Part shown: piece by piece, positions 1 to 64,000 of the stretch
How positions within the stretch are numbered: the stretch's first letter is position 1
Layout: every line of letters begins with the position of its first letter
Source of the DNA: an uncultured virus (IMG/VR IMGVR_UViG_3300042881_004667)
Lineage: Duplodnaviria > Heunggongvirae > Uroviricota > Caudoviricetes
IMG/VR virus record: IMGVR_UViG_3300042881_004667
Direction: 5' to 3' (one strand)
DNA: 64,000 nucleotides
Notes under the pieces: model-generated
The model's input: the letters and a program-made list of their open reading frames with translations, nothing else
Databases searched by the model: none
Told to the model about the DNA's origin: nothing
Made by a program: the position numbers and the translations under genes

Positions 1-742
1 ATACCTGGGTGCGAATAGGAGTTGATACCAAGATTGCCGCTTGTTGTACGGTCATGCCAAGAGTTTGTTCGATAGCAATGTCATAAGCAGCGAGTTGCTT
101 ACAGGTTTTTTTAAATTTAAGATGACCACCAAGCAGGTCTCTCCACTCCTGGGACCCCTTCTCCAAATCTTTTGGCCACTTGCGGCTATAGGGTTTGACG
201 CTGGTTTTCAGGTCAGCAAGCGTCAGTTTGTTATTGGCGACAGCAATAATATCAGGAGCGCCAGCCCAAGCACGACCTTCTGAATCGCAACCCCAGACGC
301 GAGCAACGTCATCAGAACCAACAGTGAAGTCATATTTATCCAGAACAGGCGACTCGGCCCAAAGGACCTCCTGGAACTGATCCAGAATTGACGGCATGCC
401 TGCCCAAAAGTTTGCATACTCTTCTTTGATTTCAGGATTTTTATTCCCCTTGAGGTACTGTTCCATGCCGTAGTGAATGGCAGTACCCCTTTCGGCCGCT
501 TGCTCTTTGACACCTGGATTTGCTTTCGACCACATTTCGAGCTTCCGTTTGTTTGCTTCGGAAGCTGTCTCGCTAATTATAGTGGTTACGGAGGGCGCAG
601 GACCAGTGGGTAACGGCGTTGTATAGTGACGTCGACCGTTAAGAGAAATTCTGGCTGCGGTCCTATTCAACGACCGCATGACTTCTGGTTGCTCGTCCTT
701 GGCTTTAATCCAAGGGTCTGACGTATTTAGTCTAGCAACCAT
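1..742 (-). CDS. PD-(D/E)XK exonuclease (partial, runs off the window start)
   Basis: Manually translated open frame from ATG 742 (not in ORF track): PSVTTII...RGTAIH...AGAPDIIA...LADLKTS...QLAAY, the motif order of phage PD-(D/E)XK exonucleases. Confidence 0.8.
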   Translation of the reverse strand, partial: MVARLNTSDPWIKAKDEQPEVMRSLNRTAARISLNGRRHYTTPLPTGPAPSVTTIISETASEANKRKLEMWSKANPGVKEQAAERGTAIHYGMEQYLKGNKNPEIKEEYANFWAGMPSILDQFQEVLWAESPVLDKYDFTVGSDDVARVWGCDSEGRAWAGAPDIIAVANNKLTLADLKTSVKPYSRKWPKDLEKGSQEWRDLLGGHLKFKKTCKQLAAYDIAIEQTLGMTVQQAAILVSTPIRTQV

Positions 743-775
743 TGATGGTTTTGTGTATTACCATTAGTCTATCAG

Positions 776-898
776 ATGAAAGAACCTACTGCCATGGACG
801 GATTCAACTACGCAATTGCTTCAATCCTTGGGGCTATGTTTGTAGTCATTAGTATGGATGCTTACTTGTTTTTCATGGAGGTCGCATCCCGCCAATGA
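776..898 (+). CDS. small hydrophobic protein (40 aa)
   Basis: MKEPTAMDGFNYAIASILGAMFVVISMDAYLFFMEVASRQ; stop overlaps next ATG (ATGA). Confidence 0.4.
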   Translation: MKEPTAMDGFNYAIASILGAMFVVISMDAYLFFMEVASRQ

Positions 899-1167
899 AC
901 AAGTTTTTACTTGGTGTTCAAGGGTACTACTCTTGTTTTGGCTGGCTTGTGCCAGCAATTTGGAAATGGTTGTTGCAATTTTTAACTAAGTTTTGTTTTT
1001 GGAAAATGACTGCAAATTTAACTCGGTTCTATTTTGACTTTGACGACGAGTGCCGCACCGGTTGCTTTGTCAACCTGGCGTACAAAGACGTGGAGACTAT
1101 TGAAGCTGACGAGTACGAAAGGGAGCTACAATCACAGGACGTACCATACACACGTGTAGACCTGTGA
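895..1167 (+). CDS. hypothetical protein
   Basis: ORF coupled to neighbours by overlapping start/stop. Confidence 0.6.
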   Translation: MNKFLLGVQGYYSCFGWLVPAIWKWLLQFLTKFCFWKMTANLTRFYFDFDDECRTGCFVNLAYKDVETIEADEYERELQSQDVPYTRVDL

Positions 1168-1751
1168 CCAAGAAGCGTACCTGGGATACTTACTTTGCAC
1201 CTCTTAAGGCACAACTAGGTGCTCGTAAAGAAACCTTTGAAAAAATCTTTGCACACCTTGACTCGTGTGACGAGCCAATCATTGTTGAAACCGGTACGTA
1301 CCGAGAGGAAAACAACTACACAGGCGATGGCTGCTCAACCTTGTTGTTTGATAACTACATTGACATCCGTGGGAAAGGTCAATTGATTTCAATTGACATT
1401 GACCCAAAGGCTTGTGAGCTAGCGCGTACATCTACCAAGCATGCAGAAGTTATTGAATCAGATTCTGTCGAAGCTCTTGATACGATGCACGGCCATGTAT
1501 CTCTCCTGTACTTGGATTCGTACAACATCACAGATTGGAATCATGATTGGGCGCCTGCTTCTCATCATCTAAAAGAATTGTTTGCAGCGTCCGGTCTCCT
1601 AGGGCCTAACACGTTGATTGTGGTGGACGACAACATTAAAGCACCTGACGGTCGTCGCCATGGCAAGGGACGCCTTGTGTACGAGCTGATGGAATCCCTT
1701 GGGGTAGAACCGTACTTTGACTCTTATCAAATCGGTTGGATCTGGTGTTAA
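1164..1751 (+). CDS. class I SAM-dependent methyltransferase (Methyltransf_24-like)
   Basis: IIVETGT, SIDID, SDSV, LLYLDS and IVVDD motifs in the expected order. Confidence 0.75.
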   Translation: MTKKRTWDTYFAPLKAQLGARKETFEKIFAHLDSCDEPIIVETGTYREENNYTGDGCSTLLFDNYIDIRGKGQLISIDIDPKACELARTSTKHAEVIESDSVEALDTMHGHVSLLYLDSYNITDWNHDWAPASHHLKELFAASGLLGPNTLIVVDDNIKAPDGRRHGKGRLVYELMESLGVEPYFDSYQIGWIWC

Positions 1752-1776
1752 TCTAGTTGTACTACCAAGAAAAGTA

Positions 1777-1986
1777 ATGGCTCTTTCTAATCAAGTTAAA
1801 GGATCCTTAGATGAAGCAGGTCGTCATCTGCGCGATGCACTTGCTTTTGCAGCACGCACTGAACACCCCGTTACCATTAATGCAATTACGGAGTTAATGT
1901 GTCGTCTTGATTCACTGGAAAAAATTGACATGATTATTGAGAAGTTTGATACCAACCATGAAGTGCCACATTCCTTCCGAGGCTGA
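1777..1986 (+). CDS. hypothetical protein
   Basis: ORF MALSNQVKGSLDEA..., helical, in operon context. Confidence 0.6.
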   Translation: MALSNQVKGSLDEAGRHLRDALAFAARTEHPVTINAITELMCRLDSLEKIDMIIEKFDTNHEVPHSFRG

Positions 1987-2131
1987 ACGCCTCGAAAAAT
2001 ACTTTGCAAGATTAACAAAAGAATTTCCTTACATCATGAGTAAGGAGATAGAAAAAGCGATAGCACGTCCATGTAAGTGGGCTAAAATATTAGAAGAAAG
2101 AGTTACGAATCCTGATGTCTCAGGAGAATAA
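1958..2131 (+). CDS. hypothetical protein
   Basis: short ORF in operon context. Confidence 0.4.
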   Translation: MKCHIPSEAERLEKYFARLTKEFPYIMSKEIEKAIARPCKWAKILEERVTNPDVSGE

Positions 2132-2210
2132 ATACACTAAGCCTGAGTTACGCGAACGTATTAAGGATCGCGTGATGGCAGGATCTAAAGGTGGAAAGCC
2201 TGGGCAGTGA
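2115..2210 (+). pseudogene. orphaned native 5' end of the DUF5872-like gene
   Basis: MSQENKYTKPELRERIKDRVMAGSKGGKPGQ then TGA at the cassette boundary; homologous to 2847-2948. Confidence 0.8.
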
Positions 2211-2854
2211 TTTTGTGCTATAGTAAGAAAAGCACAAACCAACCAATGCAAAAACTTTGCCGAGAATGCGGAACCAGAAAGCCGCATGAAACTTTTTCAA
2301 ACAAAGGATACAACTCAGCCGGCAATATAAAAAGAGACAGTGTATGCAAAGATTGCAAATCTTTAGTTAACCGCCGATTTAGATTTTTGTATGGAGCGGA
2401 CGGTCAAAAACAATGTTCTAAATGTGCTCATTATTTAGATTGGGATTGTTTTAGAAGACGCAAACAAGATGGGAAATTATATCTTCATTCTTCATGTAAA
2501 GCTTGTAACAAAATAACCTGGGATAAATGGGTAGCTAATAATGAAGAGCATTATCAAAAAGTAAAAAAGCAAGGACAAGATTTGCTTCATAAAGAGCACA
2601 AAAAATATGAGCGCAGAGGAATAACAAAAGAACAATACGACATTGTGTTTGAAGCCCAGGAAGGTTTATGCGCAATTTGCCAAGAACCTCCCAAGGATAA
2701 ACAATCTTTAGCCATGGACCATAATCATCAAACCAATGAGTTCAGAGGTTTGTTGTGCAAAGAGTGTAATAGAGCTTTAGGCTTATTTGGTGATAATATA
2801 GATGTATTGACAAACGCAGTCACTTATCTTAAAGAGCGAGGAAGTTATGGCTGA
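2207..2854 (+). CDS. endonuclease VII-family homing endonuclease with N-terminal CxxC repeats (likely start ATG 2246)
   Basis: C-terminal CAIC...LAMDHNH...RGLLCKECNRALG Endo VII signature; AT-rich relative to flanks. Confidence 0.85.
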   Translation: MILCYSKKSTNQPMQKLCRECGTRKPHETFSNKGYNSAGNIKRDSVCKDCKSLVNRRFRFLYGADGQKQCSKCAHYLDWDCFRRRKQDGKLYLHSSCKACNKITWDKWVANNEEHYQKVKKQGQDLLHKEHKKYERRGITKEQYDIVFEAQEGLCAICQEPPKDKQSLAMDHNHQTNEFRGLLCKECNRALGLFGDNIDVLTNAVTYLKERGSYG

Positions 2855-3158
2855 AGACAAAAGCAAGTACACCAAACCAGACCTGCGTGAGCGCATTAAA
2901 AACAAAGTTATGCGTGAAGGCCGTGGTGGTAAACCGGGAGAATGGTCGTAGCCGTAAGGCTAACTAATTATTTCGGCCCGTAAGGCTCAGCTTGTTGCTA
3001 GTGAGTACAAAGAAGCTGGTGGTGGGTACAAAGGCGGCAAGGGTGAGAAGCAAAAAGATTTAGAGAAGTGGGGCAAAGAAAAGTGGATGACCAAAGATGA
3101 GTATGAAAAGAGAGGCAAGGCTAAAGCTGCAGCTAAGAAATATAAGGAGAGTAAGTAA
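2847..3158 (+). CDS. DUF5872-like basic protein, N-terminal half; join(2847..2948,2976..3158) by putative ribosomal bypass
   Basis: MAEDKSKYTKPDLRERIKNKVMREGRGGKPGEWS + ARKAQLVASEYKEAGGGYKG... in the same frame; conserved GGKPGxWSARKAQL is rebuilt only if the gap is skipped; final TAA overlaps next ATG; family name recalled from memory. Confidence 0.7.
2946..2975 (+). other. putative programmed translational bypass element
   Basis: TCG (take-off), TAG, hairpin TAGCC-GTAA-GGCTA, ACTAATTATT, TCG (matched in-frame landing codon). Confidence 0.65.
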
Positions 3159-4078
3159 TGGAATTATTCCAGAAGTTTTTAAATCGTGTAAGCCGTGGCT
3201 ACGGTCAAGTAGATAAAAATGTGTTTGGTGGAGTGCTACCTGGCGGGTCTGATAGTCGGTTGGTTACTTCTCCGCAAACTACACTAACGCGTAAAACTCA
3301 AAAGATTACAAACGCAATTACTCCTGTCAATATTCGCGATAAAGTTGTCATTCCTATTTTAGATAAGGGTATTGAAAGTGGAATACTTCCTGCCGCCCCT
3401 GCAATGTTTGCACGTTATTTAAGTGGCACTGATGCTCCTTTAACAAGTTTACCTGCATCAATTAAGCAAGACGTTTCCAGGCTTGCTTCTCAACAAATTA
3501 ATCCAGAAGAAACGGCTCAAGATATTTATAACAACACAATACGTAAAAGAGCTTGGCAACTTTGGGATGAAGCTTGGAATACCAAAAAAGAAGAAGCAAT
3601 TACTAACGTTAAAGCGCAGCAAGGTCCTCTTCAATTTTTTCGAAAAAATGATCAAAATTGGCTAGAACAACGTGCTCAAGAAAGCCCGCTTGTACAAGCG
3701 GAATATGAACGTTTGTTGGCACAAGATACAAGCCCTGAAAAAACAAAAGCTTTAGCAGCAAAAACAGCATACCTTAATGCAGCTCAAAACAGAGACCCTA
3801 ACGCTCCATTTCCGGTAACTCACTCAACCGCGTATAAAGGCCAAGATTTTAAAATTGGACCATCAACCTTAACCCTTGGCTCGTTTACAGTAAATCCTGG
3901 CACAAGAGAAATAATGGATCGCTACAAATTTGATGATTTAGATAAAGGTAAAAACGTGCAGGGTATCTATCCAGATGCACTTGCTGGGGGCAGACCTGCA
4001 GCTATGTTAATTGATTTTGCTTTAAATAGCGGATTAATCACACCACAAAGCGGTTATGACATCCGCGCTAAATATTGA
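3158..4078 (+). CDS. hypothetical protein (306 aa)
   Basis: long ORF translationally coupled to the upstream gene. Confidence 0.8.
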   Translation: MELFQKFLNRVSRGYGQVDKNVFGGVLPGGSDSRLVTSPQTTLTRKTQKITNAITPVNIRDKVVIPILDKGIESGILPAAPAMFARYLSGTDAPLTSLPASIKQDVSRLASQQINPEETAQDIYNNTIRKRAWQLWDEAWNTKKEEAITNVKAQQGPLQFFRKNDQNWLEQRAQESPLVQAEYERLLAQDTSPEKTKALAAKTAYLNAAQNRDPNAPFPVTHSTAYKGQDFKIGPSTLTLGSFTVNPGTREIMDRYKFDDLDKGKNVQGIYPDALAGGRPAAMLIDFALNSGLITPQSGYDIRAKY

Positions 4079-4110
4079 TAATAAAAACAAATAAGACCAA
4101 TAGGTTAATT

Positions 4111-4314
4111 ATGGCAGACAAAGCAATTCAAAAAGGATATACAAAGCGCTACCTTCCAGAAAAAGCCTGGGCCTCACTGTCGAAGGAAGAACGTGCAGAG
4201 ACAGACCAAAAGAAACGTGCCGCAAGCCGGGAAGGAAAGCAATTTATTCCTAACACTGAGCGTGCAAAGAAAGCAGGACGCGCAGCTCGTCGTTATCGCA
4301 ATAGTAAATCATGA
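4111..4314 (+). CDS. DUF5872-like protein, C-terminal half
   Basis: TKRYLPEKAWASLSKEERAETDQKKRAASREGKQFIPNT resembles the C-terminal part of the family as I recall it. Confidence 0.65.
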   Translation: MADKAIQKGYTKRYLPEKAWASLSKEERAETDQKKRAASREGKQFIPNTERAKKAGRAARRYRNSKS

Positions 4315-4416
4315 TATCTTGACAGTGGAGCAATACCGCTCTGGGACTAATAGTCGAAAAGTCTCTCAACATTACAAACGTAGTGCTTAGCAATAAACAG
4401 AGTGGGAAGGAATTGC

Positions 4417-4444
4417 AACCCCGGCTTGATACACCGGGGTTTTT
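4417..4444 (+). terminator. intrinsic terminator
   Basis: AACCCCGG-loop-CCGGGGTT followed by T run. Confidence 0.7.
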
Positions 4445-4477
4445 GCTGTTATATTAATTATTGGATTTAAAATTCTT

Positions 4478-4711
4478 ATGGCAAGGATTGCAAGCAAAAA
4501 CAGTGGCAGGCCCACTAAACCCAGTGGCCCTAGTAAACCAACACCAGTCCCTAGTAAACCAAAACCAGTCCCTAGTAAACCAAAACCAGGTAGGCCCACT
4601 AAACCCGGTGGCCCTAGTATACCAGAACCATTCCCTAGTAAACCAGAACCATTCCCTAGTAAACCAACACCAGTCCCTAGTAAACCAAAACCAGGTAAGC
4701 CCACTAAATAA
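4478..4711 (+). CDS. Pro/Lys/Ser-rich repeat protein (77 aa)
   Basis: 21-bp tandem units (CCCTAGTAAACCAAnACCAGT) encoding PSKPxPV repeats; bounded by two terminators. Confidence 0.55.
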   Translation: MARIASKNSGRPTKPSGPSKPTPVPSKPKPVPSKPKPGRPTKPGGPSIPEPFPSKPEPFPSKPTPVPSKPKPGKPTK

Positions 4712-4766
4712 ACCTGGTATGCCAGGTCGCACTGCCAGATAAAAGCTACAAAATATTTGTTATGAT

Positions 4767-4791
4767 CCCGGTATAGCAACCGGGCTTTTTT
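4767..4791 (+). terminator. intrinsic terminator
   Basis: CCCGGT-atagca-ACCGGG then CTTTTTT. Confidence 0.7.
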
Positions 4792-4795
4792 ATAA

Positions 4796-5425
4796 GTGGC
4801 ATACCTAAATCACAACCTGCCCGACTGGTCTTGCTACATACGTAATGAGTTTCTTTACAACCACAAGCGGGGTCATGGTGAGGTAACCAAGTGTGATGTG
4901 CACTGCGTTGCCAGCATTGAGAAACGTGTGCCACTCTTTGAAGCGTTCCTTGAGAACGGTGTGAACTGGACCAGGCGTCCACTCCATGCGTTCTGCTGGA
5001 AACCTGATGCACCCATAGAACCGTTGGAGGACGTGATGTATTGGGACTGCTTCTCGCCGTATATCGACGTACAGAAACGTGCACGGCTTGCCGGCTTGCA
5101 AGCTGAATTGATTAAACCCAATGGAGACAAGGCCCTTGGGTCCTACATGTTTACTCTTGATTGGTCATGGGAAAACAAGGGTACGACCGACTTTAATTTC
5201 TCAGAGACACCTGAGCATAAGTGCGCACACCTCTTCAAGATGGAGAGTGGTAATTACTATGCGTATCCTAATAATCGAATCATCTGGTACGACAACGCCT
5301 GGACCTTTAATCGAATCAAGCAGAACCCAGGGTATGAGATTGATATGACGGTGTACTCCGTAGAGAACAAAAGGAAGCTGGAGACATCAGACCACTACAT
5401 GTATGAGATAACAAGTGTAGAATAA
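4796..5425 (+). CDS. conserved phage hypothetical protein
   Basis: 209-aa ORF (YLNHNLP...ETPEHKCAH...YAYPNNRI), a type I recognise from aquatic phages. Confidence 0.75.
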   Translation: MAYLNHNLPDWSCYIRNEFLYNHKRGHGEVTKCDVHCVASIEKRVPLFEAFLENGVNWTRRPLHAFCWKPDAPIEPLEDVMYWDCFSPYIDVQKRARLAGLQAELIKPNGDKALGSYMFTLDWSWENKGTTDFNFSETPEHKCAHLFKMESGNYYAYPNNRIIWYDNAWTFNRIKQNPGYEIDMTVYSVENKRKLETSDHYMYEITSVE

Positions 5426-5693
5426 TCTCGTTCCCCCTCTCTTATGATGGGGCAGATAGAGGGCAAGTCACTGTTACATCCTTGAGGTGTATCACACTTG
5501 CTCCATCTATTACTTAGGGTGCAACAAGGAACGTTGCATTAAACAAAGGATCCCCTCGGCCGCATCGTAGATCATCGTAGGCGGACATCCTTGCCCTTAA
5601 CAACACCCCCTATGCTTAGCTCTCAGATGTAGACCATATTGTTGACGTCAACAAAATGGTTTATAGAGATGATGCACAAACCTGGGGGTCACT

Positions 5694-5767
5694 CGGGGAT
5701 TAGCGCAGCTTGGTAGCGCAATTGCTTTGGGAGCAATGGGTCGCAGGTTCAAATCCTGCATCTCCGA
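5694..5767 (+). tRNA. tRNA-Pro(TGG)
   Basis: acceptor CGGGGAT/ATCTCCG, D arm, anticodon stem ATTGC/GCAAT with loop TTTGGGA, T arm GCAGG-TTCAAAT-CCTGC. Confidence 0.92.
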
Positions 5768-5768
5768 T

Positions 5769-5844
5769 CACCTGGTCCGAGCTAATTGGATAAGACGGTT
5801 ACTGCCGCTGCAGGACGATGTAGGTTCGACTCCTACCCAGGTGC
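5769..5844 (+). ncRNA. tRNA-like element with a non-canonical anticodon arm
   Basis: perfect acceptor CACCTGG/CCAGGTG and T arm GTAGG-TTCGACT-CCTAC, but no 5-bp stem/7-nt loop anticodon arm. Confidence 0.5.
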
Positions 5845-5918
5845 TATTAAGAATCTCAATAAACCACGTTTATTGAGAAAACTGATAAATTATAGGTACA
5901 CGTGCACAAAAACTATAC

Positions 5919-6173
5919 GTGACCTGGGACACTGCTAAAAAACGTATCGATAAGAATCGACAAAAGCTTTTGGAGTACAAGAAGACTTTGCAGTGCAAGA
6001 AGTGTGGGCTGAATGATCATCGTGTCCTTGAGTTCCACCACATAGGTGACAAGGATAACAACATCTCATCCATGGTCAACCATGGTTACGCCTGGAGCAG
6101 GGTAGAGGAAGAGATCAGTAAATGTATTCCGCTATGCTGCAACTGTCATAGGCTTGAGCACTGGGTTAGTTAA
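5919..6173 (+). CDS. small HNH endonuclease
   Basis: CKKCG...LEFHH...CCNCHRLEH. Confidence 0.75.
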   Translation: MTWDTAKKRIDKNRQKLLEYKKTLQCKKCGLNDHRVLEFHHIGDKDNNISSMVNHGYAWSRVEEEISKCIPLCCNCHRLEHWVS

Positions 6174-8233
6174 CGACCAACAATACTGCCGGCATTAAAA
6201 CGATTCAGTAAACCTTGGAATGCAGACCCAGCTTTATCCCACCAAGGACGACCAACTGTTTTGGTTCCTGCCACAGAGCCATAAGGTACGTCAATAAGTC
6301 TGTTATTTAAAACAGCTTTGCCCATCCGTGGTTGTATAGAAGGAGTTGGTCCTGTATAGGGAGTAGGTTGGATAGGTTGATTTCTGGTTGGAAAATCTTT
6401 ACCTGTCTGTGCACGATATGCACGGTTAAGAGCTTTACCAGTTTCAGCTAAACCAACTCCACCAAGAACACCACCAACCGCAGGAAGAACAGTTCCAATT
6501 GCAGCAGCAGGTCTTGCGTATCCAGCAGCTTGCAAGGCTTGTAAACCTTTAGCTGTTACGCCTCCTGTTGCAGAACCAATAGCAGTGTTTAATGCAGCAG
6601 TTGTTCCTGCTTGTTGGTAATCACCACGAGACAAAGCATCAATAACACCGGGATCCATTGCCGTTAAAATTCCGCCTGTAGCTAGGCCACCCAGGCCTAG
6701 ACCTCTAACTGGTTTTGCTTGTTCAATTAAAGTTTTAGTTGTTTTGTTTAAGAGTTTATTTGCAGCTTGAGGTCTTAATACATCTCTGTTTATGTTGAAT
6801 TGGTAACTGCCTTCGATAAAGTCTTCATCAAATAAAGATCCAGGTGATGCCGGAACTACCTTTGATGGGGTTATTTCTTTTAAGGAACTTGCATTGTATC
6901 TTGTATTTTCAGGTTGAAATACATTTGTAAATTCATCTACTGTAAAAGGACTATAGGTAGCTTTATCCCCTGGCGGTAAGATGCCAATTTGCCGTAAATC
7001 TGTTTTGGCGGCAAAGCGACCAAATGGGCTAGCCATTTGCTTTTGTTCTGGAAACTCCCCTACTCTTGCGCTAACCGCAGCCGTTGGAGGTATTACAGGT
7101 TCACCTACATTTGGAATCAAACGCGCGTATTTTTCAGCGGCCTGGCTTGGACTAATGCTTTCAGAGCTAGCTAATTTTTCTAAGTTGGCTTGTAATACAA
7201 ATCCAGGTTTTTTTCTTGTATAGCGATCACCTTCTACTTGATATTCAAAAGGCAATCCTCGTTCAGCGAGCAGTGCTTGCAAATCTCCTGTTGTTAATTC
7301 TCCCCTGGCACCAATTAAATCTTTTCTAAAACTGATGTCTTTATTTGGGGCTATGCCCCAAGAGGGACCTGTACCGGGACCAAGATCTTCGTATTGTTTA
7401 AAAGGAACCCTTGGCTCAATGCCTGCTTGTCCTTTTAAAATATCACCTGTATAAAGATACTTTGCTTCGTTCGATGGATCAGCATTTATTCTTGACAAAT
7501 ATATAGAAGGATTTTCTCCTGCTTGTTTTTGTCCAAGACCCCAATTTCCTTCTGCATAACTATATTGAGGATATTTTACATTGCCCCAAATATAACCAGC
7601 CGTACCTGGTGTTTTAGAAGTTAATGCTTTAATTTTGTTTTGTAGTTTTGTAACATTAGTTCCGCTGTTTAATTGTTCTTGTTCATATTCAGTTAATGTT
7701 TTGCCTAACTTATCTGCTAAGATTTCTGCATAATCTTGTGCAAAACGACCAGGGTTTGGACCAGGCGTTACAGTAATTGCTTGTATATCACCTTCTGGAA
7801 AAATTGTTTTATTGCTAATAGCGTTTGCAAAAGAACCTAACTCAGGACTAGGAGCACCTGGACGCCCACTTAAATACTCAGGAAGAGATGATCTACTTCT
7901 ATAAATTTCTCTTGCACTTAATGGAGAATTTGTTTTGATCTCTTTATCAAAAACTCGACTACTAGCAGTTTTTTCAGTTAATGGAATTACTTCATTAGCT
8001 AACATTGGTTGTTTATATGGCAGTGTTCCACCGCGCGTGTAATCAAATAGATTTGAGTCAGCTTGCGGAAACATCCGCATTGCTTCTTGTTGTTTAATTT
8101 TTGAAATTGCGTTTGATTGCAACAAGTCTTGAAAGGGAAGCATTGTTGCAGGCCCTATTCCCAATGTGGATAGGGAAGCTCCCATTGCTTGGATAGCCCG
8201 AAGTTGTTCTTCGGTTAATTTTTCATTAGCCAT
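6170..8233 (-). CDS. large hypothetical protein with Gly/Ala-rich hydrophobic C-terminus (possible virion internal protein)
   Basis: ORF of about 687 aa; ATG 8233 overlaps the stop of the Dps remnant. Confidence 0.75.
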   Translation of the reverse strand: MANEKLTEEQLRAIQAMGASLSTLGIGPATMLPFQDLLQSNAISKIKQQEAMRMFPQADSNLFDYTRGGTLPYKQPMLANEVIPLTEKTASSRVFDKEIKTNSPLSAREIYRSRSSLPEYLSGRPGAPSPELGSFANAISNKTIFPEGDIQAITVTPGPNPGRFAQDYAEILADKLGKTLTEYEQEQLNSGTNVTKLQNKIKALTSKTPGTAGYIWGNVKYPQYSYAEGNWGLGQKQAGENPSIYLSRINADPSNEAKYLYTGDILKGQAGIEPRVPFKQYEDLGPGTGPSWGIAPNKDISFRKDLIGARGELTTGDLQALLAERGLPFEYQVEGDRYTRKKPGFVLQANLEKLASSESISPSQAAEKYARLIPNVGEPVIPPTAAVSARVGEFPEQKQMASPFGRFAAKTDLRQIGILPPGDKATYSPFTVDEFTNVFQPENTRYNASSLKEITPSKVVPASPGSLFDEDFIEGSYQFNINRDVLRPQAANKLLNKTTKTLIEQAKPVRGLGLGGLATGGILTAMDPGVIDALSRGDYQQAGTTAALNTAIGSATGGVTAKGLQALQAAGYARPAAAIGTVLPAVGGVLGGVGLAETGKALNRAYRAQTGKDFPTRNQPIQPTPYTGPTPSIQPRMGKAVLNNRLIDVPYGSVAGTKTVGRPWWDKAGSAFQGLLNRFNAGSIVGR

Positions 8234-8307
8234 CAACCATTCCGCAACGTAGCTTTAACAAACCAAGCAGCCTTAAAGGCTTGACCACACAGCTCAGCCA
8301 TGTAGTT
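8233..8307 (-). pseudogene. orphaned native 3' end of the Dps-like gene
   Basis: NYMAELCGQAFKAAWFVKATLRNG*, 20/24 aa identical to the current Dps C-terminus. Confidence 0.85.
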
Positions 8308-8320
8308 CGTTAACGACCAA

Positions 8321-8860
8321 TTATTCACTGGGAAAATTAAGACAAACGAATGTGGAGTTAAACGCGTTAGCTTTTTCATCATAAGCTATAGCTGCTTCAA
8401 GTTCCGTTTTAAATGTACCTAGTCGATAGCATTTACCTTTGTACTGAATTTTAGCAGTCCATTTATTTGTACGCTTTTCAAAAGCAACTCCTTTATATTT
8501 ACTTGTACTGTTTGTTCTTTTTGGTTTATTTCTATTTAGTTTGTTCGTTTGATGAGTTGCGAGTCTTAAATTTTCAATGTTGTTATTTGATTTATTCTGA
8601 TCAATGTGATCAATTAACTTTTCTGCAGGGTCTTTTAAGCAAGATAAAAACCATACAATTCTGTGTGTTAAATACATTTTAGGAGTCGGAAAATTAATTC
8701 CTACCAGCCAATAACCTTTTTTATTTTTATAACCAGCGATATCACCCGTTTTTAGTTTTTTAGATCTGGGATTTTTCCAGCGCAAACCACTGGGAGAATC
8801 CGGATCAACTGTAAAAAGATGTTTTAGTAATTCAAGGTCGGGAAGCTTTTTTGCTATCAT
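8321..8860 (-). CDS. HNH-AP2 homing endonuclease
   Basis: HRIVW...IDHIDQNKSNNNIENLR HNH core followed by AP2-like SKYKGV...W.AKI...LGTF.TELEAAIAYD. Confidence 0.88.
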   Translation of the reverse strand: MIAKKLPDLELLKHLFTVDPDSPSGLRWKNPRSKKLKTGDIAGYKNKKGYWLVGINFPTPKMYLTHRIVWFLSCLKDPAEKLIDHIDQNKSNNNIENLRLATHQTNKLNRNKPKRTNSTSKYKGVAFEKRTNKWTAKIQYKGKCYRLGTFKTELEAAIAYDEKANAFNSTFVCLNFPSE

Positions 8861-8931
8861 TTGAAAGTGACCAGGAACATTGGTTGCCACGGAGCAGGAG
8901 GCTGCAACCTCGCTGCTCTTACATTTTATAC

Positions 8932-9495
8932 CTATCCGTTTCTGAGTGTGGCCTTTACGAACCAAGCGGATTTAAATGCTTGTCCGCATAAATCACTAAG
9001 ATAGTTTTGAATGTCAATGGCACCCACCTTGGCAGCAACAGGTTCTAGTTTTTTGGTTTTCATTCCCAGCTCTTCAAGATTTTTATAGTACACAGTGAGC
9101 ATATCTGTGTTTTTGTAGCTAGTAACGTGCTGAATACCTGGACCAGAGTCAGCTAGACCTCTGGCACACATGGGCATCAGGTAATCCATCGACCGAATAA
9201 ATTCAGCCAACGTATCAAACTGTTCCAAGTGACTCTCGTATTGACCTTTAAGGAACCCGTGGAGCCCAAGAAAGTTTGCACCTTCAATGTTGAGGTGAAT
9301 CAAATGGGATTGTGTTTCAAGTTCCTTGAGGTAGGAGGAAAGGGAGATGCATTGCTGGATGAAGGCCCCGACGTCACCGTTCTTTGATTTACCAGGAGCC
9401 TTGGGCTTTGCTTGAGGCTCTGGAGTCACCCCAGAATTGAGTGGTTCCACCCCCATCTGGGGTGGTTGTTGCGTTTGAGGACCAGGGGTATACAT
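8932..9495 (-). CDS. dps: Dps/ferritin-like DNA-protection protein
   Basis: HLIHLNIEGANFLGLH...Y...DTLAEFIR matches the Dps ferroxidase-site pattern. Confidence 0.7.
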   Translation of the reverse strand: MYTPGPQTQQPPQMGVEPLNSGVTPEPQAKPKAPGKSKNGDVGAFIQQCISLSSYLKELETQSHLIHLNIEGANFLGLHGFLKGQYESHLEQFDTLAEFIRSMDYLMPMCARGLADSGPGIQHVTSYKNTDMLTVYYKNLEELGMKTKKLEPVAAKVGAIDIQNYLSDLCGQAFKSAWFVKATLRNG

Positions 9496-9540
9496 AGCTT
9501 TTAATCAATAGTTCTAGTTTACCAAAAACAAATCAACCCC

Positions 9541-10863
9541 TCAGCGAGAGATTTCCTCCCAGTCCATAGATGCCAAGACATCTGAGCCAGCTTGTGCACT
9601 GCTGCAAGCCAGAGTCAATTCTGTGGCAGTACTGGTAAGACCATTGCGTTCTAACTGGAATGCAAACAATGCTTCTTTCAAGATGTCAATAACGGTCGAA
9701 CCTTGGTTGGAACCAGTAGCAAAACCACTTGCTAACACACGTCCTGTTCCCATGGTAAAAGAAGTGCCAGTGATGTTGTACTCAACGGAAGAAGTTGCTC
9801 CAGTGGTATCCCATGACCCACCTGTGGTTGTACCACCGGTAATTACTTTCCAGTTGTAGTTTGAATTGTTAGTAATACCCATGATTGATAAGGCGGTCAA
9901 GATAACAATTGCATCAAGACGAGTTGATTTAAGACGAATAGAAATAACAGGATACTCAGTGGAAACGTTTGTTAAATCACGTGGTGATGCAACCGGAGTA
10001 CCAATGGCAGACTGTGCTCCACGTAGTTCGTAGCCACCTTCCGATAAGACTGTCGAACAAACTTGCTTTAATGTACTGCTGCTTGCCGTAGTACCTACAT
10101 TAGTAATTTCATAACGCAACGGCAAAGATGCCGTTGTTATATAAGTGGATGTGATCAAGTTGGCGTGATGGAATGAATGGCAGTGAATGAATGCACCATT
10201 GATAACAAACCCTGCACGCACGGTACCAAGGCCAAGCCATTCAATATCAAACCAAAGGATTTGAGCCTTGGTAAGATCAAGCGTAAAACCTGAGGGTCCG
10301 TTGCCATCTAGTTTGTCAATGTTCCAGTTGGCTTGCAGTACACGTGTTTCAGTAACACTTCCAGTCACAGCACTACGTTCAACAAGGGCAGGTTCTGTGG
10401 TACCACTAACCTCTAGGTACACACCATTAGAAGCACCGTAGTAACCAACACGTTGACGCAAGTTAGCCTTTGGTGCATTCATTACAAAGGTCGACATAAA
10501 CAACAGGGATTTCCCTGGTTGATATGAACAGACCTTGTTGGTTTCTCTGATGATCTCAGAACCAGATGTAGTGGTTACGTTGAGTTCAACAAGACCTTGG
10601 TTTGCATTGAATGCAGAAGTACCACCGGTACCACTGGACGTAGACCACAAACCATTGTCGTTGTAACGATGGCTTGAATCAAAGAGAGTTAGAGGTGCTG
10701 ATACACGCGTACGTCCAAATGCATCTCCTGCCATGCCAGCGGGTTGCACGTAAGTACTTGTACCACTTGCCGTTGTGACTTCTAGTGGTTCCCCACTACA
10801 CGTCTGTACTTTGATAACTTCATAAAGAAGATCTTTACGACGTGGGTCTCTATATAACGGCAT
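9541..10863 (-). CDS. probable virion structural protein
   Basis: 440 aa, Thr/Ser/Gly-rich, DAFGRTRVS...YQPGKS...EWLGLG motifs typical of a widespread phage virion family. Confidence 0.6.
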   Translation of the reverse strand: MPLYRDPRRKDLLYEVIKVQTCSGEPLEVTTASGTSTYVQPAGMAGDAFGRTRVSAPLTLFDSSHRYNDNGLWSTSSGTGGTSAFNANQGLVELNVTTTSGSEIIRETNKVCSYQPGKSLLFMSTFVMNAPKANLRQRVGYYGASNGVYLEVSGTTEPALVERSAVTGSVTETRVLQANWNIDKLDGNGPSGFTLDLTKAQILWFDIEWLGLGTVRAGFVINGAFIHCHSFHHANLITSTYITTASLPLRYEITNVGTTASSSTLKQVCSTVLSEGGYELRGAQSAIGTPVASPRDLTNVSTEYPVISIRLKSTRLDAIVILTALSIMGITNNSNYNWKVITGGTTTGGSWDTTGATSSVEYNITGTSFTMGTGRVLASGFATGSNQGSTVIDILKEALFAFQLERNGLTSTATELTLACSSAQAGSDVLASMDWEEISR

Positions 10864-10900
10864 GTCATTTAATCTATATATTCTTTATTATCGCATTGAT

Positions 10901-11140
10901 TTACTGGGAGTTTTTACTTTGTATGATGGCACGCCTCCAATCTGCCCGTAGATGTCCATAGTCTCGAGGCTCGGTAACAAGCGCATCTTCTGCTTCACAC
11001 ATCTCACAAGTTCCTTTATGAAAGGTTGCGCAGTGATGAGGCGGCCCAACGTATGAGCCGCGTTTGTACCACGTGCCATAGGTCTCGCCACAGCTATGGC
11101 AGATCCACGCAGGATATTCAGGATCCCTGGAACGCACCAT
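10901..11140 (-). CDS. small Zn-binding protein
   Basis: CHSC and CEMC pairs; start overlaps upstream stop. Confidence 0.55.
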   Translation of the reverse strand: MVRSRDPEYPAWICHSCGETYGTWYKRGSYVGPPHHCATFHKGTCEMCEAEDALVTEPRDYGHLRADWRRAIIQSKNSQ

Positions 11141-11490
11141 CAGTCTTGTGTAAGGTTGTTGTAACGCAGCATATCAAGCAACTCTTTTGACTTTTCATAT
11201 TCTTTGCGAGCAGCCTCTGCGTTTTCGTACGCAGCTTTATAAAAAGCTTTGTACAAATCCTTACCAGATAGTTCGTACTGATACTCAGCAAGGGTGTCAG
11301 CAAAGTGTTCCTGAGCTTTGCTCATCCACATTACCTTGGCTGCACTATCAACAGCGTCAGTAGTGTCGTGCATATTCTCACGTGAGTCTTTGGTCACAAG
11401 AGGCTCATCCATTTGTGCAACAATGCGATGTTTTTTGTACCAGTCTTGCCAACCCTTGATGGCATCTACGGGTTCATGAGGATGTTCCAT
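11140..11490 (-). CDS. hypothetical protein
   Basis: coupled ORF. Confidence 0.65.
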   Translation of the reverse strand: MEHPHEPVDAIKGWQDWYKKHRIVAQMDEPLVTKDSRENMHDTTDAVDSAAKVMWMSKAQEHFADTLAEYQYELSGKDLYKAFYKAAYENAEAARKEYEKSKELLDMLRYNNLTQD

Positions 11491-11741
11491 CAGTCAAGAA
11501 TGACAGGCTGTAGTTTTTTTTCATGATAAAGGCGAATGGCTTCTTGCATTTCAAACCAACGCTCACGTGCGAGAGGACCTGCTTCCCTTACACAGAAATC
11601 CTGGTACAGACCAGTGTAAAGACCATGCATGGGGTGGTCAGGATTTTCACGTCCCGAGCATTTGTACATGTGCTCAAGAAAAATTTGTTTCTTCTCCTCT
11701 TCTTTGACGTTAAAGTCGCGGAGATAATCAGTGTTCATCAT
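11490..11741 (-). CDS. hypothetical protein
   Basis: coupled ORF. Confidence 0.6.
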   Translation of the reverse strand: MMNTDYLRDFNVKEEEKKQIFLEHMYKCSGRENPDHPMHGLYTGLYQDFCVREAGPLARERWFEMQEAIRLYHEKKLQPVILD

Positions 11742-11931
11742 CGTTGGAATACAGCGCAGAGATATTAGAGGTTACACCAATTACTTGTTCAATGTCAAAT
11801 AGCATGTCATGGATTTCGTCTTGAATGAAGTCAGCTATTTCATCGGCAGTCTTGCCGTTAAAAGTGTTGCAAGCTACCTCAACGTCAACCGTGTATGAGA
11901 CGGTGAGCTTAGGTACGTAGACAGGATCCAT
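11728..11931 (-). CDS. hypothetical acidic protein
   Basis: ORF from MDPVYVPK. Confidence 0.55.
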   Translation of the reverse strand: MDPVYVPKLTVSYTVDVEVACNTFNGKTADEIADFIQDEIHDMLFDIEQVIGVTSNISALYSNDDEH

Positions 11932-11974
11932 TGCTAGTGATGATGACGGTTCCAGCCTACCAGATTTTTGGAAG

Positions 11975-12340
11975 CTATACCATGAATTTACCGGCAAGTT
12001 TTTTGATTGGGTTCATTACAGTATCTTGCATAATGCTAGGAAAATTTTGTGCCATACGCATGACTTCCCCTGGTCCCAAGGAAGAAGATGATATATCTAC
12101 ACGTGGGGAAGAAACACCTGTACGATCAATTTCAATATCACTTGGGTTTACAGCAATATTGATCTGACTATAACCTCGACGCGGAAGGTGTTTACTGTAT
12201 TGAGCAAAACGATCACCTCCAAGTTGCCAAGGAGATGTTGCATCTAAAGAACTCCATGCTGTATTGGCGTCATAACGACTGCCTAATCTACTGGCTGTAG
12301 TTGCCGCTTTATCTTGCGGCGTACCAAATACGTCAGGCAT
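11975..12340 (-). CDS. hypothetical protein
   Basis: 121-aa ORF. Confidence 0.6.
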   Translation of the reverse strand: MPDVFGTPQDKAATTASRLGSRYDANTAWSSLDATSPWQLGGDRFAQYSKHLPRRGYSQINIAVNPSDIEIDRTGVSSPRVDISSSSLGPGEVMRMAQNFPSIMQDTVMNPIKKLAGKFMV

Positions 12341-12341
12341 T

Positions 12342-12605
12342 TTAGTTACCTAATAGACGTTCTAATGAATGGGCTTGATGCTCTTGGTAATAACCAAGAC
12401 GTTTTTGAATGAGGTTATAGTAATTGATTGCAGCATCTACCATCTCTTCTGCATCCATGGAGGATGCAAGGTTCTCATTAGCAAGCATGGATGCGGTCAA
12501 GATGACAACACCATGCTCCATCTTGGAACCAATCGTTGCGGAAAGAGGAGTTCCATCCTGGGTAAACCCAGCAATTAATTTATTAAGGACTGGATCACCG
12601 CCCAT
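12342..12605 (-). CDS. hypothetical protein
   Basis: 87-aa ORF with upstream AGGAG. Confidence 0.65.
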   Translation of the reverse strand: MGGDPVLNKLIAGFTQDGTPLSATIGSKMEHGVVILTASMLANENLASSMDAEEMVDAAINYYNLIQKRLGYYQEHQAHSLERLLGN

Positions 12606-12639
12606 GGAACTCCTACTGCTTTAACTATTGTACTGGTAT

Positions 12640-13245
12640 TTACTTACTTGCTTTTTCTTTTTGCAAGTAGTACCAGTATGCATTGGATGCGTTCTGATGA
12701 AACCGTTTTCCAACAAGAAGCTTAAGCTTCTTTTGCTCTAGGTCTTCGTATTCATCCATGCAATAAGGTGCCACTTCACCACCATCTTTGACCATGTCGA
12801 TCTGCAACTTGTTCATCTCAAGTTGCAATTCAAAATCTTTGACGGCATGTAGATGACAATCCATCTTGATGCACGCATCTTCAAGATTCGTCGGTGCTGG
12901 GATCTTCTCGTAGAAGCTCGTCTGGATACTCGGATGAAACCAATTCCATTCGGGGCTCACTGAAGATTCGTTTGGAACGGACGGAGTACTCTTGGACGAC
13001 CTTGACTCCTGTTGGAAGTTGCCGACCTTCTTGATAGGCGCTGCGTATGGCATCGAGATTAGGGAGGATTTTAGTGACGGTTTTAGGTTCAGTTCTGGTG
13101 GATAGAACTTCTCCTGACATTGATCGTACAACAACTTGCTTTGTTGTTGTGACTTCTTCTTCAATGCAATAATCTGCTCGCTCTTGAGTATGCCAAAACT
13201 CTGGATCCGTGGTGACTTCGACGGTAAGTTCTTTTTTGCGGACAA
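12640..13245 (-). CDS. hypothetical protein (true start uncertain; 5' part overlaps the Gp157 gene)
   Basis: 3' half fills the gap after the Gp157 gene. Confidence 0.5.
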   Translation of the reverse strand: MSAKKNLPSKSPRIQSFGILKSEQIIALKKKSQQQSKLLYDQCQEKFYPPELNLKPSLKSSLISMPYAAPIKKVGNFQQESRSSKSTPSVPNESSVSPEWNWFHPSIQTSFYEKIPAPTNLEDACIKMDCHLHAVKDFELQLEMNKLQIDMVKDGGEVAPYCMDEYEDLEQKKLKLLVGKRFHQNASNAYWYYLQKEKASK

Positions 13246-13600
13246 GGGTGAACTGATAATTGCGACCTGTGATTTTGTTCGAGTCCAGAGGAAGGACTCG
13301 ACGTAGGTAATTTAGCAGGCCTTTCAGCGACCGCAACTGGGATTCGTGGTGACGCTTGGATTGCGTAATGAGATCGCCTTCTTTCTTGATGCGTTCAAGG
13401 GCATCCTCATGCGCCGCCATTGCGTAATAGATACGATCAATTTTTTCTGACCGTAAGTCGGCGCAAGATTCAAGCTCTGCTTTAGCCAGTTCTTGGGACT
13501 CAGGAGTGAGAAGAGGCAAAGACTTTTCGAGAGCAGCATAATGCTCGTAGAGTTTGATGACAGATAAGTCCTTGAGTTTAGCGTGGGTAACTTGAGTCAT
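12881..13600 (-). CDS. Siphovirus Gp157-like protein
   Basis: EKIDRIYY...coiled coil...PNLDAIRSAYQEGRQLPTGV pattern. Confidence 0.7.
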   Translation of the reverse strand: MTQVTHAKLKDLSVIKLYEHYAALEKSLPLLTPESQELAKAELESCADLRSEKIDRIYYAMAAHEDALERIKKEGDLITQSKRHHESQLRSLKGLLNYLRRVLPLDSNKITGRNYQFTLVRKKELTVEVTTDPEFWHTQERADYCIEEEVTTTKQVVVRSMSGEVLSTRTEPKTVTKILPNLDAIRSAYQEGRQLPTGVKVVQEYSVRSKRIFSEPRMELVSSEYPDELLREDPSTDES

Positions 13601-13603
13601 GGT

Positions 13604-13717
13604 TCAGTTGAATTGAAATTGGAATTTGTTGAGTGCGTAGGTCAGCAGAGCTCCGGCTGCTGCCCACAACAAATCTTTGATCACCGGAAGTACGGCGGCA
13701 AACAAGGATTCAAACAT
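13604..13717 (-). CDS. small membrane protein (37 aa)
   Basis: MFESLFAAVLPVIKDLLWAAAGALLTYALNKFQFQFN; preceded by a pseudoknot leader. Confidence 0.55.
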   Translation of the reverse strand: MFESLFAAVLPVIKDLLWAAAGALLTYALNKFQFQFN

Positions 13718-13736
13718 GGTGTGGTGTTGAGATGGG

Positions 13737-13764
13737 TGGTCAGTTTTACGTCATGACCAGGACG
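13737..13764 (-). promoter_or_regulatory. 28-nt leader pseudoknot, copy 1
   Basis: RNA CGUC C UGGUCA U GACG UAAAAC UGACCA. Confidence 0.7.
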
Positions 13765-13786
13765 GCGTCCCTGCAGGGCGGCGTGT

Positions 13787-14173
13787 TTAGTCTACCAGGA
13801 GATCACTAATGCCGGTAAGCCCCTTGGTAGTGACCGCGATCAACTCAGCAACGTAGTCGTTCAGTGCTTCGACCTTGGTATTGACAGCCTGGATCTCAGC
13901 CAACAGCTCTTCCCTAGAAGGATAGATACCTAGCAGATCAGTATCTTTGAGAGCCTCGGGGTTGTTACTCTTTTGGTACCGCCGACAATCATCGTTGGTA
14001 GTGTACACAGCTTCTTGGTACATCTCTGAGACAGTTTTGAAGTCGACATTGCCGACCCCTTCGCTGCTCAAAATGTTGCAGGTATCAAGGTAAAGTTTGG
14101 CAGCAGCACGGATGTTCTTGTGGAAGAACTCGGTGTACTGCTCAGAGGGAAGTCCGTAGGTGTCAATCGACAT
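13787..14173 (-). CDS. hypothetical protein
   Basis: ORF from MSIDTYG. Confidence 0.65.
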   Translation of the reverse strand: MSIDTYGLPSEQYTEFFHKNIRAAAKLYLDTCNILSSEGVGNVDFKTVSEMYQEAVYTTNDDCRRYQKSNNPEALKDTDLLGIYPSREELLAEIQAVNTKVEALNDYVAELIAVTTKGLTGISDLLVD

Positions 14174-14408
14174 AGCAATCACAAGCTTCTCGGAGTGCAT
14201 CAATCATAAACGTTTCTTGGCCTTCTGGACCTAGGTCGGTCCACCATTGAAGATCAGGATCTGTTTCATCCCATTCAATGTGAATGGTCATGGAACCATC
14301 GTCTTCATCAATGCATTCAATCTGTAGCTTGTTGATCGAGTCCGGATTCAATATGCCCAATGAGGATGTGTTCTGCATAAGTTTCACAATCAGTTTTGAT
14401 CTCTGCAC
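14163..14408 (-). CDS. hypothetical acidic protein (start uncertain)
   Basis: ORF in operon context. Confidence 0.45.
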   Translation of the reverse strand: MQRSKLIVKLMQNTSSLGILNPDSINKLQIECIDEDDGSMTIHIEWDETDPDLQWWTDLGPEGQETFMIDALREACDCYVD

Positions 14409-14547
14409 CTAGCTTAACAAGACCCCAGTAGGTGTCTTCATCAAGTTCAAGGTGTAGTGAGTACTTGCCATTAGGTAGCATCATTTGTTTTGGAAAAGGT
14501 TTGTTGATTAACTCTACGGCGTACTTGCGTAGCTCAGGGTCAATCAT
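14317..14547 (-). CDS. hypothetical protein
   Basis: ORF from MIDPELRKY. Confidence 0.5.
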   Translation of the reverse strand: MIDPELRKYAVELINKPFPKQMMLPNGKYSLHLELDEDTYWGLVKLGAEIKTDCETYAEHILIGHIESGLDQQATD

Positions 14548-14627
14548 TGAATCGTTAGACTTAATTGTGAGTATTGTACTGGGGCATTGAGTACCCAACA
14601 AAACAGTACCGTCATTAACTTGGAATG

Positions 14628-15569
14628 TCATTGCTTCTTGATAGCAGACTTGAGTTGTGGCAATGCAGTACCAGGGAATGGAACGTAGCCAGCCTCCATC
14701 ATATTGAAGAACAGATCCCATGCATCATGCTGCGTAAAGATCTCCTTCGGTTTGTAGGTACGCCAATGTGTCAGCGGAGCTTGTGCCCCTGAGTTTGTAT
14801 ACAACAATACAAAGCGTCCATCACTGATGTGGTCAGCAGGTGGTGCGTACCACCAACTAACACACTTCTCAGGTGTACCACTGGGACTAGCGTTGCGTGC
14901 TTCAGTGCGCTTGCACAGCAGCTCACGGTACTTGTTGAACCAACTCAGGTGGATGCACCAGGGTTTGAATCCTTCGATCTCGGACGCAAAGTCAGATACG
15001 TTGCTGAGCTGACGCTGATACGACCCACACGAACACCAAGGTTCACCCACGACAGGTGTGGACTGGTCAGCTTCCATGTCGCTGTCAAAGTCAATGGGCC
15101 GATTCGGAAGCCGCAATCCATCTGGTGCAACCAGATGTCCAATATCCGTTTGGTCAGACTGGAGGAGGTGGAGGACTTTGTTGGTGTCTGATACATGTAT
15201 AAATTTGTCAGCCCAATGCGCTTGGAGTTTTGCATTAGATGTCAGGTGTCCGAGTGCGTGCGAGTAGTTCCATCCTTTAAACAATACGTAAGCATTGTTG
15301 TGCCATACACTAGGGCCACGATAATTAGGACCAAGATAGGAAAAGAAATCTTTGAGACGGTGGGTGTAGTTTGTATGGGCAACCTTGATTAGTTCCCTGT
15401 TGTAAGCCTGCTCACTACCATCGCGGCGCACCACAAGGCAATCGTCACCTCGCAGATAAATGCCGGCGACTTCAGTGTCATCAAAATCCTGGAACGCACG
15501 CCGGATGTTAGACCGTGTGTAGATCGCCGCTTGCGCCGCGTTGAGTTCGAGTTGGGTTTGAGTTGACAT
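14628..15569 (-). CDS. SWIM zinc-finger-containing protein
   Basis: CSCGSY...PWCIH CxC-n-CxH pattern. Confidence 0.65.
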   Translation of the reverse strand: MSTQTQLELNAAQAAIYTRSNIRRAFQDFDDTEVAGIYLRGDDCLVVRRDGSEQAYNRELIKVAHTNYTHRLKDFFSYLGPNYRGPSVWHNNAYVLFKGWNYSHALGHLTSNAKLQAHWADKFIHVSDTNKVLHLLQSDQTDIGHLVAPDGLRLPNRPIDFDSDMEADQSTPVVGEPWCSCGSYQRQLSNVSDFASEIEGFKPWCIHLSWFNKYRELLCKRTEARNASPSGTPEKCVSWWYAPPADHISDGRFVLLYTNSGAQAPLTHWRTYKPKEIFTQHDAWDLFFNMMEAGYVPFPGTALPQLKSAIKKQ

Positions 15570-15587
15570 GGTTGGTGTTGAGTTGAG

Positions 15588-15797
15588 TTAGTGGTTGCGC
15601 CAGTAGTCCTGCTGGGCCTGGTCCTCCTTGGCTTTCTGGTACGCCCCCTTAGCCATCCTATACGATCCATAGATCACGGCAGCCCAGGCTGCGGGAGATG
15701 GTAACAGTAGCGCCACAGCAGCGGTGACCAGTGCCGTGGTGCCACCCACCTTAATAGCAGCTTTTTTCTCAGGTCTCATGTGTTGAATCCTTAACAC
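15588..15797 (-). CDS. small membrane protein
   Basis: hydrophobic segment TALVTAAVALLL. Confidence 0.5.
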   Translation of the reverse strand: MLRIQHMRPEKKAAIKVGGTTALVTAAVALLLPSPAAWAAVIYGSYRMAKGAYQKAKEDQAQQDYWRNH

Positions 15798-15841
15798 AAA
15801 CGGAAGGTTTAAGTCAAGTCTACTGTTGGAAGTAGAATACT

Positions 15842-16054
15842 TTGAAACAATTAAATCCCATGTTGCAATTTGAAATGGGTCCAGAGGAAGCCTTCTGGCA
15901 AGAGAAGATGATACGTTCCATTAAAGAATGCAATTCAATGAGTGAGTTAAAAGAAATGGCGACCTTACTTACAAAAATCGCCACGATGCGTCAGGTAGCT
16001 ATCAAAGGTTTAGTGAAGGATGCCATGGACTTGATGAGTAATCAAATTACTTAA
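15842..16054 (+). CDS. hypothetical helical protein
   Basis: 70-aa ORF with upstream TAGAAT. Confidence 0.55.
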   Translation: MKQLNPMLQFEMGPEEAFWQEKMIRSIKECNSMSELKEMATLLTKIATMRQVAIKGLVKDAMDLMSNQIT

Positions 16055-16499
16055 TTTTAAGCAAGTGATTACGTACGGTATGCCTGTGACAATTAAGTAT
16101 TTTTGCTATCTGTTGGTTTGTATAACCTTGTAAATAAAGTTGTTTTATCTGTAAAGAATTATAAAATTTATTGCTTTTGTTTTCTTTTATGCCATTTGAA
16201 AATCTTCCTTTTGTCATTTTATCTTTTATATTTTCCAATTGAGTTCCTGCTCTTAAATGCAAGGGATTGCAACAAGAAGGATTGTCACAGGTATGCATTA
16301 CCACTTGATTTGCATCGAGTTGTTTATTCCAAAATAAAACATAAGAAAAACGGTGCGCCAAATATTCTTTGTGTTTAAATTTAAAACGTCCATATCCTGT
16401 TACATATTTGTTTGCCAACCAAGGCCAGCAAGCATTTAAACCACCTTCGCAATCAATTCTTTCAAGGAAATTTTTGTACGTGTTTGGTTTTTGTGTCAT
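16047..16499 (-). CDS. HNH endonuclease with C-terminal HTH
   Basis: CWPW...GYGRF...AHRFSY...VMHTCDNPSCCNPLHL...GT..EN. Confidence 0.88.
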   Translation of the reverse strand: MTQKPNTYKNFLERIDCEGGLNACWPWLANKYVTGYGRFKFKHKEYLAHRFSYVLFWNKQLDANQVVMHTCDNPSCCNPLHLRAGTQLENIKDKMTKGRFSNGIKENKSNKFYNSLQIKQLYLQGYTNQQIAKILNCHRHTVRNHLLKIK

Positions 16500-16502
16500 G
16501 AT

Positions 16503-16523
16503 AAAAGCCCTGCTTTGCAGGGC
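16503..16523 (-). terminator. intrinsic terminator
   Basis: minus strand GCCCTGC-aaa-GCAGGGC-TTTT. Confidence 0.6.
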
Positions 16524-16544
16524 GGGAACTGTTTTAGTTTTAGG

Positions 16545-17564
16545 TCAGAGAAGGCTTTCGTCCTCTCCAGTAAGTTCATCACGTGCTGGCAATGCTTTTA
16601 CATCAACTGCATCGACACCCCGAGAAACGGGGAGGATCTCAACACCTTCTTTGATTCCATACGCACCACCAAGACGTTTTGCGTCTTGTTGTGCATGTTG
16701 GTTAATGTAACCTTGAAACAACTCTTGAGCGCGCCAAGTTGATTCACGATCTTCATCGGGAATACTAAGGCGATTAAGAGATACAATCGCTTCCTCCTGG
16801 GAACTATAATCAGGAATTTCGAATGATTCAACAGCGCAAATTTCTACGTTGTTGCCTCCACGCATATCATTAACAAGTGTAGGAATAAAAACGGTAGTAG
16901 CATAAAACTTTTCATTGAATGCCAAAGGAAACTCAGAATCCAGTGCTTTGCTTAGGCACTTAGACATTTCTTTTTCGTACAGCTTTACTTTAGAAGAAAC
17001 ATCTGTACCATTCAAACCTTTAAGAGTAAGCACCATAGGATTGCTATGGGCTCGCTTATTATCCTGCGTCAAAATATATACAAGATATTTAGTACGCACG
17101 CTGTATTTGCGCTTATAAAGTTCGCCCTTGCTGTTGGCAAGGTCGGATGCAATCTTGTCGTTTTCAAACATGGCTTTAACCTCTGGATCTTCAAAGGTGC
17201 CAATCGTTTGACGCATCCCAGTTGTTTCTTCCACCATCAGTGGAGAACGCAACAGGATCTGAACACGAGGTTCCGTGAAGTTAAGTCCCTCTTCAACAGA
17301 GGTATTAGGTGCCATACCAAAGGTCTGCTTGTAGTTCCAGATGACGGAACCATTAGCAAACTCATCTTCGGTAGCAGTCCATCCGCAAGTATCAAGATCA
17401 GACTTGCGGACAAACCAACCACGTACCTTTGATTTGTTTAGTGGTTGAATTGTTACAAGATTCTGGTAGCCAGAGACAAACTCTTTGGCTTGGAAAAGCT
17501 TAAAGGAATCAAGTCCCCTGGATGCAAGCGCAGAAGTTTTCTTGGTGGTCATGGAAGAAGTCAT
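16545..17564 (-). CDS. conserved hypothetical protein in the replication/recombination module
   Basis: 339-aa ORF with acidic C-terminus, near SSB; function not recognised. Confidence 0.75.
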   Translation of the reverse strand: MTSSMTTKKTSALASRGLDSFKLFQAKEFVSGYQNLVTIQPLNKSKVRGWFVRKSDLDTCGWTATEDEFANGSVIWNYKQTFGMAPNTSVEEGLNFTEPRVQILLRSPLMVEETTGMRQTIGTFEDPEVKAMFENDKIASDLANSKGELYKRKYSVRTKYLVYILTQDNKRAHSNPMVLTLKGLNGTDVSSKVKLYEKEMSKCLSKALDSEFPLAFNEKFYATTVFIPTLVNDMRGGNNVEICAVESFEIPDYSSQEEAIVSLNRLSIPDEDRESTWRAQELFQGYINQHAQQDAKRLGGAYGIKEGVEILPVSRGVDAVDVKALPARDELTGEDESLL

Positions 17565-17584
17565 GGTTGTTTCGTAGTCAGGAG

Positions 17585-17612
17585 TAAGCAGTTTAACGTC
17601 ATGCTCAGGACG
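17585..17612 (-). promoter_or_regulatory. 28-nt leader pseudoknot, copy 2
   Basis: RNA CGUC C UGAGCA U GACG UUAAAC UGCUUA. Confidence 0.7.
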
Positions 17613-17617
17613 GTCCA

Positions 17618-17860
17618 TCAGTCTAAACCGATAAGATTATCCTGTTGAGCAGGAAGCTTAATCGGTTGTAAAACTTCAAAATACATCTCAGCTTTTTCTT
17701 GCATAGCCTCATGAATAGAGGATTCGCAATAGCCGCAACCCTTTAAAAAATCAATGATGTGTCCAATAACATCATCGGCAATAACACCTTTAAATTCATG
17801 TAAAACCTTGGTGTGCTCATCCTCATAGAGGAGAGTGAACTGATCATGCGTCGGTGTCAT
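17618..17860 (-). CDS. hypothetical protein
   Basis: 80-aa ORF (...DFLKGCGY...). Confidence 0.6.
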   Translation of the reverse strand: MTPTHDQFTLLYEDEHTKVLHEFKGVIADDVIGHIIDFLKGCGYCESSIHEAMQEKAEMYFEVLQPIKLPAQQDNLIGLD

Positions 17861-17886
17861 TGTAAATCAAGTTGAAGAGGCATGAA

Positions 17887-18687
17887 TTAGAACGGAATGA
17901 ATTCAGAAGAAAGCTCAGGAGCTGGGCCGTACTGACCAGGTAAGTCAGGCAACCCTTGACTGAAAGAGTCTTCGGCAGTCTTGCCGCCCCACAGTGTAGC
18001 AACATTATCTGAGGAAGCAACCGTCGTCTGGGACGCTACGGGCTTTGGCTCGTTGACGCCAGGCTTTGGCGCCAAGGTCATCTGCACAAGCTGGATCTTG
18101 GTCAGTGTCCGGCGTTGTTGCGTTTCTTTATCAGTCCACGCATCGGTAACCAGACGGCCACGAATGGTGAGTCCTGTTCCTTTCCGCGTAAAGTTGACCA
18201 TCAACTCAGCGTTATTTAACTTGTCATCCTTACTGTTAATTGCGTAGAAATTGAACAAGTCTCCTTGGTTTCTACCAGTGTTAACAGAGATTGTTTGATT
18301 GGCAATCATCAAACCATCTGGTGTTGTCTTGAAGGCACGGGCATCTTCTTGATCAATGTCTTTGATACAACGACCAGTAAGAATCACATCGTTAAAGATC
18401 GGAAACGAATCATTAACAACTGCAATAACACCGCCGTGCAGTGAGTATGCCTTGGCATCAATGTCGTAACGGATCTTTGAACCGTGTACATACAGACGAG
18501 CACCACGATCAAGGGTCCTGAATTTCTCAGCAGCCTTGCCGTAAACATGAAGGGCAAGAGATGTTGCAGATTTATTTTTTCCTACAGGAGGAAGCATTAC
18601 CTCTGCAACATAGTTGCTTGACGTGGCAGAAGTATAAACTTCGCGAGGTGTGTCGTTGAGTTGAGCGCAAACTGTAACAAAGTTCAT
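17887..18687 (-). CDS. ssb: single-stranded DNA-binding protein with two OB folds
   Basis: MNFVTVCAQL... and NDVILTGR...IRGRLVTDAWTDKETQQRR; C-terminal acidic tip ending EFIPF. Confidence 0.75.
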   Translation of the reverse strand: MNFVTVCAQLNDTPREVYTSATSSNYVAEVMLPPVGKNKSATSLALHVYGKAAEKFRTLDRGARLYVHGSKIRYDIDAKAYSLHGGVIAVVNDSFPIFNDVILTGRCIKDIDQEDARAFKTTPDGLMIANQTISVNTGRNQGDLFNFYAINSKDDKLNNAELMVNFTRKGTGLTIRGRLVTDAWTDKETQQRRTLTKIQLVQMTLAPKPGVNEPKPVASQTTVASSDNVATLWGGKTAEDSFSQGLPDLPGQYGPAPELSSEFIPF

Positions 18688-18706
18688 GTGTTCAAACAGT
18701 AGGTGA

Positions 18707-18734
18707 TAAGTAGTTTAGCGTCATACTTAGGACG
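18707..18734 (-). promoter_or_regulatory. 28-nt leader pseudoknot, copy 3 (ssb leader)
   Basis: RNA CGUC C UAAGUA U GACG CUAAAC UACUUA. Confidence 0.7.
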
Positions 18735-18739
18735 AGCAA

Positions 18740-18919
18740 TCATTCTTCAACAGTTGGAAGTGGATTGCCAAGACTTTCTAACCAACAGATCATGCACCAA
18801 TAACCTTCATAGCCTTTGATTGTGCTTTCAATGTATTGGCTATGTTCCCCATGTTTGGGACAAATAACTTTTAACGTTGATGGCTCAAGCTTAATGAAGT
18901 TTTTTGTTTCCAGTTCCAT
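18740..18919 (-). CDS. small Cys/His protein (59 aa)
   Basis: manual translation ...ICPKHGEH...YWCMICW...; fills the gap between pol and ssb. Confidence 0.55.
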   Translation of the reverse strand: MELETKNFIKLEPSTLKVICPKHGEHSQYIESTIKGYEGYWCMICWLESLGNPLPTVEE

Positions 18920-18921
18920 GG

Positions 18922-20784
18922 TTAGTGTGTTTGGCTCCAGTTGGATCCTACACGAGAATCTCCCTCAATGTCACAGAGGAATCCAAAAAATTGCTGCGCT
19001 TGTGGGAAAGCTGCCAACGCTTGGGCTCTGATCTGCTCTGTGTATTTGGGGCTACAAACCAGTTGTACTTCGTCATGAACCATCAAGACTTGTTCCCACT
19101 CTGCCCCATGGGGCAGACTGAGGGCAGACTCAATGTTGTCATGAATGTTAATAACAACTTGCTTCATAAGGATTGCGCCTGCTGATTGTAATAAAACATT
19201 TAATCCTTTAAATGCCGAGCGACAATAAAGAATACGGCGATCTAATCCAACAAGATGATCGTTGTGTGCAATCTGAGATTCGATACGTTCCTTAAGTTCT
19301 TTCAAGGCTGGCACCTCAGCCATGAATGAATTAATTGCAGTTCTTCCTAGTTTACGCAGAACTTCTTCATCTTTTTCATTCGGATCCACGATGCTACCAG
19401 CCTTAAGGTGACCAGCACCATACAACACGGCATACAGTAAACGCTTGCTGATGTCCCTGGTAGCCACACCAAAACGTTCTTGGTTGTACACGTGAATGTC
19501 AATTGTTGGATCAGTGACCACACGTGCGTACTCACCACCGTCATAAATGGCAAGGTAACCAGCAAGACACCGCAGCTCCAATGCCTTGGCATCAATACCG
19601 ATCATGTCCCATCCTTGTGGCGCATGAAATAACGACCGACATTCTTTGCCGTATGGCGAATAGCCTGCTGGCACCTGACCCATATTTGGGTATCGGTGAG
19701 CACAGCGACCAGTGACGCAGCCGTTAGTAACAACGTCACCGTGCATACGACTGCTGTCATTATTAACCAGCTTGAGCCAAGCGTTGTTGCCATCTGCAAT
19801 TTGACCAAGGCGTTTCTTGATGAGCATGTATTCTGCCAGAGGCTTGGCTTCTGGATAAGGCAATGCCTCTAACACTTCATCATTAAGGATTGGATTTCCT
19901 TTTTCAGTTGTCTTTTCCGGTTGCCATCCGTACTTAGCCTTGAGTCGATCAGCAATTTGATCACGAGATCCAGGATTGAATTCTTCGTAATGGATTTTTT
20001 CAAACGGTACTCCTTTGACATAGCCACGAGTTTTATTGTTGACCTTAGGAGTAAACCAATTACGATGCTCAAGTGGTGGAAAGATTTCTTTTAGTTCTGT
20101 TTCAAGCTGTGCTTCTCTTGCTCTGAGATTATCCACAAGATCAATAGCTGCATCCACATCAAAAGAAACACCTGCTCTAATTTGCTTATTAATGGCAAGA
20201 GCAAAGTCGTGTTCAAGTTTGAGAGCTTGCTCGGGATAACCTTGGTTGGCGATATGTTTCCAAAGCTTCGAAGTAACCAAGACGTCTTGCTTGCAATAGA
20301 CAAGCATTTCCTCTGAGTACTCTGAGAAATCTTTGAACTCAATCTTGTTATCGGAGAGACGGTAACCCCAGGCTTTAAGACCGGCCATCCCGCAGTAGTT
20401 CTTCGGAACTTCCGGATAGAGTTGTACGTCAAGGTCATAGAGTTTTTCTTTGGGCCAGATGAGTCGTGTGCAGATGAGTGTGTCAAGGATGCGTGCTTTG
20501 CAGTTGAATGAATGTAGTTTTTGCAGAACCGGTACGTCGTAGAAAATCACATTGTGACCAATGAGTACATCACCGGTTGCCAGATGAGCAAGAGCATCAT
20601 CAATGCGATCAGGCCCATAAGCAAAAGTTTCTTCTCGGTTGATATCGTAGATAACGATACAAAAAACTTTCGTGACTTTATCGTAAAGGCCATCGGTTTC
20701 AATATCAAAAACTAACCAAGATTCATTTTTGGAACCGGGCTTCATCGGAAACCTGGAGCTCATAACAGGAGAGTGTGGGTTCAT
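18922..20784 (-). CDS. polA: family A DNA polymerase, T7-like (3'-5' exonuclease + polymerase; likely start ATG 20745)
   Basis: FDIETDG, GHNVIFYD, YCKQDV exonuclease motifs; TGR, DAKALELR, KRLLYAVLYG, VHDE polymerase motifs. Confidence 0.95.
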   Translation of the reverse strand: MNPHSPVMSSRFPMKPGSKNESWLVFDIETDGLYDKVTKVFCIVIYDINREETFAYGPDRIDDALAHLATGDVLIGHNVIFYDVPVLQKLHSFNCKARILDTLICTRLIWPKEKLYDLDVQLYPEVPKNYCGMAGLKAWGYRLSDNKIEFKDFSEYSEEMLVYCKQDVLVTSKLWKHIANQGYPEQALKLEHDFALAINKQIRAGVSFDVDAAIDLVDNLRAREAQLETELKEIFPPLEHRNWFTPKVNNKTRGYVKGVPFEKIHYEEFNPGSRDQIADRLKAKYGWQPEKTTEKGNPILNDEVLEALPYPEAKPLAEYMLIKKRLGQIADGNNAWLKLVNNDSSRMHGDVVTNGCVTGRCAHRYPNMGQVPAGYSPYGKECRSLFHAPQGWDMIGIDAKALELRCLAGYLAIYDGGEYARVVTDPTIDIHVYNQERFGVATRDISKRLLYAVLYGAGHLKAGSIVDPNEKDEEVLRKLGRTAINSFMAEVPALKELKERIESQIAHNDHLVGLDRRILYCRSAFKGLNVLLQSAGAILMKQVVINIHDNIESALSLPHGAEWEQVLMVHDEVQLVCSPKYTEQIRAQALAAFPQAQQFFGFLCDIEGDSRVGSNWSQTH

Positions 20785-20956
20785 TGTCCAGGATCCAACT
20801 TAGAACTTGATAAGCACCAGCCCGATAAGGATGGGAGTAAATTCTACTAAGTGAACTAGCAGAATCCAAAGCTAACAGTTCAAACTTGGAGTCGGAACTA
20901 TTGGCATGGATGGCGTGTGGCACACCATCCACCAACGTACTAATGATGTAAGCCAT
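20723..20956 (-). CDS. hypothetical protein
   Basis: 77-aa ORF upstream of pol. Confidence 0.55.
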   Translation of the reverse strand: MAYIISTLVDGVPHAIHANSSDSKFELLALDSASSLSRIYSHPYRAGAYQVLSWILDNEPTLSCYELQVSDEARFQK

Positions 20957-21003
20957 GGAGCAGGATAAGACCAGGCATATAGTACCAGGTCTTACCGTGA
21001 TAA

Positions 21004-21762
21004 CTACCTTTGTGACTTACCGTAACCTACAAACTTACCTTCTTTCTTCCGTTGCGTTAAGGCTTTCATGGCATCAGACCCAGCACGTTGCGAACCGTGA
21101 ACCAAGAGTGCGAACGGCTTGTCACCAAGGCAATGGCTGTCGTCGTGATCAATGCTTAGGCCACGCTCTTGCGCTTCCTCTTCTGTGTAGACCACATAAG
21201 CAATGCGCTGGAACACCTCAGGGTACTTGGGGATCAGGTAGTCGAGTGTCCCACCTTGCGACGCAGTGAGATAGAAGTTAGGTGGGATGATGTCCTTGAG
21301 GTTCAGCCACATGCCAAGTGACTTGGTATACGCGTAGAACTTTTGATGAGGACGACTTGCTGCGACCATGAACCAAGCCCGCATGTACTGCTCAGTCCAA
21401 AAGTCACCTGCTTCATGGACACGAACAAGATCTTTCTCAGGTTGAACCATAAGTGAAAGATCAATCAGGTCACGAATCAACATGGCCTGATCACCACCCA
21501 TATACATAACTTCACGCAGCAGATCCCAGTTGTGCCAACGAGCTTCACGTACTGTTGGCCTGATCTCTGCCATGGCAGCAAAACAACGGTACTCATCTGC
21601 TTCTGTGCCAGTGAACTGAGGTAGGTCCATGATCTTGCCAGTGATCCGATCAGCCATGGTCTTACAAACACCAGCGTGTGGGCATGCATAGCCCGCTGGA
21701 ATGTTGAAGATCAAACGGTTCTTAAGCTTGCCGTTACCTGTGGAGAACTTGAGGAGTTTCAT
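21004..21762 (-). CDS. GP88-like protein
   Basis: NGKL...PAGYACP..GVC...RCFA...VRVHEAGDF...FYAYTKS pattern. Confidence 0.65.
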   Translation of the reverse strand: MKLLKFSTGNGKLKNRLIFNIPAGYACPHAGVCKTMADRITGKIMDLPQFTGTEADEYRCFAAMAEIRPTVREARWHNWDLLREVMYMGGDQAMLIRDLIDLSLMVQPEKDLVRVHEAGDFWTEQYMRAWFMVAASRPHQKFYAYTKSLGMWLNLKDIIPPNFYLTASQGGTLDYLIPKYPEVFQRIAYVVYTEEEAQERGLSIDHDDSHCLGDKPFALLVHGSQRAGSDAMKALTQRKKEGKFVGYGKSQR

Positions 21763-21797
21763 GGTGTTGAGTTGAGTTGAATGATAAAAAAAACTGA

Positions 21798-21825
21798 TGA
21801 GTAGTTTTAGGACGTGCTCAGGTCC
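21798..21825 (-). promoter_or_regulatory. 28-nt leader pseudoknot, copy 4
   Basis: RNA GGAC C UGAGCA C GUCC UAAAAC UACUCA (stem 1 covaries; one mismatch in stem 2). Confidence 0.65.
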
Positions 21826-21841
21826 ATCTTCCCGTTCGGGA

Positions 21842-22138
21842 TTATTGCAGTTGACTACATCCTTTAAATGGTTCTCTTGATACACGGATCACAATCTGAT
21901 CCCCAGTATCAGGAACTTCTGATGGACCCTGGTGCACCAGGATCTCCCATATGTTTCTGTTGATCTTCATGATGGAGTTGCAATAGTTTGTCATCAACGT
22001 TTCTTTATCTTGACCTGGTTTATAAGTCAAGATCTTTTTGTGAATGTCAATAGGTTCGTCATCATTGTCTTTGGCATAGACAGCAACCCAATAACTAGAT
22101 GAACGTGTGTGTTGTTTGGTGGAACTAAATCCTTTCAT
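21842..22138 (-). CDS. hypothetical protein
   Basis: 98-aa ORF. Confidence 0.6.
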   Translation of the reverse strand: MKGFSSTKQHTRSSSYWVAVYAKDNDDEPIDIHKKILTYKPGQDKETLMTNYCNSIMKINRNIWEILVHQGPSEVPDTGDQIVIRVSREPFKGCSQLQ

Positions 22139-22153
22139 AGGTAGTGGGTCTGA

Positions 22154-22372
22154 CTACTGGTCTTCAAGCTCATCAGCGATGGCGAGTAAGTCGTCCGCGT
22201 CGCACTGCCATATGTCGTGGCCAGGATGCCTCTGCGTATGGGTTACAGCAGCACGAAGGGCGGCGGCAGCAATGTCCCTAGAGTCATTTAGGATGTCATC
22301 TGGGCCATAGCAGCAAGCGCCATTGGCGGCATCCAACACAGCTTGGGCAGCAGGTGAAAGTTGTTGAGTCAT
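22154..22372 (-). CDS. hypothetical protein (LSPAAQAVLDAA type)
   Basis: LSPAAQAVLDAA...IAAAALRAA...LLAIADELE small-phage-protein pattern. Confidence 0.65.
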   Translation of the reverse strand: MTQQLSPAAQAVLDAANGACCYGPDDILNDSRDIAAAALRAAVTHTQRHPGHDIWQCDADDLLAIADELEDQ

Positions 22373-22394
22373 TAGTTGATCGGACTAGGAGGGC

Positions 22395-22553
22395 TTAGTT
22401 GCTTGAGTTAAGGCAGATGATCTTGGCAGGGAGGTTGTCGTACAGTTTCCCGCAGGCTTGCCATTTCTGTGGGATCCACCAAATAGGAAGAGCGATTACA
22501 AGCACAGGAACAAGAAAGATCAGTGCAGTAATGGCGCGTTGAGAAGAGTTCAT
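22395..22553 (-). CDS. small membrane protein
   Basis: MNSSQRAITALIFLVPVLVIALPIWW. Confidence 0.5.
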   Translation of the reverse strand: MNSSQRAITALIFLVPVLVIALPIWWIPQKWQACGKLYDNLPAKIICLNSSN

Positions 22554-22588
22554 TGAGGTGGTTAGTGATGTTGGATACGAAGCTTGGC

Positions 22589-23110
22589 TTAGGGATTCCA
22601 ATGATGCTCAAGACGATGAGCTAGCGCAGCTAGGTGCGCTTCATAAGGGGTGTCGTATGTGCCGACGTAAAACATTTTTACGCCATCAATCTCAGTGCGT
22701 CCCCACTGAGCCCTGTACCTACCACCCTTTGGGTTGAAGCAAACATACTTAAAGCCGTGCTTGTTTCGGACTACAGTGTTTACCATATTTGTTGACCTAG
22801 AGACCCACCGCAGATTCTCTGGTCTGTTATCAGATTTGTTGCGGTTTATATGATCGCAAAAATCACTTGGTGATGGTTGGCTTCCCGTGAGCCAAAGCAC
22901 AAGTCTGTGACAGCAAAATGGGATTTTATTGAGGATTACACGGCAATAACCCTTTCCCGATGGAGATCCAGCGGGACGACCAATTTTGGCACGCCCGTGC
23001 CCGTAATTGGATTGCTTCTTCCAAATCAAGCCTGTAGGACTACCTGATTCCACCTGAAGCCACTCTTTAATTAAGTGCATGTTCTGTACTTCCTTCTCAT
23101 AGGGAGTCAT
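22589..23110 (-). CDS. HNH endonuclease with AP2-like C-terminus
   Basis: HRLVL...CDHINRNKSDNRPENLRW...VGTYDTPYEAH. Confidence 0.85.
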   Translation of the reverse strand: MTPYEKEVQNMHLIKEWLQVESGSPTGLIWKKQSNYGHGRAKIGRPAGSPSGKGYCRVILNKIPFCCHRLVLWLTGSQPSPSDFCDHINRNKSDNRPENLRWVSRSTNMVNTVVRNKHGFKYVCFNPKGGRYRAQWGRTEIDGVKMFYVGTYDTPYEAHLAALAHRLEHHWNP

Positions 23111-23429
23111 CGAGTTGCTCCAATGCACGAAGAATTGTGTTGTAGTGCCCCGCAGGAAGTTCGAACAAACCATCTAGCTCATCTAAAACTTCAATCGCTC
23201 CTGCCTTCAAGCTTGGCGGCTTGGGGCGGCGATGCCTGCGAAGGTCATCTGCGCTCCATGGAGGCAGCTTTGGCAGCCACGCACAACACGCCTCCAGCTC
23301 CTGATCAGCGCCCCAGCGGGCGGCTTGGGTGGCAAATTGCCTAATTAAATTATCAGAAGTAGCAGTGCATTTGTTCCACCACTCAGTCACCAGCTCAGGC
23401 GGCGGAGTAATCGGGTGTTCTTGAGTCAT
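23097..23429 (-). CDS. hypothetical protein, MTQEHPITPPPELV paralogue 1
   Basis: shared motif AARWGADQELEACC. Confidence 0.7.
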   Translation of the reverse strand: MTQEHPITPPPELVTEWWNKCTATSDNLIRQFATQAARWGADQELEACCAWLPKLPPWSADDLRRHRRPKPPSLKAGAIEVLDELDGLFELPAGHYNTILRALEQLDDSL

Positions 23430-23454
23430 TGTTGAACCTCGTAGAGTGTAGAAC

Positions 23455-23610
23455 TTAGGTGGACTTAAAGCTATCTTTAAAACATTTCCATCCTTCCTCT
23501 AGTTGTTTGTCTGCCCATCCCCAGACACCGTGTTCCATACCATCGATCTGGGCTGCGTCAATCTCTTGTTTGATTAAGTGACGCAAAAGATCAAGTTGTT
23601 CTTCAGTCAT
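23455..23610 (-). CDS. hypothetical protein
   Basis: ORF from MTEEQLDLL. Confidence 0.5.
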   Translation of the reverse strand: MTEEQLDLLRHLIKQEIDAAQIDGMEHGVWGWADKQLEEGWKCFKDSFKST

Positions 23611-23798
23611 TTTGAAAATTGTTTCAGGAATGTGTACATGTCTTGATCTTCCGTGCATTTAGCAAGGCCGGCAATAACAACGTAGGCTACCCAACCTGGA
23701 AACAACAGGCCAACAAAACCAAGGACAAAAAGGATAAACCTTCCTTTAATGCCCATGCTTTTGTTGAATGCTTTGCAGGTTTCAGAAATAGAAATCAT
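23607..23798 (-). CDS. small membrane protein
   Basis: hydrophobic core; coupled stop/start. Confidence 0.5.
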   Translation of the reverse strand: MISISETCKAFNKSMGIKGRFILFVLGFVGLLFPGWVAYVVIAGLAKCTEDQDMYTFLKQFSK

Positions 23799-23931
23799 GG
23801 TTGTTTTACTAAAGAGATTACATCACAGTGTATCTGTGATGGGTTGATAAGGTGGCATTAAGTTGCCATCTTCATCAATAATCCCAGCGTTCACAAGGAA
23901 TTGCCTAGCTTTTTCTGGCTCACTGTATTCT

Positions 23932-24588
23932 TCAATCAGACGTTGAATCTGTTGAGAACACAGCTTCTCCGATGATAGGGAATTGTTCACAGAAGATTTG
24001 TTTAATTTCTCTGGCGATTTGCTGGTGTTCAAGTTGGGTTCCATTGGAGCAACGAAGATCAAGGTAGTGGATCCACGACCTAATTGTGCCGTTCATGAAA
24101 AGACGTGTCTGTGTTGATAATGGCAGAATGGCACGAGCACATTCCTTTGCAATGCCATTGCTTACCATCTCGCGATACAGATGTTCTGCATCTTCATACA
24201 GTTCACTGATACGTCGATAGTAATTAGCAACAACATCAGCAGATAGATCATCAATACTGTTCTGCCGATTCTTTTGATCTTGCCGACGTAGATGCGGAAT
24301 AAGAGCTGAGCCCAGTTCACTGGTGTCGGCATAACGCTGACTAAATTCCTGGAACGAGAAAGAACGATGACGCAAGATCTGTGGTGAGATTGCACGTGTC
24401 GTTTCAATCTCAACGCACATGTTTGCCATCTCAAACGGCGAGACATGCTTATGCTTTAGCAGATACCTAAGCAACCGTGGAGCTGTATCCATGTTGTCTT
24501 GATTCTTCGGCGCGGATACCCGTGCCATCTTGACAATCATTTCCTCTGCATTGGGCGTTGCCCAAACAAGTTGTACGTTCATGAGCAC
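23932..24588 (-). CDS. thyX: flavin-dependent thymidylate synthase
   Basis: H.SPFE, RHRSFSFQEFSQRY, ECARAILP, LR....TQLEH. Confidence 0.95.
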   Translation of the reverse strand: MLMNVQLVWATPNAEEMIVKMARVSAPKNQDNMDTAPRLLRYLLKHKHVSPFEMANMCVEIETTRAISPQILRHRSFSFQEFSQRYADTSELGSALIPHLRRQDQKNRQNSIDDLSADVVANYYRRISELYEDAEHLYREMVSNGIAKECARAILPLSTQTRLFMNGTIRSWIHYLDLRCSNGTQLEHQQIAREIKQIFCEQFPIIGEAVFSTDSTSD

Positions 24589-24800
24589 TTAAGGAAGTAA
24601 TGCCAACGAGATGTGGGATCAGTGTAACGGATTACTGAACAACCCTCGTACTGATCAAGGACTTCAAACTTAGATTTGTTTTTGAGTTCATCATTGGATT
24701 TATCAGGTAATAAAAAGATTGCAGCTAATAAACTACCAACTGCAAACAAAAGGATTGTTGTGCAGGACCCACGAATAAAATGGATTTGGTTCTCAGTCAT
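24579..24800 (-). CDS. small membrane protein
   Basis: MTENQIHF... with a TM segment; coupled to neighbours. Confidence 0.5.
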   Translation of the reverse strand: MTENQIHFIRGSCTTILLFAVGSLLAAIFLLPDKSNDELKNKSKFEVLDQYEGCSVIRYTDPTSRWHYFLKCS

Positions 24801-25146
24801 TAAGTTGCTCCAGTGCACGACGAAGAGTTGTTTCATCTTCGTCATTAAGACAGTCACCTTCAACAAGACAATCAATGATCTGTTTAACCTCATCTTTTAA
24901 GCTCAACGGCTTGGGGCGCATTGCTTGTCTTAACGCATCTCCTGATGGTGTGATTGTTAAATGTGCACTGAACAAAGCCCAAGTGTCAAGCCATCTTGCG
25001 TCTTGTTCTAGTTGTTGATCAGCGCCCCAGCGTGCGGCTTGGGTGGCGATGTGCTGTGAAATGCCAAACTCGTCATCTTCTGGGCCTTCTTCCAGCCACT
25101 GCATCACCAGTTCAGGCGGTGGGGTGATCGGGTGTTCTTGTGTCAT
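24793..25146 (-). CDS. hypothetical protein, MTQEHPITPPPELV paralogue 2
   Basis: shared motif ATQAARWGADQ. Confidence 0.7.
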   Translation of the reverse strand: MTQEHPITPPPELVMQWLEEGPEDDEFGISQHIATQAARWGADQQLEQDARWLDTWALFSAHLTITPSGDALRQAMRPKPLSLKDEVKQIIDCLVEGDCLNDEDETTLRRALEQLND

Positions 25147-25147
25147 G

Positions 25148-25447
25148 TCATTCACCAGGGACAAGGACTTCTTTGGTTAGGCGTTCTAGCGCCGATACAG
25201 GACAGATGCGTGCAGTGGCATGTTCAGTTGGGCTAGGCAAATGATCCCAACGAACAAGCAAGAACTTTTGGGTAGCACCACGTGAGTTGTTCTTGTAGTT
25301 GATACCAACCACTTCACCATAGCGCTGGCTCCTGTACTGAGAGATTCGTTCTCGTGTTTGTTGATTGTTTGTGTAGATCCCATGGGGCTTGGGACGTTCA
25401 GCAACACGGTCACCAATCTTGTAATCAAACTGTCGCTTGGTTGTCAT
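25148..25447 (-). CDS. hypothetical protein (possible SH3/KOW-like fold)
   Basis: YKIGDRV...GEVVG...LVRWD. Confidence 0.6.
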   Translation of the reverse strand: MTTKRQFDYKIGDRVAERPKPHGIYTNNQQTRERISQYRSQRYGEVVGINYKNNSRGATQKFLLVRWDHLPSPTEHATARICPVSALERLTKEVLVPGE

Positions 25448-25779
25448 TTGATGTTGGCGTAGGTTTTGTAGTTGATGATGCGTGAAATTGTACTGCGGTT
25501 AGCGCCATAACGTATGGCGATCTGACCATTGCTTAATCCTTTTTGATGTAGATGACGAATCATCAAGACATCACTGTCATTCAAAAAGGAATTACCATTG
25601 GCGCTACCCCTAAGAACATATGGTTCCAATGGGATAGGCTTAGCAATTTCATAGCGTTCCACTGTACGGAACTTGTGTCCACAATCAAGGCAACGGCAGT
25701 AACGTTTGGTTACATCAGGCTGTATGTGATCAGTACAGGTGACGCGTGTGTTACTACTGCTGCATGATCTACAAATCAT
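25444..25779 (-). CDS. NrdR-type zinc ribbon plus HTH protein
   Basis: CRSC..TRV...RYCRCLDCGHKFRTVE; C-terminal QIAIRYGANRSTISRI. Confidence 0.7.
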   Translation of the reverse strand: MICRSCSSSNTRVTCTDHIQPDVTKRYCRCLDCGHKFRTVERYEIAKPIPLEPYVLRGSANGNSFLNDSDVLMIRHLHQKGLSNGQIAIRYGANRSTISRIINYKTYANIK

Positions 25780-26072
25780 GATTGTTTTAGATCAAGTGAG
25801 TTAAGTAGTTCAAGGCAGTTAGCTGGCCCCATGATCTTAAATGCATCTGCAATTAATTCATGCCTAAGCTCAGGGAGCTGGTAGTAATTGTACAAAATTT
25901 CTTCTGCACGATCGAAGTCATCATAGGTACCTGTCAACTTTTCAAGTGCAAAGCCAGGCATGTTATCAACTAAGGCTGTAACAATTGCTTGTCTCACTTG
26001 AGTCCATGCTTGCTCTGGTATCAATGCAATGGTTTTGTCGACAAGGTCAAGATCAATGGAATCGTTTGTCAT
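25776..26072 (-). CDS. hypothetical protein
   Basis: ORF from MTNDSIDL. Confidence 0.6.
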   Translation of the reverse strand: MTNDSIDLDLVDKTIALIPEQAWTQVRQAIVTALVDNMPGFALEKLTGTYDDFDRAEEILYNYYQLPELRHELIADAFKIMGPANCLELLNSLDLKQS

Positions 26073-26122
26073 GAAAGAAGGCCCCCGCTTACGCAGGGGC
26101 AGTGCATGAAACACAATTAATC

Positions 26123-26482
26123 TTACATAACTACAGCGGTTGTGTCTACAATTCCATCGCCTCCATCCGTGTTCATGTTCTGTAACATTTGCTCTAGGAT
26201 CTGAGCTTGCGCCTGTGCCTGTGCCATGAAGTGAGCAGCACGTTCTGCTGACATGACATGGCAACGTCCATTGGGTTCAATGAAAAGCCAACTGCCATCA
26301 GGCTGCTGCTTACCCTGGAGAGCTAGGCGTTCTGAGTTGCGTGTGTACTTGAGTTCGACGTTGTGGTAGTCACGCAGGCCTTGGTCGTCAGTCCAGGTAG
26401 CACCAACGTGGTAGCCCCTGTCATCAGCACTGAACGCATGGAACTCAGGGATGAGGCACTTGATCGAACGAATGATGTCCAT
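26123..26482 (-). CDS. hypothetical protein
   Basis: 119-aa ORF right after the tRNA. Confidence 0.65.
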   Translation of the reverse strand: MDIIRSIKCLIPEFHAFSADDRGYHVGATWTDDQGLRDYHNVELKYTRNSERLALQGKQQPDGSWLFIEPNGRCHVMSAERAAHFMAQAQAQAQILEQMLQNMNTDGGDGIVDTTAVVM

Positions 26483-26500
26483 TGGTATAGTGTGTTGAGT

Positions 26501-26576
26501 TGGTAGCCGACCTCGGATTTGAACCGAGACTTGACGGAGCTTAAATCCGTTGCCTCTGCCGTTGGGCTAGTCGGCC
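26501..26576 (-). tRNA. tRNA with anticodon TAA (Leu), short variable loop, encoded CCA
   Basis: GGCCGAC/GTCGGCT-A-CCA acceptor; ACGGA-TTTAAGC-TCCGT anticodon arm; CTCGG-TTCAAAT-CCGAG T arm. Confidence 0.85.
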
Positions 26577-26782
26577 TCACTTGGACTTACACTCACATCG
26601 ATTGATGCATGCTGCCAAGTATGATCATGAGGCAACGGCTCAGTACCGTAGTCCCATGTGTCGTAGTCATCCTCATTACGAGGATCGTCTTCAATCAGAA
26701 TGTACTGTGGTGAATTGTCAGTGATGTATTCACCAATGTTAGCCATGGCCATGGCAAGGAGCTGGTCATCGGTGTAGTCCAT
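26567..26782 (-). CDS. acidic hypothetical protein
   Basis: 71-aa ORF; its 3' end overlaps an RNA element and the tRNA 5' end. Confidence 0.5.
   Translation of the reverse strand: MDYTDDQLLAMAMANIGEYITDNSPQYILIEDDPRNEDDYDTWDYGTEPLPHDHTWQHASIDVSVSPSEAD
26579..26620 (-). promoter_or_regulatory. CAU/UGUAAGU structured element abutting the tRNA 5' end
   Basis: RNA ACUUGG CAG ... UGUAAGU CCAAGU, 2 nt before tRNA G1. Confidence 0.55.
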
Positions 26783-26831
26783 AGGTAAAGAGGCATCCCA
26801 TTTACGAGGATAGGATGCCCCTGCTGTGGCT

Positions 26832-28547
26832 TCAGCTCTTAGAGCTTAGCTCATCATTGCGAGATTGCAAGGCCAGCTTGAATGCATTGGAGTACTTCTC
26901 CTTCTGGTCTTCGTCCAATCGCTGGTTACCAACGCCAGCAATCTGCTTGACATTCATGACACCCATAGATACATCCAGTTGTATGGTGAAGGTTGGCTTG
27001 CCATCAATCATGCAGAGCACAATGAAGTGCTTGCGTTTCTTGATGTCCTCTGCATACTGGGACGCAGAGCCAACACAGTTACGGACAGCTTGGCCCCATT
27101 GGGCTAGCTGATGGGTGTCAATAGGCTGAAGGAATGTCCAGTCACTATCACCCATGCTGACCTTGATAGGTGCAGGGAATAGATCCTGGTGTAGTGATTC
27201 CTTCTTGTTAGATATCTTCCATGCTTCTGCTTGCACATAGTCATGGAAGTCAGGCATGCGCCAACGCTTAGGTGCTTCGATAGTTTTGTCGTTCTCAAAG
27301 ATGCGCATCATCATTGAGAACGTATCATTCATTTCGTACCATGCATGAATAAAAAAGTCGTGATCAAATAGAGGATAGATCCGACGATTCTCTTCGTTTG
27401 ATTTCTCAACATACTTGCGCATCATGTTAAGGAATGATGTAACAGACATGTGCTCACGTAACCAATCAGTTAGTGCATCATTGATACGCAAGTGATTAAG
27501 GTTGACTGTACGCAGTTCTTCAAAGTATGTACGGTAGTGATCCAGTGGGCAATCAGGCCACACACGATTGATAAAGTAAATGGAGTTTGTGGTTTGCTCA
27601 AACTCTTTGTAACCATACTTGATTGCCTTACGTAGATAGTTGTCAGGATTATTGTATTCACTTACAGATTTGTCAAGCATAAGCTGGAGTTGCTTCTTGA
27701 TAGAAGGTGTAGTAATAATGTGTTCAATACTTCTGATGGTTATGTAGGTTGTGGCTGCGTAGTTATTCTTGGCTGTCCATGCATTAGCAAGATCAACAAT
27801 GCCATCAACCGTTAGTTTGAATGCGGAACGATCTTCGATACAGTTTGTTAATGCAGATGGAAAATCAAGTGCATCAAGAATGTTGTTACATTTGATGCGA
27901 TCAAACATAGAACGGCAATCGTCCCATGTTGGAATCGTTTCCATCAATGTTTTCTCAAAGGCATTGATTGCGTCATTCATATCACGTGACTTCTGGTAGT
28001 AACTAGCTACACCCATAGCACGCCAGTTGCGTGCATCATTACCAGCAATAACATCTTGCTTGGTTATAGTACGTGAGTAGGTAAAGATCTGTGACCCACG
28101 ACCAATGGTGTGTTCAGTACATTGATCTTTACTATTCCAGATATGACGAGGCAGCATCTTAGCTGCGGCTGCAGTATTCTTGAATGCATAGGCATAGCCA
28201 TAGAGATAGTCCTCCCCCTTGGCAGGTAGCCATGCTGCATACCAGCATTGCTCGAAGTGATAGAGGATAGCAGTGGTAATCGTACGTGCTGCTGGTGTAG
28301 CAATATCAACCACTCTGGTAAAGCGGTGATAACGCTCTGATACACCTGATGCATTGATGTGGTCAATCGCATCTTGTTGTAAGCCAGCACGTACCACATT
28401 CTCAGGGATGAGATGTGGGATATTACCCAGTGGATACTTAGCTTTCTTCGTAGGCTTCTTGGGTTCTTGCTCTTTGACCAAAGCCTTGAGCTTTGGATCG
28501 TAAGCCAGGAGTTCTTGTTGCAGGTTGGAGGGTAAAGCGAAATGCAT
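26832..28547 (-). CDS. PcfJ-like domain protein
   Basis: C-terminal FHD...LAQWGQAVRNCVGS..Y...TIQL......QIAG..N pattern. Confidence 0.7.
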   Translation of the reverse strand: MHFALPSNLQQELLAYDPKLKALVKEQEPKKPTKKAKYPLGNIPHLIPENVVRAGLQQDAIDHINASGVSERYHRFTRVVDIATPAARTITTAILYHFEQCWYAAWLPAKGEDYLYGYAYAFKNTAAAAKMLPRHIWNSKDQCTEHTIGRGSQIFTYSRTITKQDVIAGNDARNWRAMGVASYYQKSRDMNDAINAFEKTLMETIPTWDDCRSMFDRIKCNNILDALDFPSALTNCIEDRSAFKLTVDGIVDLANAWTAKNNYAATTYITIRSIEHIITTPSIKKQLQLMLDKSVSEYNNPDNYLRKAIKYGYKEFEQTTNSIYFINRVWPDCPLDHYRTYFEELRTVNLNHLRINDALTDWLREHMSVTSFLNMMRKYVEKSNEENRRIYPLFDHDFFIHAWYEMNDTFSMMMRIFENDKTIEAPKRWRMPDFHDYVQAEAWKISNKKESLHQDLFPAPIKVSMGDSDWTFLQPIDTHQLAQWGQAVRNCVGSASQYAEDIKKRKHFIVLCMIDGKPTFTIQLDVSMGVMNVKQIAGVGNQRLDEDQKEKYSNAFKLALQSRNDELSSKS

Positions 28548-28572
28548 GATGAGGTTGGAGTTGAGTTGAGTA

Positions 28573-28600
28573 TAGGCAGTTTAACGTCATGCCCAGGACG
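28573..28600 (-). promoter_or_regulatory. 28-nt leader pseudoknot, copy 5
   Basis: RNA CGUC C UGGGCA U GACG UUAAAC UGCCUA. Confidence 0.7.
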
Positions 28601-28624
28601 ATGTGTTAAAGAATTGGGATTCCT

Positions 28625-28837
28625 TTAACGTATGCTTCTTAACGTGTCAAGAAGTTCTTCATCGGTCTCATCACCAGGCCATGTGCCAATGCACTGGTCA
28701 AGTGTTGATGCTGGCATACGCCAACGACTTGGAACTGGTAAGTGTTTAGCAAAGCCAGTTACCAAGTACACTCGACCCTTGGGACCACGCAGTACAAAGT
28801 AAAACTTTTTAAACTCGATAGAAAATCCAATAATCAT
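28625..28837 (-). CDS. hypothetical protein
   Basis: coupled ORF ending GTWPGDETDEELL. Confidence 0.55.
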   Translation of the reverse strand: MIIGFSIEFKKFYFVLRGPKGRVYLVTGFAKHLPVPSRWRMPASTLDQCIGTWPGDETDEELLDTLRSIR

Positions 28838-29169
28838 TGTTCGTCGGGCAAAGATTCAATAACTTCTTTGATATCGTTATAAAGATCATCATCTATACAT
28901 GCATGACATTTCAGGAGTGAATCAAGTGCGCGCGCCTTCTTGCTCAGTGACTTGGGGCGGCGGGCGGTGCGGAGACTGTCGATAGTGTCACTGGGAGACC
29001 ATATGCGCTTCAAGTGCTCACAACACGCCTCCAGCTCCTGATCTGCGCCCCATCGGGCGGCACATCGGGCGATGTGATGGGTGTATGGAATGAGAGCGGC
29101 GTTATACGCAGTGCTCTCCCACTGCTGCACTAGCTCAGGCGGTGGAATAATCGGATGTTCTTGCGTCAT
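28834..29169 (-). CDS. hypothetical protein, MTQEHPITPPPELV paralogue 3
   Basis: shared motif AARWGADQELEACC. Confidence 0.7.
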   Translation of the reverse strand: MTQEHPIIPPPELVQQWESTAYNAALIPYTHHIARCAARWGADQELEACCEHLKRIWSPSDTIDSLRTARRPKSLSKKARALDSLLKCHACIDDDLYNDIKEVIESLPDEQ

Positions 29170-29198
29170 TGTTAAATAGATTGTTTGGATTGATAGGT

Positions 29199-29226
29199 TA
29201 AGCAGTTTAATGTCATGCTCAGGACA
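29199..29226 (-). promoter_or_regulatory. 28-nt leader pseudoknot, copy 6
   Basis: RNA UGUC C UGAGCA U GACA UUAAAC UGCUUA. Confidence 0.7.
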
Positions 29227-29231
29227 TGTGA

Positions 29232-29297
29232 CTTAGTTAGTCACAATTGACGAGTTGTCAAAGACGTATACCTTAGTTAGTCACAATCGACGAGTTG
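29232..29297. repeat. 26-bp direct repeat (1 mismatch)
   Basis: CTTAGTTAGTCACAATyGACGAGTTG at 29232-29257 and 29272-29297. Confidence 0.85.
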
Positions 29298-29519
29298 CCA
29301 CTGAGGATCGAGTTGATCAAGATAACTGCAGAAGCCATCTTCGTCAAAAGGAATCGGTTCCCCTGGATCCAACTCAATAGTTGTTGTGCACAGTGCAGGA
29401 GCCCACTCTTCAGGGTCGAAGCGAGTCGCCCGATAGAGCAGGCGCATGTCGTCAACAACTGCTGTAACTGTGACATGAGTCTGTGTGAAATAAGTATCTT
29501 CGATTGCAAGGACTGTCAT
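29277..29519 (-). CDS. hypothetical protein
   Basis: 80-aa coupled ORF. Confidence 0.6.
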   Translation of the reverse strand: MTVLAIEDTYFTQTHVTVTAVVDDMRLLYRATRFDPEEWAPALCTTTIELDPGEPIPFDEDGFCSYLDQLDPQWQLVDCD

Positions 29520-29704
29520 CAGTCAGGCTCCACGAATGAGACGGTGGTTGAGATGTAACACTTGTAACGAGTCCACATCTTTGCTGTTGTGTACTCGTCA
29601 ACAAAACGATCGCGATCAAAATTATGATTGTGAGCACGCTCCATTGCGCAGCGTGCAACGTTGATGCGATCAAACAAGCTGAGGTTTGAGTCTGTGGTAC
29701 GCAT
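29519..29704 (-). CDS. hypothetical protein
   Basis: ORF with CAACU-rich leader and upstream structured element. Confidence 0.6.
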   Translation of the reverse strand: MRTTDSNLSLFDRINVARCAMERAHNHNFDRDRFVDEYTTAKMWTRYKCYISTTVSFVEPD

Positions 29705-29805
29705 GATTGAATTGAGTTGAGCAGATGGACTGAAGCTGGGACTTACACTGCCTCCTTCTGTGCTATTTGCACAACGAGTACAGATGCCCAGATTGTTAGA
29801 TTAAC

Positions 29806-30123
29806 TTATGGGAAACCAGGGGTATCAATACGTTGCTTACGCCACTCAGCACGCTTTGCTTTGGTGTAGTACAAAGGTGCTACTTGTTCTTGTACTGATT
29901 CCAGTATAGATACAATGTCTTCCATGAATTCAGTGTATTGATCAATTTGTTTCTCAAGACCATCATCATTTAATCTGATGAGATCAAACCGCAACTTCTT
30001 GTAGAAATCAGTGCGTGCTCTGAGCATGTTAATCAGTGCCCACCATTGATCTTCATTCAGATCAAGAGTAATAGTCCTAGAACCAGTGGGGAAGTGAGGA
30101 TTGAGGGCTTGTTTCTTAGGCAT
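29806..30123 (-). CDS. hypothetical protein
   Basis: 105-aa ORF. Confidence 0.65.
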   Translation of the reverse strand: MPKKQALNPHFPTGSRTITLDLNEDQWWALINMLRARTDFYKKLRFDLIRLNDDGLEKQIDQYTEFMEDIVSILESVQEQVAPLYYTKAKRAEWRKQRIDTPGFP

Positions 30124-30182
30124 GGTGTTGTGTTGAGATGGCAGTTGGATACGGGACTTACACCTAAAGGATGCCCAGTTCT

Positions 30183-30380
30183 TTAGATTAACTTAATGTT
30201 TGGAATGCTTAAACCTGTGCCAGGGATACTGACTGATCCTTTGATGCCATTGGGATTTGCATTGACAGTCAGTTGGAATGGCCCAAGCTTGATCTGTTTA
30301 CTCACTGACTTGATACCATGTTCAGTGATGTTCACACCATGAATGGTGCGATCAAAACTAATGGGAGATTTCTTAGTCAT
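30183..30380 (-). CDS. hypothetical protein (DUF4236-like beta-rich)
   Basis: IKLGPFQLTVN...SVSIPGTGLS. Confidence 0.55.
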   Translation of the reverse strand: MTKKSPISFDRTIHGVNITEHGIKSVSKQIKLGPFQLTVNANPNGIKGSVSIPGTGLSIPNIKLI

Positions 30381-30468
30381 TTAAATAACTTGTGAATAAT
30401 TTCATTGAGAGTAATTGTGAAGCACAAGATACTAACAATGAGAACGATTTTAACTAATAGACAAGTAA

Positions 30469-30678
30469 TCACTTGAGATCCTCCGGCATAAGTGCCATGG
30501 CATCATCGTCGTCCATGTTTGTCATAACAAACTTCTCTCCATTGGGTGCAATGAAGCCCCCAATAAATCCGATGCCATGCTTTTCTGCCGACTCTTTCAT
30601 CTTGGCTACAAGTTGCATGGCTTCCAAACGCTGGATGTCAATGGCGTCGGGGATGCGAGGAGTGTTGGGGTTGGTCAT
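30469..30678 (-). CDS. hypothetical protein
   Basis: 69-aa ORF. Confidence 0.6.
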   Translation of the reverse strand: MTNPNTPRIPDAIDIQRLEAMQLVAKMKESAEKHGIGFIGGFIAPNGEKFVMTNMDDDDAMALMPEDLK

Positions 30679-30781
30679 TGGTGTTGAGTTGATTAATTAG
30701 GTCAGTCTACCAGAGTCGTCAAGGTAAAGGCCATGCATCAGGGATGCTGATACACGGCCAGTACTTATGTACTACCTGATG

Positions 30782-31069
30782 TTATGAGTGCATGGCAAGG
30801 TGTTCTTTCCATGCAGCAGTGTGCATCTCATCTGCTGTGATCGGAGGCTCACCAGGTTCGTTAGGTGTTGGATCGTAGTCGATCTCGTCTTCCAACATCC
30901 CGATCACCTCATCGATGATGTTACGCATGTGTGGATCGAGATGCTCGTCCATCTGATGACGCTTATCTTCGCGAGCACAGATGGCCTTGAGTGCATCAAC
31001 TACTAGCTGCAATTGATGATACTCATTCTTTGTCCAGGAATACTCTGGATACTTCTTAGCTTGTTCCAT
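30782..31069 (-). CDS. hypothetical protein
   Basis: 95-aa ORF. Confidence 0.6.
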   Translation of the reverse strand: MEQAKKYPEYSWTKNEYHQLQLVVDALKAICAREDKRHQMDEHLDPHMRNIIDEVIGMLEDEIDYDPTPNEPGEPPITADEMHTAAWKEHLAMHS

Positions 31070-31155
31070 GGTTGAGGTGATGTTGATGTTGATGTAAAGC
31101 CTGGGACTTACACCACACTAAATGTGTGGATGCCCAGGGGAGTGATGGGTAAAAG

Positions 31156-31500
31156 GATGAATACCGTGTTATAGAAGGGTGAATACCGTCTTATTATCTT
31201 AGATATAGGGTTTCATACGTTGTTAAAAAAGTGTATTAAACCTGGTACCTAAGGGATGAATACCAGCTTATCCATACAACTTTCTAGAAGAGTATGAAAC
31301 CCTATAGAGGGTTAGATAAGACTGTATTCACTGTTGAATAAGACGGTATTGACGGTTTCCCCCGTCTTCCCCATGTACATGTGTACTATTCCCTGGTACA
31401 AGAGGAGATATCTTTGGTACGTGTGTACTAGATATAGATATGAATGAAGGATATCCCTGGTACATACCTACTAGTCAGAGGTACATACCAGGGATGGGTA
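31156..31500. repeat. non-coding region with nested direct and inverted repeats (candidate origin or control region)
   Basis: TGAATACC x3; inverted arms 31180-31218 / 31292-31330; CCTGGTAC repeats; GTAC-N4-GTAC palindromes. Confidence 0.6.
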
Positions 31501-31554
31501 GGTATTAATACTTAATATTGTCTGGTAACAAAGAATTGCCAATACATGCCAATA

Positions 31555-31920
31555 CTATAAACTAGACGGATAACCAGGGAGCATTTGATTAAGACTTGGT
31601 GCATATGTTTTGAAATAATATCTTTCTGCTTCTGCAAGGATTGAAGAAGCTACTCCTATATCAAACGTTTCTAAAACTTCATACTCAAATAAAAACATAG
31701 TCATTTGAAATACTTCTTTCAAAGAAAAGGTTTGGTTTAGGATGTTTTGCTTGCAAAGTGATAGTCTCCATTGCGGTGAATTACAAAAGCGATGATAATA
31801 AGTAAATCGTAAGCGTAGATTAGAAGTAGCTCCAATGTATTCTTCCTCGTCTTTATAAATGATTTTATAAATACCAGGAAGTTTAGGCGCTGTTTTAAAT
31901 GACAAAGCTGTGTAGTACAT
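31555..31920 (-). CDS. GIY-YIG endonuclease
   Basis: PGIYKI...YIGATSNLRLR...E.....P.LN. Confidence 0.8.
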   Translation of the reverse strand: MYYTALSFKTAPKLPGIYKIIYKDEEEYIGATSNLRLRFTYYHRFCNSPQWRLSLCKQNILNQTFSLKEVFQMTMFLFEYEVLETFDIGVASSILAEAERYYFKTYAPSLNQMLPGYPSSL

Positions 31921-31923
31921 AGC

Positions 31924-32166
31924 CTATTGTTCTTTGGGTGGAAGCATGATCCATGCTGTGTAGTTAGCACTGCTTCTGTCTACACGTATCAATCCGTACT
32001 CTTCCAGTCGCACCAAGGCCTGGAGATATTGCTCAAGCCTTGAGCTTTGCGCTGGAAGTTTAGGTACGAAGCATGGTGTGTCCCCATACTTCTTCTTGTG
32101 GTTCAAGTAATACGCATAGAGATTGCGTTGGTTGATACTGAGTGCAGGTGTTGCAGTTGCTTGCAT
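31924..32166 (-). CDS. hypothetical protein (possible winged helix)
   Basis: ALVRLEEYGLIRV. Confidence 0.55.
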   Translation of the reverse strand: MQATATPALSINQRNLYAYYLNHKKKYGDTPCFVPKLPAQSSRLEQYLQALVRLEEYGLIRVDRSSANYTAWIMLPPKEQ

Positions 32167-32169
32167 TGA

Positions 32170-32538
32170 TCAGCAGTAGTACGGACGAGACTCAGGGTAA
32201 GCCTTAGCTAGTTCGTTGGAGAAACTGATGTCGATGTTGGATCGAGTTGTCGTATCTCCAAGAGACGGCTGGCCTTCGATCTCGTACTCTTCGAAGTACT
32301 TGACGTAGACCTGGATCGCTTGCCTTTTGGAGAAGATGCAGTGGCTGACAAGAGGTTCTCCTTGGGTGTAGTACCAACCTCCTTCTTCGGGTCCGCCGTA
32401 CCTGAGATAGGTTTCGTGGACCGTGACGACCGTTGGGTCTTTGTGCTCGAAGTACTTGTGCACTTTGTAGGCATTGATTGCGAAGCGTGCTTTGTAGGAC
32501 TTGGGGTAGAACTTCTTGAGTTCTGAGATGTAAGACAT
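32170..32538 (-). CDS. hypothetical protein
   Basis: YGGPEEGGWYY...RPYYC, a small-phage-protein motif. Confidence 0.7.
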   Translation of the reverse strand: MSYISELKKFYPKSYKARFAINAYKVHKYFEHKDPTVVTVHETYLRYGGPEEGGWYYTQGEPLVSHCIFSKRQAIQVYVKYFEEYEIEGQPSLGDTTTRSNIDISFSNELAKAYPESRPYYC

Positions 32539-32845
32539 GATGCAAACTCCGTGATGATGATTGAAATGATTGCGATCAGGATGACAATGATGTCACCGTC
32601 ATCCCATGCTTGACGCAGTGTGTACTTAGGCTTGGTCATCGTAGGTCTCCAGTTCAGGTGGGTTGAGTTCGTATTCTTCACGCATGGCTTGCTCTTGTTC
32701 GTACGCCATGTCAGCCATGGCATCAAGCAAGTCAGCGTTGCGTTGCTCGTCAATGAAGTTAGGGTCTCTCATGGTTTGAGTTGAAGTAGATGGATAGTAA
32801 ACCCTGGGACTTACACACCGTACTTACGTCGGTGCTGCCCAGGGA

Positions 32846-33070
32846 TCAGAAGGTATTAGCCACCTTTGTTGCTAAGGAATCAACAAAGGTTGGACCATCT
32901 TCTTGGAATGCGAGCATGTATTGTTCACGCTCATCCTCATCCATCAATGCACCTTGGGTGTGATGTGCATGATAGAAGGCTAGTGCGTTGACGATTGCAT
33001 ACTTCTCATCAACGTTGATGATAAGGTGGTACCGCTTGTTGTCTTCAGTCTGATCCATGAGTGCGCCCAT
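32846..33070 (-). CDS. hypothetical protein
   Basis: 74-aa ORF with structured leader. Confidence 0.55.
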   Translation of the reverse strand: MGALMDQTEDNKRYHLIINVDEKYAIVNALAFYHAHHTQGALMDEDEREQYMLAFQEDGPTFVDSLATKVANTF

Positions 33071-33155
33071 GTTGAATTGAGGTAGGTAGACAGTTGGACA
33101 TGGGACTTACACCACTCTTGCGAATGATTCTCAATAGTGGATGCCCATGTGTTGG

Positions 33156-33512
33156 TCACTTCATATATAAATATGTTCCCGCCCAATCAGCATCCTGGAT
33201 GCAGGTGGCAAACGATACATCGTCCATGAGGTTGTAACGTACGTGCTTAGCTGGTGACGCCCAGCTTGCTGGTTTGTAAACAGAACCAGATTGACGGGCA
33301 ATAAATGCATGGACTGATGCACCAGTTTTGCCGTCAATGGTTGAACGCTTGACGTCACGTTGAATAAGTTTGTAGTACTTGGTACCTTTAACAATGTCAA
33401 AGGTAATGCCGCCATCTCCATAGTGCTTAGCGTAACTAGCAAGGAGCTTGTCGATGAGGCAATTGATGCGAGCCTCAAGTACTTGGATGTGCTCGGCTAG
33501 TTGTGTTGTCAT
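33156..33512 (-). CDS. conserved phage early protein
   Basis: KYYKL...SVHAFI...GSVYKPASW..PAKHVRYNL...DWAG.YLY. Confidence 0.7.
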   Translation of the reverse strand: MTTQLAEHIQVLEARINCLIDKLLASYAKHYGDGGITFDIVKGTKYYKLIQRDVKRSTIDGKTGASVHAFIARQSGSVYKPASWASPAKHVRYNLMDDVSFATCIQDADWAGTYLYMK

Positions 33513-33583
33513 GGTTTGAGTTGAGTTGAGTAAGGTTTGTACTAGGACTTACACCACACATTGTGTGTGGATGCCTAGTGTTA

Positions 33584-33958
33584 TTAACGAGTGAGCCTAT
33601 TGGTAAACGTGTATTGATAACCACTGTCGTTGGAAGGTTCCTTATAACTTACACCTCTGACAATATTACCAATCGCTGATTCACTAATGGCATAGTCTTT
33701 GGCAATGGATCGTAGTACTTCACCATTGCTCCTACGCATACGAATGTCATCCAGTTGGTTATCGCTGAGGAAATTGTTGCGACGTCCTCGTTTGATTGGA
33801 TCTTTCTCGATCGGAGGACGACGTCTCACTCGGCGTAATACAATTGTCATGTACTTAGGATTACAGTTGACAATGCTACCGATTGAATCGTAGTCGTACC
33901 CCTGGCACCTGAGTTGCCAGATCCGATCTTCCTTGACGATGGATACTCGATTGCGCAT
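33584..33958 (-). CDS. double HTH DNA-binding protein
   Basis: two HTH-like segments (YDSIGSIVNC; LRSIAKDYAISESAIGNIVRG). Confidence 0.65.
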   Translation of the reverse strand: MRNRVSIVKEDRIWQLRCQGYDYDSIGSIVNCNPKYMTIVLRRVRRRPPIEKDPIKRGRRNNFLSDNQLDDIRMRRSNGEVLRSIAKDYAISESAIGNIVRGVSYKEPSNDSGYQYTFTNRLTR

Positions 33959-34027
33959 GGGGATTAATGAGTTGGTTGGGTGACTGGGACTTATATCCTC
34001 ATGGAGGAAAGCCCAGGGTATGGCTAG

Positions 34028-34300
34028 CTAGTAGCCCATGACGTACGGCTTGTCAGCCTTGATGAGCTGTGGTCCAAGCGTCGTGTACTTACTGGCTAGT
34101 GCTGCGATGGTGCTAATACTAGCCGCAAGTATGAGTGCAGCCACCACAGCTTTCAATAGATGGTTGGACTTACGAGTCTCACCATAAGAATCGAGGTGGA
34201 TGAAACCGTTATGCATGCGATAGATCGTCTTCATGTCAAACGGTCTCCAGGATATAGCGACAGCAAATGTAGTCTTCATCTGGTAAACAGACATCGACAC
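34028..34300 (-). CDS. membrane protein (start probably near MKTIYR)
   Basis: TM segment KAVVAALILAASISTIAALA. Confidence 0.5.
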   Translation of the reverse strand: MSMSVYQMKTTFAVAISWRPFDMKTIYRMHNGFIHLDSYGETRKSNHLLKAVVAALILAASISTIAALASKYTTLGPQLIKADKPYVMGY

Positions 34301-34511
34301 CTCGTTCGTGCGAACCGTAAGTATCTACCCATCGCTCGTCAATTAGTACATCGAGACACTCAAGGAATGCATCAATGTACTCACGTGCTTGGGGTGTTGT
34401 TGCTACCCACTGGATATAGACGGTGTTACCATCAAACTCCAGGTGGTAATGCTCTATCTTGAACACTGCAAGTGCAGAGTCAAGCTCTTCTTTGCCAACT
34501 GTTAGTGACAT
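34236..34511 (-). CDS. hypothetical protein
   Basis: 91-aa ORF. Confidence 0.55.
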   Translation of the reverse strand: MSLTVGKEELDSALAVFKIEHYHLEFDGNTVYIQWVATTPQAREYIDAFLECLDVLIDERWVDTYGSHERGVDVCLPDEDYICCRYILETV

Positions 34512-34583
34512 GTTAAATGCAATGGAATGGAATCCAGGATGTTGAGTCCTGGTGGGAAGGGCCGAAGCCCCTCCAATCAGGAG

Positions 34584-34823
34584 TCAGTCCTCATGCCTGC
34601 GTTCCCAACGAAGCAGATCCCTGTTGAGATCTACCTTGTGTTGGAGTATCACGCAGAATGGGACTAGGTCTTGGAACTGGGCTAACCCATCTTGCCATTG
34701 GAAGAAGAGTTGTAGTGCAGCTTGACGCTGTTCTTCAATCTCTTGGTCAATGGCAGGGGAGTCTCTGCGAGCCAATAGACGTGCGTCTTGGGTCAGCAGT
34801 TGTTCAACAGCTTGGTAGTTCAT
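34584..34823 (-). CDS. hypothetical protein
   Basis: 79-aa ORF. Confidence 0.6.
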   Translation of the reverse strand: MNYQAVEQLLTQDARLLARRDSPAIDQEIEEQRQAALQLFFQWQDGLAQFQDLVPFCVILQHKVDLNRDLLRWERRHED

Positions 34824-34917
34824 AGAACTAGCTTGGTGTCGTGTGGTGTAGTGCAGGTGTGACCTGCAGAAAACTCACCGGAAATACATGTGTACTACCG
34901 GGAGAGTTATGTGCAGA

Positions 34918-35115
34918 TTACATGTACTTACTGTTGATGCAGTAGTATGTGTCGCCTAAAAATCCTCGTGTGTATATGAGGTTGTGTTGTGGTCTTGCGT
35001 TGCAAGTATTCTTGTAGTGTTGGTTGAGAACCTTCTGGCTTCCAATAGATAAGAGGAAGCCCACACCAGTCCCAAGAATAAGAGCAACACAGTAGTCGAC
35101 AGTTGAGTTGGACAT
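34918..35115 (-). CDS. small membrane protein
   Basis: N-terminal TM segment. Confidence 0.55.
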   Translation of the reverse strand: MSNSTVDYCVALILGTGVGFLLSIGSQKVLNQHYKNTCNARPQHNLIYTRGFLGDTYYCINSKYM

Positions 35116-35144
35116 TGAATGATTAGGAATAGTTATGTGTTGAG

Positions 35145-35528
35145 TCAGAAGTCTAGGTAGTCTTCTTCCTCAGGTTGAGCAGCAATATCAATAGCCTTAG
35201 GCTTTGGTGCTGCACCGATAGTGGCACGTACACCTGTGAGTTTGATCTCAGGGTACTTGAGTGCCACGAGTTGATCATCCTTCTGGTAGTGCGTCTTAAT
35301 GGAATTGATTCGCACATTCCACTGCGTAAGAATGAGTTGATGCCCTGGGACCAAGGTGCCCTTGTTGTATGCAGATAACAGACCATTGCTGTTCGTAAAC
35401 CGCAAGCGGCACGAACCACCGAATGGATCGTTAACTGCAATACTTACTGCCAGGAAAAGGCTGTTATCTTCCCTGGACTTAAGCACCTTTAGATCAGTGA
35501 CATAACCAATGATGGTTGAACTGAACAT
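35145..35528 (-). CDS. hypothetical protein, possibly OB-fold/SSB-like
   Basis: TIIGYV...SIAVND start and acidic tail EEEDYLDF. Confidence 0.55.
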   Translation of the reverse strand: MFSSTIIGYVTDLKVLKSREDNSLFLAVSIAVNDPFGGSCRLRFTNSNGLLSAYNKGTLVPGHQLILTQWNVRINSIKTHYQKDDQLVALKYPEIKLTGVRATIGAAPKPKAIDIAAQPEEEDYLDF

Positions 35529-35629
35529 GAGGATAGAGATGGGGTTGACAGGCAGGATGTGTAGTCCTGCAGTAAATAAACCAGGCAGTACATACGTACC
35601 ACCTGGGATTACTTAGAGCAAGCTACTGG

Positions 35630-35914
35630 TTAGAGCAGTGAATAGATACGTTCCTGCTCCATGATGATACCAAAGTTGTAGTAGTCTTCCATCTCCTGGT
35701 ACAGCTCCTTAACACTTGACGGGATGCCACCCGTGATGGTACGGACATCAATGTCGATCCATTCACGAGTGCCGTCAAAGTTAGGAGTGGCAACAAGGCA
35801 GTACTTCTCAAAGTGAAGCTGGTTCTTATTGCCGTACCAAGTAACACGATACTTGCGGTCGTCGGAAGGCTGATAGATCAGTGGTTCCATTGTGTGGTGT
35901 GTAGTAGATGCCAC
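35630..35914 (-). CDS. hypothetical protein
   Basis: ORF, probable start MEPLIYQ. Confidence 0.55.
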   Translation of the reverse strand: MASTTHHTMEPLIYQPSDDRKYRVTWYGNKNQLHFEKYCLVATPNFDGTREWIDIDVRTITGGIPSSVKELYQEMEDYYNFGIIMEQERIYSLL

Positions 35915-35971
35915 GGGATTGTGGCAATAACTGTGGGAGGACTTACACCTCCCAGTGCCGTGTTAACGGAC

Positions 35972-36154
35972 TCAGTTGGTTGGGTAGTTGTTGGTTGCGC
36001 ACCATTCCATGTGTGCGCTGTGTTGTGTTGCCGGCCAGTCATGAGTGCGACATTGCTTAGCTGTAGCCACATCCAAGAGATGGATGGTGACCTGGGTAGC
36101 AATACCCATAGTTGTAGCAATGGCGATGATGCCGGCAGCTAGTTGTTGAGTCAT
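35972..36154 (-). CDS. small secreted or membrane protein
   Basis: N-terminal hydrophobic segment, C...DWP...WC. Confidence 0.55.
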   Translation of the reverse strand: MTQQLAAGIIAIATTMGIATQVTIHLLDVATAKQCRTHDWPATQHSAHMEWCATNNYPTN

Positions 36155-36229
36155 GGTGGTATGGAATAGATGCCACTGGATTGTGGCAATGCTGATGGGA
36201 GGACTTGCACCTCCCTGTCCGCTTACGGA

Positions 36230-36421
36230 TCAGCGCCCGCTGTAAGTAACGCGGGAGTTGTTGCGTTGGTTGACTGGCGCGTAGTCGCCAGTGATGCGAC
36301 GGTCGTTGTAACGGATGACATCGCCGGTGATGCGGCGGTCAAGTTGAGACTCGTGCCACTCTTGTGATGCAGCCTGAGTAGCTGCAGAGAATGCACGTCC
36401 GAGGGATGTACGGAAACCCAT
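36230..36421 (-). CDS. small protein with RRITGD repeats (63 aa)
   Basis: MGFRTSLGRAF...DRRITGD VIRYN DRRITGD...; has a repeated leader unit. Confidence 0.55.
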   Translation of the reverse strand: MGFRTSLGRAFSAATQAASQEWHESQLDRRITGDVIRYNDRRITGDYAPVNQRNNSRVTYSGR

Positions 36422-36497
36422 TGTGTTAGGTAGTGGATGCCACTGGATTGTGGCAATGACCAGAGCCAGGCATTGCACCTGGCTTGGGAGCTATAAC

Positions 36498-36686
36498 TCA
36501 CCTGGTCTGCTGTAGTTGACGCACGAGCTTGCGCCCTGCGTCTACGGTCATGAGTGTGGAGCGATGCCACTCGCCCCACTCTTGGCCTTTGAGGACAAGC
36601 TTGGTGACACGCACCAAGTTCTCCTCCTTGTTCACCTGGAACTGATACACAGCAGTATCTGTAGTCAGGGTGAAGTAGATGATCAT
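36498..36686 (-). CDS. first ORF of the early arm, hypothetical
   Basis: MIIYFTLTTDTAVYQF... with upstream GAGGA. Confidence 0.55.
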   Translation of the reverse strand: MIIYFTLTTDTAVYQFQVNKEENLVRVTKLVLKGQEWGEWHRSTLMTVDAGRKLVRQLQQTR

Positions 36687-36926
36687 GATTGATCCTCTTG
36701 ATCTGCGACTGACGTGCGCAGAAGTAACGGCTGCGTTTAACGTCCAGCTTGACGAATGACCCTTGGATCTATTGCTAACTCTTCTGTCTTGCTGTGTTGA
36801 AACAGTGACAATTACCTCGAGCTTCTCGATGAACTGTTCTGTCTCTCCCACTAGAACGCATAGCCGAAAAGCATTGCGCGCGAAGGGATCTCAAGGATTC
36901 GTACGCTGTTTGAAAGTGTTGCAGCC

Positions 36927-36947
36927 TGTGGAAAAACCTGTGGAAAA
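36927..36947 (-). promoter_or_regulatory. two tandem TTTTCCACA (DnaA-box-like) sites
   Basis: TGTGGAAAA at 36927-36935 and 36939-36947 in the strand-switch intergenic region. Confidence 0.4.
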
Positions 36948-37220
36948 CTCGTGCATGCCCCCGCTTCGCTCCAATTACTTCTCTACCCACCCACCGTTCT
37001 TTTTTTTCTATGCACATTCGCATTCCCACAGGTGATGCAAGACCCGTCAGAAAAATATTTTCCCTATTTTGGGTATATAGGGGCCATTTTTACGAAAAAT
37101 CGTACACTATCAACAAAAAGTGTAGACGCTGCAAGGAGTTTGCCCAAGTTTTTAGACAAAATAGCCGGGGATTCTACCCCGGCTTTACGTAGATTTAGTT
37201 ATTTTCTAAAAAATTAAAAA

Positions 37221-37457
37221 TTAAAAATTGGAATCAGGGTTGGAAATTTTGGAATTCTGGTTTTTAAAGTTGCTTGCCGCCATGAATGCGCTTTTATACT
37301 TATCGGAATCTGGTACTTGCCGTGCTAATTCCCGCAATGCACCCGAAGAAAACGTTTTTACCGTAACAGGATCAGCACCTGCCTTCTCTAAATCCGCCGT
37401 TTTACTTGCAATGGCACGCATTGCTACGGCACGTTGCATTCTGTCTACCGGATCCAT
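37221..37457 (-). CDS. hypothetical protein
   Basis: 78-aa ORF divergent from the late arm. Confidence 0.55.
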   Translation of the reverse strand: MDPVDRMQRAVAMRAIASKTADLEKAGADPVTVKTFSSGALRELARQVPDSDKYKSAFMAASNFKNQNSKISNPDSNF

Positions 37458-37564
37458 TGATTTCTTGGTACTTTTCTTGTATATAGTCTAACGTACGTTG
37501 TTATTTCTTGAATTTTGCACCTTAAAATACAGATATCATAGAAATATCAGACGATAGGACTCAC

Positions 37565-40500
37565 ATGGCGGAATATTACGGCGAATCACGGAATGAAGGT
37601 CCTAATCTCTTGGGAATGGCCGGCCTTCTTGGCTTAGGCGCTCTTGCTGGTGCTGGTGGCTACTACGCATTACGTAACCTCAAGGGAAAAGGTGCGGCGG
37701 CAGAGGCATTAACACGTTCTGCACGCAATGAACGCCCCCGTGGCGTACAAATGGGTGACCTTAGTTCCCGCGTTACCGGTGACACTGGTTATGATCCACG
37801 CATTACTGGAAATACCCAACTTCCGAACCGTCGTCCTACCCGTGTTACGGGCGACATGGGTGCACCTGTCAACCCACGGCCTGTAGCACCACATGCACCA
37901 GAGCAATATTCGAATGTTCCACCAAGCGTGGCACCAACTGTACCCACAAGTACCTTAGTTGATCGCCGCGTACAAGCTAATTATGCAGATATTGCACGTG
38001 AATTAGGCAACTACCCTGGTGAAACCTGGACACCACCTTTAGATCCACGTGTTAACTACGGAGACATTACAGTTGCCCGTGGTGAAACTGTTCCAAGTGC
38101 TGAAACAAAAGCACGTGCGTATGCCAACGCTGCTGCCAAAGCAGTGTCTGAGTTACCAAGAGTAACTAGGCCACAGAGCGGCATTAATGAGAGCATGTTA
38201 ATCACTGATCCCAACACCGGGGAGATTTACCGTAGAGGTGGGGGTGGTTCTTATTTTGCTAGTAAAGCTCCTGCAGAAACTGGTAATTTGTTAACAGATC
38301 TGCCCGAAGTTGTTTCTGCGCCAAAAGAACGTATGGTACGTCGTCAAGGACGTATGGTGCCACTTTCATCTTTACAAAAAAATCAACCCGCTATTCCAAC
38401 TGGAACCGTTGATCTCAACGTTTTAGAAACTCAACCAACTCCCGTTGTTCCTACTGTCACTACCGGAATTCTTAAGGGACGCGATGTTGACTTAGCCCTT
38501 AATCAAAAAGGACTTTATTTAAGTGGAAACCCATATGAAAACGAACTTATTATTAATACCGACGCAGGAGGCAGCTATCAACTCAAGCATCCTTTTGCTA
38601 CGCATCCAAAAGAATCTATTCGTCAAGCAGCTTTAGAAGAAGAGCGTTTTGCACAGGATCTACTTGCACGAGCAGGAATCGATTTAGAGCAAGCACAAGA
38701 AGCACGCTTCTCTGCGTTCGAGCGTGCTTTTGGCGGTAATCCTGCAGTACAAAACCAAGCAACAGATGCAGTTGAATCTGGTGCTGCACAACAAGAAGGT
38801 CGTGTTTGGCAGCAACTCTCACGTAATGAAGACCTGGATAAAAATCAAATTGCTCAATTAAATGCACAAGCTGATGCCGACTATAAAGCAATGTTGGGAT
38901 CTAACCCCAGTGAATGGTCTGGTGTTGAAGGTGACGTAGCAATTAACACAGTTGCCAAAGTATTACCTGATGGTCTACCCATTGATCAGGCTGAAGGTAT
39001 TGGCTACGACCTCCGCACTGGAGAACGCTTTAAGTTTGGTGGTGCTCGTCCAGCACGTACGGGCCTTGCTCCTGGCGGCACTATCGAACTACAAACAACC
39101 CCTGGCGCAGACCTAGGACAGAGTTCGGCAGCGCGTTTTCTCCAGCAACGACGCAAGAAGCTGATGGAAGATATTGGTACTCCTGGACGTTTAGAAACTC
39201 AATTAGCTGAGGCGTTTGGTCCTGAAGCATGGCGAGAAGATCCTAAAGCTACAAGACGTCGCAACGCACTTAAACTTGGCGCAGCAGGTAACGAGCAGTT
39301 CTTTGAAAACTTAAACGAAGGAACCGTTACGATTGCTGGAGAACAATTCCCTGTATCATCCTTGAAAGAAGGTGTGTACATGGAAGATACTGCACAAAAC
39401 TTAGCAAACAAAGTTGAAGGCTACAAAAACTGGCTTGGTAATATTCGTTTACAAGAAACACGTAATCAAATAGGTTTAGCTACTGAGCTTGACAACTTAG
39501 TTGCACGTGATGCAGCTTTACAAGCTGATGTTGCCGACCTAGGCGAACAACGTAGGTCTTTCTCTAGTCCGCAAGAACGTGACGCCTACTTAACGGCAAG
39601 TCGTGGACGTGAAGTTGCTTTAGATCTTCAGGATGAACTTGACGCACGTATTAACGAAACGTTGCGTAATTACGAAATGAGTGAGCGTCGACTCGCTGGT
39701 GCAGAGAAAGCAACCGCACGTAACATCCGAAGGGCTGCCGTTCCTCAGAAACTGATGGGTGGCGTTGAAGAAGGTATTGTCGTTCGCCCTGTTCTCACGG
39801 CACCTGACAATATGGTCGTTGAAGAAGGTGAGCTTTCTAATATTGAGCGTGGACGTCCGGTTGGTAATTACATTTCACAAGAGCAACTCGAAGTTGTACC
39901 AGGTGGTCTTCTCTCTGGTGGACGTGCTAAGTCGCTTGTAAATATTGGCGGTGATCTTGGCATTGATCCTGATACAGGTGAACGTATTCTCCTTCCCAAT
40001 GTCAATGTTGATACAGGTGAAACACTTGTTCAAAAACTAGCTGGTAAGCGGATGGGGGCAGATGTAAATGTACGTGGTCGTGGTGGTGTTGCAGGACTAG
40101 ATACCAGGGCATCTATTGGTATCTATGGGCCTGAACTTGCCGAGTATGGTACTGCTGCAATGTCCAAACAAGGCGAGTATACAGAAGCAGCTAACCGTCC
40201 ACCAACTGCTACCGAATCTGCTTTACCTGTGCATCGTGTACGTAAAGTTGAAGTTGATGAACAAGGTGAGCCAGTTACCAAGTTCTTTACTTATCCAAGT
40301 TCATATGAAGATCCACAAGCCTATAAGTACACACAAGAACCGACACAACAAGCACGAGAGTCTATTGATATGAGCCGTGCCGTCCAAGGTGTGTATGCCA
40401 AATACCCACGAGATGTTGCTGATGCTATGACCGGAGTAGCATTAAATGAACTGGCACGTAGAGCCAATAAGCAACTACCTTCTTCCGTACGTACTTCTGG

Positions 40501-40879
40501 ACCATCAAGTCTGTTATCTAATCGTCCGGTAGCACCAGCACCGAAACCAACCGTGCGTAACCTGGAACCAACACAACTTGTTTTCCCTTCTAACGTTGTT
40601 CCGTCTATTGCACGTGCACGTACTACCGAAGCAGATGTTTACGCAACTAACCTTGCAAATTACATGACTAGAATGCAACGAGAGCGTGCAATGCCTACAA
40701 GCTCCCCCGTCGTTATTCAGCCTAATATCTTGACAACCGAAGAATATCAGTTGCCATTGGCTTTATCGGCGGGCGAACCAACACCGCAGATGCAAGGTCC
40801 AGTACGGGCGCCTAAACAACTTAGGAACTTTGGACCACCTATTAGGTATATTGAATCCTATCAACCCGGTCTTATTTGA
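37565..40879 (+). CDS. large putative virion internal protein (1104 aa)
   Basis: N-terminal Gly-rich TM, Pro/Thr-rich and coiled-coil segments, no Cys; first gene of the late arm. Confidence 0.7.
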   Translation: MAEYYGESRNEGPNLLGMAGLLGLGALAGAGGYYALRNLKGKGAAAEALTRSARNERPRGVQMGDLSSRVTGDTGYDPRITGNTQLPNRRPTRVTGDMGAPVNPRPVAPHAPEQYSNVPPSVAPTVPTSTLVDRRVQANYADIARELGNYPGETWTPPLDPRVNYGDITVARGETVPSAETKARAYANAAAKAVSELPRVTRPQSGINESMLITDPNTGEIYRRGGGGSYFASKAPAETGNLLTDLPEVVSAPKERMVRRQGRMVPLSSLQKNQPAIPTGTVDLNVLETQPTPVVPTVTTGILKGRDVDLALNQKGLYLSGNPYENELIINTDAGGSYQLKHPFATHPKESIRQAALEEERFAQDLLARAGIDLEQAQEARFSAFERAFGGNPAVQNQATDAVESGAAQQEGRVWQQLSRNEDLDKNQIAQLNAQADADYKAMLGSNPSEWSGVEGDVAINTVAKVLPDGLPIDQAEGIGYDLRTGERFKFGGARPARTGLAPGGTIELQTTPGADLGQSSAARFLQQRRKKLMEDIGTPGRLETQLAEAFGPEAWREDPKATRRRNALKLGAAGNEQFFENLNEGTVTIAGEQFPVSSLKEGVYMEDTAQNLANKVEGYKNWLGNIRLQETRNQIGLATELDNLVARDAALQADVADLGEQRRSFSSPQERDAYLTASRGREVALDLQDELDARINETLRNYEMSERRLAGAEKATARNIRRAAVPQKLMGGVEEGIVVRPVLTAPDNMVVEEGELSNIERGRPVGNYISQEQLEVVPGGLLSGGRAKSLVNIGGDLGIDPDTGERILLPNVNVDTGETLVQKLAGKRMGADVNVRGRGGVAGLDTRASIGIYGPELAEYGTAAMSKQGEYTEAANRPPTATESALPVHRVRKVEVDEQGEPVTKFFTYPSSYEDPQAYKYTQEPTQQARESIDMSRAVQGVYAKYPRDVADAMTGVALNELARRANKQLPSSVRTSGPSSLLSNRPVAPAPKPTVRNLEPTQLVFPSNVVPSIARARTTEADVYATNLANYMTRMQRERAMPTSSPVVIQPNILTTEEYQLPLALSAGEPTPQMQGPVRAPKQLRNFGPPIRYIESYQPGLI

Positions 40880-41133
40880 TCTATTTGTTTCTACGGAGTT
40901 TAACCATGGTTGACAAGAAAAAGAAAGACAAGAATTGGATTGACAAGGCTGAAATTAAAAAAGGTGCGTTTACCAAGAAAGCAGCTAAAAAAGGAATTAC
41001 CACTGCGCAGTTACAAGAGAACGTACTTGCCAATCCAGAGGATTATGACAAGTCCACCGTCAAGCAAGCAAACTTACGAAAGACTTTAGTATCATTAAAA
41101 AAGAAAAAGTACCGCAAAGCTGAGGAAGATTAA
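40876..41133 (+). CDS. small Lys-rich protein (likely start MVDKKKK)
   Basis: KNWIDKAEIKKGAFTKKA...QANLRKTL. Confidence 0.65.
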   Translation: MIYLFLRSLTMVDKKKKDKNWIDKAEIKKGAFTKKAAKKGITTAQLQENVLANPEDYDKSTVKQANLRKTLVSLKKKKYRKAEED

Positions 41134-41735
41134 TGGCACGAGATGCACGTCTTGCTGGACATGGGAGCGACTACTTTTCCAAGAATGAACCCCAGCGTTA
41201 TATTGACTTTACAAAAGATATCTTTGAGAAAAAGAAAAACCTAAACTACGCAGATCTCTTTACTATTCCTGCTGATAGTTTTGAGACACCATTTTCTCCC
41301 GGACGCTTTACTGAAACTGACATTAGGAAAAGCATTTCAGCACGAAAGCAACGATTAAACCCAGGCCTTGGGTTTATTGAATTCAAACAAGATGAAGAAG
41401 GTCGTGTAATCCCTAATGAAGTGTTTGCTGGTATCGGCAGGCCCTTTAATCGTCAACGCGACTATAACTTTGATACAGGCCGCCCCAATACCAAACAAAC
41501 TCCAGAAGATCAACCTGATTACAATCCAATGTGGAAAGAAATGTATGCAGTGAGTCCTACGGTAGAGGAACGTAGTGAAAACCCAATGCCATCATTTGCA
41601 AATCCTGATCCTAAGGGACGATTGATGGCACAAGCAGAAGCTAAAGCAAAGAACGAAGTGGAAGACAATAAATCAGTCGCCCAACTTCTTGCAAACAAAA
41701 AAGAAGACAAGGATGAAAAAGAGTCCAAGTCCTAA
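41133..41735 (+). CDS. hypothetical protein
   Basis: 200-aa coupled ORF. Confidence 0.7.
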   Translation: MARDARLAGHGSDYFSKNEPQRYIDFTKDIFEKKKNLNYADLFTIPADSFETPFSPGRFTETDIRKSISARKQRLNPGLGFIEFKQDEEGRVIPNEVFAGIGRPFNRQRDYNFDTGRPNTKQTPEDQPDYNPMWKEMYAVSPTVEERSENPMPSFANPDPKGRLMAQAEAKAKNEVEDNKSVAQLLANKKEDKDEKESKS

Positions 41736-41765
41736 CGCTTTATAATAAAAGAAAACTATATTCTG

Positions 41766-42419
41766 ATGGCCAAAGCGAAGCTGTTTCAAGGATTTATGGA
41801 GGCGCTTCGCCCAGGTTTGGCAAGTGCAGGCCTTACTACTGGACTAGGCGTAATGACGGGCGAGTCGTTGCCTATTTCGTTACTTTATGGCGCTGCTGAC
41901 TTATTAGGTTCAGCGGGTGCAATTGCAGGTGTACGTGCACTTAAACCTGGTAGGAATGTAGAAATCAAAGATTTAAAAACCGGCCAAGTAACCAACCAAT
42001 ATCAAGGCAGTGGATGGGAAATACCTGTTAATGTTTTGGCTTCTCTTGGAACATCAAATGTAGTTAGTGCCGCTCTTGGCCGTCCATCTTTATTTAATGG
42101 TTTTCAACCAACCGGCCAGGGCGCACAACAGCAAACACAACAAAGCACTGATCTAAATAATACTGATCTAACTAAGATGACGGGCGAGGAGTTGGCCCAG
42201 TTATCTGACGAACAAATTCTTACAATTCTTCAACAGAACAAACAACGTGAGATCATTAACCATGCAAATGATTTAGCAGGTCGTTATGCCCCTGGCACTA
42301 TGTTCCAATCGTATGGTTTACCTAATAGCCAGTCAATGCGTGATGAGATGTTTAACACACGAGTTAACGCTAACCTTGGCGACATTCAACAAATGATGGG
42401 GAGCATAGCCGGTGTCTAA
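41766..42419 (+). CDS. Gly/Ala-rich putative internal virion protein
   Basis: hydrophobic Gly-rich segments and Gln-rich region. Confidence 0.65.
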   Translation: MAKAKLFQGFMEALRPGLASAGLTTGLGVMTGESLPISLLYGAADLLGSAGAIAGVRALKPGRNVEIKDLKTGQVTNQYQGSGWEIPVNVLASLGTSNVVSAALGRPSLFNGFQPTGQGAQQQTQQSTDLNNTDLTKMTGEELAQLSDEQILTILQQNKQREIINHANDLAGRYAPGTMFQSYGLPNSQSMRDEMFNTRVNANLGDIQQMMGSIAGV

Positions 42420-43404
42420 TCCAAATCGGTTTCAGCAACTACTATCAAATACTTCTCAAGCATTAAAAGAAGGTGCACGCAAGAGCGAAAAAGCTACACG
42501 TATTGCGGAAGAAGTTTATCCAAGTGTATTAAATGTTGCTGGCAAATATCACAAAGCTTTGCGTGCTCAAGGTGTTAGCTTAAAAGAAACACCCATCCAA
42601 GCCATTGGAGCTTTTGGTACACGCTTAGCGACTGATTTAACTAATGACGGTACAAGGGGTGTGTATTGGCGTTACAACCACCCATTAGCAATATTGGATA
42701 CTGGTATTGAAAACACAATGAAAGCGGTGGTTGGTAAAGATGCGTACCGCGATTTAGGTAAAACAAAAACCGGGTTGATGGCTGCAAGTGTGGCAATCCC
42801 AACCACGATTATGAGTGGTGCTTTTAATATTCTTAACCCAGGACAAGCATTCCGTGCCACTGGGTACGCACAAACGTATTCACCTGAAGGTGCAGATGAT
42901 CGCAGGGAAACGGAACAGCCAGTCCAAGAATTGTTTGATCGTTTCTTCCTTGGTCGTCAAGGTGCGCCTTTAAAATATGAAACTGCAAAAGCAGAGATTC
43001 CAAGCTTGACGCCAGAACGTTATGCAAACTTCATGCAGAATTACTACCAAGATAGCGGCTTCATGGGACTCTTAAAAGTAACTCCTGAAAACTTGGAAGG
43101 AATTCCAGAAGCTCGTATGCTTGGCTATCCAGTTAACATTGCAACTGCAACAACTGCGATTGGTGGACTAGCTGGATTAGCTGCAGGTATACGTAATACA
43201 CCATCTAAACAAGTACCAGGCAAAGGCTATCGTTCACATACAACTGAAACGGTGCGTAGTGGATTGACACGCCGTGGCTTGATTGGTGGAGCGACAGGTG
43301 CTCTCGCTGGTGCCGCAGTAGGCGCAGCAGTTAACGCAGCTATTGCACAAGCTAATCGTCCTAAATTACCAACAGTCACTGAATATTCAGAAGAAATGCA
43401 GTGA
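42412..43404 (+). CDS. putative internal virion or membrane-associated protein
   Basis: 330 aa with glycine-zipper-like C-terminus. Confidence 0.7.
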   Translation: MSNPNRFQQLLSNTSQALKEGARKSEKATRIAEEVYPSVLNVAGKYHKALRAQGVSLKETPIQAIGAFGTRLATDLTNDGTRGVYWRYNHPLAILDTGIENTMKAVVGKDAYRDLGKTKTGLMAASVAIPTTIMSGAFNILNPGQAFRATGYAQTYSPEGADDRRETEQPVQELFDRFFLGRQGAPLKYETAKAEIPSLTPERYANFMQNYYQDSGFMGLLKVTPENLEGIPEARMLGYPVNIATATTAIGGLAGLAAGIRNTPSKQVPGKGYRSHTTETVRSGLTRRGLIGGATGALAGAAVGAAVNAAIAQANRPKLPTVTEYSEEMQ

Positions 43405-43435
43405 TAGAATTAGCTGATAACAGATAGTCGTAAAC

Positions 43436-44623
43436 ATGGCACAAATAACAGGTAGTGGCGGAGACTACAACGAGAATTACTCACGTCGTGGCAACGCCTC
43501 TCGTTATAATCAACAGAATTCTCAAAACTTCCTTTCGGGGAAACTTGCTGAAATCATGGCGGCTCTTGGAGGAGCTGGGCAGCAAGTAGCAGGTTTGTTT
43601 CAAGGTGGCGCTCCTAATACAACTGCAAACAATATTCTGATTACTGGGGATACTCCAAACGACCCACGTATTACTGGTACAACTGAAGATCCACGCGTCA
43701 CTCAATCAGGTGGACGTACTACCGGTGTTGATGTACGACGTCCGATTACCGGCACCCAAGTAGAGATGGGTGAAGAAACACGCCGTGGTGGGGGACAAAG
43801 CTCCATTCCTCCAATGGGTGCACGCGGAGCAGGTGGCGGTGGCGGCGGTAGGAATATCACTCCACCCACTCCTCCTGGCGGTGGTGGCGGAACAGGTGGC
43901 CGTGGTGGTGGCACACCTAACGTTAATCCTGGCGCTTTAGTTGACCGTAATAATTTATTTGGTGGCGCTTTCAGCGGCGAAAATGTTGCTCGTAATATTG
44001 GTCGTTTAGGCTACTTAGCACCTGCACTTGGTGCCTTCCAAGATTACACTGAAGGGCAATCCGCACAAGCAGTTGCAGCAGGAGCAGCTTCAGGCTTAGG
44101 TGCTACTTATTTAACACGTGCAGCAGGACGCGCTTTAGGCGGTGGTAAAGGTGCCGCTCTTCAATTAGCAGCTCCATTACTTGGTATCGGTGCGCAAGAG
44201 TTAGTTGGTAAAACGGTACAAAAACAACGTCAACGGGAAACCGGTGAAGGCGATCCTAATGCATTGTCTACCCAATTAGGTCGCATTGAACAACTGCAGA
44301 AAGTAGGCCTTGAAGGCAATGTTGCGTTGATGAATGCAGCCAACTCCGGTGCTAAAGACATGTTGGCCCATGCCCTGGAACAAGAACGCACGCACATGCA
44401 GGCGATGTTCCCGATGTTGGAGCAACAACGCAATAATGATGTTGTGCGCCAGCAGCAAATTATGAACAGCATGGGTCAAAACTTTGCGATGCTTGGCAGC
44501 ATGGCAACGACAGGCAAGCTTGCTCTTGGAGCACAAGCCAATGCTGGTGCCAACCTACGTCAAATGATGACTGCTGCGCCATACGCCAACGCAGTCCTTC
44601 AAGCCCCCAACATTAGTTTCTGA
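43436..44623 (+). CDS. Gly-rich putative ejection protein
   Basis: PRITG repeats, poly-Gly, Gln/Met-rich helical C-terminus. Confidence 0.7.
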   Translation: MAQITGSGGDYNENYSRRGNASRYNQQNSQNFLSGKLAEIMAALGGAGQQVAGLFQGGAPNTTANNILITGDTPNDPRITGTTEDPRVTQSGGRTTGVDVRRPITGTQVEMGEETRRGGGQSSIPPMGARGAGGGGGGRNITPPTPPGGGGGTGGRGGGTPNVNPGALVDRNNLFGGAFSGENVARNIGRLGYLAPALGAFQDYTEGQSAQAVAAGAASGLGATYLTRAAGRALGGGKGAALQLAAPLLGIGAQELVGKTVQKQRQRETGEGDPNALSTQLGRIEQLQKVGLEGNVALMNAANSGAKDMLAHALEQERTHMQAMFPMLEQQRNNDVVRQQQIMNSMGQNFAMLGSMATTGKLALGAQANAGANLRQMMTAAPYANAVLQAPNISF

Positions 44624-44635
44624 TAGGTACGAACA

Positions 44636-45124
44636 ATGGCAGGATTTCTTGGTGGGTTATTTGGTGGAGGAGGTCAGGGTGGCTTCATGAGCCAACCTTA
44701 TGGTGATTGGCGTTCTACTTCAGGAGAAGCAACAGGCAATCCGAATCTTGCTGGTAGTTACGCAGATGTTGTTGCTGAGTACCAAACTAAATACGGCAGT
44801 GATGCCAATTTTGATCCCAAAGACCCTACTTCTGTTTTTTCTAAGTTGATTAAAGATCAGCAAATTCAAACAATGCTTGCCAATGATCCACGTGTCATTG
44901 CCATGCAAGCACAAGCCTATGTTGATCCCATGAATCAACTAGCAGATAAGGCATCTGAACGTGCAATGAAAGGTCATATTTTTGCCAATGTTTTAAAAGC
45001 GCCTGACCGATATGGTGAGGCAATGGCACGTAAGTTTGACTTTATTAATCCTGTGATTCAGGCAATGCGGGATAGCAACACAGCGTCCAAACCATTTAGC
45101 AGTAGAATTACTTTTAACGTCTAA
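44636..45124 (+). CDS. putative ejection protein
   Basis: MAGFLGGLFGGGG N-terminus. Confidence 0.65.
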   Translation: MAGFLGGLFGGGGQGGFMSQPYGDWRSTSGEATGNPNLAGSYADVVAEYQTKYGSDANFDPKDPTSVFSKLIKDQQIQTMLANDPRVIAMQAQAYVDPMNQLADKASERAMKGHIFANVLKAPDRYGEAMARKFDFINPVIQAMRDSNTASKPFSSRITFNV

Positions 45125-45135
45125 AGGAAATACAA

Positions 45136-45642
45136 ATGTCTTATTGGAACACTAATATTCCTGCGGGCACCTTTGGTGATTTTACAGGGGTGCCAGGTAA
45201 GTACACCCTTCCTAGCGCAACTGGTTTTAATATTCCCGAATTTAATGCTGATATTCCAGCGGGTACGTTCGGTTCCTTTCCAAGTATTGATGGATCTGCC
45301 GCAGGACAAGCTGCGTTTGGTGGGGTTGCAGGAGGTGGTTTAGGTTCTTGGGGTGGCATGCAAGCTATTGGAGGTATTGCCAATACACTTTTTAATCAGC
45401 TTGGTAATGCACAAGGAACACAAGCAGGTCAGGAATATTTAGATTTTATGGCTGATAAACGAGATGCAGACTTTGGATCTGCACTGTTTGAGCGAAACGT
45501 AGATATTGCAGATCAATTTAGAATTCCTCGTATCGTTGCCAAAATGCGTGCAAATGATCCGAGTATTCGTCAAGCTGATCGTAGAGCAGATCTTGCCAAC
45601 TTAGCAGGTAAGTATGGACAACTTGGCGGCTTCCTCGCTTAA
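45136..45642 (+). CDS. putative ejection protein
   Basis: IPAGTFG repeat x2, Gly-rich. Confidence 0.65.
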   Translation: MSYWNTNIPAGTFGDFTGVPGKYTLPSATGFNIPEFNADIPAGTFGSFPSIDGSAAGQAAFGGVAGGGLGSWGGMQAIGGIANTLFNQLGNAQGTQAGQEYLDFMADKRDADFGSALFERNVDIADQFRIPRIVAKMRANDPSIRQADRRADLANLAGKYGQLGGFLA

Positions 45643-45684
45643 ATGTTAACGCCTTAAAATAATGAGAAAGAGAGTGTAGTTATT

Positions 45685-46323
45685 ATGTCTTTCGGTAGTG
45701 CTGTCAGTGGTGCCTCCAGTGGTGCGTTAGCAGGCATGTCGCTTGGCCCCTGGGGTGCGGCTGCAGGTGGTCTACTTGGCGGTCTTGGTGGCTTATTTGG
45801 CGGTGGCGGCCAATCTCTTGAGTATGGTTTAACGCCAAGGGAAGAAGAGCTTCAAGATTACGCCTTTAATCAAGTCCGCGCAACACCTCTTCGTAAACGT
45901 ACGATTCTTAATGAAGCAAGCAATTTAAGAAAAGGCGGAGATCGTGGTGCAGCAGAAGCATTGCTTGAAGGCTACGTTGATCGCTTCACCAACCCTGAGT
46001 TTATTGAAAAACGCTTAGCCAAAAGCTACAGTAAGCCTGTTAATTACTACGGTAAAAATTTTCAAGATATTGCCAGTAGTCTGTATAACCAACAAGGTGC
46101 TGGGTATAGTCCGCAAGATTATGATCGTTTTGTAAGTAAGGCAAAAGCAGAAAATATCAGAAGTGGTGCGGCATTTGAAAACCTACTTAAAGCAGACATG
46201 ATTGCCAGTGGGCGCGTAATGAGCGCTGATCAGCAAATGCTCTCAAATATCTTTGGTACACCAGAGAGAGACGCCTCTGGTAGACTAACAGGTAGATATG
46301 GTACACCTGTTTTAAACGCGTAG
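45685..46323 (+). CDS. putative ejection protein
   Basis: SGASSGALAGMSLGPWGAAAGGLLGGLGGLFGG glycine-zipper N-terminus. Confidence 0.7.
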   Translation: MSFGSAVSGASSGALAGMSLGPWGAAAGGLLGGLGGLFGGGGQSLEYGLTPREEELQDYAFNQVRATPLRKRTILNEASNLRKGGDRGAAEALLEGYVDRFTNPEFIEKRLAKSYSKPVNYYGKNFQDIASSLYNQQGAGYSPQDYDRFVSKAKAENIRSGAAFENLLKADMIASGRVMSADQQMLSNIFGTPERDASGRLTGRYGTPVLNA

Positions 46324-46333
46324 GTAATAACTA

Positions 46334-47038
46334 ATGGCACCGAAAAAACCAACAAAGATTTCAATTGGCGGTCAAAACTTTAACGTCGGCAATAAAGTAG
46401 GCTATGCCGAATTTGAAAAAATTGCAGCAGCAACTGGTAGACCTCTTTCCGATCTAAAAGAAACAATACTAAACAAAGGAGTTTCTTTAAACACCAGTGG
46501 GAAGAAGTACTACAATCAAAATGTAAATACTGTAAATCAAGCTGGGTCTGGCAGTGGACAAGGCAGTGGATCCGGAACAGAAGCAACAGGTATTCAAGTT
46601 ACTAACGCTGAGTTCCCTTGGGATAAATACGCTAATTTACAGGTAGAGCTTGGCGGAATTCAAGCAGGCGCTGCTACTGAAAGTGAAAGAATTCGAGGAT
46701 TATCTAATCAAGAGATTGCAAGGATTAATAAGGATGCGTCTAATTATGGTTATGATCGTCAGCTTGAAGGAACTAAGTACGCTACGGATTCCGAAGAGCG
46801 TTGGCGGCAAGCTGTTGCCACAATCGAGGGCGACAAGAAAGCGTCCCTCCAAAACATCATTAACGCCGGCTTAAAAGACGTAGCAGAGATTGAAGGTAGT
46901 TACTCGCTTAAAAACGTAGAAGCCAAAGGTAAATATGATACCCAGATAATGGGACTTAGGACGCAAGCCGACAAAGACATTGCCAAGATGGATGCCAATC
47001 AGAAAATGTACAATCTTCTTGGACTTGCCTTTGGTTAA
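46334..47038 (+). CDS. putative DNA-pilot-like helical protein
   Basis: QEIARINKDAS...TKYATD...ADKDIAKMDA repeats reminiscent of pilot proteins. Confidence 0.6.
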   Translation: MAPKKPTKISIGGQNFNVGNKVGYAEFEKIAAATGRPLSDLKETILNKGVSLNTSGKKYYNQNVNTVNQAGSGSGQGSGSGTEATGIQVTNAEFPWDKYANLQVELGGIQAGAATESERIRGLSNQEIARINKDASNYGYDRQLEGTKYATDSEERWRQAVATIEGDKKASLQNIINAGLKDVAEIEGSYSLKNVEAKGKYDTQIMGLRTQADKDIAKMDANQKMYNLLGLAFG

Positions 47039-47082
47039 GTCTGTTTATAATAATTAGATACCTACACATTGGGTTATAAAGA

Positions 47083-47262
47083 ATGACCAACGCTCTTACC
47101 GATACCGGTACTGACACCGCTACTAATTTTGACCTTGGTAACTTTGAGAAGCTCCTGGAGCGTCTTGAAGCATCGAAAGGTCGTCAGCAACGCCAGAAGT
47201 CCGTGGAAGGTCGTCGTGACATCTTCCAACAGGGTCTCGCTAGCATGATGTCCAACTTCTGA
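47083..47262 (+). CDS. small protein (59 aa, below the ORF-track cutoff)
   Basis: MTNALTDTGTDTATNFDLGNFEKLLERLEASKGRQQRQKSVEGRRDIFQQGLASMMSNF; codon usage like the capsid gene; upstream TATAAT. Confidence 0.7.
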   Translation: MTNALTDTGTDTATNFDLGNFEKLLERLEASKGRQQRQKSVEGRRDIFQQGLASMMSNF

Positions 47263-47282
47263 TCTTGAGGCATCTATAAGCC

Positions 47283-47537
47283 ATGACAACGTTGCCTCCC
47301 GGCCAAGTCAATACAACAACTGAGGACGACCCGTTTGATATTGACAAATATCGACAGGCCGCTGAAGTGGCTTATAGTTTCTCCAAGAAAAAATTAGAAG
47401 ATGCTGGAACCCAAGAACGCGAAACCATCGGCAAAGGTGCGTCTGAACAACGCACTTCCGCAGAGCAAAGCCAGCAGTTTAAAGACACCGAAGAAGCCCG
47501 AGACTACAACCAGGCGCAACGAGGCTATCGATATTGA
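47283..47537 (+). CDS. hypothetical protein
   Basis: 84-aa ORF. Confidence 0.65.
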   Translation: MTTLPPGQVNTTTEDDPFDIDKYRQAAEVAYSFSKKKLEDAGTQERETIGKGASEQRTSAEQSQQFKDTEEARDYNQAQRGYRY

Positions 47538-48027
47538 GTTGTTTGACCAGTGGGTCGACAACTTAACATCTTCAGATCAAGATGCATTTTGTAGTTTTGC
47601 TGAGGAAACTTTCTCGGTAATTGAATGCTATCTTTATGCCAGGTTTCTTGGCTATGGCGGTAGTATATCTGCGTGTGATCTATGGGTTAAATCCCATTAC
47701 AAAAAACCTGATCATCGCAAAAAACTCCTCTATGAAATTGAGGAGATGCAGGAAGATATCCGCAAGTTACGAGAAGACGTTGATAACGGCGTTGTAAAAC
47801 GCGATGCTGGCGTAGCACGTATCGCTGGTATGCAAAAAGAATTACGTGGCACCATTGCACAGATCGAACTATTTACGTCTAGCCGTGATCGCAAAGGATT
47901 GCTAATGGCCGGTGCAGATCGTGCCCTACGTGAATTACAAATCATTTTTAAGGATGACCCAATTGAAATTCCCTTGGAAGAAGCGTCCATGAGTATCTGG
48001 GCCAAAATGCAATACGAAGACAGTTAA
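47401..48027 (+). CDS. helical protein, candidate terminase small subunit (start uncertain)
   Basis: coiled-coil ORF near terL; positional inference only. Confidence 0.45.
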   Translation: MLEPKNAKPSAKVRLNNALPQSKASSLKTPKKPETTTRRNEAIDIELFDQWVDNLTSSDQDAFCSFAEETFSVIECYLYARFLGYGGSISACDLWVKSHYKKPDHRKKLLYEIEEMQEDIRKLREDVDNGVVKRDAGVARIAGMQKELRGTIAQIELFTSSRDRKGLLMAGADRALRELQIIFKDDPIEIPLEEASMSIWAKMQYEDS

Positions 48028-48041
48028 GTTAAAATACACAT

Positions 48042-48431
48042 ATGATGAATTCACCACAACCAACTACCGACCAAGGGAACGACGCAATGCTTGCTGGTAG
48101 CCTTGGCGCCGCTGTACAAAGGTTGCAAGAAAATCGCAATCGTTTTGGTGGACGACGTGAATTACAAGGAGCACCCATTGGTGGTGAAACTAAAAGTCCT
48201 GCAGCCGAAGGCGCAAGAGTATTGAGTGCAGTTGCAGAAACACGAAAGGAACAGTATGGAAACCAACCGCCAACAGCTCCCTCAAATCCTGGCACACCTC
48301 AAGGAACGGGAAGCCCGCAACCAGGACAACAGCCCAATGTCGGACAAAGACAAGCACCAAGCAGCGCTGGAAAAAGCACGCCAGTACCAAGCACAGAAGA
48401 AGAAAAACAAAAACGCCAACGAATGAAGTAG
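48042..48431 (+). CDS. Pro/Gln-rich hypothetical protein
   Basis: 129-aa ORF. Confidence 0.6.
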   Translation: MMNSPQPTTDQGNDAMLAGSLGAAVQRLQENRNRFGGRRELQGAPIGGETKSPAAEGARVLSAVAETRKEQYGNQPPTAPSNPGTPQGTGSPQPGQQPNVGQRQAPSSAGKSTPVPSTEEEKQKRQRMK

Positions 48432-48458
48432 TATTCAGTTATTAGCTGATTACTTATT

Positions 48459-49985
48459 GTGCCTGCATATCAACATCTTGCATATCGACGTAACGCGCAA
48501 GCTGCTGCACGTAGGCAACAAATTCGTGTACCACGTAATCTTGAATCTTTAAAGAAAGCAAGAGAAGACTTTGGGTATTTTTGTGATTATGTTGCGGACA
48601 AACCTCCGGCACAACATCACAAAGAATGGCATCGTCACTTTGTTACAGGTGAAGATAGTGCGTGTCTTTTAAAAATTGCAGGACCCAATGTTGATCTATT
48701 GGCACCACGGGGATCTGCTAAGTCCACAATCTTAGGTTTGTTCACGGCATGGGCTATTGGTCTTCATACACAAGCAAAGAAGCCACTGCAAATTCTTTAT
48801 CTCTCTTATACGGTTGACATTGCACGCTCTAAGTCAGCAACCATTAAACGCATCATTGAAAGCAAGCGTTACCAAGAAGTATTTCCAACCGTACGTCTTC
48901 TCAAGAACGTAACTAGCAATGAGTACTGGTCAATCGATCACAAGTTCGCTGGCATTGATACCACGGGCGAGGAACAATTCACACTGTGTGCCGCAGGTCT
49001 CAAAGGCTCAGTGACCTCCAAACGTTCACACCTGGTGATTATTGATGACGCCATTAAATCTGCCGCAGACATCTCCAACCCTGACATTCGTAAACAAATG
49101 CAGGACAACTGGAATGCCGTGATTGCACCCACCATGTTTGAAGGAGCTAGGGCTATTTGTCTTGGTACTCGCTTCAGGCATGATGATATTCATGCAACGA
49201 CATTTAACACGCAAAACAATTGGCTTCAGATTGTGTTATCTGCAATTCTTACTGATCCCAAGACGGGAGAAGAAGTATCGTATTGGCCAGACATGTGGTC
49301 ACTTGATTACTTAAAAGAGAAGAAACGACAAGCACCAATTGCCTTCTCGTTCCAGTACATGAATCAAGTCGTCAGACAAAACGAATTGTCCCTGGCACCA
49401 GAGCTGATTGTTAAAGCGGAGATTGCAACTGAATTTGATTGTCTTGCTGTAGGTGTTGACTTATCTGCGGGCACCAAAGAGAAGAATGACTACACCGTCA
49501 TGGTATTGGGTGGGCGTATTGGGGATCGCATTCATGTCATCGACTATCGTCGATTACGTGTCATGGGTAACCTTGAAAAACTCGATGCTCTCAAAGAACT
49601 CCTTAACGACTGGAACATCATTGGTCAAGATGACAATGGCAACTATTACCCAACATATTCAACGTGTGACATTTATTCAGAAGCTGTACAGTACCAAGCT
49701 TCTTTGGAAGCTGACTTTAAACGTGTCTGCTTAACTAACGAAGGTCTTTACAACTTAAATTGGCATCCCGTCAAAGGATTCCGAGCCGATAAATTAGCAC
49801 GTTTTCGTGGCTGCATGGGTTTATTTGAAGACCGTAAACTCATTTTTAATCGGTATCGCAACTTCACCGCGATGTTTGAAGAGCTGACAAACTTTGGTGT
49901 CAGCAGTCATGATGACTGCGTTGATGCTTTGGTCTGGATGATTAATGGGTTAATGCGCAAAGGAAAACTCCATGTCGATTACTAA
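48459..49985 (+). CDS. terL: terminase large subunit
   Basis: Walker A APRGSAKST, Walker B LVIIDD, GTRF, nuclease GVD...DYT and HDDCVDA. Confidence 0.92.
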   Translation: MPAYQHLAYRRNAQAAARRQQIRVPRNLESLKKAREDFGYFCDYVADKPPAQHHKEWHRHFVTGEDSACLLKIAGPNVDLLAPRGSAKSTILGLFTAWAIGLHTQAKKPLQILYLSYTVDIARSKSATIKRIIESKRYQEVFPTVRLLKNVTSNEYWSIDHKFAGIDTTGEEQFTLCAAGLKGSVTSKRSHLVIIDDAIKSAADISNPDIRKQMQDNWNAVIAPTMFEGARAICLGTRFRHDDIHATTFNTQNNWLQIVLSAILTDPKTGEEVSYWPDMWSLDYLKEKKRQAPIAFSFQYMNQVVRQNELSLAPELIVKAEIATEFDCLAVGVDLSAGTKEKNDYTVMVLGGRIGDRIHVIDYRRLRVMGNLEKLDALKELLNDWNIIGQDDNGNYYPTYSTCDIYSEAVQYQASLEADFKRVCLTNEGLYNLNWHPVKGFRADKLARFRGCMGLFEDRKLIFNRYRNFTAMFEELTNFGVSSHDDCVDALVWMINGLMRKGKLHVDY

Positions 49986-50010
49986 ACCTTAGAATTAGAA
50001 AAAAGCGAAT

Positions 50011-50313
50011 TTGGTCGTGGGGCCTGAATACATTGCTATCGGTTTAACGGCCGTTGTATCCGCTATTACCGGTGGTAGTTGGGTCGCAGGTAAAATTCTT
50101 GGAAGACAAAACGACCAGATCCAACAAGCTTTTAATTACATCGGCTCGCAGAAACGAAGGATTGACGTTTTGGAAGACGACTTAAAACGCATGCCTTTAG
50201 AGTACGTTCTTAAGGTAGACTTCCTAAGAGAAATCCAGCAAATGCACGATAACTTCAATCAAATCAACAATAAGCTTGATAAGCTAATGGAGAAATTGCT
50301 CGAATCAAAATGA
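50011..50313 (+). CDS. membrane-anchored coiled-coil protein
   Basis: N-terminal TM, then ...INNKLDKLMEKLL. Confidence 0.6.
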   Translation: MVVGPEYIAIGLTAVVSAITGGSWVAGKILGRQNDQIQQAFNYIGSQKRRIDVLEDDLKRMPLEYVLKVDFLREIQQMHDNFNQINNKLDKLMEKLLESK

Positions 50314-50492
50314 GTTACATTCTCGAAGTCCAAGAGGATGAAAATGGAGACCAGTACATCACGTTTCCCGACGAAGTAGTCGAAGAGCTAGGCTGGCAAG
50401 AAGGCGACGTACTTAATTGGGATGTCCGTGGCACCGGTATTATCATCACCAAAGTCAATGATGCCGCTGGCTACGAAGTTATAGAAGAGTAG
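50310..50492 (+). CDS. AbrB/MazE-like DNA-binding protein
   Basis: ITFPDEVVEELGWQEGDVLNW. Confidence 0.7.
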   Translation: MSYILEVQEDENGDQYITFPDEVVEELGWQEGDVLNWDVRGTGIIITKVNDAAGYEVIEE

Positions 50493-50519
50493 AATAGTCC
50501 CATAGCGGAAGTATTTAGA

Positions 50520-50930
50520 GTGCAGAACTATTTCACGCAGCCCGGTGGCTTTTACGGCACAGGTTTAGGTAATTCAGGAGCAATGGCCGCAAGTCCGTTT
50601 GATCCTCGTTTTCAAATTCCGGGTGCAAAGAATAAGGACAAGCCCATTCTTCCCGGTGAGAATCGCAAAAATATTGATGACGTCTATGGCCCAGGGCAGC
50701 CGCAGCCAATGCCAGGAGCCCCAGGATTCCCTCAGCTTCCGATGGCAGGTAGTCCGTTTGGTTCCAGCAATCTTTACGGTGCTATGGCGCAGATGGGTGG
50801 ACGCTATGACCCAAGTGCCCCAGGGAATGGTGCGGCGATGAGCTATCTACCTAACGGTGCAAACGCAGCAAACGCAACGTTTTATCGCGGCACTTTACCC
50901 GCAGGTTTCTCGAATATGACGGTTTCTTAA
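50520..50930 (+). CDS. Gly/Pro-rich hypothetical protein
   Basis: 136-aa ORF. Confidence 0.55.
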   Translation: MQNYFTQPGGFYGTGLGNSGAMAASPFDPRFQIPGAKNKDKPILPGENRKNIDDVYGPGQPQPMPGAPGFPQLPMAGSPFGSSNLYGAMAQMGGRYDPSAPGNGAAMSYLPNGANAANATFYRGTLPAGFSNMTVS

Positions 50931-50965
50931 AACCTGCTAGTATTACTCAATAACCAAAGCAAATA

Positions 50966-53245
50966 ATGGCGGACGCTAAAGCCAGACTTCAAGAAATTGT
51001 CAACGCTTATCTTGATCGAGATAGTGGCGTTGTTGTAGACACAGGCATTGTTGCGTCCCATATTGCACAGATGAAACTCTTTGGTATTCGCCAAGGAGTT
51101 GAATTCTTCCCATCCCAAGATAACTTCGGTTCACAGCGTAAAGACTTCCTTGATCGCGTTTGCAAATACAACAAACTTGATACGAGACTTGATTCCATTT
51201 GGGAGTATTTCATCTGTGATGGCCAAGGACTTTTTTACATCCGTCCTACTAAAAATAATTACCGTCTATATTATTTCCGTAAACACGAATATCGTTCCTA
51301 TTACAACGTTGATGGCGAACTGGACGAAGTTGTAATCATCTACAGCTATAAGGTGCGCAAGGCCATGAATGGCTTTGGTGACATCCAGATGAAAAGTCTT
51401 ACCAATACTCCCGGCGTCAACAACGCTTATAGCCCTGGAGCAAAAAGGTACATTCGTTTGTCAATCAAAGCAGATTCAATTGAAGAGACTCATTCTGAAT
51501 CTGAACTTAACTTTGACATGCCCACGTACACCTTAACGGGTGATACCAAAAAGTTCCCAAATACACTTAACTTCATTCCCTGTGTTGAAATCACCAACAA
51601 TCCTCAGGGCTTCTCCGCAGAAGGACATGGTGACTTTGACGCACTAGCCAATGCCATTTGTACGCACGATGAATTGATGCGTACGATGCGTAAGAACATC
51701 ACGTTCTTTGGTAACCCAACGCTGTTGTCATCGCGTCCCAAAACCGACCTCATGGAGTCCGGTGGAGACATGGCGATCCAACGTCCTTCGATTGCCGCTA
51801 ACTCAGGGTTTGCTAGCCAATCACCCATGAGTGCATCCATGTTCAAGGCTGATCCCGTCAGTCGTGGTATGGAAGCTCAGATCAGAGTGCCACGCGTTAT
51901 TGCGAACCTGGAGCCAAACGACCGAGTTGGTTATATCGTTCCCGACGCAATCACGGGAGACCAAAACGCATTTGGTCGACAGTATCGAGAAGAGATACGT
52001 ACGGCACTTGGTGGTGTTGACGAGCTTTCTATTTCCGCAGGCGTTACTGCTACTGAATACAAATCACTGTTTGGTCGTGTTGCGGCAACAACAAAGAAGA
52101 AAGCAAACGCTATTTATGAGCATGGTATTTGTCGGTGCTTCGAATTAATCATCTACCAAGAAGAACAGATCTTTAAAACAACGCTAGCTCAAGCTGCAAA
52201 ACTTGAGAAGCCAGTTCCCTTGGAACCTAGTGCACCTGAGGAACAACAAGCGCTATACAAGGAAGCCATGCAGATGTACGAGCAAAAGCTCAAACAAATC
52301 ATGATGGCATGCATCGAAACACAGATGATTCCGCCTAATGTGGTGGGGTTAATTCCAGACGGAGACATAACAGTTCTGTGGCGCTGGCTAGGCCCTGTTT
52401 ATGAGGACTCGACGCAAGATATTCTTAACAACTCAATTGTTGTAAGAAACCTTCAAGAGTTAGGGGTTGATAGCATTGAAGCACTGAAATATCTTTTCCC
52501 ATCTAAAACAGATGAGGAAAGAGCGGAAATGCTATCAGGCTTTCCGTTCAGGATGGTGAACGAATTGCAGGGTGCATACGCTGCATTTTCTAAACTAGTG
52601 GGGGGCATGATGCAGACTCCTCACCCGCAAGCACCGGATCTTCCGATGGCTGCGGATCCAAGATTGGATTTAACGCCATATCTGTATCGAACTTTAGAAG
52701 CTTTACAAAAGGAGATGAGTTATGCAGGACGCTACCGTCCAATCGATCCCACAGACGAGCCAAGTTCCGGCAGCGGTGGCTCCAAGCAGCTACGTGGTGC
52801 CGAGCTACCAAGCAGCTCCAGCAGCTCCAGTGGGACAACCAGCCCCGTATCAGGTGGGTACGAGCTACCCCCAAGCAGTACCACAGGCGGCCCCCAATTA
52901 CCAATCAAACCCGTCTCAGTACGCCCCCCAATCCCCATCGGAGACGACGGGCAATCCATGGGAATCGGCGTTCAACAAGGTGGTGGGCCTTCTGAGCAGC
53001 CCAGTTCAATCCCCGTTCCAGGGTCAACCGTCAGCACCGACGACCTACAGTCCGGCCAATTACGGACAAACGAACGGCCAAAGTACGTATCAATCGGCTC
53101 CGCAGACTTGGCAAGCCAACCAGACATACTCGCCCAGCTCTTCCCAAACCTCTTCGACTCCCTCCACGGAAATCGACAGCCAAACGCTGAGTCAGGTAGT
53201 AGCGGATCGTCTAGATCTAAGCAACGAAAGCCGGTTCGTAATTAA
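50966..53245 (+). CDS. portal protein with long overlapping C-terminal extension
   Basis: size and position between terL and scaffold/MCP; helical character. Confidence 0.7.
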   Translation: MADAKARLQEIVNAYLDRDSGVVVDTGIVASHIAQMKLFGIRQGVEFFPSQDNFGSQRKDFLDRVCKYNKLDTRLDSIWEYFICDGQGLFYIRPTKNNYRLYYFRKHEYRSYYNVDGELDEVVIIYSYKVRKAMNGFGDIQMKSLTNTPGVNNAYSPGAKRYIRLSIKADSIEETHSESELNFDMPTYTLTGDTKKFPNTLNFIPCVEITNNPQGFSAEGHGDFDALANAICTHDELMRTMRKNITFFGNPTLLSSRPKTDLMESGGDMAIQRPSIAANSGFASQSPMSASMFKADPVSRGMEAQIRVPRVIANLEPNDRVGYIVPDAITGDQNAFGRQYREEIRTALGGVDELSISAGVTATEYKSLFGRVAATTKKKANAIYEHGICRCFELIIYQEEQIFKTTLAQAAKLEKPVPLEPSAPEEQQALYKEAMQMYEQKLKQIMMACIETQMIPPNVVGLIPDGDITVLWRWLGPVYEDSTQDILNNSIVVRNLQELGVDSIEALKYLFPSKTDEERAEMLSGFPFRMVNELQGAYAAFSKLVGGMMQTPHPQAPDLPMAADPRLDLTPYLYRTLEALQKEMSYAGRYRPIDPTDEPSSGSGGSKQLRGAELPSSSSSSSGTTSPVSGGYELPPSSTTGGPQLPIKPVSVRPPIPIGDDGQSMGIGVQQGGGPSEQPSSIPVPGSTVSTDDLQSGQLRTNERPKYVSIGSADLASQPDILAQLFPNLFDSLHGNRQPNAESGSSGSSRSKQRKPVRN

Positions 53246-53705
53246 TAATTACGGCTGGGAAGCACCAGCAATCCTTAACCAATACGCCCTTAATCTTGAG
53301 GGTATGTTGGATAGTGCTGTTGCATGGGGCCAACAAGCACAAGGTCTGTTAACTGGCTATGCCAGTTTTGCAGTTAACGAGCACCAAGAGAATCTTGCAT
53401 ACAATGAAATCCTGACGAACCCTGATGTTCTCAGTGATTACACCCTGCACTTCTTTGGTCCTGAAGGTCCGTGCCCTGTGTACGAAAGTGAGACCGAACT
53501 TGAGACCCCTGGTTATCGCACGGCACCAATCGATTCGGTAAATCCGTACATGCCGGCACCTCCTTCGGCGTCTGCTCCTCAACGCCCTGAGAATTTCTGG
53601 GGCAGCTTCAAGCAACAAATGGATGTAGATCCTACGAACGCTTGGCGTTTACTGAACCAAGCTCAACCTCAAGTTGTTGCAAACAAATTGTTTGTGATGG
53701 AGTGA
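52722..53705 (+). CDS. probable capsid scaffolding protein
   Basis: AGGAG RBS; Pro/Gln/Ser-rich N-terminus and helical core; upstream of MCP. Confidence 0.6.
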   Translation: MQDATVQSIPQTSQVPAAVAPSSYVVPSYQAAPAAPVGQPAPYQVGTSYPQAVPQAAPNYQSNPSQYAPQSPSETTGNPWESAFNKVVGLLSSPVQSPFQGQPSAPTTYSPANYGQTNGQSTYQSAPQTWQANQTYSPSSSQTSSTPSTEIDSQTLSQVVADRLDLSNESRFVINNYGWEAPAILNQYALNLEGMLDSAVAWGQQAQGLLTGYASFAVNEHQENLAYNEILTNPDVLSDYTLHFFGPEGPCPVYESETELETPGYRTAPIDSVNPYMPAPPSASAPQRPENFWGSFKQQMDVDPTNAWRLLNQAQPQVVANKLFVME

Positions 53706-53709
53706 GGTC

Positions 53710-54156
53710 ATGAAGCTAGCCGGTAAATTTAATCCGTTACTTTCAAAGGGTAAAGTGGCATTAATGAATGCAGCAATGGACCCTACACTGTCCACTCTTG
53801 GTGCAGGTGCCGCCGCTGCAGGTCTTGCCACCCTTGGAAACGTTGTTACCGGCCAAGCACAAGAAAAAAGTCCCGGTCGTCTAATTGCGGAAGCGTTAGG
53901 CGCCGGTACTTTAGGTGCAGGAGTAGGGGCAACTCTTGGGCCAGGCTACATGAGTAGGCTTGTTAAGGCTGGCTCTACTAGTCCCAAGGCTGAGTTTGCA
54001 CTTGGCACTGGATTAGGTGTTCTTGGTGCAGGCGCACTTGGTGGCACGATTGGCGGCGGTGTTATGAACGTCATTCAAGGCGAGGATCCAGAGCGTTATG
54101 GATCCAGCAATACCTTGATGGCACGTACTGCCACACCAACTTTGCAGTATATGTAG
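53710..54156 (+). CDS. Gly/Ala-rich hydrophobic protein
   Basis: 148 aa, glycine-zipper segments. Confidence 0.65.
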   Translation: MKLAGKFNPLLSKGKVALMNAAMDPTLSTLGAGAAAAGLATLGNVVTGQAQEKSPGRLIAEALGAGTLGAGVGATLGPGYMSRLVKAGSTSPKAEFALGTGLGVLGAGALGGTIGGGVMNVIQGEDPERYGSSNTLMARTATPTLQYM

Positions 54157-54255
54157 ACGTTTAAGTCTAGTACCTGCTAAAATTTGTGTTAGATAAGACA
54201 CATGTGTCTTTATCTTTCACCCGATAAAAACACTGACACTGGAGGATAAACCAAG

Positions 54256-56247
54256 GTGTTTATTGATAGCTAGTTCAGATCCTGGTAGGTATAACCTTTC
54301 AAGATTTGGTAAATAGCTCCGTGATTACAGTCAAACTTTTCCGCAATCTTTCGATACGAAAGTCCTGCTTCTTTTAAAGACTTGATCTGAGTCACGTCAT
54401 CTGAAGAAAACTTCCTCAAAGATTTCTTCGATGCTCCTTTACTGGCAAAGCCATTGTTTTTATAACAACCGTTTTTCCAGGCTCTTGTTAAATTCTCTTG
54501 TTTGGTAACGATCTCAAGATTGTCAAGTCGATTATTTCTCTTGTCATTATCTTTGTGATCAACTTGTAAGGAAAAGTTACTGGTTCCATGAGAACGCAGA
54601 TCTAATCCTAAGAAAGCAACCGCCATCAAGACATGAAGATGAAAACGTTTCCTCTTCCCATTTACAAGAACTGAAATACGGTCATAAACACTGGTTGATC
54701 GGATGGGAATCTTTTTAAAATATTCTTGATTGTCGGGATCAAGTTGTTTTTCAAAAGCAATTCCTTCTTCTGTTAAGTAAAGATTACCAAATCCTGGAAC
54801 AAGTTTTGGATTCATTTTGTTTATGAACAAGTTTCCAAAGCATAACATGCCTCAACTGAACGCTCAACGTTGTCACCCCACCGAGCAATCGATGGGTGCA
54901 AACCGGATGAATTCAGGGAAGCCCTAACGTAAAGACGAGGGTAATCCTGAGCCAAGCCAATCAAGTCGTGATTGGAAGGTGCAGAGACTACTGGGTGTAA
55001 CACGATCTTGTTACGTAATACCAGATTTAGCGTCCGGCATCCCACAGGGATGAAGAGATAGTCCACCCCTCTAAGAAACTAGAGACCAGGAGAACGATTT
55101 TCCCAAGATTTTAGGTGCGGAACTTTACCGTCCCCACCCTGCGTACATCGCAGAAATGGCAGTCGAGCCTGTGGTCGTTCACGACTTTACTCGGCAGCCT
55201 GGTCAAACCGTTCAGTTAGATCGCTATAAGTTCTGGGGTACCCCTGGTACCAAGGACAGCCGTGAGCGTGTGTCCGACCAGACCATCGGTACTGCCAACA
55301 GCCGCAACATCACCAAAGAGAAGGTGCTTGTTGTGCTGAAGGAATACACCGGCCCTGCGGACCCGGGTGATCCTACTCAACCTTCGACCTTCAAGATTGC
55401 TCGTGAGACCCTGATTACGGCCCAGCGTCTTCTTCTGGACTCTGGCAACCTTAACATGTTCCACCAGTCGATCGGTAGCTTAACGCTGCTTGACGACTAT
55501 CGCCGTTGGCGTGACCGCGTGTTCCTTGATGAACTCGCCAAAGCTGAAGCCAATGGCGCCGCCTCTACTTCGCAAGGGGGTTATTACTTTGCTGGTGGTA
55601 AGACCAAAGATTCCTCTGGTCGTATTGCTTATACCGCCACTGAGTACACTGCCGATGTTCAGCAATTCCAGGTTCGTACCGACCTGCTGAACGTTGTTAA
55701 GGACCTGCGTAAGCGTAACGTTCCGACCTTCTCTGATGGTCTGTATCGTTGCATCTGCGATCCCGTCTTCATGATGCACCTGCGTCGTGATCCTGACTTC
55801 CGTGAGATTGCACGTTACGCTGGTAACCCTGGTCAAGGCATGTACATGGGTAATCCCATGATGCCTAACAACGCCAGCTTCTACATGGGTCCCCAGGCTG
55901 GTCAAGGTTACTTCCTGGCTGGTGAACCTGTGATGCCGACCGGCGTTCAGTTCGAAGGTGTGAAGTTCTTCGAATCGACCAACTTCCCAAGCAAGAGCAT
56001 CAGTGCTTCCTTTGATGGCACTGGTGGTACCTATGCTTCTCGTGAAGTTGCACAAGGTTACTTCTTTGGTCCTCAAGCCGTTGGCGTTGGTATCGGCGGC
56101 CCGAATGCTCAGGTGCTGATCAACAACAACGACGACTTTAGCCGCTTCATCATTCTGATTTGGCAACTGTACGCTGGTTTCGAAATCCTTAACACCGATT
56201 TCATCACCACTGCGTTCAGTTTCATCCAAGATGACGGCAACATCTGA
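54256..56247 (+). CDS. major capsid protein, join(54256..54267,55093..56247), 388 aa
   Basis: GGAGG RBS, then GTG TTT ATT GAT | AAC GAT TTT CCC... giving MFIDNDFPKILGAELYRPHPAY; strong codon bias; position after scaffold. Confidence 0.8.
54268..55092 (+). mobile_element. group I intron (IC3-like core), 825 nt
   Basis: 5' exon ends in U, intron ends in G; P AATTCAGGGAA, Q AATCCTGAGC, R GTGCAGAGACT, S AAGAGATAGTCC; P1 TGAT|AGC with GTTGTCA (54869-54875); P10 CGTT with exon AACG; P3 CCGGATG/CGTCCGG. Confidence 0.9.
54270..54848 (-). CDS. intron-encoded HNH homing endonuclease (antisense to the host gene)
   Basis: HVLMAVAF...VDHKDNDKRNNRLDNLE.VT..EN plus C-terminal HTH. Confidence 0.88.
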   Translation of the reverse strand: MLCFGNLFINKMNPKLVPGFGNLYLTEEGIAFEKQLDPDNQEYFKKIPIRSTSVYDRISVLVNGKRKRFHLHVLMAVAFLGLDLRSHGTSNFSLQVDHKDNDKRNNRLDNLEIVTKQENLTRAWKNGCYKNNGFASKGASKKSLRKFSSDDVTQIKSLKEAGLSYRKIAEKFDCNHGAIYQILKGYTYQDLN

Positions 56248-56274
56248 TAACAACAAACATATCTGGAAAGATAG

Positions 56275-57087
56275 ATGACTTATTTAACGGCTAAAAAGAT
56301 TTATCCAGGCAACTGGAATAATGCTCTCAACGGTTGGTATCGCAATATCGACCCTAATGCCGCTGGTACTGACACTGGTTCCAACGCAGGCCCCACTTCG
56401 GTGCTAGCTACTCCTGGTTACCGTTACTTCCAGCAGCGTGGTTATGTGCCCGTTGTGGGCATTTCTGGTGGCACCGGCGCTCTTGCCGTCACCACTAACG
56501 CTGATGTGATCGTTCCTTCGCCTTACCGCCAAGACGACACTCGTCCCAACATCACCGGCATGGTGATTTCTGGTAACTCAACTCTTCCTGCTTACGTGTA
56601 TCGCACTGCGATTTCCGTTGCTTCTGGTTGGGATGGCACCGTTGCTTCTGGTGTGTATGCCGCAACTGGCAACGTGATCTCCTTTGGTCGTAGCAATGGT
56701 GGTAACCCCACTGCTGCTTCGGGTGTTGGTGAAGGTGTGGCACAAGCCAACCTCACCTCTACCGTATCTGGTACCCAAGCTGGCGAGATTTACTTCGCTG
56801 GTGGTACTGCAGGTTACGGCACCAATCCCTTCATTCTGAGTTCTGGCGTACTTGGCCCTCTCCCTGGTAACGCTTACTACTCTGTAACTAGCTCGACCAC
56901 TTTTAAAGTGTTCGCAAAGGAAACCGCTAATAGCACCACGACTTCCGGTGGTTTCTACATTTCTGCTGCTGACAGTGCCGCTAGCCGCGCTGGTTATCTG
57001 GTTGTGGAAGTGTGCTACATCCAACCTGATGTCGCCCCTGGTTACGAAGATATCGACATGTACCTCACTGGTCGCGTTGTTAGCTGA
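56275..57087 (+). CDS. virion structural protein (candidate capsid decoration)
   Basis: directly after MCP, same codon bias, Gly/Ser/Thr-rich. Confidence 0.65.
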   Translation: MTYLTAKKIYPGNWNNALNGWYRNIDPNAAGTDTGSNAGPTSVLATPGYRYFQQRGYVPVVGISGGTGALAVTTNADVIVPSPYRQDDTRPNITGMVISGNSTLPAYVYRTAISVASGWDGTVASGVYAATGNVISFGRSNGGNPTAASGVGEGVAQANLTSTVSGTQAGEIYFAGGTAGYGTNPFILSSGVLGPLPGNAYYSVTSSTTFKVFAKETANSTTTSGGFYISAADSAASRAGYLVVEVCYIQPDVAPGYEDIDMYLTGRVVS

Positions 57088-57122
57088 TTAGGTTAAACTA
57101 AGACCAGTGAACAACTGGTCTT

Positions 57123-57554
57123 ATGTCTACACCAACTGCAGATATGCTTTATCAGCATAAAAAGACAGGTGCACGTGTTGAGATTGTAAGCGAATGGGAT
57201 CAAGGCGATTGGTTCATGGTCAAAGATCAGGACGGTCGCCTTTACACCGCATACAAAACTGAACTCACACCTGACGAAGCAGCCACGAAGAAGGTAAAAA
57301 CTCTTCGAGTAAAAGATAAAGCATCGCAGGAAGAACCACGCACTTTCCCCCCGGACACACGCCTTAACATCAATGGCGCTACCCCACAAATGATCGCTGA
57401 TCATATTAAGGGTATCGGATTGAAAACAGCTCGAGAGATTAAAGATCTTCAGATGTCCTTATCGGGTGAAAGGTTTAACAATCTTGAACAGTTAAAGCAA
57501 ATTAAACGGGTTGATTGGGACGCGGTTTTAGCAGCAGACTTGATCAGAGTTTGA
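57123..57554 (+). CDS. helix-hairpin-helix (ComEA-like) domain protein
   Basis: LNINGAT...IKGIGLKTAREI...F..LEQL. Confidence 0.7.
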   Translation: MSTPTADMLYQHKKTGARVEIVSEWDQGDWFMVKDQDGRLYTAYKTELTPDEAATKKVKTLRVKDKASQEEPRTFPPDTRLNINGATPQMIADHIKGIGLKTAREIKDLQMSLSGERFNNLEQLKQIKRVDWDAVLAADLIRV

Positions 57555-57570
57555 TACTTATCTCCTATCT

Positions 57571-57597
57571 AACCCCTGGGAAACCAGGGGTTTTTTG
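57571..57597 (+). terminator. intrinsic terminator
   Basis: AACCCCTGG-gaaa-CCAGGGGTT then TTTT. Confidence 0.8.
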
Positions 57598-57622
57598 CTC
57601 GTAAAATAAGAAATAAAACAAC

Positions 57623-58357
57623 ATGGCATATTCCGTTCATCGTTCTGGATATACAGGTCCCAGCGCAAAGATCGGTGGTAGTACGGACTATCACATTGAT
57701 CTAAAGATGTTGCAATCATTGCCGATTGCAGAGCGCGTTAAAGCGATGGACGCAGTAGCAAATCAATACAATGCTTTGGGACGTAATGTTGAATTTTCTA
57801 ATGCTGCAGTATCAGGGCGAAGATGGGATCCAACAGCAAATCTTGCGGACAAAGTTGATTTATTAGAACGTGCATCAGGTGCCCATAGTCATAGCAGACA
57901 TCCCGGCTGGGACTCATTTGATTTTTATGTACCTTTTAAAGGCAAGAGTAGGTTTGATAAAGGAGCTGTAGAAGACGCATCTATTTATCTCCCTGGTGTA
58001 GCAGGAGGTAAAATTCGTCGCGGCAGTGGTGGAGGGTATGGGTATTTTTCTGAGGCCTTGGATCCGCGTGGCAAAGTTCTTTTCCGCGTTGGTCATGGCA
58101 ATGTTGATCGTCCTGAAGCAGAAACAGAAGTCTTAGTTCCCACTGGTCAAGCTGTTAGTCCAGGCGCTACTGCTGATGCAAATACTGCAGAAACACGACA
58201 GGATTTTTTGAAACGTTATATGCAAGATCAAATGCAAACAACAATGATGCAACAATTACTTAATCCCCCGCAACGCACAGATCATCGCGCAACAATGGAA
58301 CAAATGATGCAAGCAATGGGAGGCCTTGGAGTTCTACAAAATCCAATGAGCTTATAA
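57623..58357 (+). CDS. hypothetical protein
   Basis: 244-aa ORF with Gln/Met-rich tail. Confidence 0.7.
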   Translation: MAYSVHRSGYTGPSAKIGGSTDYHIDLKMLQSLPIAERVKAMDAVANQYNALGRNVEFSNAAVSGRRWDPTANLADKVDLLERASGAHSHSRHPGWDSFDFYVPFKGKSRFDKGAVEDASIYLPGVAGGKIRRGSGGGYGYFSEALDPRGKVLFRVGHGNVDRPEAETEVLVPTGQAVSPGATADANTAETRQDFLKRYMQDQMQTTMMQQLLNPPQRTDHRATMEQMMQAMGGLGVLQNPMSL

Positions 58358-58380
58358 TGAAAAACATACGGAACTAAGCT

Positions 58381-58842
58381 GTGCATCTCAGCGACTTCGA
58401 TAAAAGTAGAGTCCGATACCACCTCGGCTACTTCACGGTCACCGTACCAGCGGGCGATTACGCACGTCTGGAAGAAGCTATGAACACAATCCCGGATTCA
58501 TACTTCTACGACAAAGTTATTATTCAACTTGGTCGTTGCGATACTGCCGAGAAGAAAACCGAAGTTGCTACTTCGCCTTCTACTCGTATTGAAAACATCG
58601 TTGGTGACGTGGATCGTACGATTCGCTCCAGCAATGCCAGAGAATCTTTGAAGGTTTGGGACGAGATTTATCTCTACGAAACCAATCGACTTGCACAGAT
58701 TCTTTACGTTCCAAACTACAAAGATCCGTTCCAGGCTCGTTATCGTTACGAACGTTCTGGTGCTGAATTCATCCAGGCATTACCTGGGCCTGCCGACACT
58801 GCTGTTGGTTCACGCATTTATTTACATGAGGTTTGGAGGTAA
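58381..58842 (+). CDS. candidate head-completion protein
   Basis: DKSRVRYHLGY N-terminus; positional inference. Confidence 0.55.
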   Translation: MHLSDFDKSRVRYHLGYFTVTVPAGDYARLEEAMNTIPDSYFYDKVIIQLGRCDTAEKKTEVATSPSTRIENIVGDVDRTIRSSNARESLKVWDEIYLYETNRLAQILYVPNYKDPFQARYRYERSGAEFIQALPGPADTAVGSRIYLHEVWR

Positions 58843-59714
58843 TTATGCAGGAATTTTTTACCAAAGCAGGTGGCTTACTTAACCGTATTACAGGTGGCCC
58901 ACAGCAATTAGGACTAGGTGCTCTTTTGTATGGTTCGTCACAAATACAAGAGCCTTTAAAAAGAACGTTTGGTTTACCAACTACAGGCGATTATTTGCGT
59001 CAATGGGAGTCGCAAAAAACTGCCCCTGCTAAACAAACTAATGCTGGCCAACAACAGCGGCCTATTGGTACACAAGCAGTATTAAACGGTAAACCTGTCT
59101 ATTGGGGTGGCGATGATTACGGTTGGCAATTATTGAATAGAACTGGAAGTAGCGCCACTTTAAACTCTCTTAACGCCCCTGGAACGCAAGGTCGTTTTAT
59201 TCAAGACACTGCACCACGTTCTCCAGGAGCAGCACAAGGTGGAGGGGGTGGCTTTTCCGGTGCAGGTTCTTTCGCACCTATTGATCCGTACGCTGCACAA
59301 AACCGTGAGTACGAACGGGAGCGTGCCAGGGTTGAGGCGATGGTGAAAGCTAACCCTGACATGCAAAAGCAAGCGATTGCTGATGAGCGTGCTAAGGTAC
59401 GTGACCAAGGCATGGCAATTTGGGCTGCAGCAAATCCTGATCTTGCGAAACAAGTAAAACCAGGCGCTGTTGGTTATGATGTAATCCAACAAGGTTTACT
59501 GAGTAAGGATGCAGGTCAAGCAGCTAGGCAAGCTTTTGGTTATCAAACACCACAACAAATTACATTCACACCTCCACCAGGTGTGAACACTCCACAAGGG
59601 TTTCCTGCGGTACAGTCCATTACTCCAACGGAAACGTACGGCGCACAAGGATTACAAACCGACCCAGAAATGCTTAAGAAGTTTCAAGCCCTTCTTAACT
59701 CAAGAACCAAATAA
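58833..59714 (+). CDS. hypothetical virion-region protein
   Basis: 293-aa ORF. Confidence 0.7.
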   Translation: MEVIMQEFFTKAGGLLNRITGGPQQLGLGALLYGSSQIQEPLKRTFGLPTTGDYLRQWESQKTAPAKQTNAGQQQRPIGTQAVLNGKPVYWGGDDYGWQLLNRTGSSATLNSLNAPGTQGRFIQDTAPRSPGAAQGGGGGFSGAGSFAPIDPYAAQNREYERERARVEAMVKANPDMQKQAIADERAKVRDQGMAIWAAANPDLAKQVKPGAVGYDVIQQGLLSKDAGQAARQAFGYQTPQQITFTPPPGVNTPQGFPAVQSITPTETYGAQGLQTDPEMLKKFQALLNSRTK

Positions 59715-59930
59715 ATATTTGGCATTGCTCAGCATGTAAGCCCAACCTACTGGACACAGATCTTTGATCTACGGGGGCCAGTGTTGTTGCTTTTAAACCA
59801 ATGATTCTCTGTCCTAATTTTGTTAAGCGTTTAGCCACGAAGATCAGTCTTGTTGCCGCTGTACAGACTGTTTTTATTCCTGGACTCAAAGCAGATTCAA
59901 ATTGGGTAGGAGAATAAGGACCTAATTGCC

Positions 59931-60608
59931 ATGGCCACACCACGAGTTGGAATCCTTCCTACAAACGAAAGGCAAGCAATCTTTGAGGGAGCTAAGCGCC
60001 TTGGCTTAGATCCCTATGAATTTGGCGCATTTTTATCCCTGGAATCAGGGATGAATATGGATCCTAACATTGTAGGGGGCGCAGGAGGACGGCACAAAGG
60101 TTTAATTCAGTTTGGACAGAACGAACAAAAACTATACGGAATTACTGGTCCTCAAACAAGGGCTGGTCAAATGCCTGCTGTTTTGAAGTATTTTGAAGAC
60201 AGAGGTTTTAAACCAGGCATGGGCATTGATCGTGCATATGCCACGGTCCTTGGTGGTAATCCAAATGTTTCTCTGGAAGCAAAGGATTCTTTTGGCACAT
60301 CTGTCCGTGGAGTACTTCCACGTTTTAGAAAAGGAGGAGATCTATACGCTAACGCACAACGTGTATTAGGAGATCCTCTTGACGTTGGCGGACAACCTTC
60401 TGTCGCAGCGCCAGCACCACAAGTAGCGGGCTCTGCACCTGTGTATGGACCTACGCTTGAAGAAGCAATGGGTATCAAGTTGATGCAACAAGCTATGCAA
60501 AGTGCACCACAACCTAAAAATGCAGGTCAACGATTTGCAGAATTTTTAGGTGGTATGAGCAAGAATCTAGGTGTTATAACTAATCCATTATCTACACCTG
60601 GTTATTAA
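59931..60608 (+). CDS. lysozyme-like/transglycosylase domain protein
   Basis: LSLESG..DP...GLIQFG...Y..VL.G motif set. Confidence 0.65.
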   Translation: MATPRVGILPTNERQAIFEGAKRLGLDPYEFGAFLSLESGMNMDPNIVGGAGGRHKGLIQFGQNEQKLYGITGPQTRAGQMPAVLKYFEDRGFKPGMGIDRAYATVLGGNPNVSLEAKDSFGTSVRGVLPRFRKGGDLYANAQRVLGDPLDVGGQPSVAAPAPQVAGSAPVYGPTLEEAMGIKLMQQAMQSAPQPKNAGQRFAEFLGGMSKNLGVITNPLSTPGY

Positions 60609-60646
60609 AACTCAGGTATAATGGTGGATATTAGTGTTGTAGACCC

Positions 60647-61435
60647 TTGGCTTCGACAAATACAAATAAGCAGCCCCTGTTAGTTGACAGGCCTCTTTTT
60701 GATTCGGTACGAGTCACGACTCAAACCGTTGGTAGCGCATCCGCTAACACACTCTTTGTGCAAGGCGGCCAAGCTCCTTCGATCCTTGTCGATATGGATG
60801 CTGCACTTCAAGAAGACAATAATAGTGGTGGCGTTGTCGACTCCATCACTATTGTTCGTAATGATTACTATCGCAACCCTGATTACACTCTTGATTCCAC
60901 AACTACTGGCACACGCATTCGATTGGTAAGTGGCCAGACTGTTTTTATTACAGCTACTGGACTTAACACTCCAGCAGCAGAGAGTGGTCTTGGGTACTAC
61001 ACCTATACAGGTGCGACGGCAATTACCGGTACAATGGGAACCATTCGGTACTCCGGTGTTGCGACTCCTGATGCAAGTGGCTTTTCTTACGGCGGTACCG
61101 TTGGTCCGTACCAGCCAGAAGTGACGTTTGTTGTCTACCAGACCCGTGGTACCACGCAGCCTATTCCTGCGAGTGGCGACTACAAAGTTGTGTTTGCTAA
61201 ACGTGTTCCTGCCAATACGCAGCAAGTTGATTGTTCTGATGTGATGCCACAACTTGCGGCACCCAACCCAGCCGCTGGTAACGCCTCAGGGCTCTCTGCT
61301 GGTGCTCCGTTACGCAACCGTGGCATCTACCTGGAACGTGGCGACCGTCTGTACGTAGGCGTGTTTCCTGATGGTCCTAACGCATCTGGATACATCCCAG
61401 GTGCACACGTCTACGCTGAAGGCGGTTTCTTCTAA
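60647..61435 (+). CDS. virion structural protein
   Basis: Thr/Gly-rich, beta-rich, 262 aa. Confidence 0.6.
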   Translation: MASTNTNKQPLLVDRPLFDSVRVTTQTVGSASANTLFVQGGQAPSILVDMDAALQEDNNSGGVVDSITIVRNDYYRNPDYTLDSTTTGTRIRLVSGQTVFITATGLNTPAAESGLGYYTYTGATAITGTMGTIRYSGVATPDASGFSYGGTVGPYQPEVTFVVYQTRGTTQPIPASGDYKVVFAKRVPANTQQVDCSDVMPQLAAPNPAAGNASGLSAGAPLRNRGIYLERGDRLYVGVFPDGPNASGYIPGAHVYAEGGFF

Positions 61436-61437
61436 TC

Positions 61438-62982
61438 ATGTCAAAAAGAGGCAACTCTTTCGGCGGACAAAGAACAAATTCTTTTGGTGACTTTGGTAAG
61501 GTAAAAGACCAGATCAATCCCAAGGAAGTAAAACCAATTCAAGGAGAGTTTTCCAAAGGATCAGTCCCTGGTTCGATCTGGACGATCGATAGGGAGTCGG
61601 CATGGGCACGTTGGCGCAGGGGTTACGAAATATATTCAAACGGACAATATTTCACATACGAGTTTGAATACAATATTCCGGACGTTGTATTTGCTCCCAG
61701 TCCTCCCATTGTTATCCAGGGGGCGTTTATTGGCTTCCCAACAAAGAGTCGAGAGCTTGGCATGCATTGGTGTCTATGGCGCTATGCAGGAGCTATTAGA
61801 ACTGACTTATATACCGACCCCGTGAGTACCAGTAACCTATCTGTTGAATCAGTAACAGAAGATAGAAACTATTGGTACGTAAAACTGACAGGCACCTGGA
61901 GCACATCGAACCCATTGCCACCACCGTTCTTTTTCCCTGGTGGGCAGAAGCCTTTGATCTCGGAAGTGTTCGAGGATCGCATTGTTGCTTCCGGTGGTGA
62001 GTTAATTGAAGTTGATACAATCAATCCCAGTACGCAAACACGGTACGGCTACGTATCCGCAGTGTTACTAGACATCAACGAAAACACCGGTATTCTTAAG
62101 TTTCGAAAGTCGGGTTCCGTACAAGCAACACCAGATGAAAACTTTGTAACTCCTTCACCTATTGGATTTACTCCAGGACGCTATTTAAACTCTGGTGCAC
62201 GATACAGTTGCACATGCCAAGACTTTACACGGCGGGACTACTTCTATGTATCCTCGGAGAATCCAAGGAAGTTATTTCCACGCACTAATATTGCCACGGT
62301 TAAACCAGGTCGTTTTGAACTTACCAAACGTGACGGTATCTTAAGAACTCCTGCGCAAATAGACCCCTCCATCAATCTCACATTAGAAATTACGGCTCCT
62401 CCTTCGTTTGATTTGACAAATCAAGTCACAACAGAACGTGTCATTAGTCGTGATGCAACGCGAGACAGCCCAGGACTTTACGCAGACTTTGGTGGCACTT
62501 ATACACGTAGCACTGATAACCTTGGTACTCAAGGCTCTTTTGCAGAAGGCATGCCAACCTTTGCTGACTATACTTCTGTCACGGAGACACTTGATAGCAG
62601 TTCTATTCCACAGATTACGCTGACAACTCTTGAGGACAGATGGACACCTGTTTTAGACGAGCTGCGTTATTGTAAGCACATCTATTCTCTTAAATTTGCA
62701 GATCGAGTATTTCCTCCTGAGCCATCTGATTTTCCAACAGACATAGAGAGCATGGCTGAATGGGAAAGACAACTAGTAGCAAAGACAGATAGTGAAATAG
62801 ACGCCATTAAAAAAGATAGACTTACCAAGGAGTCACTCTCAAAGATGGATGTACCTCCTTACAACTGCCAATCATTATCTGTGTATCCGATGTTGCAACG
62901 CTTGTTTAACTTTGCAACAGATCGGATTGAGGTACAAAATTTTACAATGATTGATCAGTATGGCAATCGCTCGCAACCATGA
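61438..62982 (+). CDS. hypothetical protein with a split SWIM-like motif
   Basis: YSCTCQDF and, far downstream, YCKHIY. Confidence 0.65.
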   Translation: MSKRGNSFGGQRTNSFGDFGKVKDQINPKEVKPIQGEFSKGSVPGSIWTIDRESAWARWRRGYEIYSNGQYFTYEFEYNIPDVVFAPSPPIVIQGAFIGFPTKSRELGMHWCLWRYAGAIRTDLYTDPVSTSNLSVESVTEDRNYWYVKLTGTWSTSNPLPPPFFFPGGQKPLISEVFEDRIVASGGELIEVDTINPSTQTRYGYVSAVLLDINENTGILKFRKSGSVQATPDENFVTPSPIGFTPGRYLNSGARYSCTCQDFTRRDYFYVSSENPRKLFPRTNIATVKPGRFELTKRDGILRTPAQIDPSINLTLEITAPPSFDLTNQVTTERVISRDATRDSPGLYADFGGTYTRSTDNLGTQGSFAEGMPTFADYTSVTETLDSSSIPQITLTTLEDRWTPVLDELRYCKHIYSLKFADRVFPPEPSDFPTDIESMAEWERQLVAKTDSEIDAIKKDRLTKESLSKMDVPPYNCQSLSVYPMLQRLFNFATDRIEVQNFTMIDQYGNRSQP

Positions 62983-63017
62983 GGTGAGCTTAGAATAAGT
63001 TAACGGCCATTGACAGC

Positions 63018-63356
63018 ATGTTTTGCAACGAGCACGAGCCCCTCGCCCTGCTAGTTGAATTAACACCAAAGCTTGCCAAAAAACGTTTTAGACAAAGCAT
63101 ATATGAAGCCTGGGATTACAAATGCGGATATTGTGGTGACTCGGCGTCAAGCCTTGATCATATTATTCCAAGGTTTAAGTCGGGTTCTTCTAATCGACAT
63201 AATTTGATTCCTTGTTGCAGGCGTTGTAACGCAAATAAAGGATCAGAGGATATGAAAAAGTGGTACGAAAAACAATCTTTTTTCTCTTCCTCGTCTCTTG
63301 CTAGGATTGAAGCCTGGATCCTGCAACAATCTGTTTTTATTTTTGGTGAATGCTAA
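63018..63356 (+). CDS. HNH endonuclease
   Basis: CGYC...SLDHIIP...NLIPCCRRCNANK. Confidence 0.85.
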   Translation: MFCNEHEPLALLVELTPKLAKKRFRQSIYEAWDYKCGYCGDSASSLDHIIPRFKSGSSNRHNLIPCCRRCNANKGSEDMKKWYEKQSFFSSSSLARIEAWILQQSVFIFGEC

Positions 63357-64000
63357 TGGGCGTTTTTGAAGATTACGTATTCACTTATGGTGATTTAGAG
63401 AAAGCATACAATAATAGTGGAGCCTTAAATTACGAAGCGTACGTAGACAGCTATTCTGATTTAGCTAGTGCTTACGTAAATTCAGGTACGCCGGATTGGA
63501 CAGCATATGTTGACAACAATAATGATCTTAAGGCAGCTTATGCAAGCTCTGGAACACCTGATTGGGTTGGATATGTTAATGCATACCCTGATTTAGTTAA
63601 CGCTAAACCGAGAAATTTAACAACAGCGCAGTGGGGAGCAAAACACTGGGCAGAAAATGGTCAACGAGAAGGACGGAATCTACCAAGAACATACGCACAG
63701 ACAAAAGAACAGTGGGGCGCTTCACACTGGACAAGTAATGGCCAAAGAGAAGGGAGGAGTTTACCTAGGACATACGCACAAACAAAAGAAGAATGGGGTA
63801 GACAGCACGCAAATACTTACAAAGACAGGGTTGTACCAAGGGATGAACCCTCCCAAACACCTGAAGAGTGGGGTTATACTCACTGGGATACATACGGAAA
63901 AAACGAGGAGCGCCTTCTCCCTGGAGGAGAGCAGTTTTTAGTACAGCCGAATGGAACTATTGTTGTCAACACAGATACGATAGGCGCAAAAGCACATAGT
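63356..64000 (+). CDS. repeat-containing protein (partial, runs off the window end)
   Basis: manual translation: YV..Y.DL..AY-type x4 and WG..HW..NGQREGR-type repeats; ATG overlaps the HNH stop. Confidence 0.7.
   Translation, partial: MGVFEDYVFTYGDLEKAYNNSGALNYEAYVDSYSDLASAYVNSGTPDWTAYVDNNNDLKAAYASSGTPDWVGYVNAYPDLVNAKPRNLTTAQWGAKHWAENGQREGRNLPRTYAQTKEQWGASHWTSNGQREGRSLPRTYAQTKEEWGRQHANTYKDRVVPRDEPSQTPEEWGYTHWDTYGKNEERLLPGGEQFLVQPNGTIVVNTDTIGAKAHS

Follow-up and report, generated by a model that had tools for sequence, protein, structure and literature searches.

The stretch from 2208 to 2975 is best explained as a homing cassette of the Endonuclease VII type, inserted in a small conserved gene of a freshwater S-EIVl-like cyanophage. 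The disrupted target gene would be rescued by ribosomes that hop from one UCG codon to another UCG codon, and for this whole explanation, including the hop, a probability of about 0.72 is estimated from comparisons of sequence.

The window, that is, the whole stretch of DNA that was analysed, has 64,000 nt, and all coordinates refer to it. Its features around the cassette are the following.

1937..2131, + strand: upstream neighbour gene, 64 aa, from the ORF list, with a stop that overlaps the target gene's native start
2115..2207, + strand: orphan native N-terminus, 31 codons, cut after CAG T
2208..2975, + strand: mobile cassette, 768 nt, starting at the TGA that closes the orphan and running through the landing codon
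2212..2238, + strand: 8-bp hairpin ahead of the nuclease gene (fold -8.4 kcal/mol, z -1.95)
2246..2854, + strand: gene of an HNH / Endonuclease VII-type homing endonuclease, 202 aa (Pfam PF02945, E 8e-23)
2847..2948, + strand: replacement N-terminus, 34 codons, carried by the cassette and ending with the putative take-off codon TCG (2946-2948)
2949..2972, + strand: coding gap, 24 nt, made of TAG, the hairpin TAGCC-GTAA-GGCTA (2949-2962) and the AT-rich tail ACTAATTATT
2973..2975, + strand: putative landing codon TCG, supplied by the cassette
2976..3158, + strand: native C-terminal part of the target gene, ARKAQLVASEY...KESK and TAA, with no start codon of its own

The sequence agrees with the preliminary description in the position of the orphan ORF (2115-2210, 31 aa, ending CAG TGA), of the Endo VII ORF (2246-2854) and of the second N-terminus, which starts at 2847. 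The native position of the target gene is marked by the stop of the neighbour gene, which overlaps the native start, and phage S-EIVl has the same arrangement of neighbour and target gene, with a related ...PCKW...ER... tail. The target gene belongs to PHROG 17747 (E 8e-20), which has no known function, and it resembles DUF5872 weakly, below the Pfam cutoff; no second copy of it was found within the 64-kb window. The nuclease stop and the replacement start overlap by 8 nt, and the orphan, the replacement N-terminus and the C-terminal part are all in one frame. The product of a hop from TCG to TCG, ...GEWS-ARKAQL..., would be collinear with ...GQWSARKSQL... of S-EIVl.

The replacement N-terminus had been described as rejoining the native TCG GCC CGT AAG, which it does not do. 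After TGG TCG (2946-2948) the sequence reads TAG CCG TAA GGC TAA CTA ATT ATT (2949-2972); these 24 bases contain three in-frame stops and precede the TCG at 2973. This gap opens with TAG, is flanked on both sides by identical TCG codons, contains a hairpin of 5 bp with a GNRA loop followed by an AT-rich remainder, and lies 4 nt from the truncation point of the orphan. The proposal of a mobile element that repairs its own insertion is therefore right in that the element is mobile, has neither intron nor intein and brings its own gene 5' end, but the stop-filled gap between the replacement start and the remaining gene leaves the gene unrepaired unless ribosomes bypass it.

The nuclease carries CxxC-rich repeats at its N-terminus and the PF02945 match at its C-terminus, and it also matches the PHROG endonuclease VII family (E 1e-33). 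Its ORF and the host gene are in different frames, and the ORF has stops on both sides. In 1900-3400 no Rfam intron or ribozyme family matched at an E value of 1 or below, except for one chance-level match to an sRNA, and no Hint domain was found in the domain search. Given these results, a group I intron or an intein with a homing endonuclease was rejected, and a mobile element that has neither is supported. The promoter-like TGCTATAGT noticed earlier ahead of the nuclease is indeed present at 2216-2224, but it was missed by a two-hexamer promoter scan and lies inside the 5' arm and loop of the 2212-2238 hairpin. This hairpin may control the expression of the nuclease; at the equivalent place L066 has a hairpin of 19 bp (z -7.4), and the structure is weak in four of the six loci folded.

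Cassettes that match 2208-2975 were found at 43 viral and 46 metagenome loci. The viral set comprises 52 sequences, namely the window, 47 nuclease loci and 4 loci found by pattern only. The gap is present in 44 of them, and the other eight are one truncated locus and seven distant nuclease relatives. Full-length relatives of the nuclease occur in 33 viral loci, with 72-94% identity. The distant relatives L073-L080 (30-45% identity) were rejected as members of the family, being ordinary free-standing genes with no gap, and in a first pattern scan 14 of 30 loci turned out to be unrelated hairpins lacking matching flanking codons. The metagenome scan, where the take-off codon was left free, gave 119 loci, of which 46 belong to the family and 73 are chance matches. 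A near-identity search of isolated phages with 1700-3500 gave no match and a distant search gave only short matches to S-EIVl and to the nuclease. No earlier report of an Endo VII-type gap cassette family was found in the literature searched on bypassing, cyanophages and S-EIVl.

Mobility of the cassette is shown by the comparison of these copies with their relatives. The uninterrupted alleles that the preliminary description had expected do exist: 79 of 80 related loci, and likewise S-EIVl, have a continuous ...GQW-SARK..., while the 44 cassette-bearing copies all have the insertion at the same codon. Cassette length was compared at 17 loci: 15 have 768 nt, one has 765 nt and one has 769 nt. 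The mean pairwise identity of the cassette is 0.90 versus 0.76 and 0.75 for flanks of 78 nt and 141 nt, respectively. The best cassette-free allele, L090, has flanks that are 78-82% identical; no pair with and without the cassette was found at an identity of at least 95%, and a search for close cassette-free relatives anchored on the 306-aa downstream gene gave only 8 weak loci. Some uninterrupted alleles that read GEW exist, and these have native-type starts. A cassette-type N-terminus fused to the gene with no gap, the footprint of a "hit and run", was not found.

Over 32 residues, the orphan shares 94% identity with the N-terminus of one cassette-free allele. Orphans differ among contigs, several of which have a disabled one or none, and the orphan start is a decaying remnant. 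It had been considered earlier that both N-termini might be maintained in relatives lacking the nuclease; nuclease-less loci retain the replacement N-terminus only. Among 34 distinct sequences, the replacement N-terminus has a pS of 0.54 and a pN of 0.125, which places it, at the level of codon comparison, under purifying selection. The earlier codon count is correct, with 18 of 26 aligned residues identical and 14 of these encoded by different codons. Nonetheless, the synonymous recoding seen there is not supported as a special feature: the figure of 78% for orphan versus replacement compares with 55-67% for nine cassette-free alleles, and synonymous sites in the target-gene family are saturated (pS 0.78). 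The difference between the two N-termini looks like ordinary synonymous saturation. Protection from self-cutting, for which recoding had been invoked, would be better explained by the gap, given that this lies 4 nt from the orphan truncation point.

Constraints are found at the codons on both sides of the gap and in the gap itself. TAG directly follows the take-off TCG in 44 of 44 copies of the viral set; in the 46 metagenome copies it was fixed by the search pattern and is, therefore, not an independent test. The metagenome copies have TCG at take-off in all 46 cases and at landing in 44, the other two having TCT and TCA. Among cassette haplotypes, TCG is found at take-off in 35 of 35 and at landing in 33 of 35 (TCT in 2), with the neighbouring degenerate codons varying freely, and among 77 cassette-free alleles only 5 have TCG for the same serine. 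Gap lengths in the viral set are 20 nt (2 loci), 21 (12), 24 (21), 25 (6), 26 (2) and 30 (1). They cover all three frame classes, so that the downstream part is in a different frame in 10 of the 44 copies. The downstream ORF (49-63 aa) is intact in every one of the 44. Metagenome gaps of 20-26 nt are multiples of three in 33 cases and not in 13, and 43 of these 46 copies have an intact downstream ORF, the remaining three running off the contig.

Thirty distinct gap variants, 20-30 nt long, were collected. The dinucleotide TC is absent from all of them, as compared with a mean of 11 and a minimum of 3 in 2000 shuffles of the variable 3' part, and the landing codon is therefore always the first UCN past take-off. 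The A+T content after the hairpin is 0.64-1.00 across the 30 variants, with 0.90 in the window. All five stem pairs are formed in 28 of 29 distinct sequences, the GC stem being lost in the variant of L058, and the loops found with an intact stem (GTAA, GTGA, GCAA, GGGA, GAAA and GAGA) all fit GNRA. Given that the stem never varies, there is no covariation in its favour. The fold of 2920-3000 is not more stable than that of shuffled sequences (z 0.08), and its outer pairings are not conserved. No Shine-Dalgarno-like triplet was found 5-7 nt ahead of the landing codon, and the tail of the window, ACTAATTATT, has no G; the gap variants have AGG or GAGG only within the hairpin's 3' arm, at 9-19 nt ahead of the landing codon.

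These constraints have to be weighed against the case of a gene that is simply broken, which is considered unlikely. Only the 34-residue peptide, or nothing useful, would then be made, and the downstream part would be an untranslated remnant that looks intact because recent homing has put the cassette beside a fresh host allele. Indeed, orphans have a pN/pS of 0.22 versus 0.20 for free alleles and cannot be separated from these by dN/dS, so that most insertions look young and the intact downstream ORFs could partly reflect too little time for decay. The flanks have also diverged as much as those of unrelated alleles, in a pairwise comparison among cassette-bearing contigs that is confounded by independent homing. 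Nonetheless, the downstream ORF is broken in none of the 44 and 43 complete copies, and these include lineages with decayed orphans and lineages that have lost the nuclease and are no longer able to home. The gap and an intact downstream ORF are kept in L015/L021/L032, where the nuclease is reduced to its last 58 nt, and in L071, L072 and L075, where it is truncated; gap and downstream ORF also persist where the orphan has decayed. Moreover, in a dead gene TCG would not be retained at take-off and landing, TC would not be excluded from 30 gap variants and the GNRA hairpin would not be preserved.

The production of two cooperating polypeptides, with a stop at TAG and re-initiation downstream at a non-canonical start such as the in-frame ATT ATT, is judged quite improbable. 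The window does have two in-frame ATT codons right before TCG, and functional genes split by the insertion of an endonuclease are known, as in the split nrdA of Aeh1 mentioned in 10.1101/2022.08.31.505936. However, no start-like codon is conserved ahead of landing in the 30 variants, whose tails read ...AACT, ...AATA, ...ATGA (out of frame) or ...TTA, and re-initiation needs neither matching TCG codons nor a gap free of TC. Hardly any weight is given to an event at the RNA level, either excision of the gap with re-ligation or a hairpin and T-rich tail that act as an intrinsic terminator or attenuator limiting the downstream part: a consensus scan does list 2949-2962 and its tail as terminator-like, but the stem has only 5 bp, the tail mixes A and T, other variants end in AAATAACT or CTAAATAATGA, which lack a run of T, the Rfam search gave no intron or ribozyme family, and a 696-nt contig from an RNA library (for which contaminating DNA could be the source) spans the gap undeleted, with no gap-less joint seen among the RNA-library contigs.

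The reading by a ribosome hop can be set out as a sequence of probable events. The nuclease most probably cleaves alleles that lack the cassette, in or close to the conserved ...GGK-PGQ-W|S-ARK..., a cut site that we infer from a left junction that is invariant (CAR T|) and from the position of the gap at a distance of 4 nt. With a cassette-bearing genome as template, repair would then copy the cassette in, with the native N- and C-terminal parts of the gene serving as homology arms. The insertion would sever the native start, leaving the orphan, which ends at the cassette's own stop codon, and the cassette would provide a second start and 34 codons, whose translation would be coupled to that of the nuclease gene. 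Direct joining of the replacement to the remaining gene would rebuild the target site, and for this reason the cassette would carry the 24-nt insert there. Ribosomes are predicted to translate to Ser34 (UCG), to stall at the UAG that opens the GNRA-capped hairpin, to slide across the AU-rich gap with the peptidyl-tRNA-Ser and to re-pair at the first UCN, which is the landing UCG. The result would be a single protein of 94 residues, collinear with the uninterrupted alleles.

If true, this would be the first hop of the T4 "gene 60" type outside the topoisomerase gene. Until now, programmed bypass across a long coding gap has stood almost alone as a curiosity, and a second family, different in gene, nuclease, hop amino acid and host group, would free the mechanism from one gene or one nuclease. 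It would also explain how an endonuclease can live in a tiny, essential-looking gene that has no intron or intein. The approximately 30 natural gap variants of 20-30 nt, with an invariant hairpin, no mini Shine-Dalgarno and no cognate codons inside the gap, would make it possible to test how the landing site is defined, what the minimum length of a hop module is and what role the nascent peptide plays.

The primary papers on T4 gene 60 and the MobA element are reportedly those of Huang (1988) and Bonocora (2011). The window and T4 gene 60 have in common matched take-off and landing codons, a UAG directly after take-off and a hairpin that starts from the stop, with the identical stem TAGCC/GGCTA and a stable tetraloop. 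The gap of the window is identical to the annotated gap of T4 gene 60 in 20 of 24 bases with one indel, a score equalled by 6 of 20,000 shuffles; the T4-like parts beyond the stem (ACTA, ATTATT) are not kept throughout the family, which makes homology with the T4 gap uncertain. In both systems the gap is adjacent to the presumed target of the nuclease and moves together with a nuclease of the HNH superfamily. It is a tentative and rather doubtful idea that the stop-plus-tetraloop "hop module" is a portable device, shared by descent and acquired between unrelated homing endonucleases, MobA of T4-like proteobacterial phages and the Endo VII-type cassette. Were it true, ribosome hopping would be a general and repeated way for selfish nucleases to protect and repair the genes that they invade, and the hop would work on cyanobacterial ribosomes with no Shine-Dalgarno guide, by landing on the first cognate codon.

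According to Manning & Atkins (bioRxiv 10.1101/2022.08.31.505936), the only comparative study found, homologous bypass cassettes are all in the topoisomerase gene of myoviruses, the cassette "remains unique", and a Shine-Dalgarno-like triplet precedes landing by 5-7 nt in nearly all T4-type cassettes. As described in the same study, MobA elements resemble the window in having an N-terminal piece with a copy of the target sequence ("HomR"), which overlaps the nuclease ORF out of frame (8-32 nt in MobA elements, 8 nt in the window), and, like the window's family, they have lost the nuclease while keeping the gap in some lineages. The differences are several. The target is a 94-aa protein and not the topoisomerase II large subunit, and the nuclease is of the Endonuclease_7 type and has no sequence relationship to MobA (E 6.5 in a BLASTP comparison with the intact protein of phage HY01), which itself has only a weak N-terminal match to PF01844; a MobA mobile element as in Manning & Atkins 2022 was rejected on these two grounds. 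Hop codons are UCG (Ser) here versus Gly or Asp codons in the T4 type, and the gap has 20-30 nt versus about 50 nt, with one 20-nt clade in the preprint (10.1101/2022.08.31.505936). A mini Shine-Dalgarno at 5-7 nt from landing, described there for nearly all T4-type cassettes, is missing from the window. Here the native 5' end that was displaced remains as an orphan, whereas it is deleted in the T4 type, and the upstream piece has no C-terminal extension here. The genomes are freshwater cyanophage-like here versus myoviruses of gamma-proteobacteria.

The nrdA gene of Aeromonas phage Aeh1, split by MobE, is similar in that a free-standing HNH endonuclease sits inside a coding gene that is rescued with no intron or intein; as described in 10.1101/2022.08.31.505936, the halves are separate polypeptides with added tails, whereas here the whole 5' part is replaced and the gap has to be crossed. 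A candidate bypass of 10-nt inserts triggered by UUA, in the terminase gene of Streptomyces phage Hau3, is described in PMC10732093. It shares with the window a short gap in a phage gene, a proposed re-pairing of peptidyl-tRNA and a local RNA structure that brings the landing codon near. Unlike the window, its trigger is a rare sense codon and a regulatory role is proposed, and no homing endonuclease is mentioned, the word "homing" occurring 0 times in the text.

A known homing family, presence/absence polymorphism and a cassette more conserved than its flanks, the properties of a free-standing homing endonuclease cassette, were all found here. Free-standing homing endonucleases of T4-like phages (intronless homing) lie, in the classical cases, between genes. 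The window resembles them in the presence or absence of the cassette at a fixed site, in the co-conversion of neighbouring sequence and in the higher conservation of the cassette relative to its flanks. Unlike classical intronless homing, the cassette of the window is located inside a gene and brings with it a replacement start and a coding gap.

The start of a small gene (PHROG 17747, weakly DUF5872-like) is severed in the window by a nuclease cassette (2208-2975), which brings its own copy of that start. The features are as follows:

2115: native start of the target gene, overlapping the stop of the upstream gene
2205-2210: CAG TGA, end of the severed native start (the orphan) after 31 codons
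2212-2238: 8-bp hairpin containing TGCTATAGT, the element singled out in the preliminary description
2246-2854: nuclease ORF, 202 codons, Endonuclease_7 domain (Pfam, E 8e-23; PHROG endonuclease VII, E 1e-33)
2847-2948: second (replacement) N-terminus, 34 codons, with an 8-nt overlap at the nuclease stop
2949-2972: gap of 24 bases, TAG CCG TAA GGC TAA CTA ATT ATT, with three in-frame stops, preceded by TGG TCG (TCG at 2946-2948)
2973-3158: remainder of the target gene, 3' of the gap, from TCG GCC CGT AAG to TAA at 3156-3158

The preliminary description, in which the second N-terminus rejoined TCG GCC CGT AAG directly, had missed the stop-filled gap. Its observation is real but incomplete and its interpretation half right, and the gap makes the case considerably more interesting than what had been proposed.

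The overlap of the native start with the upstream stop has the same arrangement in Synechococcus phage S-EIVl, and no second copy of the target gene was found in the 64-kb window. At a related locus (L066, 865-920), an unrelated perfect hairpin of 19 bp (-29.8 kcal/mol, z -7.4) is found before the nuclease start, where the window has its 8-bp hairpin, a hint that structure ahead of the nuclease gene may have a conserved role. A separate ORF of 79 aa in the window (4075-4314) contains ...KRYLPEKAWASLSKEER...; many longer free relatives of the target protein have a similar ...GERYLPKKAR... stretch fused at the C-terminus, and in S-EIVl-like phages the family may have a natural division into two genes. 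A further, small HNH-type ORF of 84 aa (5919-6173, ...EFHHIGDKD...CCNCHRLEH...), just after a tRNA-Pro(TGG) gene (5693-5769), may be another free-standing endonuclease, and a proline/lysine-rich repetitive stretch (4387-4779, PSKPKPVPSKPKP...) has several frames open on both strands.

The gap is flanked on both sides by identical TCG codons, and its first triplet is a stop codon that opens a hairpin with a GNRA loop (TAGCC-GTAA-GGCTA), the remaining gap being A/T-rich. A hop from TCG to TCG would yield ...GEWS-ARKAQL..., collinear with the uninterrupted S-EIVl protein (...GQWSARKSQL...). In sequence comparison the gap shows every hallmark of a ribosome hop, and from these we infer, with a probability of roughly 70%, that the hop itself takes place.

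A pattern scan of viral contigs returned 30 loci. In 16 of them the target gene carries the identical gap of 24 nt with TCG on either side; the other 14 are unrelated. Together with the 47 loci of a nuclease-protein scan, the window and four pattern-only loci gave 52 sequences. The gap is present in 44 of these; of the remaining eight, one locus is truncated and seven are distant relatives of the nuclease sited between other genes. Its length is 20 nt at two loci, 21 nt at 12, 24 nt at 21, 25 nt at six, 26 nt at two and 30 nt at one, so that in 10 of the 44 copies it is not a multiple of three and the downstream part is out of frame with the replacement N-terminus. The downstream ORF (49-63 aa) is intact in all 44, frame-shifted copies included. 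Readthrough of the stop codons cannot account for these frame-shifting gaps. With the take-off codon left free, a metagenome scan found 119 loci, 46 of them family members. All 46 have TCG at take-off, and the landing codon is TCG in 44, TCT in one and TCA in one. Their gaps of 20-26 nt are multiples of three in 33 cases and not in 13, the loops are GTAA (31), GTGA (12), GGGA, GAAA and GAGA (one each), and the downstream ORF is intact in 43, the other three reaching the contig end.

The hairpin is formed in 28 of 29 distinct sequences with an invariant stem, indicating conservation without covariation, and GNRA fits every loop found with an intact stem. At L058 (3201-3227) the GC-rich hairpin is lost (TAGCT ATAA TATTA), with both TCG codons kept and the downstream ORF intact. 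One RNA-library contig of 696 nt, possibly derived from DNA carry-over, retains the gap in full, and no joint lacking it was seen among RNA-library contigs. In another such contig (run X17, record 6) the strand changes precisely at the gap hairpin (2931-2959 minus, then 2972-3106 plus), which may be a template-switch artefact.

Among 35 distinct haplotypes, the take-off serine is TCG in all and the landing serine in 33, with the third position variable at nearly all degenerate codons of the replacement N-terminus. In 77 distinct free (cassette-free) alleles the same serine is encoded by TCT (37), TCA (15), AGT (10), TCC (6), TCG (5) and AGC (4). Given that TCG is nearly fixed in cassettes and rare in free alleles, the landing codon is cassette-borne and held to match the take-off codon. 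The dinucleotide TC is absent from 30 distinct gap variants, which are related and not 30 independent trials, versus a mean of 11 and a minimum of 3 when the variable 3' parts were shuffled (2000 trials); the landing codon is therefore always the first UCN triplet after take-off. Such constraints make sense only on the assumption that peptidyl-tRNA re-pairing takes the ribosome across the gap.

The uninterrupted alleles anticipated in the preliminary description exist: of the 80 loci retrieved by a C-terminal profile, 79 are continuous through ...GQW-SARK.... Our recount also agrees that 18 of 26 residues are identical between orphan and replacement, with different codons in 14 of the 18 (78%). 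The special synonymous recoding read into this figure is not supported, given that the orphan differs from nine ordinary free alleles at 55-67% and synonymous sites in the family are saturated (pS 0.78-0.81). The divergence is at the level expected of any distant allele, with no evidence of special design, and it may still hinder recombination.

One uninterrupted locus has an N-terminus 94% identical over 32 residues to the orphan of the window. For the window and the 16 loci whose nucleases are closest, the cassette measures 768 nt in 15 of 17, and its mean pairwise identity is 0.90, versus 0.76 for the flanking orphan and 0.75 for the C-terminal part, a pattern expected of an element moving between diverged genomes. 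The left junction invariably follows CAR T, where the cassette adds GA or AA and creates the stop, and the right junction is immediately 3' of the landing codon. The replacement N-terminus retains the residues conserved in native alleles and is under purifying selection (pS 0.54, pN 0.125; 34 distinct sequences).

The orphan is a remnant. L034 has ATA in place of its ATG, and in L037 and L039 the ATG is out of frame; in L053 it is disrupted by a frameshift and a stop at codon 3; its 5' part is missing from L056, and L059, L066 and L068 lack it altogether. It is still intact in most loci, with a pN/pS of 0.22 vs 0.20 in free alleles, so most insertions look recent. The nuclease is truncated in L071, L072 and L075 and has a premature stop in L063. 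In L015, L021 and L032 the orphan is gone and the nuclease gene is reduced to its final 58 nt, yet the replacement N-terminus and the gap are retained and the downstream ORF is intact. Immediately after the gapped gene, these three have a different ORF of 146 aa (MKTDAKGRTPTYNSWRSMRSRC...; 878-1318 in L021, minus strand of the locus), which looks like another type of homing endonuclease. Seven uninterrupted loci (L297, L301, L303-L305, L309 and L310; match at 901-926) have native-type N-termini with GEW instead of GQW, followed by ...ARKAQ[LM]LA[RQ]AYK[EA]KGGGY..., which resembles a tract associated with one clade of cassettes; such alleles could be either footprints of co-conversion or resistant by nature.

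In the mechanism that we propose, the nuclease would cut free alleles at, or close to, the conserved site coding for GGKPGQ-W-S-ARK; the truncation point of the orphan is 4 nt from the position of the gap in the replacement copy. The donor's orphan and C-terminal part would serve as homology arms for repair, with the upstream gene replacing the orphan in orphan-less forms. The cassette would restore the target gene via the start that it carries, which is coupled to the nuclease ORF, the gap would disrupt the rebuilt target site, and the hop from UCG to UCG would produce the full protein. Manning and Atkins (bioRxiv 2022) propose the same logic of target-site disruption and ribosome hop for the MobA homing-endonuclease element of phage T4, which includes the translational bypass of gene 60.

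No earlier report of a gapped Endo VII-type cassette family in the PHROG 17747 gene was found in the literature searched. Aligned with the annotated bypass region of the T4 record, the window gap is identical to that of gene 60 at 20 of 24 bases with a single 23-nt deletion, the whole stem being identical. This score was equalled by 6 of 20,000 shuffles and by 2 of about 20,000 random 24-mers of the window, and the matching positions beyond the stem show no conservation within the family. Few stems are possible with a stop at the base and a two-GC clamp, and the identity of the stem may reflect descent or convergence, common descent having an even chance at best.

Manning and Atkins (bioRxiv 2022) place all of their dozens of gene 60 homologues in a single myovirus gene, that of the topoisomerase II large subunit, and state that the cassette 'remains unique'. 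In both systems the take-off codon matches the landing codon and is followed at once by a stop; both also have a tetraloop hairpin (with GNRA loops in some gene 60 cassettes too), a gap whose 3' part is AU-rich, a copy of target sequence encoded by the cassette, an out-of-frame overlap with the nuclease ORF, and members that have lost the nuclease yet retain the gap; one gene 60 clade likewise has 20-nt gaps. The present family differs in its target (PHROG 17747 versus the topoisomerase subunit), in a hop at serine UCG, in lacking a Shine-Dalgarno-like triplet 5-7 nt before landing, and in a native 5' end that persists as an orphan, whereas it is deleted in gene 60 cassettes. Its nuclease also shows no similarity to MobA when compared with the intact protein of phage HY01 (E 6.5).

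Follow-up and report, generated by a model that had tools for sequence, protein, structure and literature searches.

Self-splicing introns and inteins that carry homing endonucleases place a nuclease gene inside a conserved gene and keep the product of that gene, and they solve the same problem as the element considered here. In the literature covered, programmed bypassing in phages is represented by T4 gene 60 with its relatives and by one Streptomyces phage case. In the T4 genome (NC_000866), the gene 60 gap reads GGA, TAGCC-TTCG-GGCTA, 27 more bases, ATTATT and again GGA. The available text of a preprint (Manning & Atkins, bioRxiv 10.1101/2022.08.31.505936) presents the cassette as unique and describes dozens of the gene-60 type, every one of them in the gene for the topoisomerase large subunit. 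According to the same text, these cassettes bring an element-borne N-terminal extension that includes a host-homologous region, and they end at the landing codon. Some have no nuclease and have kept the gap, and in others a GIY-YIG or VSR nuclease takes the place of MobA, so that a MobA-type nuclease is not a strict feature of the group. The text also refers to earlier work according to which carriers are protected from MobA by the gap.

Two further systems are close in part. In the terminase gene of Streptomyces phage phiHau3, a bypass occurs at a rare UUA codon, and the junction peptide was detected by mass spectrometry in E. coli (available text of PMC10732093). F-CphI of cyanophage S-PM2 is described, in the available text of PMC6083498, as the founder of a homing endonuclease family with an Endo VII motif (DHHRN).

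Here, we analyzed a stretch of 64,000 nucleotides (the window), the genome of a tailed phage with genes for DNA polymerase, SSB, terminase and the head, in which a short coding gap lies next to an Endo VII-type nuclease gene. The original prediction, made from this sequence, had read the gap as a short hop element with a Ser codon in a gene and phage unrelated to those of T4, and the comparative evidence presented below supports this reading. We consider it likely that programmed translational bypass keeps the gene working while the gap splits the probable target of the nuclease. No account of bypass in this gene family or phage group was found in the literature covered, which may not extend to all subscription or recent papers.

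A mobile cassette in a conserved phage gene

All features described below lie on the plus strand. The gapped gene begins with the ATG at 2847 and reads GGT AAA CCG GGA GAA TGG TCG up to the gap, the final TCG (2946-2948) being the take-off codon. The gap of 24 nt (2949-2972), which would remain untranslated, reads TAG CCG TAA GGC TAA CTA ATT ATT. Its first part forms the hairpin UAGCC-GUAA-GGCUA (2949-2962), with a perfect 5-bp stem in which the UAG (2949-2951) is enclosed, and its last 10 nt (ACUAAUUAUU, 2963-2972) are AU-rich. From the landing codon TCG (2973-2975), the same frame continues as TCG GCC CGT AAG GCT CAG into the 60 native distal codons (ARKAQL...KESK), which together with their stop codon TAA (3156-3158) occupy 2976-3158. 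The translation of the whole ORF thus gives 34 aa, three stops within nine codons and then 60 aa, counted from GCC. The layout of take-off TCG, three in-frame stops, hairpin and matched landing TCG that had been predicted is therefore seen in the window, as is the overlap TAATG, in which the distal stop shares bases with the ATG of the next gene at 3158. The claim that the distal half has no start of its own was also borne out, in that only CTA ATT ATT stands in frame between the last stop and the TCG, and no canonical start codon is among these.

The sequence TAGCC-GTAA-GGCTA occurs once in the 64-kb window, compared with 0.02 occurrences expected, and a match was found in 2 of 100 shuffles. 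Folding of the gap alone gave a z score of -2.0, with 9 of 200 shuffles as stable, a modest value; folded within 71 nt of context, the gap was no better than shuffled sequences (z -0.61).

A search with the read-through product, in which the stops were written as X, returned 731 protein matches at E<=0.001. The best 120 of these homologues are uninterrupted proteins of 93-98 aa, mostly 94 aa, and in the alignment with them the window gene has a nine-codon insert exactly after W33-S34. The gap and one codon amount to 27 nt; because the homologues are uninterrupted and mostly 94 aa long, skipping these 27 nt restores both the length and the register of the family, and the resulting protein has 94 aa, as predicted. 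Most of the homologues bear the precomputed label PF19197 (DUF5872). Pfam assigned no family to the read-through translation, and the DUF5872 match of the window gene stays below the cut-off (22.4 vs 27.5 bits); we call the gene DUF5872-like. It also matches PHROG 17747 (unknown function) with an E value of 1e-20. The insertion point falls in the most conserved stretch of the gene, GGKPGQW|SARKAQ. Among 67 unique native loci, Ser34 is encoded by TCT in 37, AGT in 17, AGC in six, TCG in three, TCA in two and TCC in two. The predicted structure of an intact homologue (mean pLDDT 56.2, pTM 0.40) is too poor for a fold search or for judging whether both halves belong to one fold.

The 27 nt proved to be the end of a much longer unit. 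The original prediction had described the gap correctly and had missed the larger unit that it ends: the mobile cassette comprises 766 nt (2210-2975), that is 763 nt plus the landing TCG, and is inserted between the W33 and S34 codons. A second, truncated gene start upstream of it (2115-2210) had been missed. This relic of the native start retains 31 codons (MSQENKYTKPELRERIKDRVMAGSKGGKPGQ), and its homology to empty-site alleles reaches position 2209. Its stop codon TGA (2208-2210) was formed at the cassette junction from a native TG and the first A of the cassette. Between this stop and the ATG of the nuclease gene lies a leader hairpin (2212-2238) with 8 bp, formed by TTTGTGCT and AGCACAAA around an 11-nt loop. 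It folds with -8.4 kcal/mol (z -1.95; 8 of 200 shuffles as stable), is kept in related loci and is presumed to have a function. In addition, the leader looks like a scrambled version of the target's right half (GCT...AGAAAAGCACAA).

The nuclease gene (2246-2854) encodes a free-standing homing endonuclease of 202 aa of the Endo VII type, with an HNH fold. Residues 120-196 match PF02945 (Endonuclease_7, E 8e-23), and the protein matches the PHROG endonuclease VII family (E 1e-33). Endo VII is the sole Pfam domain in the nuclease, and in-frame Hint domains are absent. Read by eye, independently of any alignment with F-CphI, the stretch MDHNHQTNEFRGLLCKECNRALG contains D, H, H, R and N in this order. 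The nuclease stop codon overlaps the ATG of a cassette-borne replacement for codons 1-34 of the host gene (2847-2948), which ends in the take-off TCG. Because the cassette brings its own copy of these codons, the promoter-distal 60 codons would remain usable.

Mobility of the cassette is evident from three pairs of occupied and empty loci (L006 vs L078, L009 vs L071 and L014 vs L098), whose flanks are 97-99% identical, with 99% on both sides in L006 vs L078. In these alignments, an insert of 763 nt and a TCG separates TG|G from the Ser codon of W33-S34. As the empty locus L098 has AGT where its occupied partner L014 has the landing codon, the landing TCG is part of the insert. The boundaries in the window were set by comparing its flanks with those of L050. 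Movement between backbones is likewise seen: the closest backbone to that of the window (L025) is 92% identical in the distal half and 95% in the relic, and its cassette differs (82% identical, with a 21-nt gap). Among 52 pairs of loci with cassettes at least 90% identical, 31 have distal halves less than 80% identical. After the landing codon, some loci read GCT AGA AAA where their empty partners read GCA CGC AAG, which looks like variable co-conversion. Residue 32 is E in 19/19 unique cassette peptides and Q in 57/57 unique native proteins; this fixed change (Q32E) may serve bypassing, immunity to the nuclease or both.

Conservation of the gap across related loci

We searched viral contigs with the nuclease and obtained 47 loci, of which 39 have the gap. 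The other eight comprise seven distant nuclease relatives (30-45% identity), in which the gene is not nearby, and one contig that ends before the site. The gap is thus present in all 39 related viral contigs that could be checked, which with the window makes 40 loci. A search with the gene family yielded 80 loci, of which 77 were uninterrupted and three were occupied duplicates of loci already found. A close nuclease copy beside the gene was found in none of the 77 uninterrupted loci, and in four of them a distant Endo VII match lies more than 1 kb downstream. The expected co-occurrence of the gap with an adjacent Endo VII gene (39/39 checkable loci and the window vs 0/77 uninterrupted loci) was therefore found. 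Scanning for the hairpin pattern gave 63 matches in viral contigs and 102 in metagenomes, of which 51 and 77, respectively, lie in this gene context; as the two collections overlap, these counts are not additive. Two further matches are on contigs of 2.7-2.9 kb that were binned into Bacteroidota MAGs and are too short to name a host. The downstream gene was too variable as a search handle and returned eight weak loci. An assembly error was ruled out, as the gap recurs in dozens of independent assemblies; the arrangement goes far beyond what chance would give.

Among cultured phages, the window locus shows similarity solely to Synechococcus phages. When the region 1800-4200 was compared by blastn with 50,697 phage records, there were weak partial matches only, namely to S-EIVl (distal half) and S-SRM01 (Endo VII), and tblastn with the nuclease found nothing above 60% identity in cultured phages. 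As neither search gave a close match, the cassette appears in uncultured contigs only.

The signals around the gap are conserved. The take-off codon is TCG in 40/40 loci and in 76/76 metagenome matches, for which the search pattern had left this codon free, although TCG is a rare choice for Ser34 in native genes (3/67 unique loci). The landing codon is TCG in 38/40 loci and 72/76 metagenome matches and TCT or TCA in the remainder. UAG directly follows the take-off codon in all 40 loci; the 76 metagenome matches had been preselected for TAG at this position by pattern and filter and are no test of it. The hairpin UAGCC-GNRA-GGCUA is present in 39/40 loci, and in the single locus without it (L026) both halves are still open. 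Six loops occur (GUAA, GCAA, GUGA, GGGA, GAAA and GAGA), all of the GNRA type, and the third loop position, free in the pattern, is a purine in 76/76 metagenome matches. An AU-rich 3' part was seen in every gap variant listed from viral and metagenome loci.

This conservation contrasts with the divergence of the surrounding sequence. Stem positions disagree in 2.9% of the comparisons between two loci, compared with 44.6% at the four-fold sites of the nuclease gene, and nine distinct cassettes, up to 49% apart at four-fold sites, carry an identical 24-nt gap. The codon match and the stem, whose conservation had been proposed as a check, are thus maintained across loci while four-fold sites diverge. 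Covariation was found in none of nine predicted pairs, which included those of the hairpin and those of a flanking helix predicted to form between GUCG and CGGC; every position is invariant, the stem included, and so no compensatory covariation could be counted. An SD-like triplet 5-7 nt before the landing codon is absent, the nearest such run being the AAGG or GAGG inside the hairpin.

The distances from take-off to landing are 20, 21, 22, 23, 24, 25, 26 and 30 nt and fall in all three frames; therefore read-through is excluded, and the two halves could be joined only by skipping. Frameshifting and stop-codon reassignment were likewise ruled out by these lengths together with the three different stop codons found in the gaps.

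Both halves of the gene are open in 40/40 loci. By the method of Nei and Gojobori, pooled over pairs that are not independent, dN/dS was 0.14 for the cassette-borne start (34 unique sequences) and 0.076 for the nuclease (28 unique copies), and pN/pS of the distal half was 0.15-0.19, with synonymous sites saturated. The gap and intact halves were also seen in all of ten further contigs. Among these, a full nuclease (50-53% identity) is present in three, nuclease remnants only in five (L203, L204, L205, L208 and L209), and neither a nuclease nor a relic in two (L211 and L212). L211 and L212 differ by ~30% at synonymous and 4-6% at non-synonymous sites, and their frame-shifting gap of 26 nt is identical. 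The gene is likewise intact in L039, L040 and L043, which are similar to the nuclease-loss contigs. Of the nuclease gene, the deletion variants keep the final 50-60 nt, in which the SD-like run that precedes the 34-codon segment is located. Free decay of the insert and distal half, as in a pseudogene, had been named as the outcome that would count against the hop; no decay was seen in the 40 loci or in the nuclease-loss contigs. Judged from these comparisons, the conservation of the gap and both coding halves, and the selection on them, are the opposite of free decay, although some of the conservation seen in the distal half could come from recent, repeated homing into intact copies of the gene.

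Proposed decoding across the gap

With the cassette lying between the Trp33 and Ser34 codons of the conserved 94-aa phage gene, we propose that translation would start at the cassette-borne ATG (2847). When tRNA-Ser occupies the take-off UCG (2946-2948), the A site would hold the UAG within the 5-bp GNRA hairpin. The peptidyl-tRNA would then detach from the mRNA, the ribosome would slide across the 24 nt, and re-pairing on the cassette-borne landing UCG (2973-2975) would let decoding continue into the native distal half. The outcome would be one full-length protein made by programmed translational bypass, as in T4 gene 60. We infer the hop itself from the sequence alone, and the nascent peptide or the fixed Q32E change may contribute to it. 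At the DNA level, the gap splits GGKPGQW|SARKAQ, the likely recognition site of the nuclease. Empty alleles would be cut and converted, and carriers would be immune to their own nuclease because this site is split; the insertion geometry and the reports on T4 MobA suggest both the target and the immunity.

The strongest rival is termination at the UAG followed by re-initiation, giving a split protein in which a 34-aa peptide and a separate distal fragment of 60-62 aa work together. The ribosome would restart a few bases past the UAG on a non-canonical codon, aided by the AAGG or GAGG of the hairpin. In every variant, the 3' half of the hairpin does contain an SD-like AAGG, GAGG or GGAGG. Among 86 unique contexts, 57 have an in-frame AUU or AUA immediately ahead of the landing codon and five an in-frame AUG or GUG farther upstream, and in such contexts re-initiation may take place. 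However, 24 of the 86 contexts contain neither a start nor a near-cognate codon. The 25-nt gaps have a UGA directly before the landing codon and hence zero open codons, and the 26-nt gaps leave one open codon, CTA, which is not a start. Re-initiation also leaves unexplained why the same rare Ser codon stands at take-off and landing in nearly all copies and why the cassette-borne start ends exactly at S34. We therefore regard it as unlikely. Somewhat less probable again is that a selfish cassette has simply broken the gene, with the 34-codon segment and the gap as passengers that serve only the nuclease, for example as homology arms or as a disruptor of its target site, and with an apparent conservation that is due to constant fresh homing into intact alleles. 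Some insertions are recent, as the 99% identical flanks of L006 and L078 testify, and the cassettes are less diverged than the distal halves, a pattern that movement of cassettes from one backbone to another would produce. The cassette-borne start, however, is not renewable by homing, and yet it is intact in 40/40 loci with its low dN/dS. Contigs with a deleted or remnant nuclease keep both halves open, L211 and L212 have diverged mainly at synonymous sites with the gap unchanged, and the deletion variants retain the translation-initiation region of the 34-codon segment.

A further rival is that some unknown activity recognizes the hairpin, cuts 23-33 nt out of the mRNA and joins the ends; this would fit the variable gap lengths in all frames, as would any removal mechanism. 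Rfam, including its self-splicing introns, gave no family match in 1900-3400; there was one sub-threshold match elsewhere (E 0.76). Metatranscriptomes (four runs) contained one contig of 696 nt in which the gap is retained and which corresponds to 2488-2995 of a 91%-identical relative, and a joint skipping the gap was seen in none of the metatranscriptome contigs; this argues weakly against removal, since the contig may stem from DNA carry-over and the library may contain DNA. In runs X16, X17 and X19, coverage was confined to positions away from the gap. In addition, splicing does not need a repeated codon. Taken together, we hold removal at the RNA level to be very improbable, and bypass by the ribosome remains the reading that we favor.

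Relation to known bypass and homing systems

If bypass is correct, there is a second bypass family whose gene is unrelated, whose nuclease is of another class and whose phages belong to another group, and hopping would be a general means for selfish nucleases to protect their carriers. It would also offer mechanistic studies over 80 natural variants of an element that, at 23-33 nt, is much shorter, and would suggest that bypassing is not peculiar to enterobacterial ribosomes. In that case, because gene callers would annotate such genes as two fragments or as pseudogenes, similar cases have probably been missed. More tentatively, the take-off module, which combines matched codons and an AU-rich tail with a stop inside a UAGCC/GGCUA tetraloop hairpin, might be portable instead of belonging to a single topoisomerase element. 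Different homing endonuclease families would then use it in different genes for carrier immunity without killing the gene, and on the ribosomes of its hosts, which live in freshwater and are probably cyanobacteria, it would work with gaps down to 23 nt. Should the hairpins of T4 and of the present element have a common origin, the module has passed from one nuclease family to another and likewise between phage groups. The shared stem could, however, be convergent.

The alignment with T4 gene 60 agreed with the original prediction: the window and T4 share the 5-bp stem that holds the UAG and the final ATTATT. The layout of the element and most of its signals are alike. In both, as far as the available text of the preprint describes the T4 type, the order is a free-standing nuclease gene, a host-homologous N-terminal segment that belongs to the element, and a gap; the cassette ends at the landing codon, and copies that have lost the nuclease keep the gap. 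Take-off and landing codons are matched and readable by one tRNA, with UAG directly after take-off, and the UAGCC/GGCUA take-off stem is closed by a stable tetraloop and accompanied by an AU-rich 3' part, which ends in AUUAUU in T4 and in the window.

The host gene of the T4 type is given in the same text as the topoisomerase II large subunit, whereas here it encodes a 94-aa DUF5872-like protein. The T4 MobA fragment matches PF01844 (HNH), and the nuclease here matches PF02945 (Endo VII type). The codon pair is Gly or Asp in the T4 type and Ser UCG here; the gap is about 50 nt in T4, compared with 23-33 nt here when one codon is counted. A mini-SD 5-7 nt before landing is found in most T4-type cassettes, but not in this one. 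In the T4 type the protein is split, whereas here the host gene does not form two working subunits; instead, the element supplies a second copy of the entire start, and the native one remains as a relic. With respect to gap length, an Aeromonas-phage clade described in the available text of the preprint (10.1101/2022.08.31.505936) is close, since its bypass of ~20 nt is likewise short and indicates that a length well below 50 nt is possible for cassettes of the gene-60 type. That clade, however, has the topoisomerase gene with MobA and a reduced stem-loop, whereas the hairpin here is fully kept.

Like the phiHau3 terminase gene, the present gene would be a phage gene decoded across a coding gap. 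The phiHau3 case differs in its hungry UUA trigger and in its gene and signals, and the term homing endonuclease is absent from the main text of PMC10732093 in its available form. With F-CphI, as the available text of PMC6083498 describes it, the present nuclease shares a free-standing phage gene and a C-terminal Endo VII domain (residues 120-196 in the window), a likeness by description rather than by direct alignment. The presence or absence of the cassette at one site among close relatives also agrees with the mobility of such elements. A coding gap is not reported with F-CphI in that text. Finally, introns and inteins differ in that no intron family matches the present locus and nuclease and host gene are out of frame with each other; here, restoration of the product would take place at translation.

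Cassette-borne gene start and take-off region

Among the unique peptides encoded by the cassette-borne 34-codon gene start (window 2847-2948), residue 32 was Glu in all 19, whereas the 57 unique native proteins of the DUF5872-like target gene all carried Gln at this position. The codon concerned is located at 2940-2942 in the window and at the homologous codon in all cassettes, and the change from Gln to Glu yields GGAGAA or GGGGAA, 6-8 nt 5' of the take-off codon. At positions 5, 19, 23, and 26, basic residues were more frequent in the cassette copies.

One cassette, L026, had an AT-rich run, TAGCTATAATATTAAATAATT, at 3198-3230 in place of the hairpin. Its TCG/TCG pair of take-off and landing codons and the UAG were still present, and both gene halves were open. 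This cassette would serve as a natural test of the need for the hairpin in the proposed bypass.

Nuclease deletions and the cassette leader

Deletions in the nuclease gene were observed in eight loci (L203, L204, L205, L208, L209, L039, L040, and L043) and were independent events. They usually ended at approximately residue 141-183 of the 202-residue nuclease, and the 50-60 nt immediately preceding the 34-codon segment were therefore retained. In L208, only nuclease codons 1-21 and 172-202 remained, and in L205, codon 14 of the relic of the native gene start was fused to approximately codon 172 of the nuclease.

The cassette leader (window 2210-2245) contains, in order, GCT, 6 extra bases, and AGAAAAGCACAA, together corresponding to A...RKAQ. 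In sequence, the leader resembles the right half of the target site in scrambled form, and a disrupted target copy may therefore sit at both cassette junctions. Part of the leader forms an 8-bp hairpin immediately 5' of the nuclease ATG; a role for the leader in expressing the nuclease is only a guess.

Further occurrences of the hairpin sequence and the take-off motif

The hairpin sequence was also found in two unrelated conserved contexts, on viral contigs (L139, L160, L167, and L198) and metagenome contigs (L218, L239, L245, L251, L255, L272, L278, L280, L288, and L290). In one context the hairpin was followed by AGGGGAGACGGTTACA, and in the other, which included contigs labelled gut metagenome, by TTTT..AGCGTCGATTTTCCGTCCGCTGAGTACCGC. 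These hairpins may be other structured RNAs.

The take-off motif was present as well in L315 (2.9 kb) and L316 (2.7 kb), short contigs that had been assigned to Bacteroidota MAGs. Both are probably phage fragments within Bacteroidota bins and give no ground for host assignment.

Other features of the window

A second small HNH endonuclease ORF of 84 aa (5919-6173; PHROG 2255, E 6e-20) adjoins a tRNA-Pro(UGG) gene (5693-5769), and a tRNA-Leu(UAA) gene is located at 26501-26576. The proline/lysine-rich repetitive stretch at 4387-4779, with PSKPKPV-type repeats on the + strand, has several open frames on both strands. A 209-aa ORF (4796-5425) matched PHROG 3704 (E 6e-51), which is labelled ferredoxin in the auxiliary metabolic category, and this is consistent with a phage infecting a phototroph.

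Follow-up and report, generated by a model that had tools for sequence, protein, structure and literature searches.

The early transcript of phage T7 is punctuated by RNase III sites, hairpins with an internal loop that are repeated between early genes; substrates of RNase III need about two helical turns, roughly 20 bp in total. In chloroplast polycistronic RNAs, the intercistronic sites are unstructured and single-stranded and are read by PPR proteins, with a PPR10-type protein forming a barrier. Hairpin promoters of the N4 type, small, with a 3-nt loop and present in few copies, serve a phage-encoded (virion) RNA polymerase, and nut and put sites are not known to be as numerous as eight per operon. 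The promoter-early stem-loops (PeSLs) of T4-like phages are described in PMC4122927 as short, conserved cassettes between genes, located on either side of small early genes and serving as exchange points, and as composite terminator/promoter motifs.

We analyzed a stretch of DNA 64,000 nucleotides in length (IMG/VR IMGVR_UViG_3300042881_004667), here called the window, from an S-EIV1-like freshwater cyanophage. It contains members of a hairpin family that is real, absent from catalogues, and strictly patterned at gene boundaries of the early operon. Eight copies lie within 7.4 kb of co-oriented early genes, 26579-34016, all on the minus strand, the coding strand of these leftward genes (Table 1). 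The plus-strand core GGACTTAYA occurs nine times against 0.98 expected, a count reached in none of 100 shuffles. A covariance model built from the eight window copies, R1, scores them at 33.0-50.8 bits, with the runner-up at 14.6. A second model, R2, built from 129 copies in other phage records only and none from the window, recovers all eight at 28.1-53.2 bits, with the runner-up at 16.7. Every copy listed in the original prediction is therefore present and recovered by both models, with one start moved from 32802 to 32803. A search of the whole window with Rfam 15 at gathering thresholds returned two tRNAs and one group I intron only, and at E≤10 no match overlapped any element within 26000-37000, so that the check proposed earlier, a search for a known family, came back empty.

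Table 1. Copies of the hairpin element in the window, with minimal relatives and adjoining features.
Feature	Position	Strand	Evidence
Composite copy, ACUUGG-CAG-(hairpin)-UGUAAGU-CCAAGU; 2 nt 5' of tRNA-Leu	26579-26620	-	R1 40.9, R2 34.5 bits; folding z -2.28
tRNA-Leu(UAA), between element and G-poor leader of next ORF (ATG 26482)	26501-26576	-	ARAGORN; Rfam tRNA 54.1 bits
Composite copy, long inner hairpin; 31 nt before ATG 29704	29736-29791	-	R1 39.1, R2 33.0 bits; z -2.88
Short copy, CUGGG-CAU-CC UUUA GG-UGUAAGU-CCCG; 28 nt before ATG 30123	30152-30178	-	R1 33.0, R2 28.1 bits
Composite copy closing a 485-nt non-coding region; 30 nt before ATG 31069	31100-31138	-	R1 50.8, R2 53.2 bits; z -4.00
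Composite copy, CAG variant; 29 nt before ATG 32772	32803-32843	-	R1 47.8, R2 48.2 bits; z -3.47
Composite copy, outer stem CAUGGG/CCCAUG; 28 nt before ATG 33070	33099-33149	-	R1 44.2, R2 48.1 bits; z -2.62
Leader example, G-free, CA-rich (ACAAACCUUACUCAACUCAACUCAAACC), element to start codon	33513-33540	-	Sequence
Composite copy, outer stem ACUAGG/CCUAGU; 28 nt before ATG 33512 (DUF7717 gene)	33541-33579	-	R1 49.1, R2 49.6 bits; z -2.85
Divergent copy, CUU / UAUAAGU; 25 nt before ATG 33958	33984-34016	-	R1 37.4, R2 39.1 bits; z -3.47
Minimal relative: 6-bp hairpin GGGAGG-UGUAAGU-CCUCCC, UGUAAGU as 7-nt loop	35935-35953	-	Ninth GGACTTAYA match (35939); z -3.33
Minimal relative, loop UGCAAGU	36197-36215	-	z -3.28; kept in L001, L004, L006
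Weak candidate ninth composite copy, UUGG-CAU-UGCUCAGCA-UGUAAGC-CCAA	59719-59745	+	R1 14.6 bits, E 0.067; R2 16.7 bits, E 0.045

Across the family, the outer helix is 4-8 bp long and always has two G-C pairs at its end. It opens into an asymmetric internal loop, with C-A-(U/G) on the 5' side facing U-G-U-A-A-G-U on the 3' side, in which the C, the UAAG and the flanking CC are invariant; all 82 distinct sequences agree at C9, U84, A85, A86, G87, C89 and C90. The inner helix is free in both sequence and length and is often just 2 bp under a tetraloop. The commonest forms pair an outer helix of about 5-6 bp with an inner helix of 2 bp, and longer copies have about 6 and 7-12 bp. Under the standard classification into GNRA and UNCG loops, 28 of 151 matches carry a GNRA-type inner loop (GCAA 13, GUAA 7, GCGA 5, GAAA 3), while UUCG and UCCG are found in seven each. 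The anatomy first read from the eight copies, a covarying outer stem and a nearly invariant CA(U/G) / UGUAAGU loop around a freely varying inner hairpin, holds in the window, with the copy at 33984 deviating. The short copy at 30152-30178 is unstable when folded alone (-4.6 kcal/mol, z +0.18). Downstream of each of the two minimal hairpins lies another conserved one, GCCAC-AAUCC(C/A)-GUGGC.

Both helices covary. The 82 distinct sequences have pairs in 88.8% of cells, compared to 67.0% in shuffles, and double changes in 191 cells, compared to 58.9. The covariation score, 0.454 against 0.122, was reached by none of 500 shuffles, and slid controls rose to 0.141 at most. RNAalifold independently predicts both helices, plus an extra pair, C9-G87. 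All 129 matches lie on the gene strand, and G-U pairs outnumber A-C mismatches by 30 to 16; because this asymmetry is only about 2:1, folding as single-stranded DNA may still be possible. These results support a true structured element that covaries, keeps to one strand and is found at gene boundaries; we infer that it probably acts as RNA.

Placement statistics were drawn from 99 unique contexts. A start codon lies 14-31 nt downstream in 86 of the 96 contexts where a start was found (median 28, interquartile range 26-29), and the remaining ten have an intervening tRNA (nine) or a tandem copy (one). Upstream, a stop codon lies no more than 13 nt away in 66 of the 73 contexts where one was found, with a median of 5 nt; the copy at 31100, with no stop codon nearby, is an exception. 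The element fills the gap between a stop codon and an unstructured, G-poor leader of 26-30 nt, or alternatively sits 2-5 nt before a tRNA. The seven window copies first placed about 25-35 nt upstream of a start codon prove to be 25-31 nt before an ATG, and the eighth does end 2 nt before a tRNA, the tRNA-Leu(UAA) read from 26576 to 26501, whose layout of element, tRNA and leader recurs in eight related unique contexts. G accounts for just 110 of 2277 leader bases (4.8%) across relatives, and no Shine-Dalgarno sequence is found in leaders after elements; CAACUC words recur. In complete relatives, the copies cluster in one region on one strand. The weak candidate at 59719-59745 lies on the late-gene strand, 4 nt past the stop of late-gene ORF 58833-59714, with no start codon nearby. 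Given such exceptions on both sides, the element may serve either its 5' or its 3' neighbor.

By covariance model, 129 copies occur in 23 of 50 related loci. The invariant loop is retained in related phages, the isolate S-EIV1 included, which was the outcome that the original prediction needed. At least 139 IMG/VR loci carry the family, which recurs across numerous contigs of aquatic phages. Three contigs from other phage lineages (G006, G007 and G008) carry a single copy each. In S-CBWM1-like contigs, the single copy stands ahead of the major capsid gene with a distinct 52-nt leader that contains GGAG. In G007, the single copy lies 5 nt before a tRNA-Asn in the structural module, just past a TTGTTA-15-TATAAT site. 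The description of the family as one of early genes was thus too narrow. ThyX is the only protein common to the window and all three contigs, which are 46-74% complete, such that a shared phage protein could lie off-contig; this result counts against the suggestion of a binding site for an antiterminator or other phage protein.

Searches of cellular genomes for a host counterpart of the motif, one that might point to a host reader, found none, which counts against the host-read interpretation favored below. The strict consensus pattern has no match in 185,579 species genomes (one genome per species), and a looser pattern gave only stemless chance matches or coding matches. In 151 cyanobacterial genomes, R2 has no match and R1 has one weak match, at a site preselected by pattern, with nothing credible. 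A CRISPR-repeat mimic or REP-like host repeat was also considered, and the repeat was not found in the cellular genomes searched.

The T7 early RNase III sites (R0.3, R0.5, R1, R1.1, R1.3) are similar in several respects. They too are repeated internal-loop hairpins between early genes of one polycistronic transcript, as the eight copies are here, and they too sit a few tens of nt before start codons and combine a conserved loop with covarying stems. The helices, however, at 5-6 plus 2 bp in the commonest forms, are shorter than RNase III substrates require, and the short window copy is unstable alone. Further differences are the single-stranded heptamer that forms the signature, the cyanobacterial host, and the additional copies ahead of tRNAs and a capsid gene; cleavage is only proposed. 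The earlier suggestion of a processing or stability signal survives as the best reading on a polycistronic transcript, while its comparison to RNase III sites does not, and the earlier interpretation as a whole is partly supported. We tentatively favor, at somewhat less than even confidence, hairpins that act in cis as RNA punctuation, lie along the early and replication transcript of the minus strand, and are recognized by a host factor. An RNA-binding protein or endoribonuclease of the host would recognize the invariant loop. Once bound or cut, the hairpin would define and protect the ends of adjacent RNA segments, and would keep the ribosome landing pad clear of upstream structure. A host origin for the reader, and end definition or stability as the outcome, are both inferred. 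PPR10-type sites offer an analogy of function, in which a bound factor would define upstream 3' and downstream 5' RNA ends in a cyanobacterial-type expression system, although the site here is a structured hairpin and its binder is hypothetical. Readings based on RNase III, a phage-encoded binder, a sigma-70 promoter or an intrinsic terminator are disfavored.

It is doubtful, but worth weighing, that the hairpin acts with its fixed 26-30-nt G-poor leader as an operator or enhancer where initiation proceeds without a Shine-Dalgarno sequence, perhaps by docking part of the ribosome or a repressor of translation that sets when early genes are expressed. The tight spacing to the start codon and the G-depleted leaders described above are what such an element predicts, and its GGG...UAAGUCCC part resembles a cyanobacterial 16S rRNA hairpin, GGGUUAAGUCCC, which we take to be helix 37, near protein S2. 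That hairpin shares the GGG/CCC stem, UAAGU on the 3' side of the loop, and the 8-mer UAAGUCCC, the invariant 3' half of the element, but its loop is 6 nt long and it lacks both the CAU and an inner hairpin. Chance can account for the 8-mer match, which arises in 18 of 200 shuffles of that locus, and R1 does not match the rRNA site. Copies before tRNAs put the next start codon 90-111 nt away, the capsid-gene copies are followed by their different leader with GGAG, and the candidate at 59719, also an exception to the general placement, has no start codon within about 185 nt.

A transcription signal, whether a terminator, a pause, an antitermination RNA, or a hairpin promoter for a phage RNA polymerase as in N4, is unlikely. 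Strand specificity and a location ahead of each unit would suit one, and the 2-5 nt separating elements from tRNA 5' ends fits transcripts that start just past the hairpin. No copy, however, is followed by a U-tract, although other hairpins in the same operon (35606-35581 and 30759-30729) look terminator-like; the element flanks are C/A-rich, and a search for terminator-like sites picked out 12, with no overlap with the eight copies. Sigma-70-like sites number 14 against 20 expected, with none at an element. An RNA polymerase domain is absent from 85 window ORFs searched with Pfam and 36 with PHROGs, searches that a very divergent polymerase could escape, and the phages with single copies share no polymerase-like protein with the window. 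The GNRA and UNCG loops favor RNA folding, eight copies per operon are unlike nut or put sites, and the internal loop, variable inner hairpin and copy number set the element apart from N4-type hairpin promoters. PeSLs differ as well: the hairpin here is only 26-30 nt from the ATG, lacks the U-tract and the promoter-like site, and belongs to a phage that is not T4-like. Like PeSLs, the element sits at indel and replacement junctions between related phages, as counted over related, non-independent loci.

The clearest junction is a one-gene cassette on the minus strand, 29749-30152, comprising ORF 29806-30123 and its leader, with a copy of the element at each border. The cassette is missing from relative L001, where the flanking homologies join inside one element (blastn HSPs pair window 30380 to 30153 with L001 13634-13861, and window 29748 to 29286 with L001 13851-14313). 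Homology breakpoints fall inside elements in 32 of 172 cases, and 28.5% lie within 40 nt of an element as compared to 11.6% of random positions, both figures coming from related, non-independent loci. Close relatives differ in element copy number. We nevertheless assign a low probability to the proposal that this enrichment, the indel flanked by two copies and the varying copy number reflect a mainly selfish or recombinational cassette border, a repeat retained for gene shuffling with little role in expression. Recombination needs sequence identity only, which leaves unexplained the compensatory changes in both helices, the invariant unpaired bases beside freely varying stems, and the minimal forms capped by tetraloops.

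Also improbable is a trans-acting decoy, in which hairpins cut out of early RNA, as RNase P might do beside a tRNA, would titrate a host RNA-binding protein or defense nuclease, as multi-hairpin sponge RNAs do. The many copies on the earliest transcripts, an invariant single-stranded heptamer displayed as both hairpin loop and internal loop, the lack of an evident phage partner, and the tRNA leader of G007, where the element is the sole feature, are consistent with it. With only one copy each in three lineages, however, a sponge would be weak, a decoy has no need of tight placement between stop and start codons, and a host target motif was not found in the cellular genomes searched.

Very improbable, finally, is an RNA device that works on its own, independent of any phage protein. 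At its boldest this would be a miniature self-cleaving ribozyme of about 29 nt, with an invariant C / UAAG core between two G-C pairs, cutting the polycistronic RNA of the phage at the borders of genes and tRNAs and spreading from one cyanophage lineage to another, unrelated one as portable punctuation. Its conserved bases gathered in one internal loop between replaceable helices, its occurrence in phages whose backbones are unrelated and which have no candidate protein in common, and its location where RNA ends are needed, before tRNAs and leaders, would fit, but to our knowledge no natural self-cleaving class is as small or as simple as about 29 nt with a single internal loop, and no Rfam ribozyme matches.

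Punctuation of the transcript by hairpins that a host factor reads is the interpretation we retain, the most likely role of the element being to mark RNA segment ends or to protect them. As a by-product, being a repeated sequence of 30-60 nt, it serves related phages as a homologous joint at which single-gene cassettes are gained, lost and swapped.

The window encodes DNA polymerase A, SSB, ThyX, a terminase and several homing endonucleases, and is a phage; Synechococcus phage S-EIVl is the closest isolate and the only megablast match, its polymerase being 66.7% identical in amino acids. Genes run leftward from about 36.85 kb to 6 kb, so that the element is read on the minus strand, where all eight copies are laid out as 5'-outer stem, CA(U/G), inner hairpin, UGUAAGU, outer stem-3'. 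On the plus strand, the core GGACTTAYA is found nine times in the window, with 0.98 expected, and none of 100 shuffles held nine or more. A covariance model built from the eight window copies (R1), scored with all filters off, returned them at 33.0-50.8 bits, with the next best match at 14.6 bits. Since recovery by R1 of its own eight copies is circular, a second model (R2) was built only from 129 copies in other records; it returned the same eight at 28.1-53.2 bits, the next best reaching 16.7 bits, and the eight copies of the original prediction are confirmed. That next-best R2 match, plausibly a ninth, degenerate copy, follows a late gene at 4 nt from its stop codon, and about 185 nt beyond it are free of start codons.

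Positions of the element and of other features in the window and in other records
Feature	Source	Position	Strand	Remark
Element copy 1	window	26579-26620	-	
Element copy 2	window	29736-29791	-	
Element copy 3	window	30152-30178	-	
Element copy 4	window	31100-31138	-	terminates 485-nt non-coding region
Element copy 5	window	32803-32843	-	
Element copy 6	window	33099-33149	-	
Element copy 7	window	33541-33579	-	
Element copy 8	window	33984-34016	-	
Candidate ninth copy	window	59719-59745	+	next-best R2 match
Simpler hairpins near operon start	window	35935-35953, 36197-36215		UG(U/C)AAGU as plain 7-nt loop on GGGAGG/CCUCCC stem
Tandem-type intergenic units	window	35890-36497	-	three units, very start of early operon
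Motif resembling element start	window	28570-28600, 29195-29225	-	
GUAC-type hairpins	window	35581-35606, 34865-34905, 30729-30790	-	
Non-coding region, early operon	window	31070-31554		485 nt
tRNA behind element	window	26501-26576		
DUF7717 gene	window	33156-33512		adjoins two copies
phrog_32006 paralogues	window	28834-29169, 24793-25164, 23097-23429	-	
One-gene cassette	window	29749-30152		
Group I intron	window	54843-55085	+	Rfam 91.5 bits; late region
HNH-HTH endonuclease ORF	window	54270-54848	-	adjoins intron
Homing-endonuclease-type genes	window	8321-8965, 16047-16499, 22589-23173, 31555-31920, 54270-54848, 63018-63356		HNH-AP2 (two), HNH-HTH (two), GIY-YIG, HNH
Tandem element copies	L013	9447-9486, 9511-9552		about 25 nt apart
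Long ORF, tail module	G007 (L321)	2898-18023		about 5,041 codons
Element copies	G004 (79.5 kb, rated 100% complete)	61898-70414		7
Element copies	G005	27744-38072		8
Element copies	G003			7
Element copies	G002			6
Element copies	S-EIVl			2
Element copies	two further contigs			5 and 6
Element copies	three large contigs (99-112 kb, rated 46-74% complete)			one each

The DUF7717 protein, used as query, retrieved 49 related IMG/VR loci, which with 50 kb of S-EIVl made 50 sources. R1 at E<=0.01 found 129 matches in 23 of them, every one on the gene strand (127 plus in oriented loci, two minus in S-EIVl, the sole cultured carrier, whose copies stand at 41436-41478 and 40726-40787 of its record). For the 82 distinct sequences, in an alignment fitted to the model and hence biased toward the structure, paired cells came to 88.8% (67.0% in shuffles), cells changed on both sides to 191 (58.9), and the covariation score to 0.454 (0.122), a value reached by none of 500 shuffles; slid controls had a maximum of 0.141. 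RNAalifold predicted both helices on its own, adding a C9-G87 pair. The covarying outer stem claimed from the window copies is thus borne out on the larger set. Its two innermost pairs are G-C throughout the 82 sequences and the next is GC in 60, UA in 17 and AU in four. The inner hairpin varies freely in sequence, as described originally, and all six of its pairs covary. G-U pairs number 30 as against 16 A-C mismatches. Folding is better than in shuffles for seven window copies (z -2.3 to -4.0), though not for the short one (z +0.18).

The loop had been called nearly invariant, and its conservation extends to the related phages: unpaired C9, U84, A85, A86 and G87 are the same in all 82 sequences. 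Its other positions vary somewhat, with A10 being A in 70, position 11 U in 62 and G in 19, U82 U in 71, G83 G in 73 and U88 U in 74. Columns 11 and 82 covary (UU 60, GU 11, GC 8, UA 2, CG 1), and a U-U pair thus opens the inner helix in most cases. An alternative pairing, C9-G83 and A10-U82 with U11 bulged, appears in minimum-free-energy folds but is unsupported by covariation (A-C 8, C-U 5, C-A 8). Judged by eye, the loop does not fit the consensus of a kink-turn, loop E/sarcin-ricin, UAA/GAN or anticodon-loop motif.

IMG/VR was scanned for exact matches to the consensus TGGGCATCC, 2-32 nt, GGTGTAAGTCCCA, which gave at least 139 loci; among the matches listed there are 80 loci on 68 contigs. 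The commonest inner part among 151 matches (51 distinct) is CC-NNNN-GG, in which the CC...GG is imposed by the search pattern itself; such minimal forms put the functional core at about 29 nt and suggest that the inner helix needs only closure. Inner loops include UUAC (19), GCAA (13), UUGC (8), GUAA, UCCG and UUCG (7 each), GCGA (5) and GAAA (3). GNRA and UNCG loops stabilise RNA hairpins, and the many inner loops of these types favour folding as RNA over folding as DNA.

The element occurs in at least three phage lineages, and in whole records its copies are grouped in one region on one strand. In the large contigs G006 and G008 and in locus L196, a copy 10-12 nt past a stop codon precedes, by about 52 nt, a major capsid gene with 67% amino-acid identity to that of Synechococcus phage S-CBWM1; in S-CBWM1 none was found at E<=1, though its environmental relatives carry the element. 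In a further large phage, G007, a copy lies 5 nt before a tRNA-Asn and about 12 nt past the point where transcription from a TTGTTA-15-TATAAT site would likely begin. Two or more unrelated backbones have the element immediately ahead of a tRNA 5' end. The long ORF in the G007 tail module presumably encodes a giant tape-measure-like protein.

The Rfam search proposed originally returned no match to the element at gathering scores or at E<=10. In cellular genomes the strict pattern had no match in genome_contigs (one genome per species, 185,579 species), R2 had none in 151 cyanobacterial genomes, and R1 gave one weak match in those 151, at a site pre-selected by pattern; given strict filters and sampled genomes, cellular copies are best described as not found in those searched. 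A host repeat or CRISPR-repeat mimic was rejected on these results. A loose pattern (GGCATCC, gap, GGTGTAAGTCC) hit at least 120 loci in genome_contigs, all without the outer stem and many coding, which we judged to be chance. No paper describing the motif was found, even by full-text search for a 12-mer. In the passages and six supplementary files searched of a catalogue of 8,495 IMG/VR candidate RNAs (PMC10690425), none matched the element, although the catalogue may contain it unnamed.

Placement was surveyed in 99 unique contexts. An upstream ORF stop was found in 73, lying 2-13 nt before the element in 66 of these (median 5), and a start codon in 96, lying 14-31 nt past the outer stem in 86 (median 28, interquartile range 26-29). 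The ten remaining starts lie at 90-111 nt, with a tRNA between element and leader in nine and a tandem second copy in one. Leaders are poor in G (110 of 2277 bases, 4.8%) and rich in CAACUC words, and the leaders after the element in these contexts hold no Shine-Dalgarno sequence. To our knowledge, hosts of S-EIV1-like cyanophages make little use of such sequences and lack Rho. Nearly every intergenic gap above 50 nt in the window early operon contains some hairpin with a G-poor leader after it, the element being the most numerous kind. Copy 4, at the end of a non-coding region, and the candidate ninth copy, far from any start, indicate that neither neighbour is strictly needed.

Downstream of the element, L047 and L049 have a second GC hairpin carrying a U-run, with tRNA-Leu(UAA) next. 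Behind the element in the window, L014, L020, L018 and L004, the tRNA sequences differ clearly from one another but share the anticodon-loop core UUAA (anticodon read as UAA), which suggests that tRNAs have been replaced at a fixed slot. The three units with which the early operon opens each comprise a UG(U/C)AA(G/U)(U/G) heptaloop hairpin, a conserved AUUGCCACAAUCC(A/C)GUGGCAUC hairpin (GCAC..., stem GCCAC/GUGGC) and a short leader; they are a separate family having the heptamer in common with the element. The motif CCUG(G/A)GCAUGAC(G/A)UUAAACUGC takes the same slot ahead of two genes, with the same leader of about 27 nt; it starts like the element, is without UGUAAGU, and may be a degenerate or sister form. 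In the 485-nt region, GGTATTCA(C/T)CC-like iterons recur alongside GTAC palindromes, and the region may be an origin or operator cluster. Homing-endonuclease-type genes are unusually many.

The position at unit borders (stop, element, then leader with ORF or tRNA) and at tRNA 5' ends points to a punctuation mark on polycistronic RNA, a tentative reading to which we give somewhat less than an even chance; the steps past structure and placement are what we infer. Invariant unpaired bases clamped by two fixed G-C pairs, helices free in sequence, and a heptamer used both as hairpin and as internal loop suggest that a reader would recognise the loop sequence-specifically. The element might then define or shield the ends of neighbouring RNA segments, and might keep an unstructured landing pad clear of upstream pairing.

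The original prediction had compared the copies with the RNase III sites of the T7 early transcript and had offered, as another option, binding by an antiterminator or other phage protein; neither fared well. Comparison by blastp of window ORFs with those of G006, G007 and G008 left ThyX alone common to all three. DUF7717 was rejected as partner, being also in 27 loci without elements, as was the small protein phrog_32006, shared among these other-lineage carriers with G006 only; the window has three paralogues of it, and the homologue in the S-CBWM1-like G006 is 43-46% identical. No RNase or RNA-polymerase domain was found in window ORFs, Pfam specifically showing no RNA polymerase. With no phage protein common to the carrier lineages, the likeliest reader is a host protein or nuclease, unless no reader exists at all. 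As an RNase III site the common forms, with helices of 5-6 and 2 bp, are too short for that enzyme.

A translation operator or enhancer is an unlikely alternative, weakened by the tRNA-proximal and capsid-gene copies. That the element is a transcription signal we consider improbable. Sigma-70 promoter-like sites number 14 with 20 expected, none at an element, and the 26-30 nt between hairpin and ATG is too short for a promoter and leader as in the promoter-early stem-loops (PeSLs) of T4-like phages; an N4-type hairpin promoter was set aside, as no polymerase was found and its hairpin geometry is different. Nor is the element an intrinsic terminator, as no copy is followed by a U-tract and none appears in a terminator scan in which other operon hairpins do. 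Among hairpins in the window is another type with GUAC-N6-GUAC-like cores (e.g. CCAGG UGGUACGUAUGUACUG CCUGG); two hairpins of this type have a T-rich tract after them and scored terminator-like. A decoy acting in trans has a similarly slim chance. A cyanobacterial 16S rRNA has GGGUUAAGUCCC, sharing UAAGUCCC and a GGG stem with the element; 18 of 200 shuffles gave an 8-mer match of such kind and R1 does not score the site, so this likeness is a lead only.

Between the window and 11 relatives, not mutually independent, 32 of 172 homology breakpoints fall inside elements, and 28.5% lie within 40 nt of one, as against 11.6% of random positions. The one-gene cassette, bordered by two copies in the window, is missing from L001; there, the stretches of homology on either side of it overlap inside one element. 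Like the PeSLs, which act as exchange points according to PMC4122927, the element stands at exchange junctions; unlike them, it has no promoter part. That it is chiefly a recombination border is nevertheless improbable, for the compensatory changes and invariant unpaired bases would be left unexplained. A self-cleaving ribozyme is the least probable reading, and very much so.

The element would make a clean new entry for Rfam. As an RNA signal it is compact, at 29 nt or more, and the limits of its invariant loop are sharp. It bears on how early transcripts are organised in S-EIV1-like cyanophages, a widespread freshwater lineage, and offers a handle on the host factor, or RNA chemistry, that would punctuate cyanophage messages, a marker of the joints where these phages swap genes and, perhaps, a small part for insulating gene expression in cyanobacteria.
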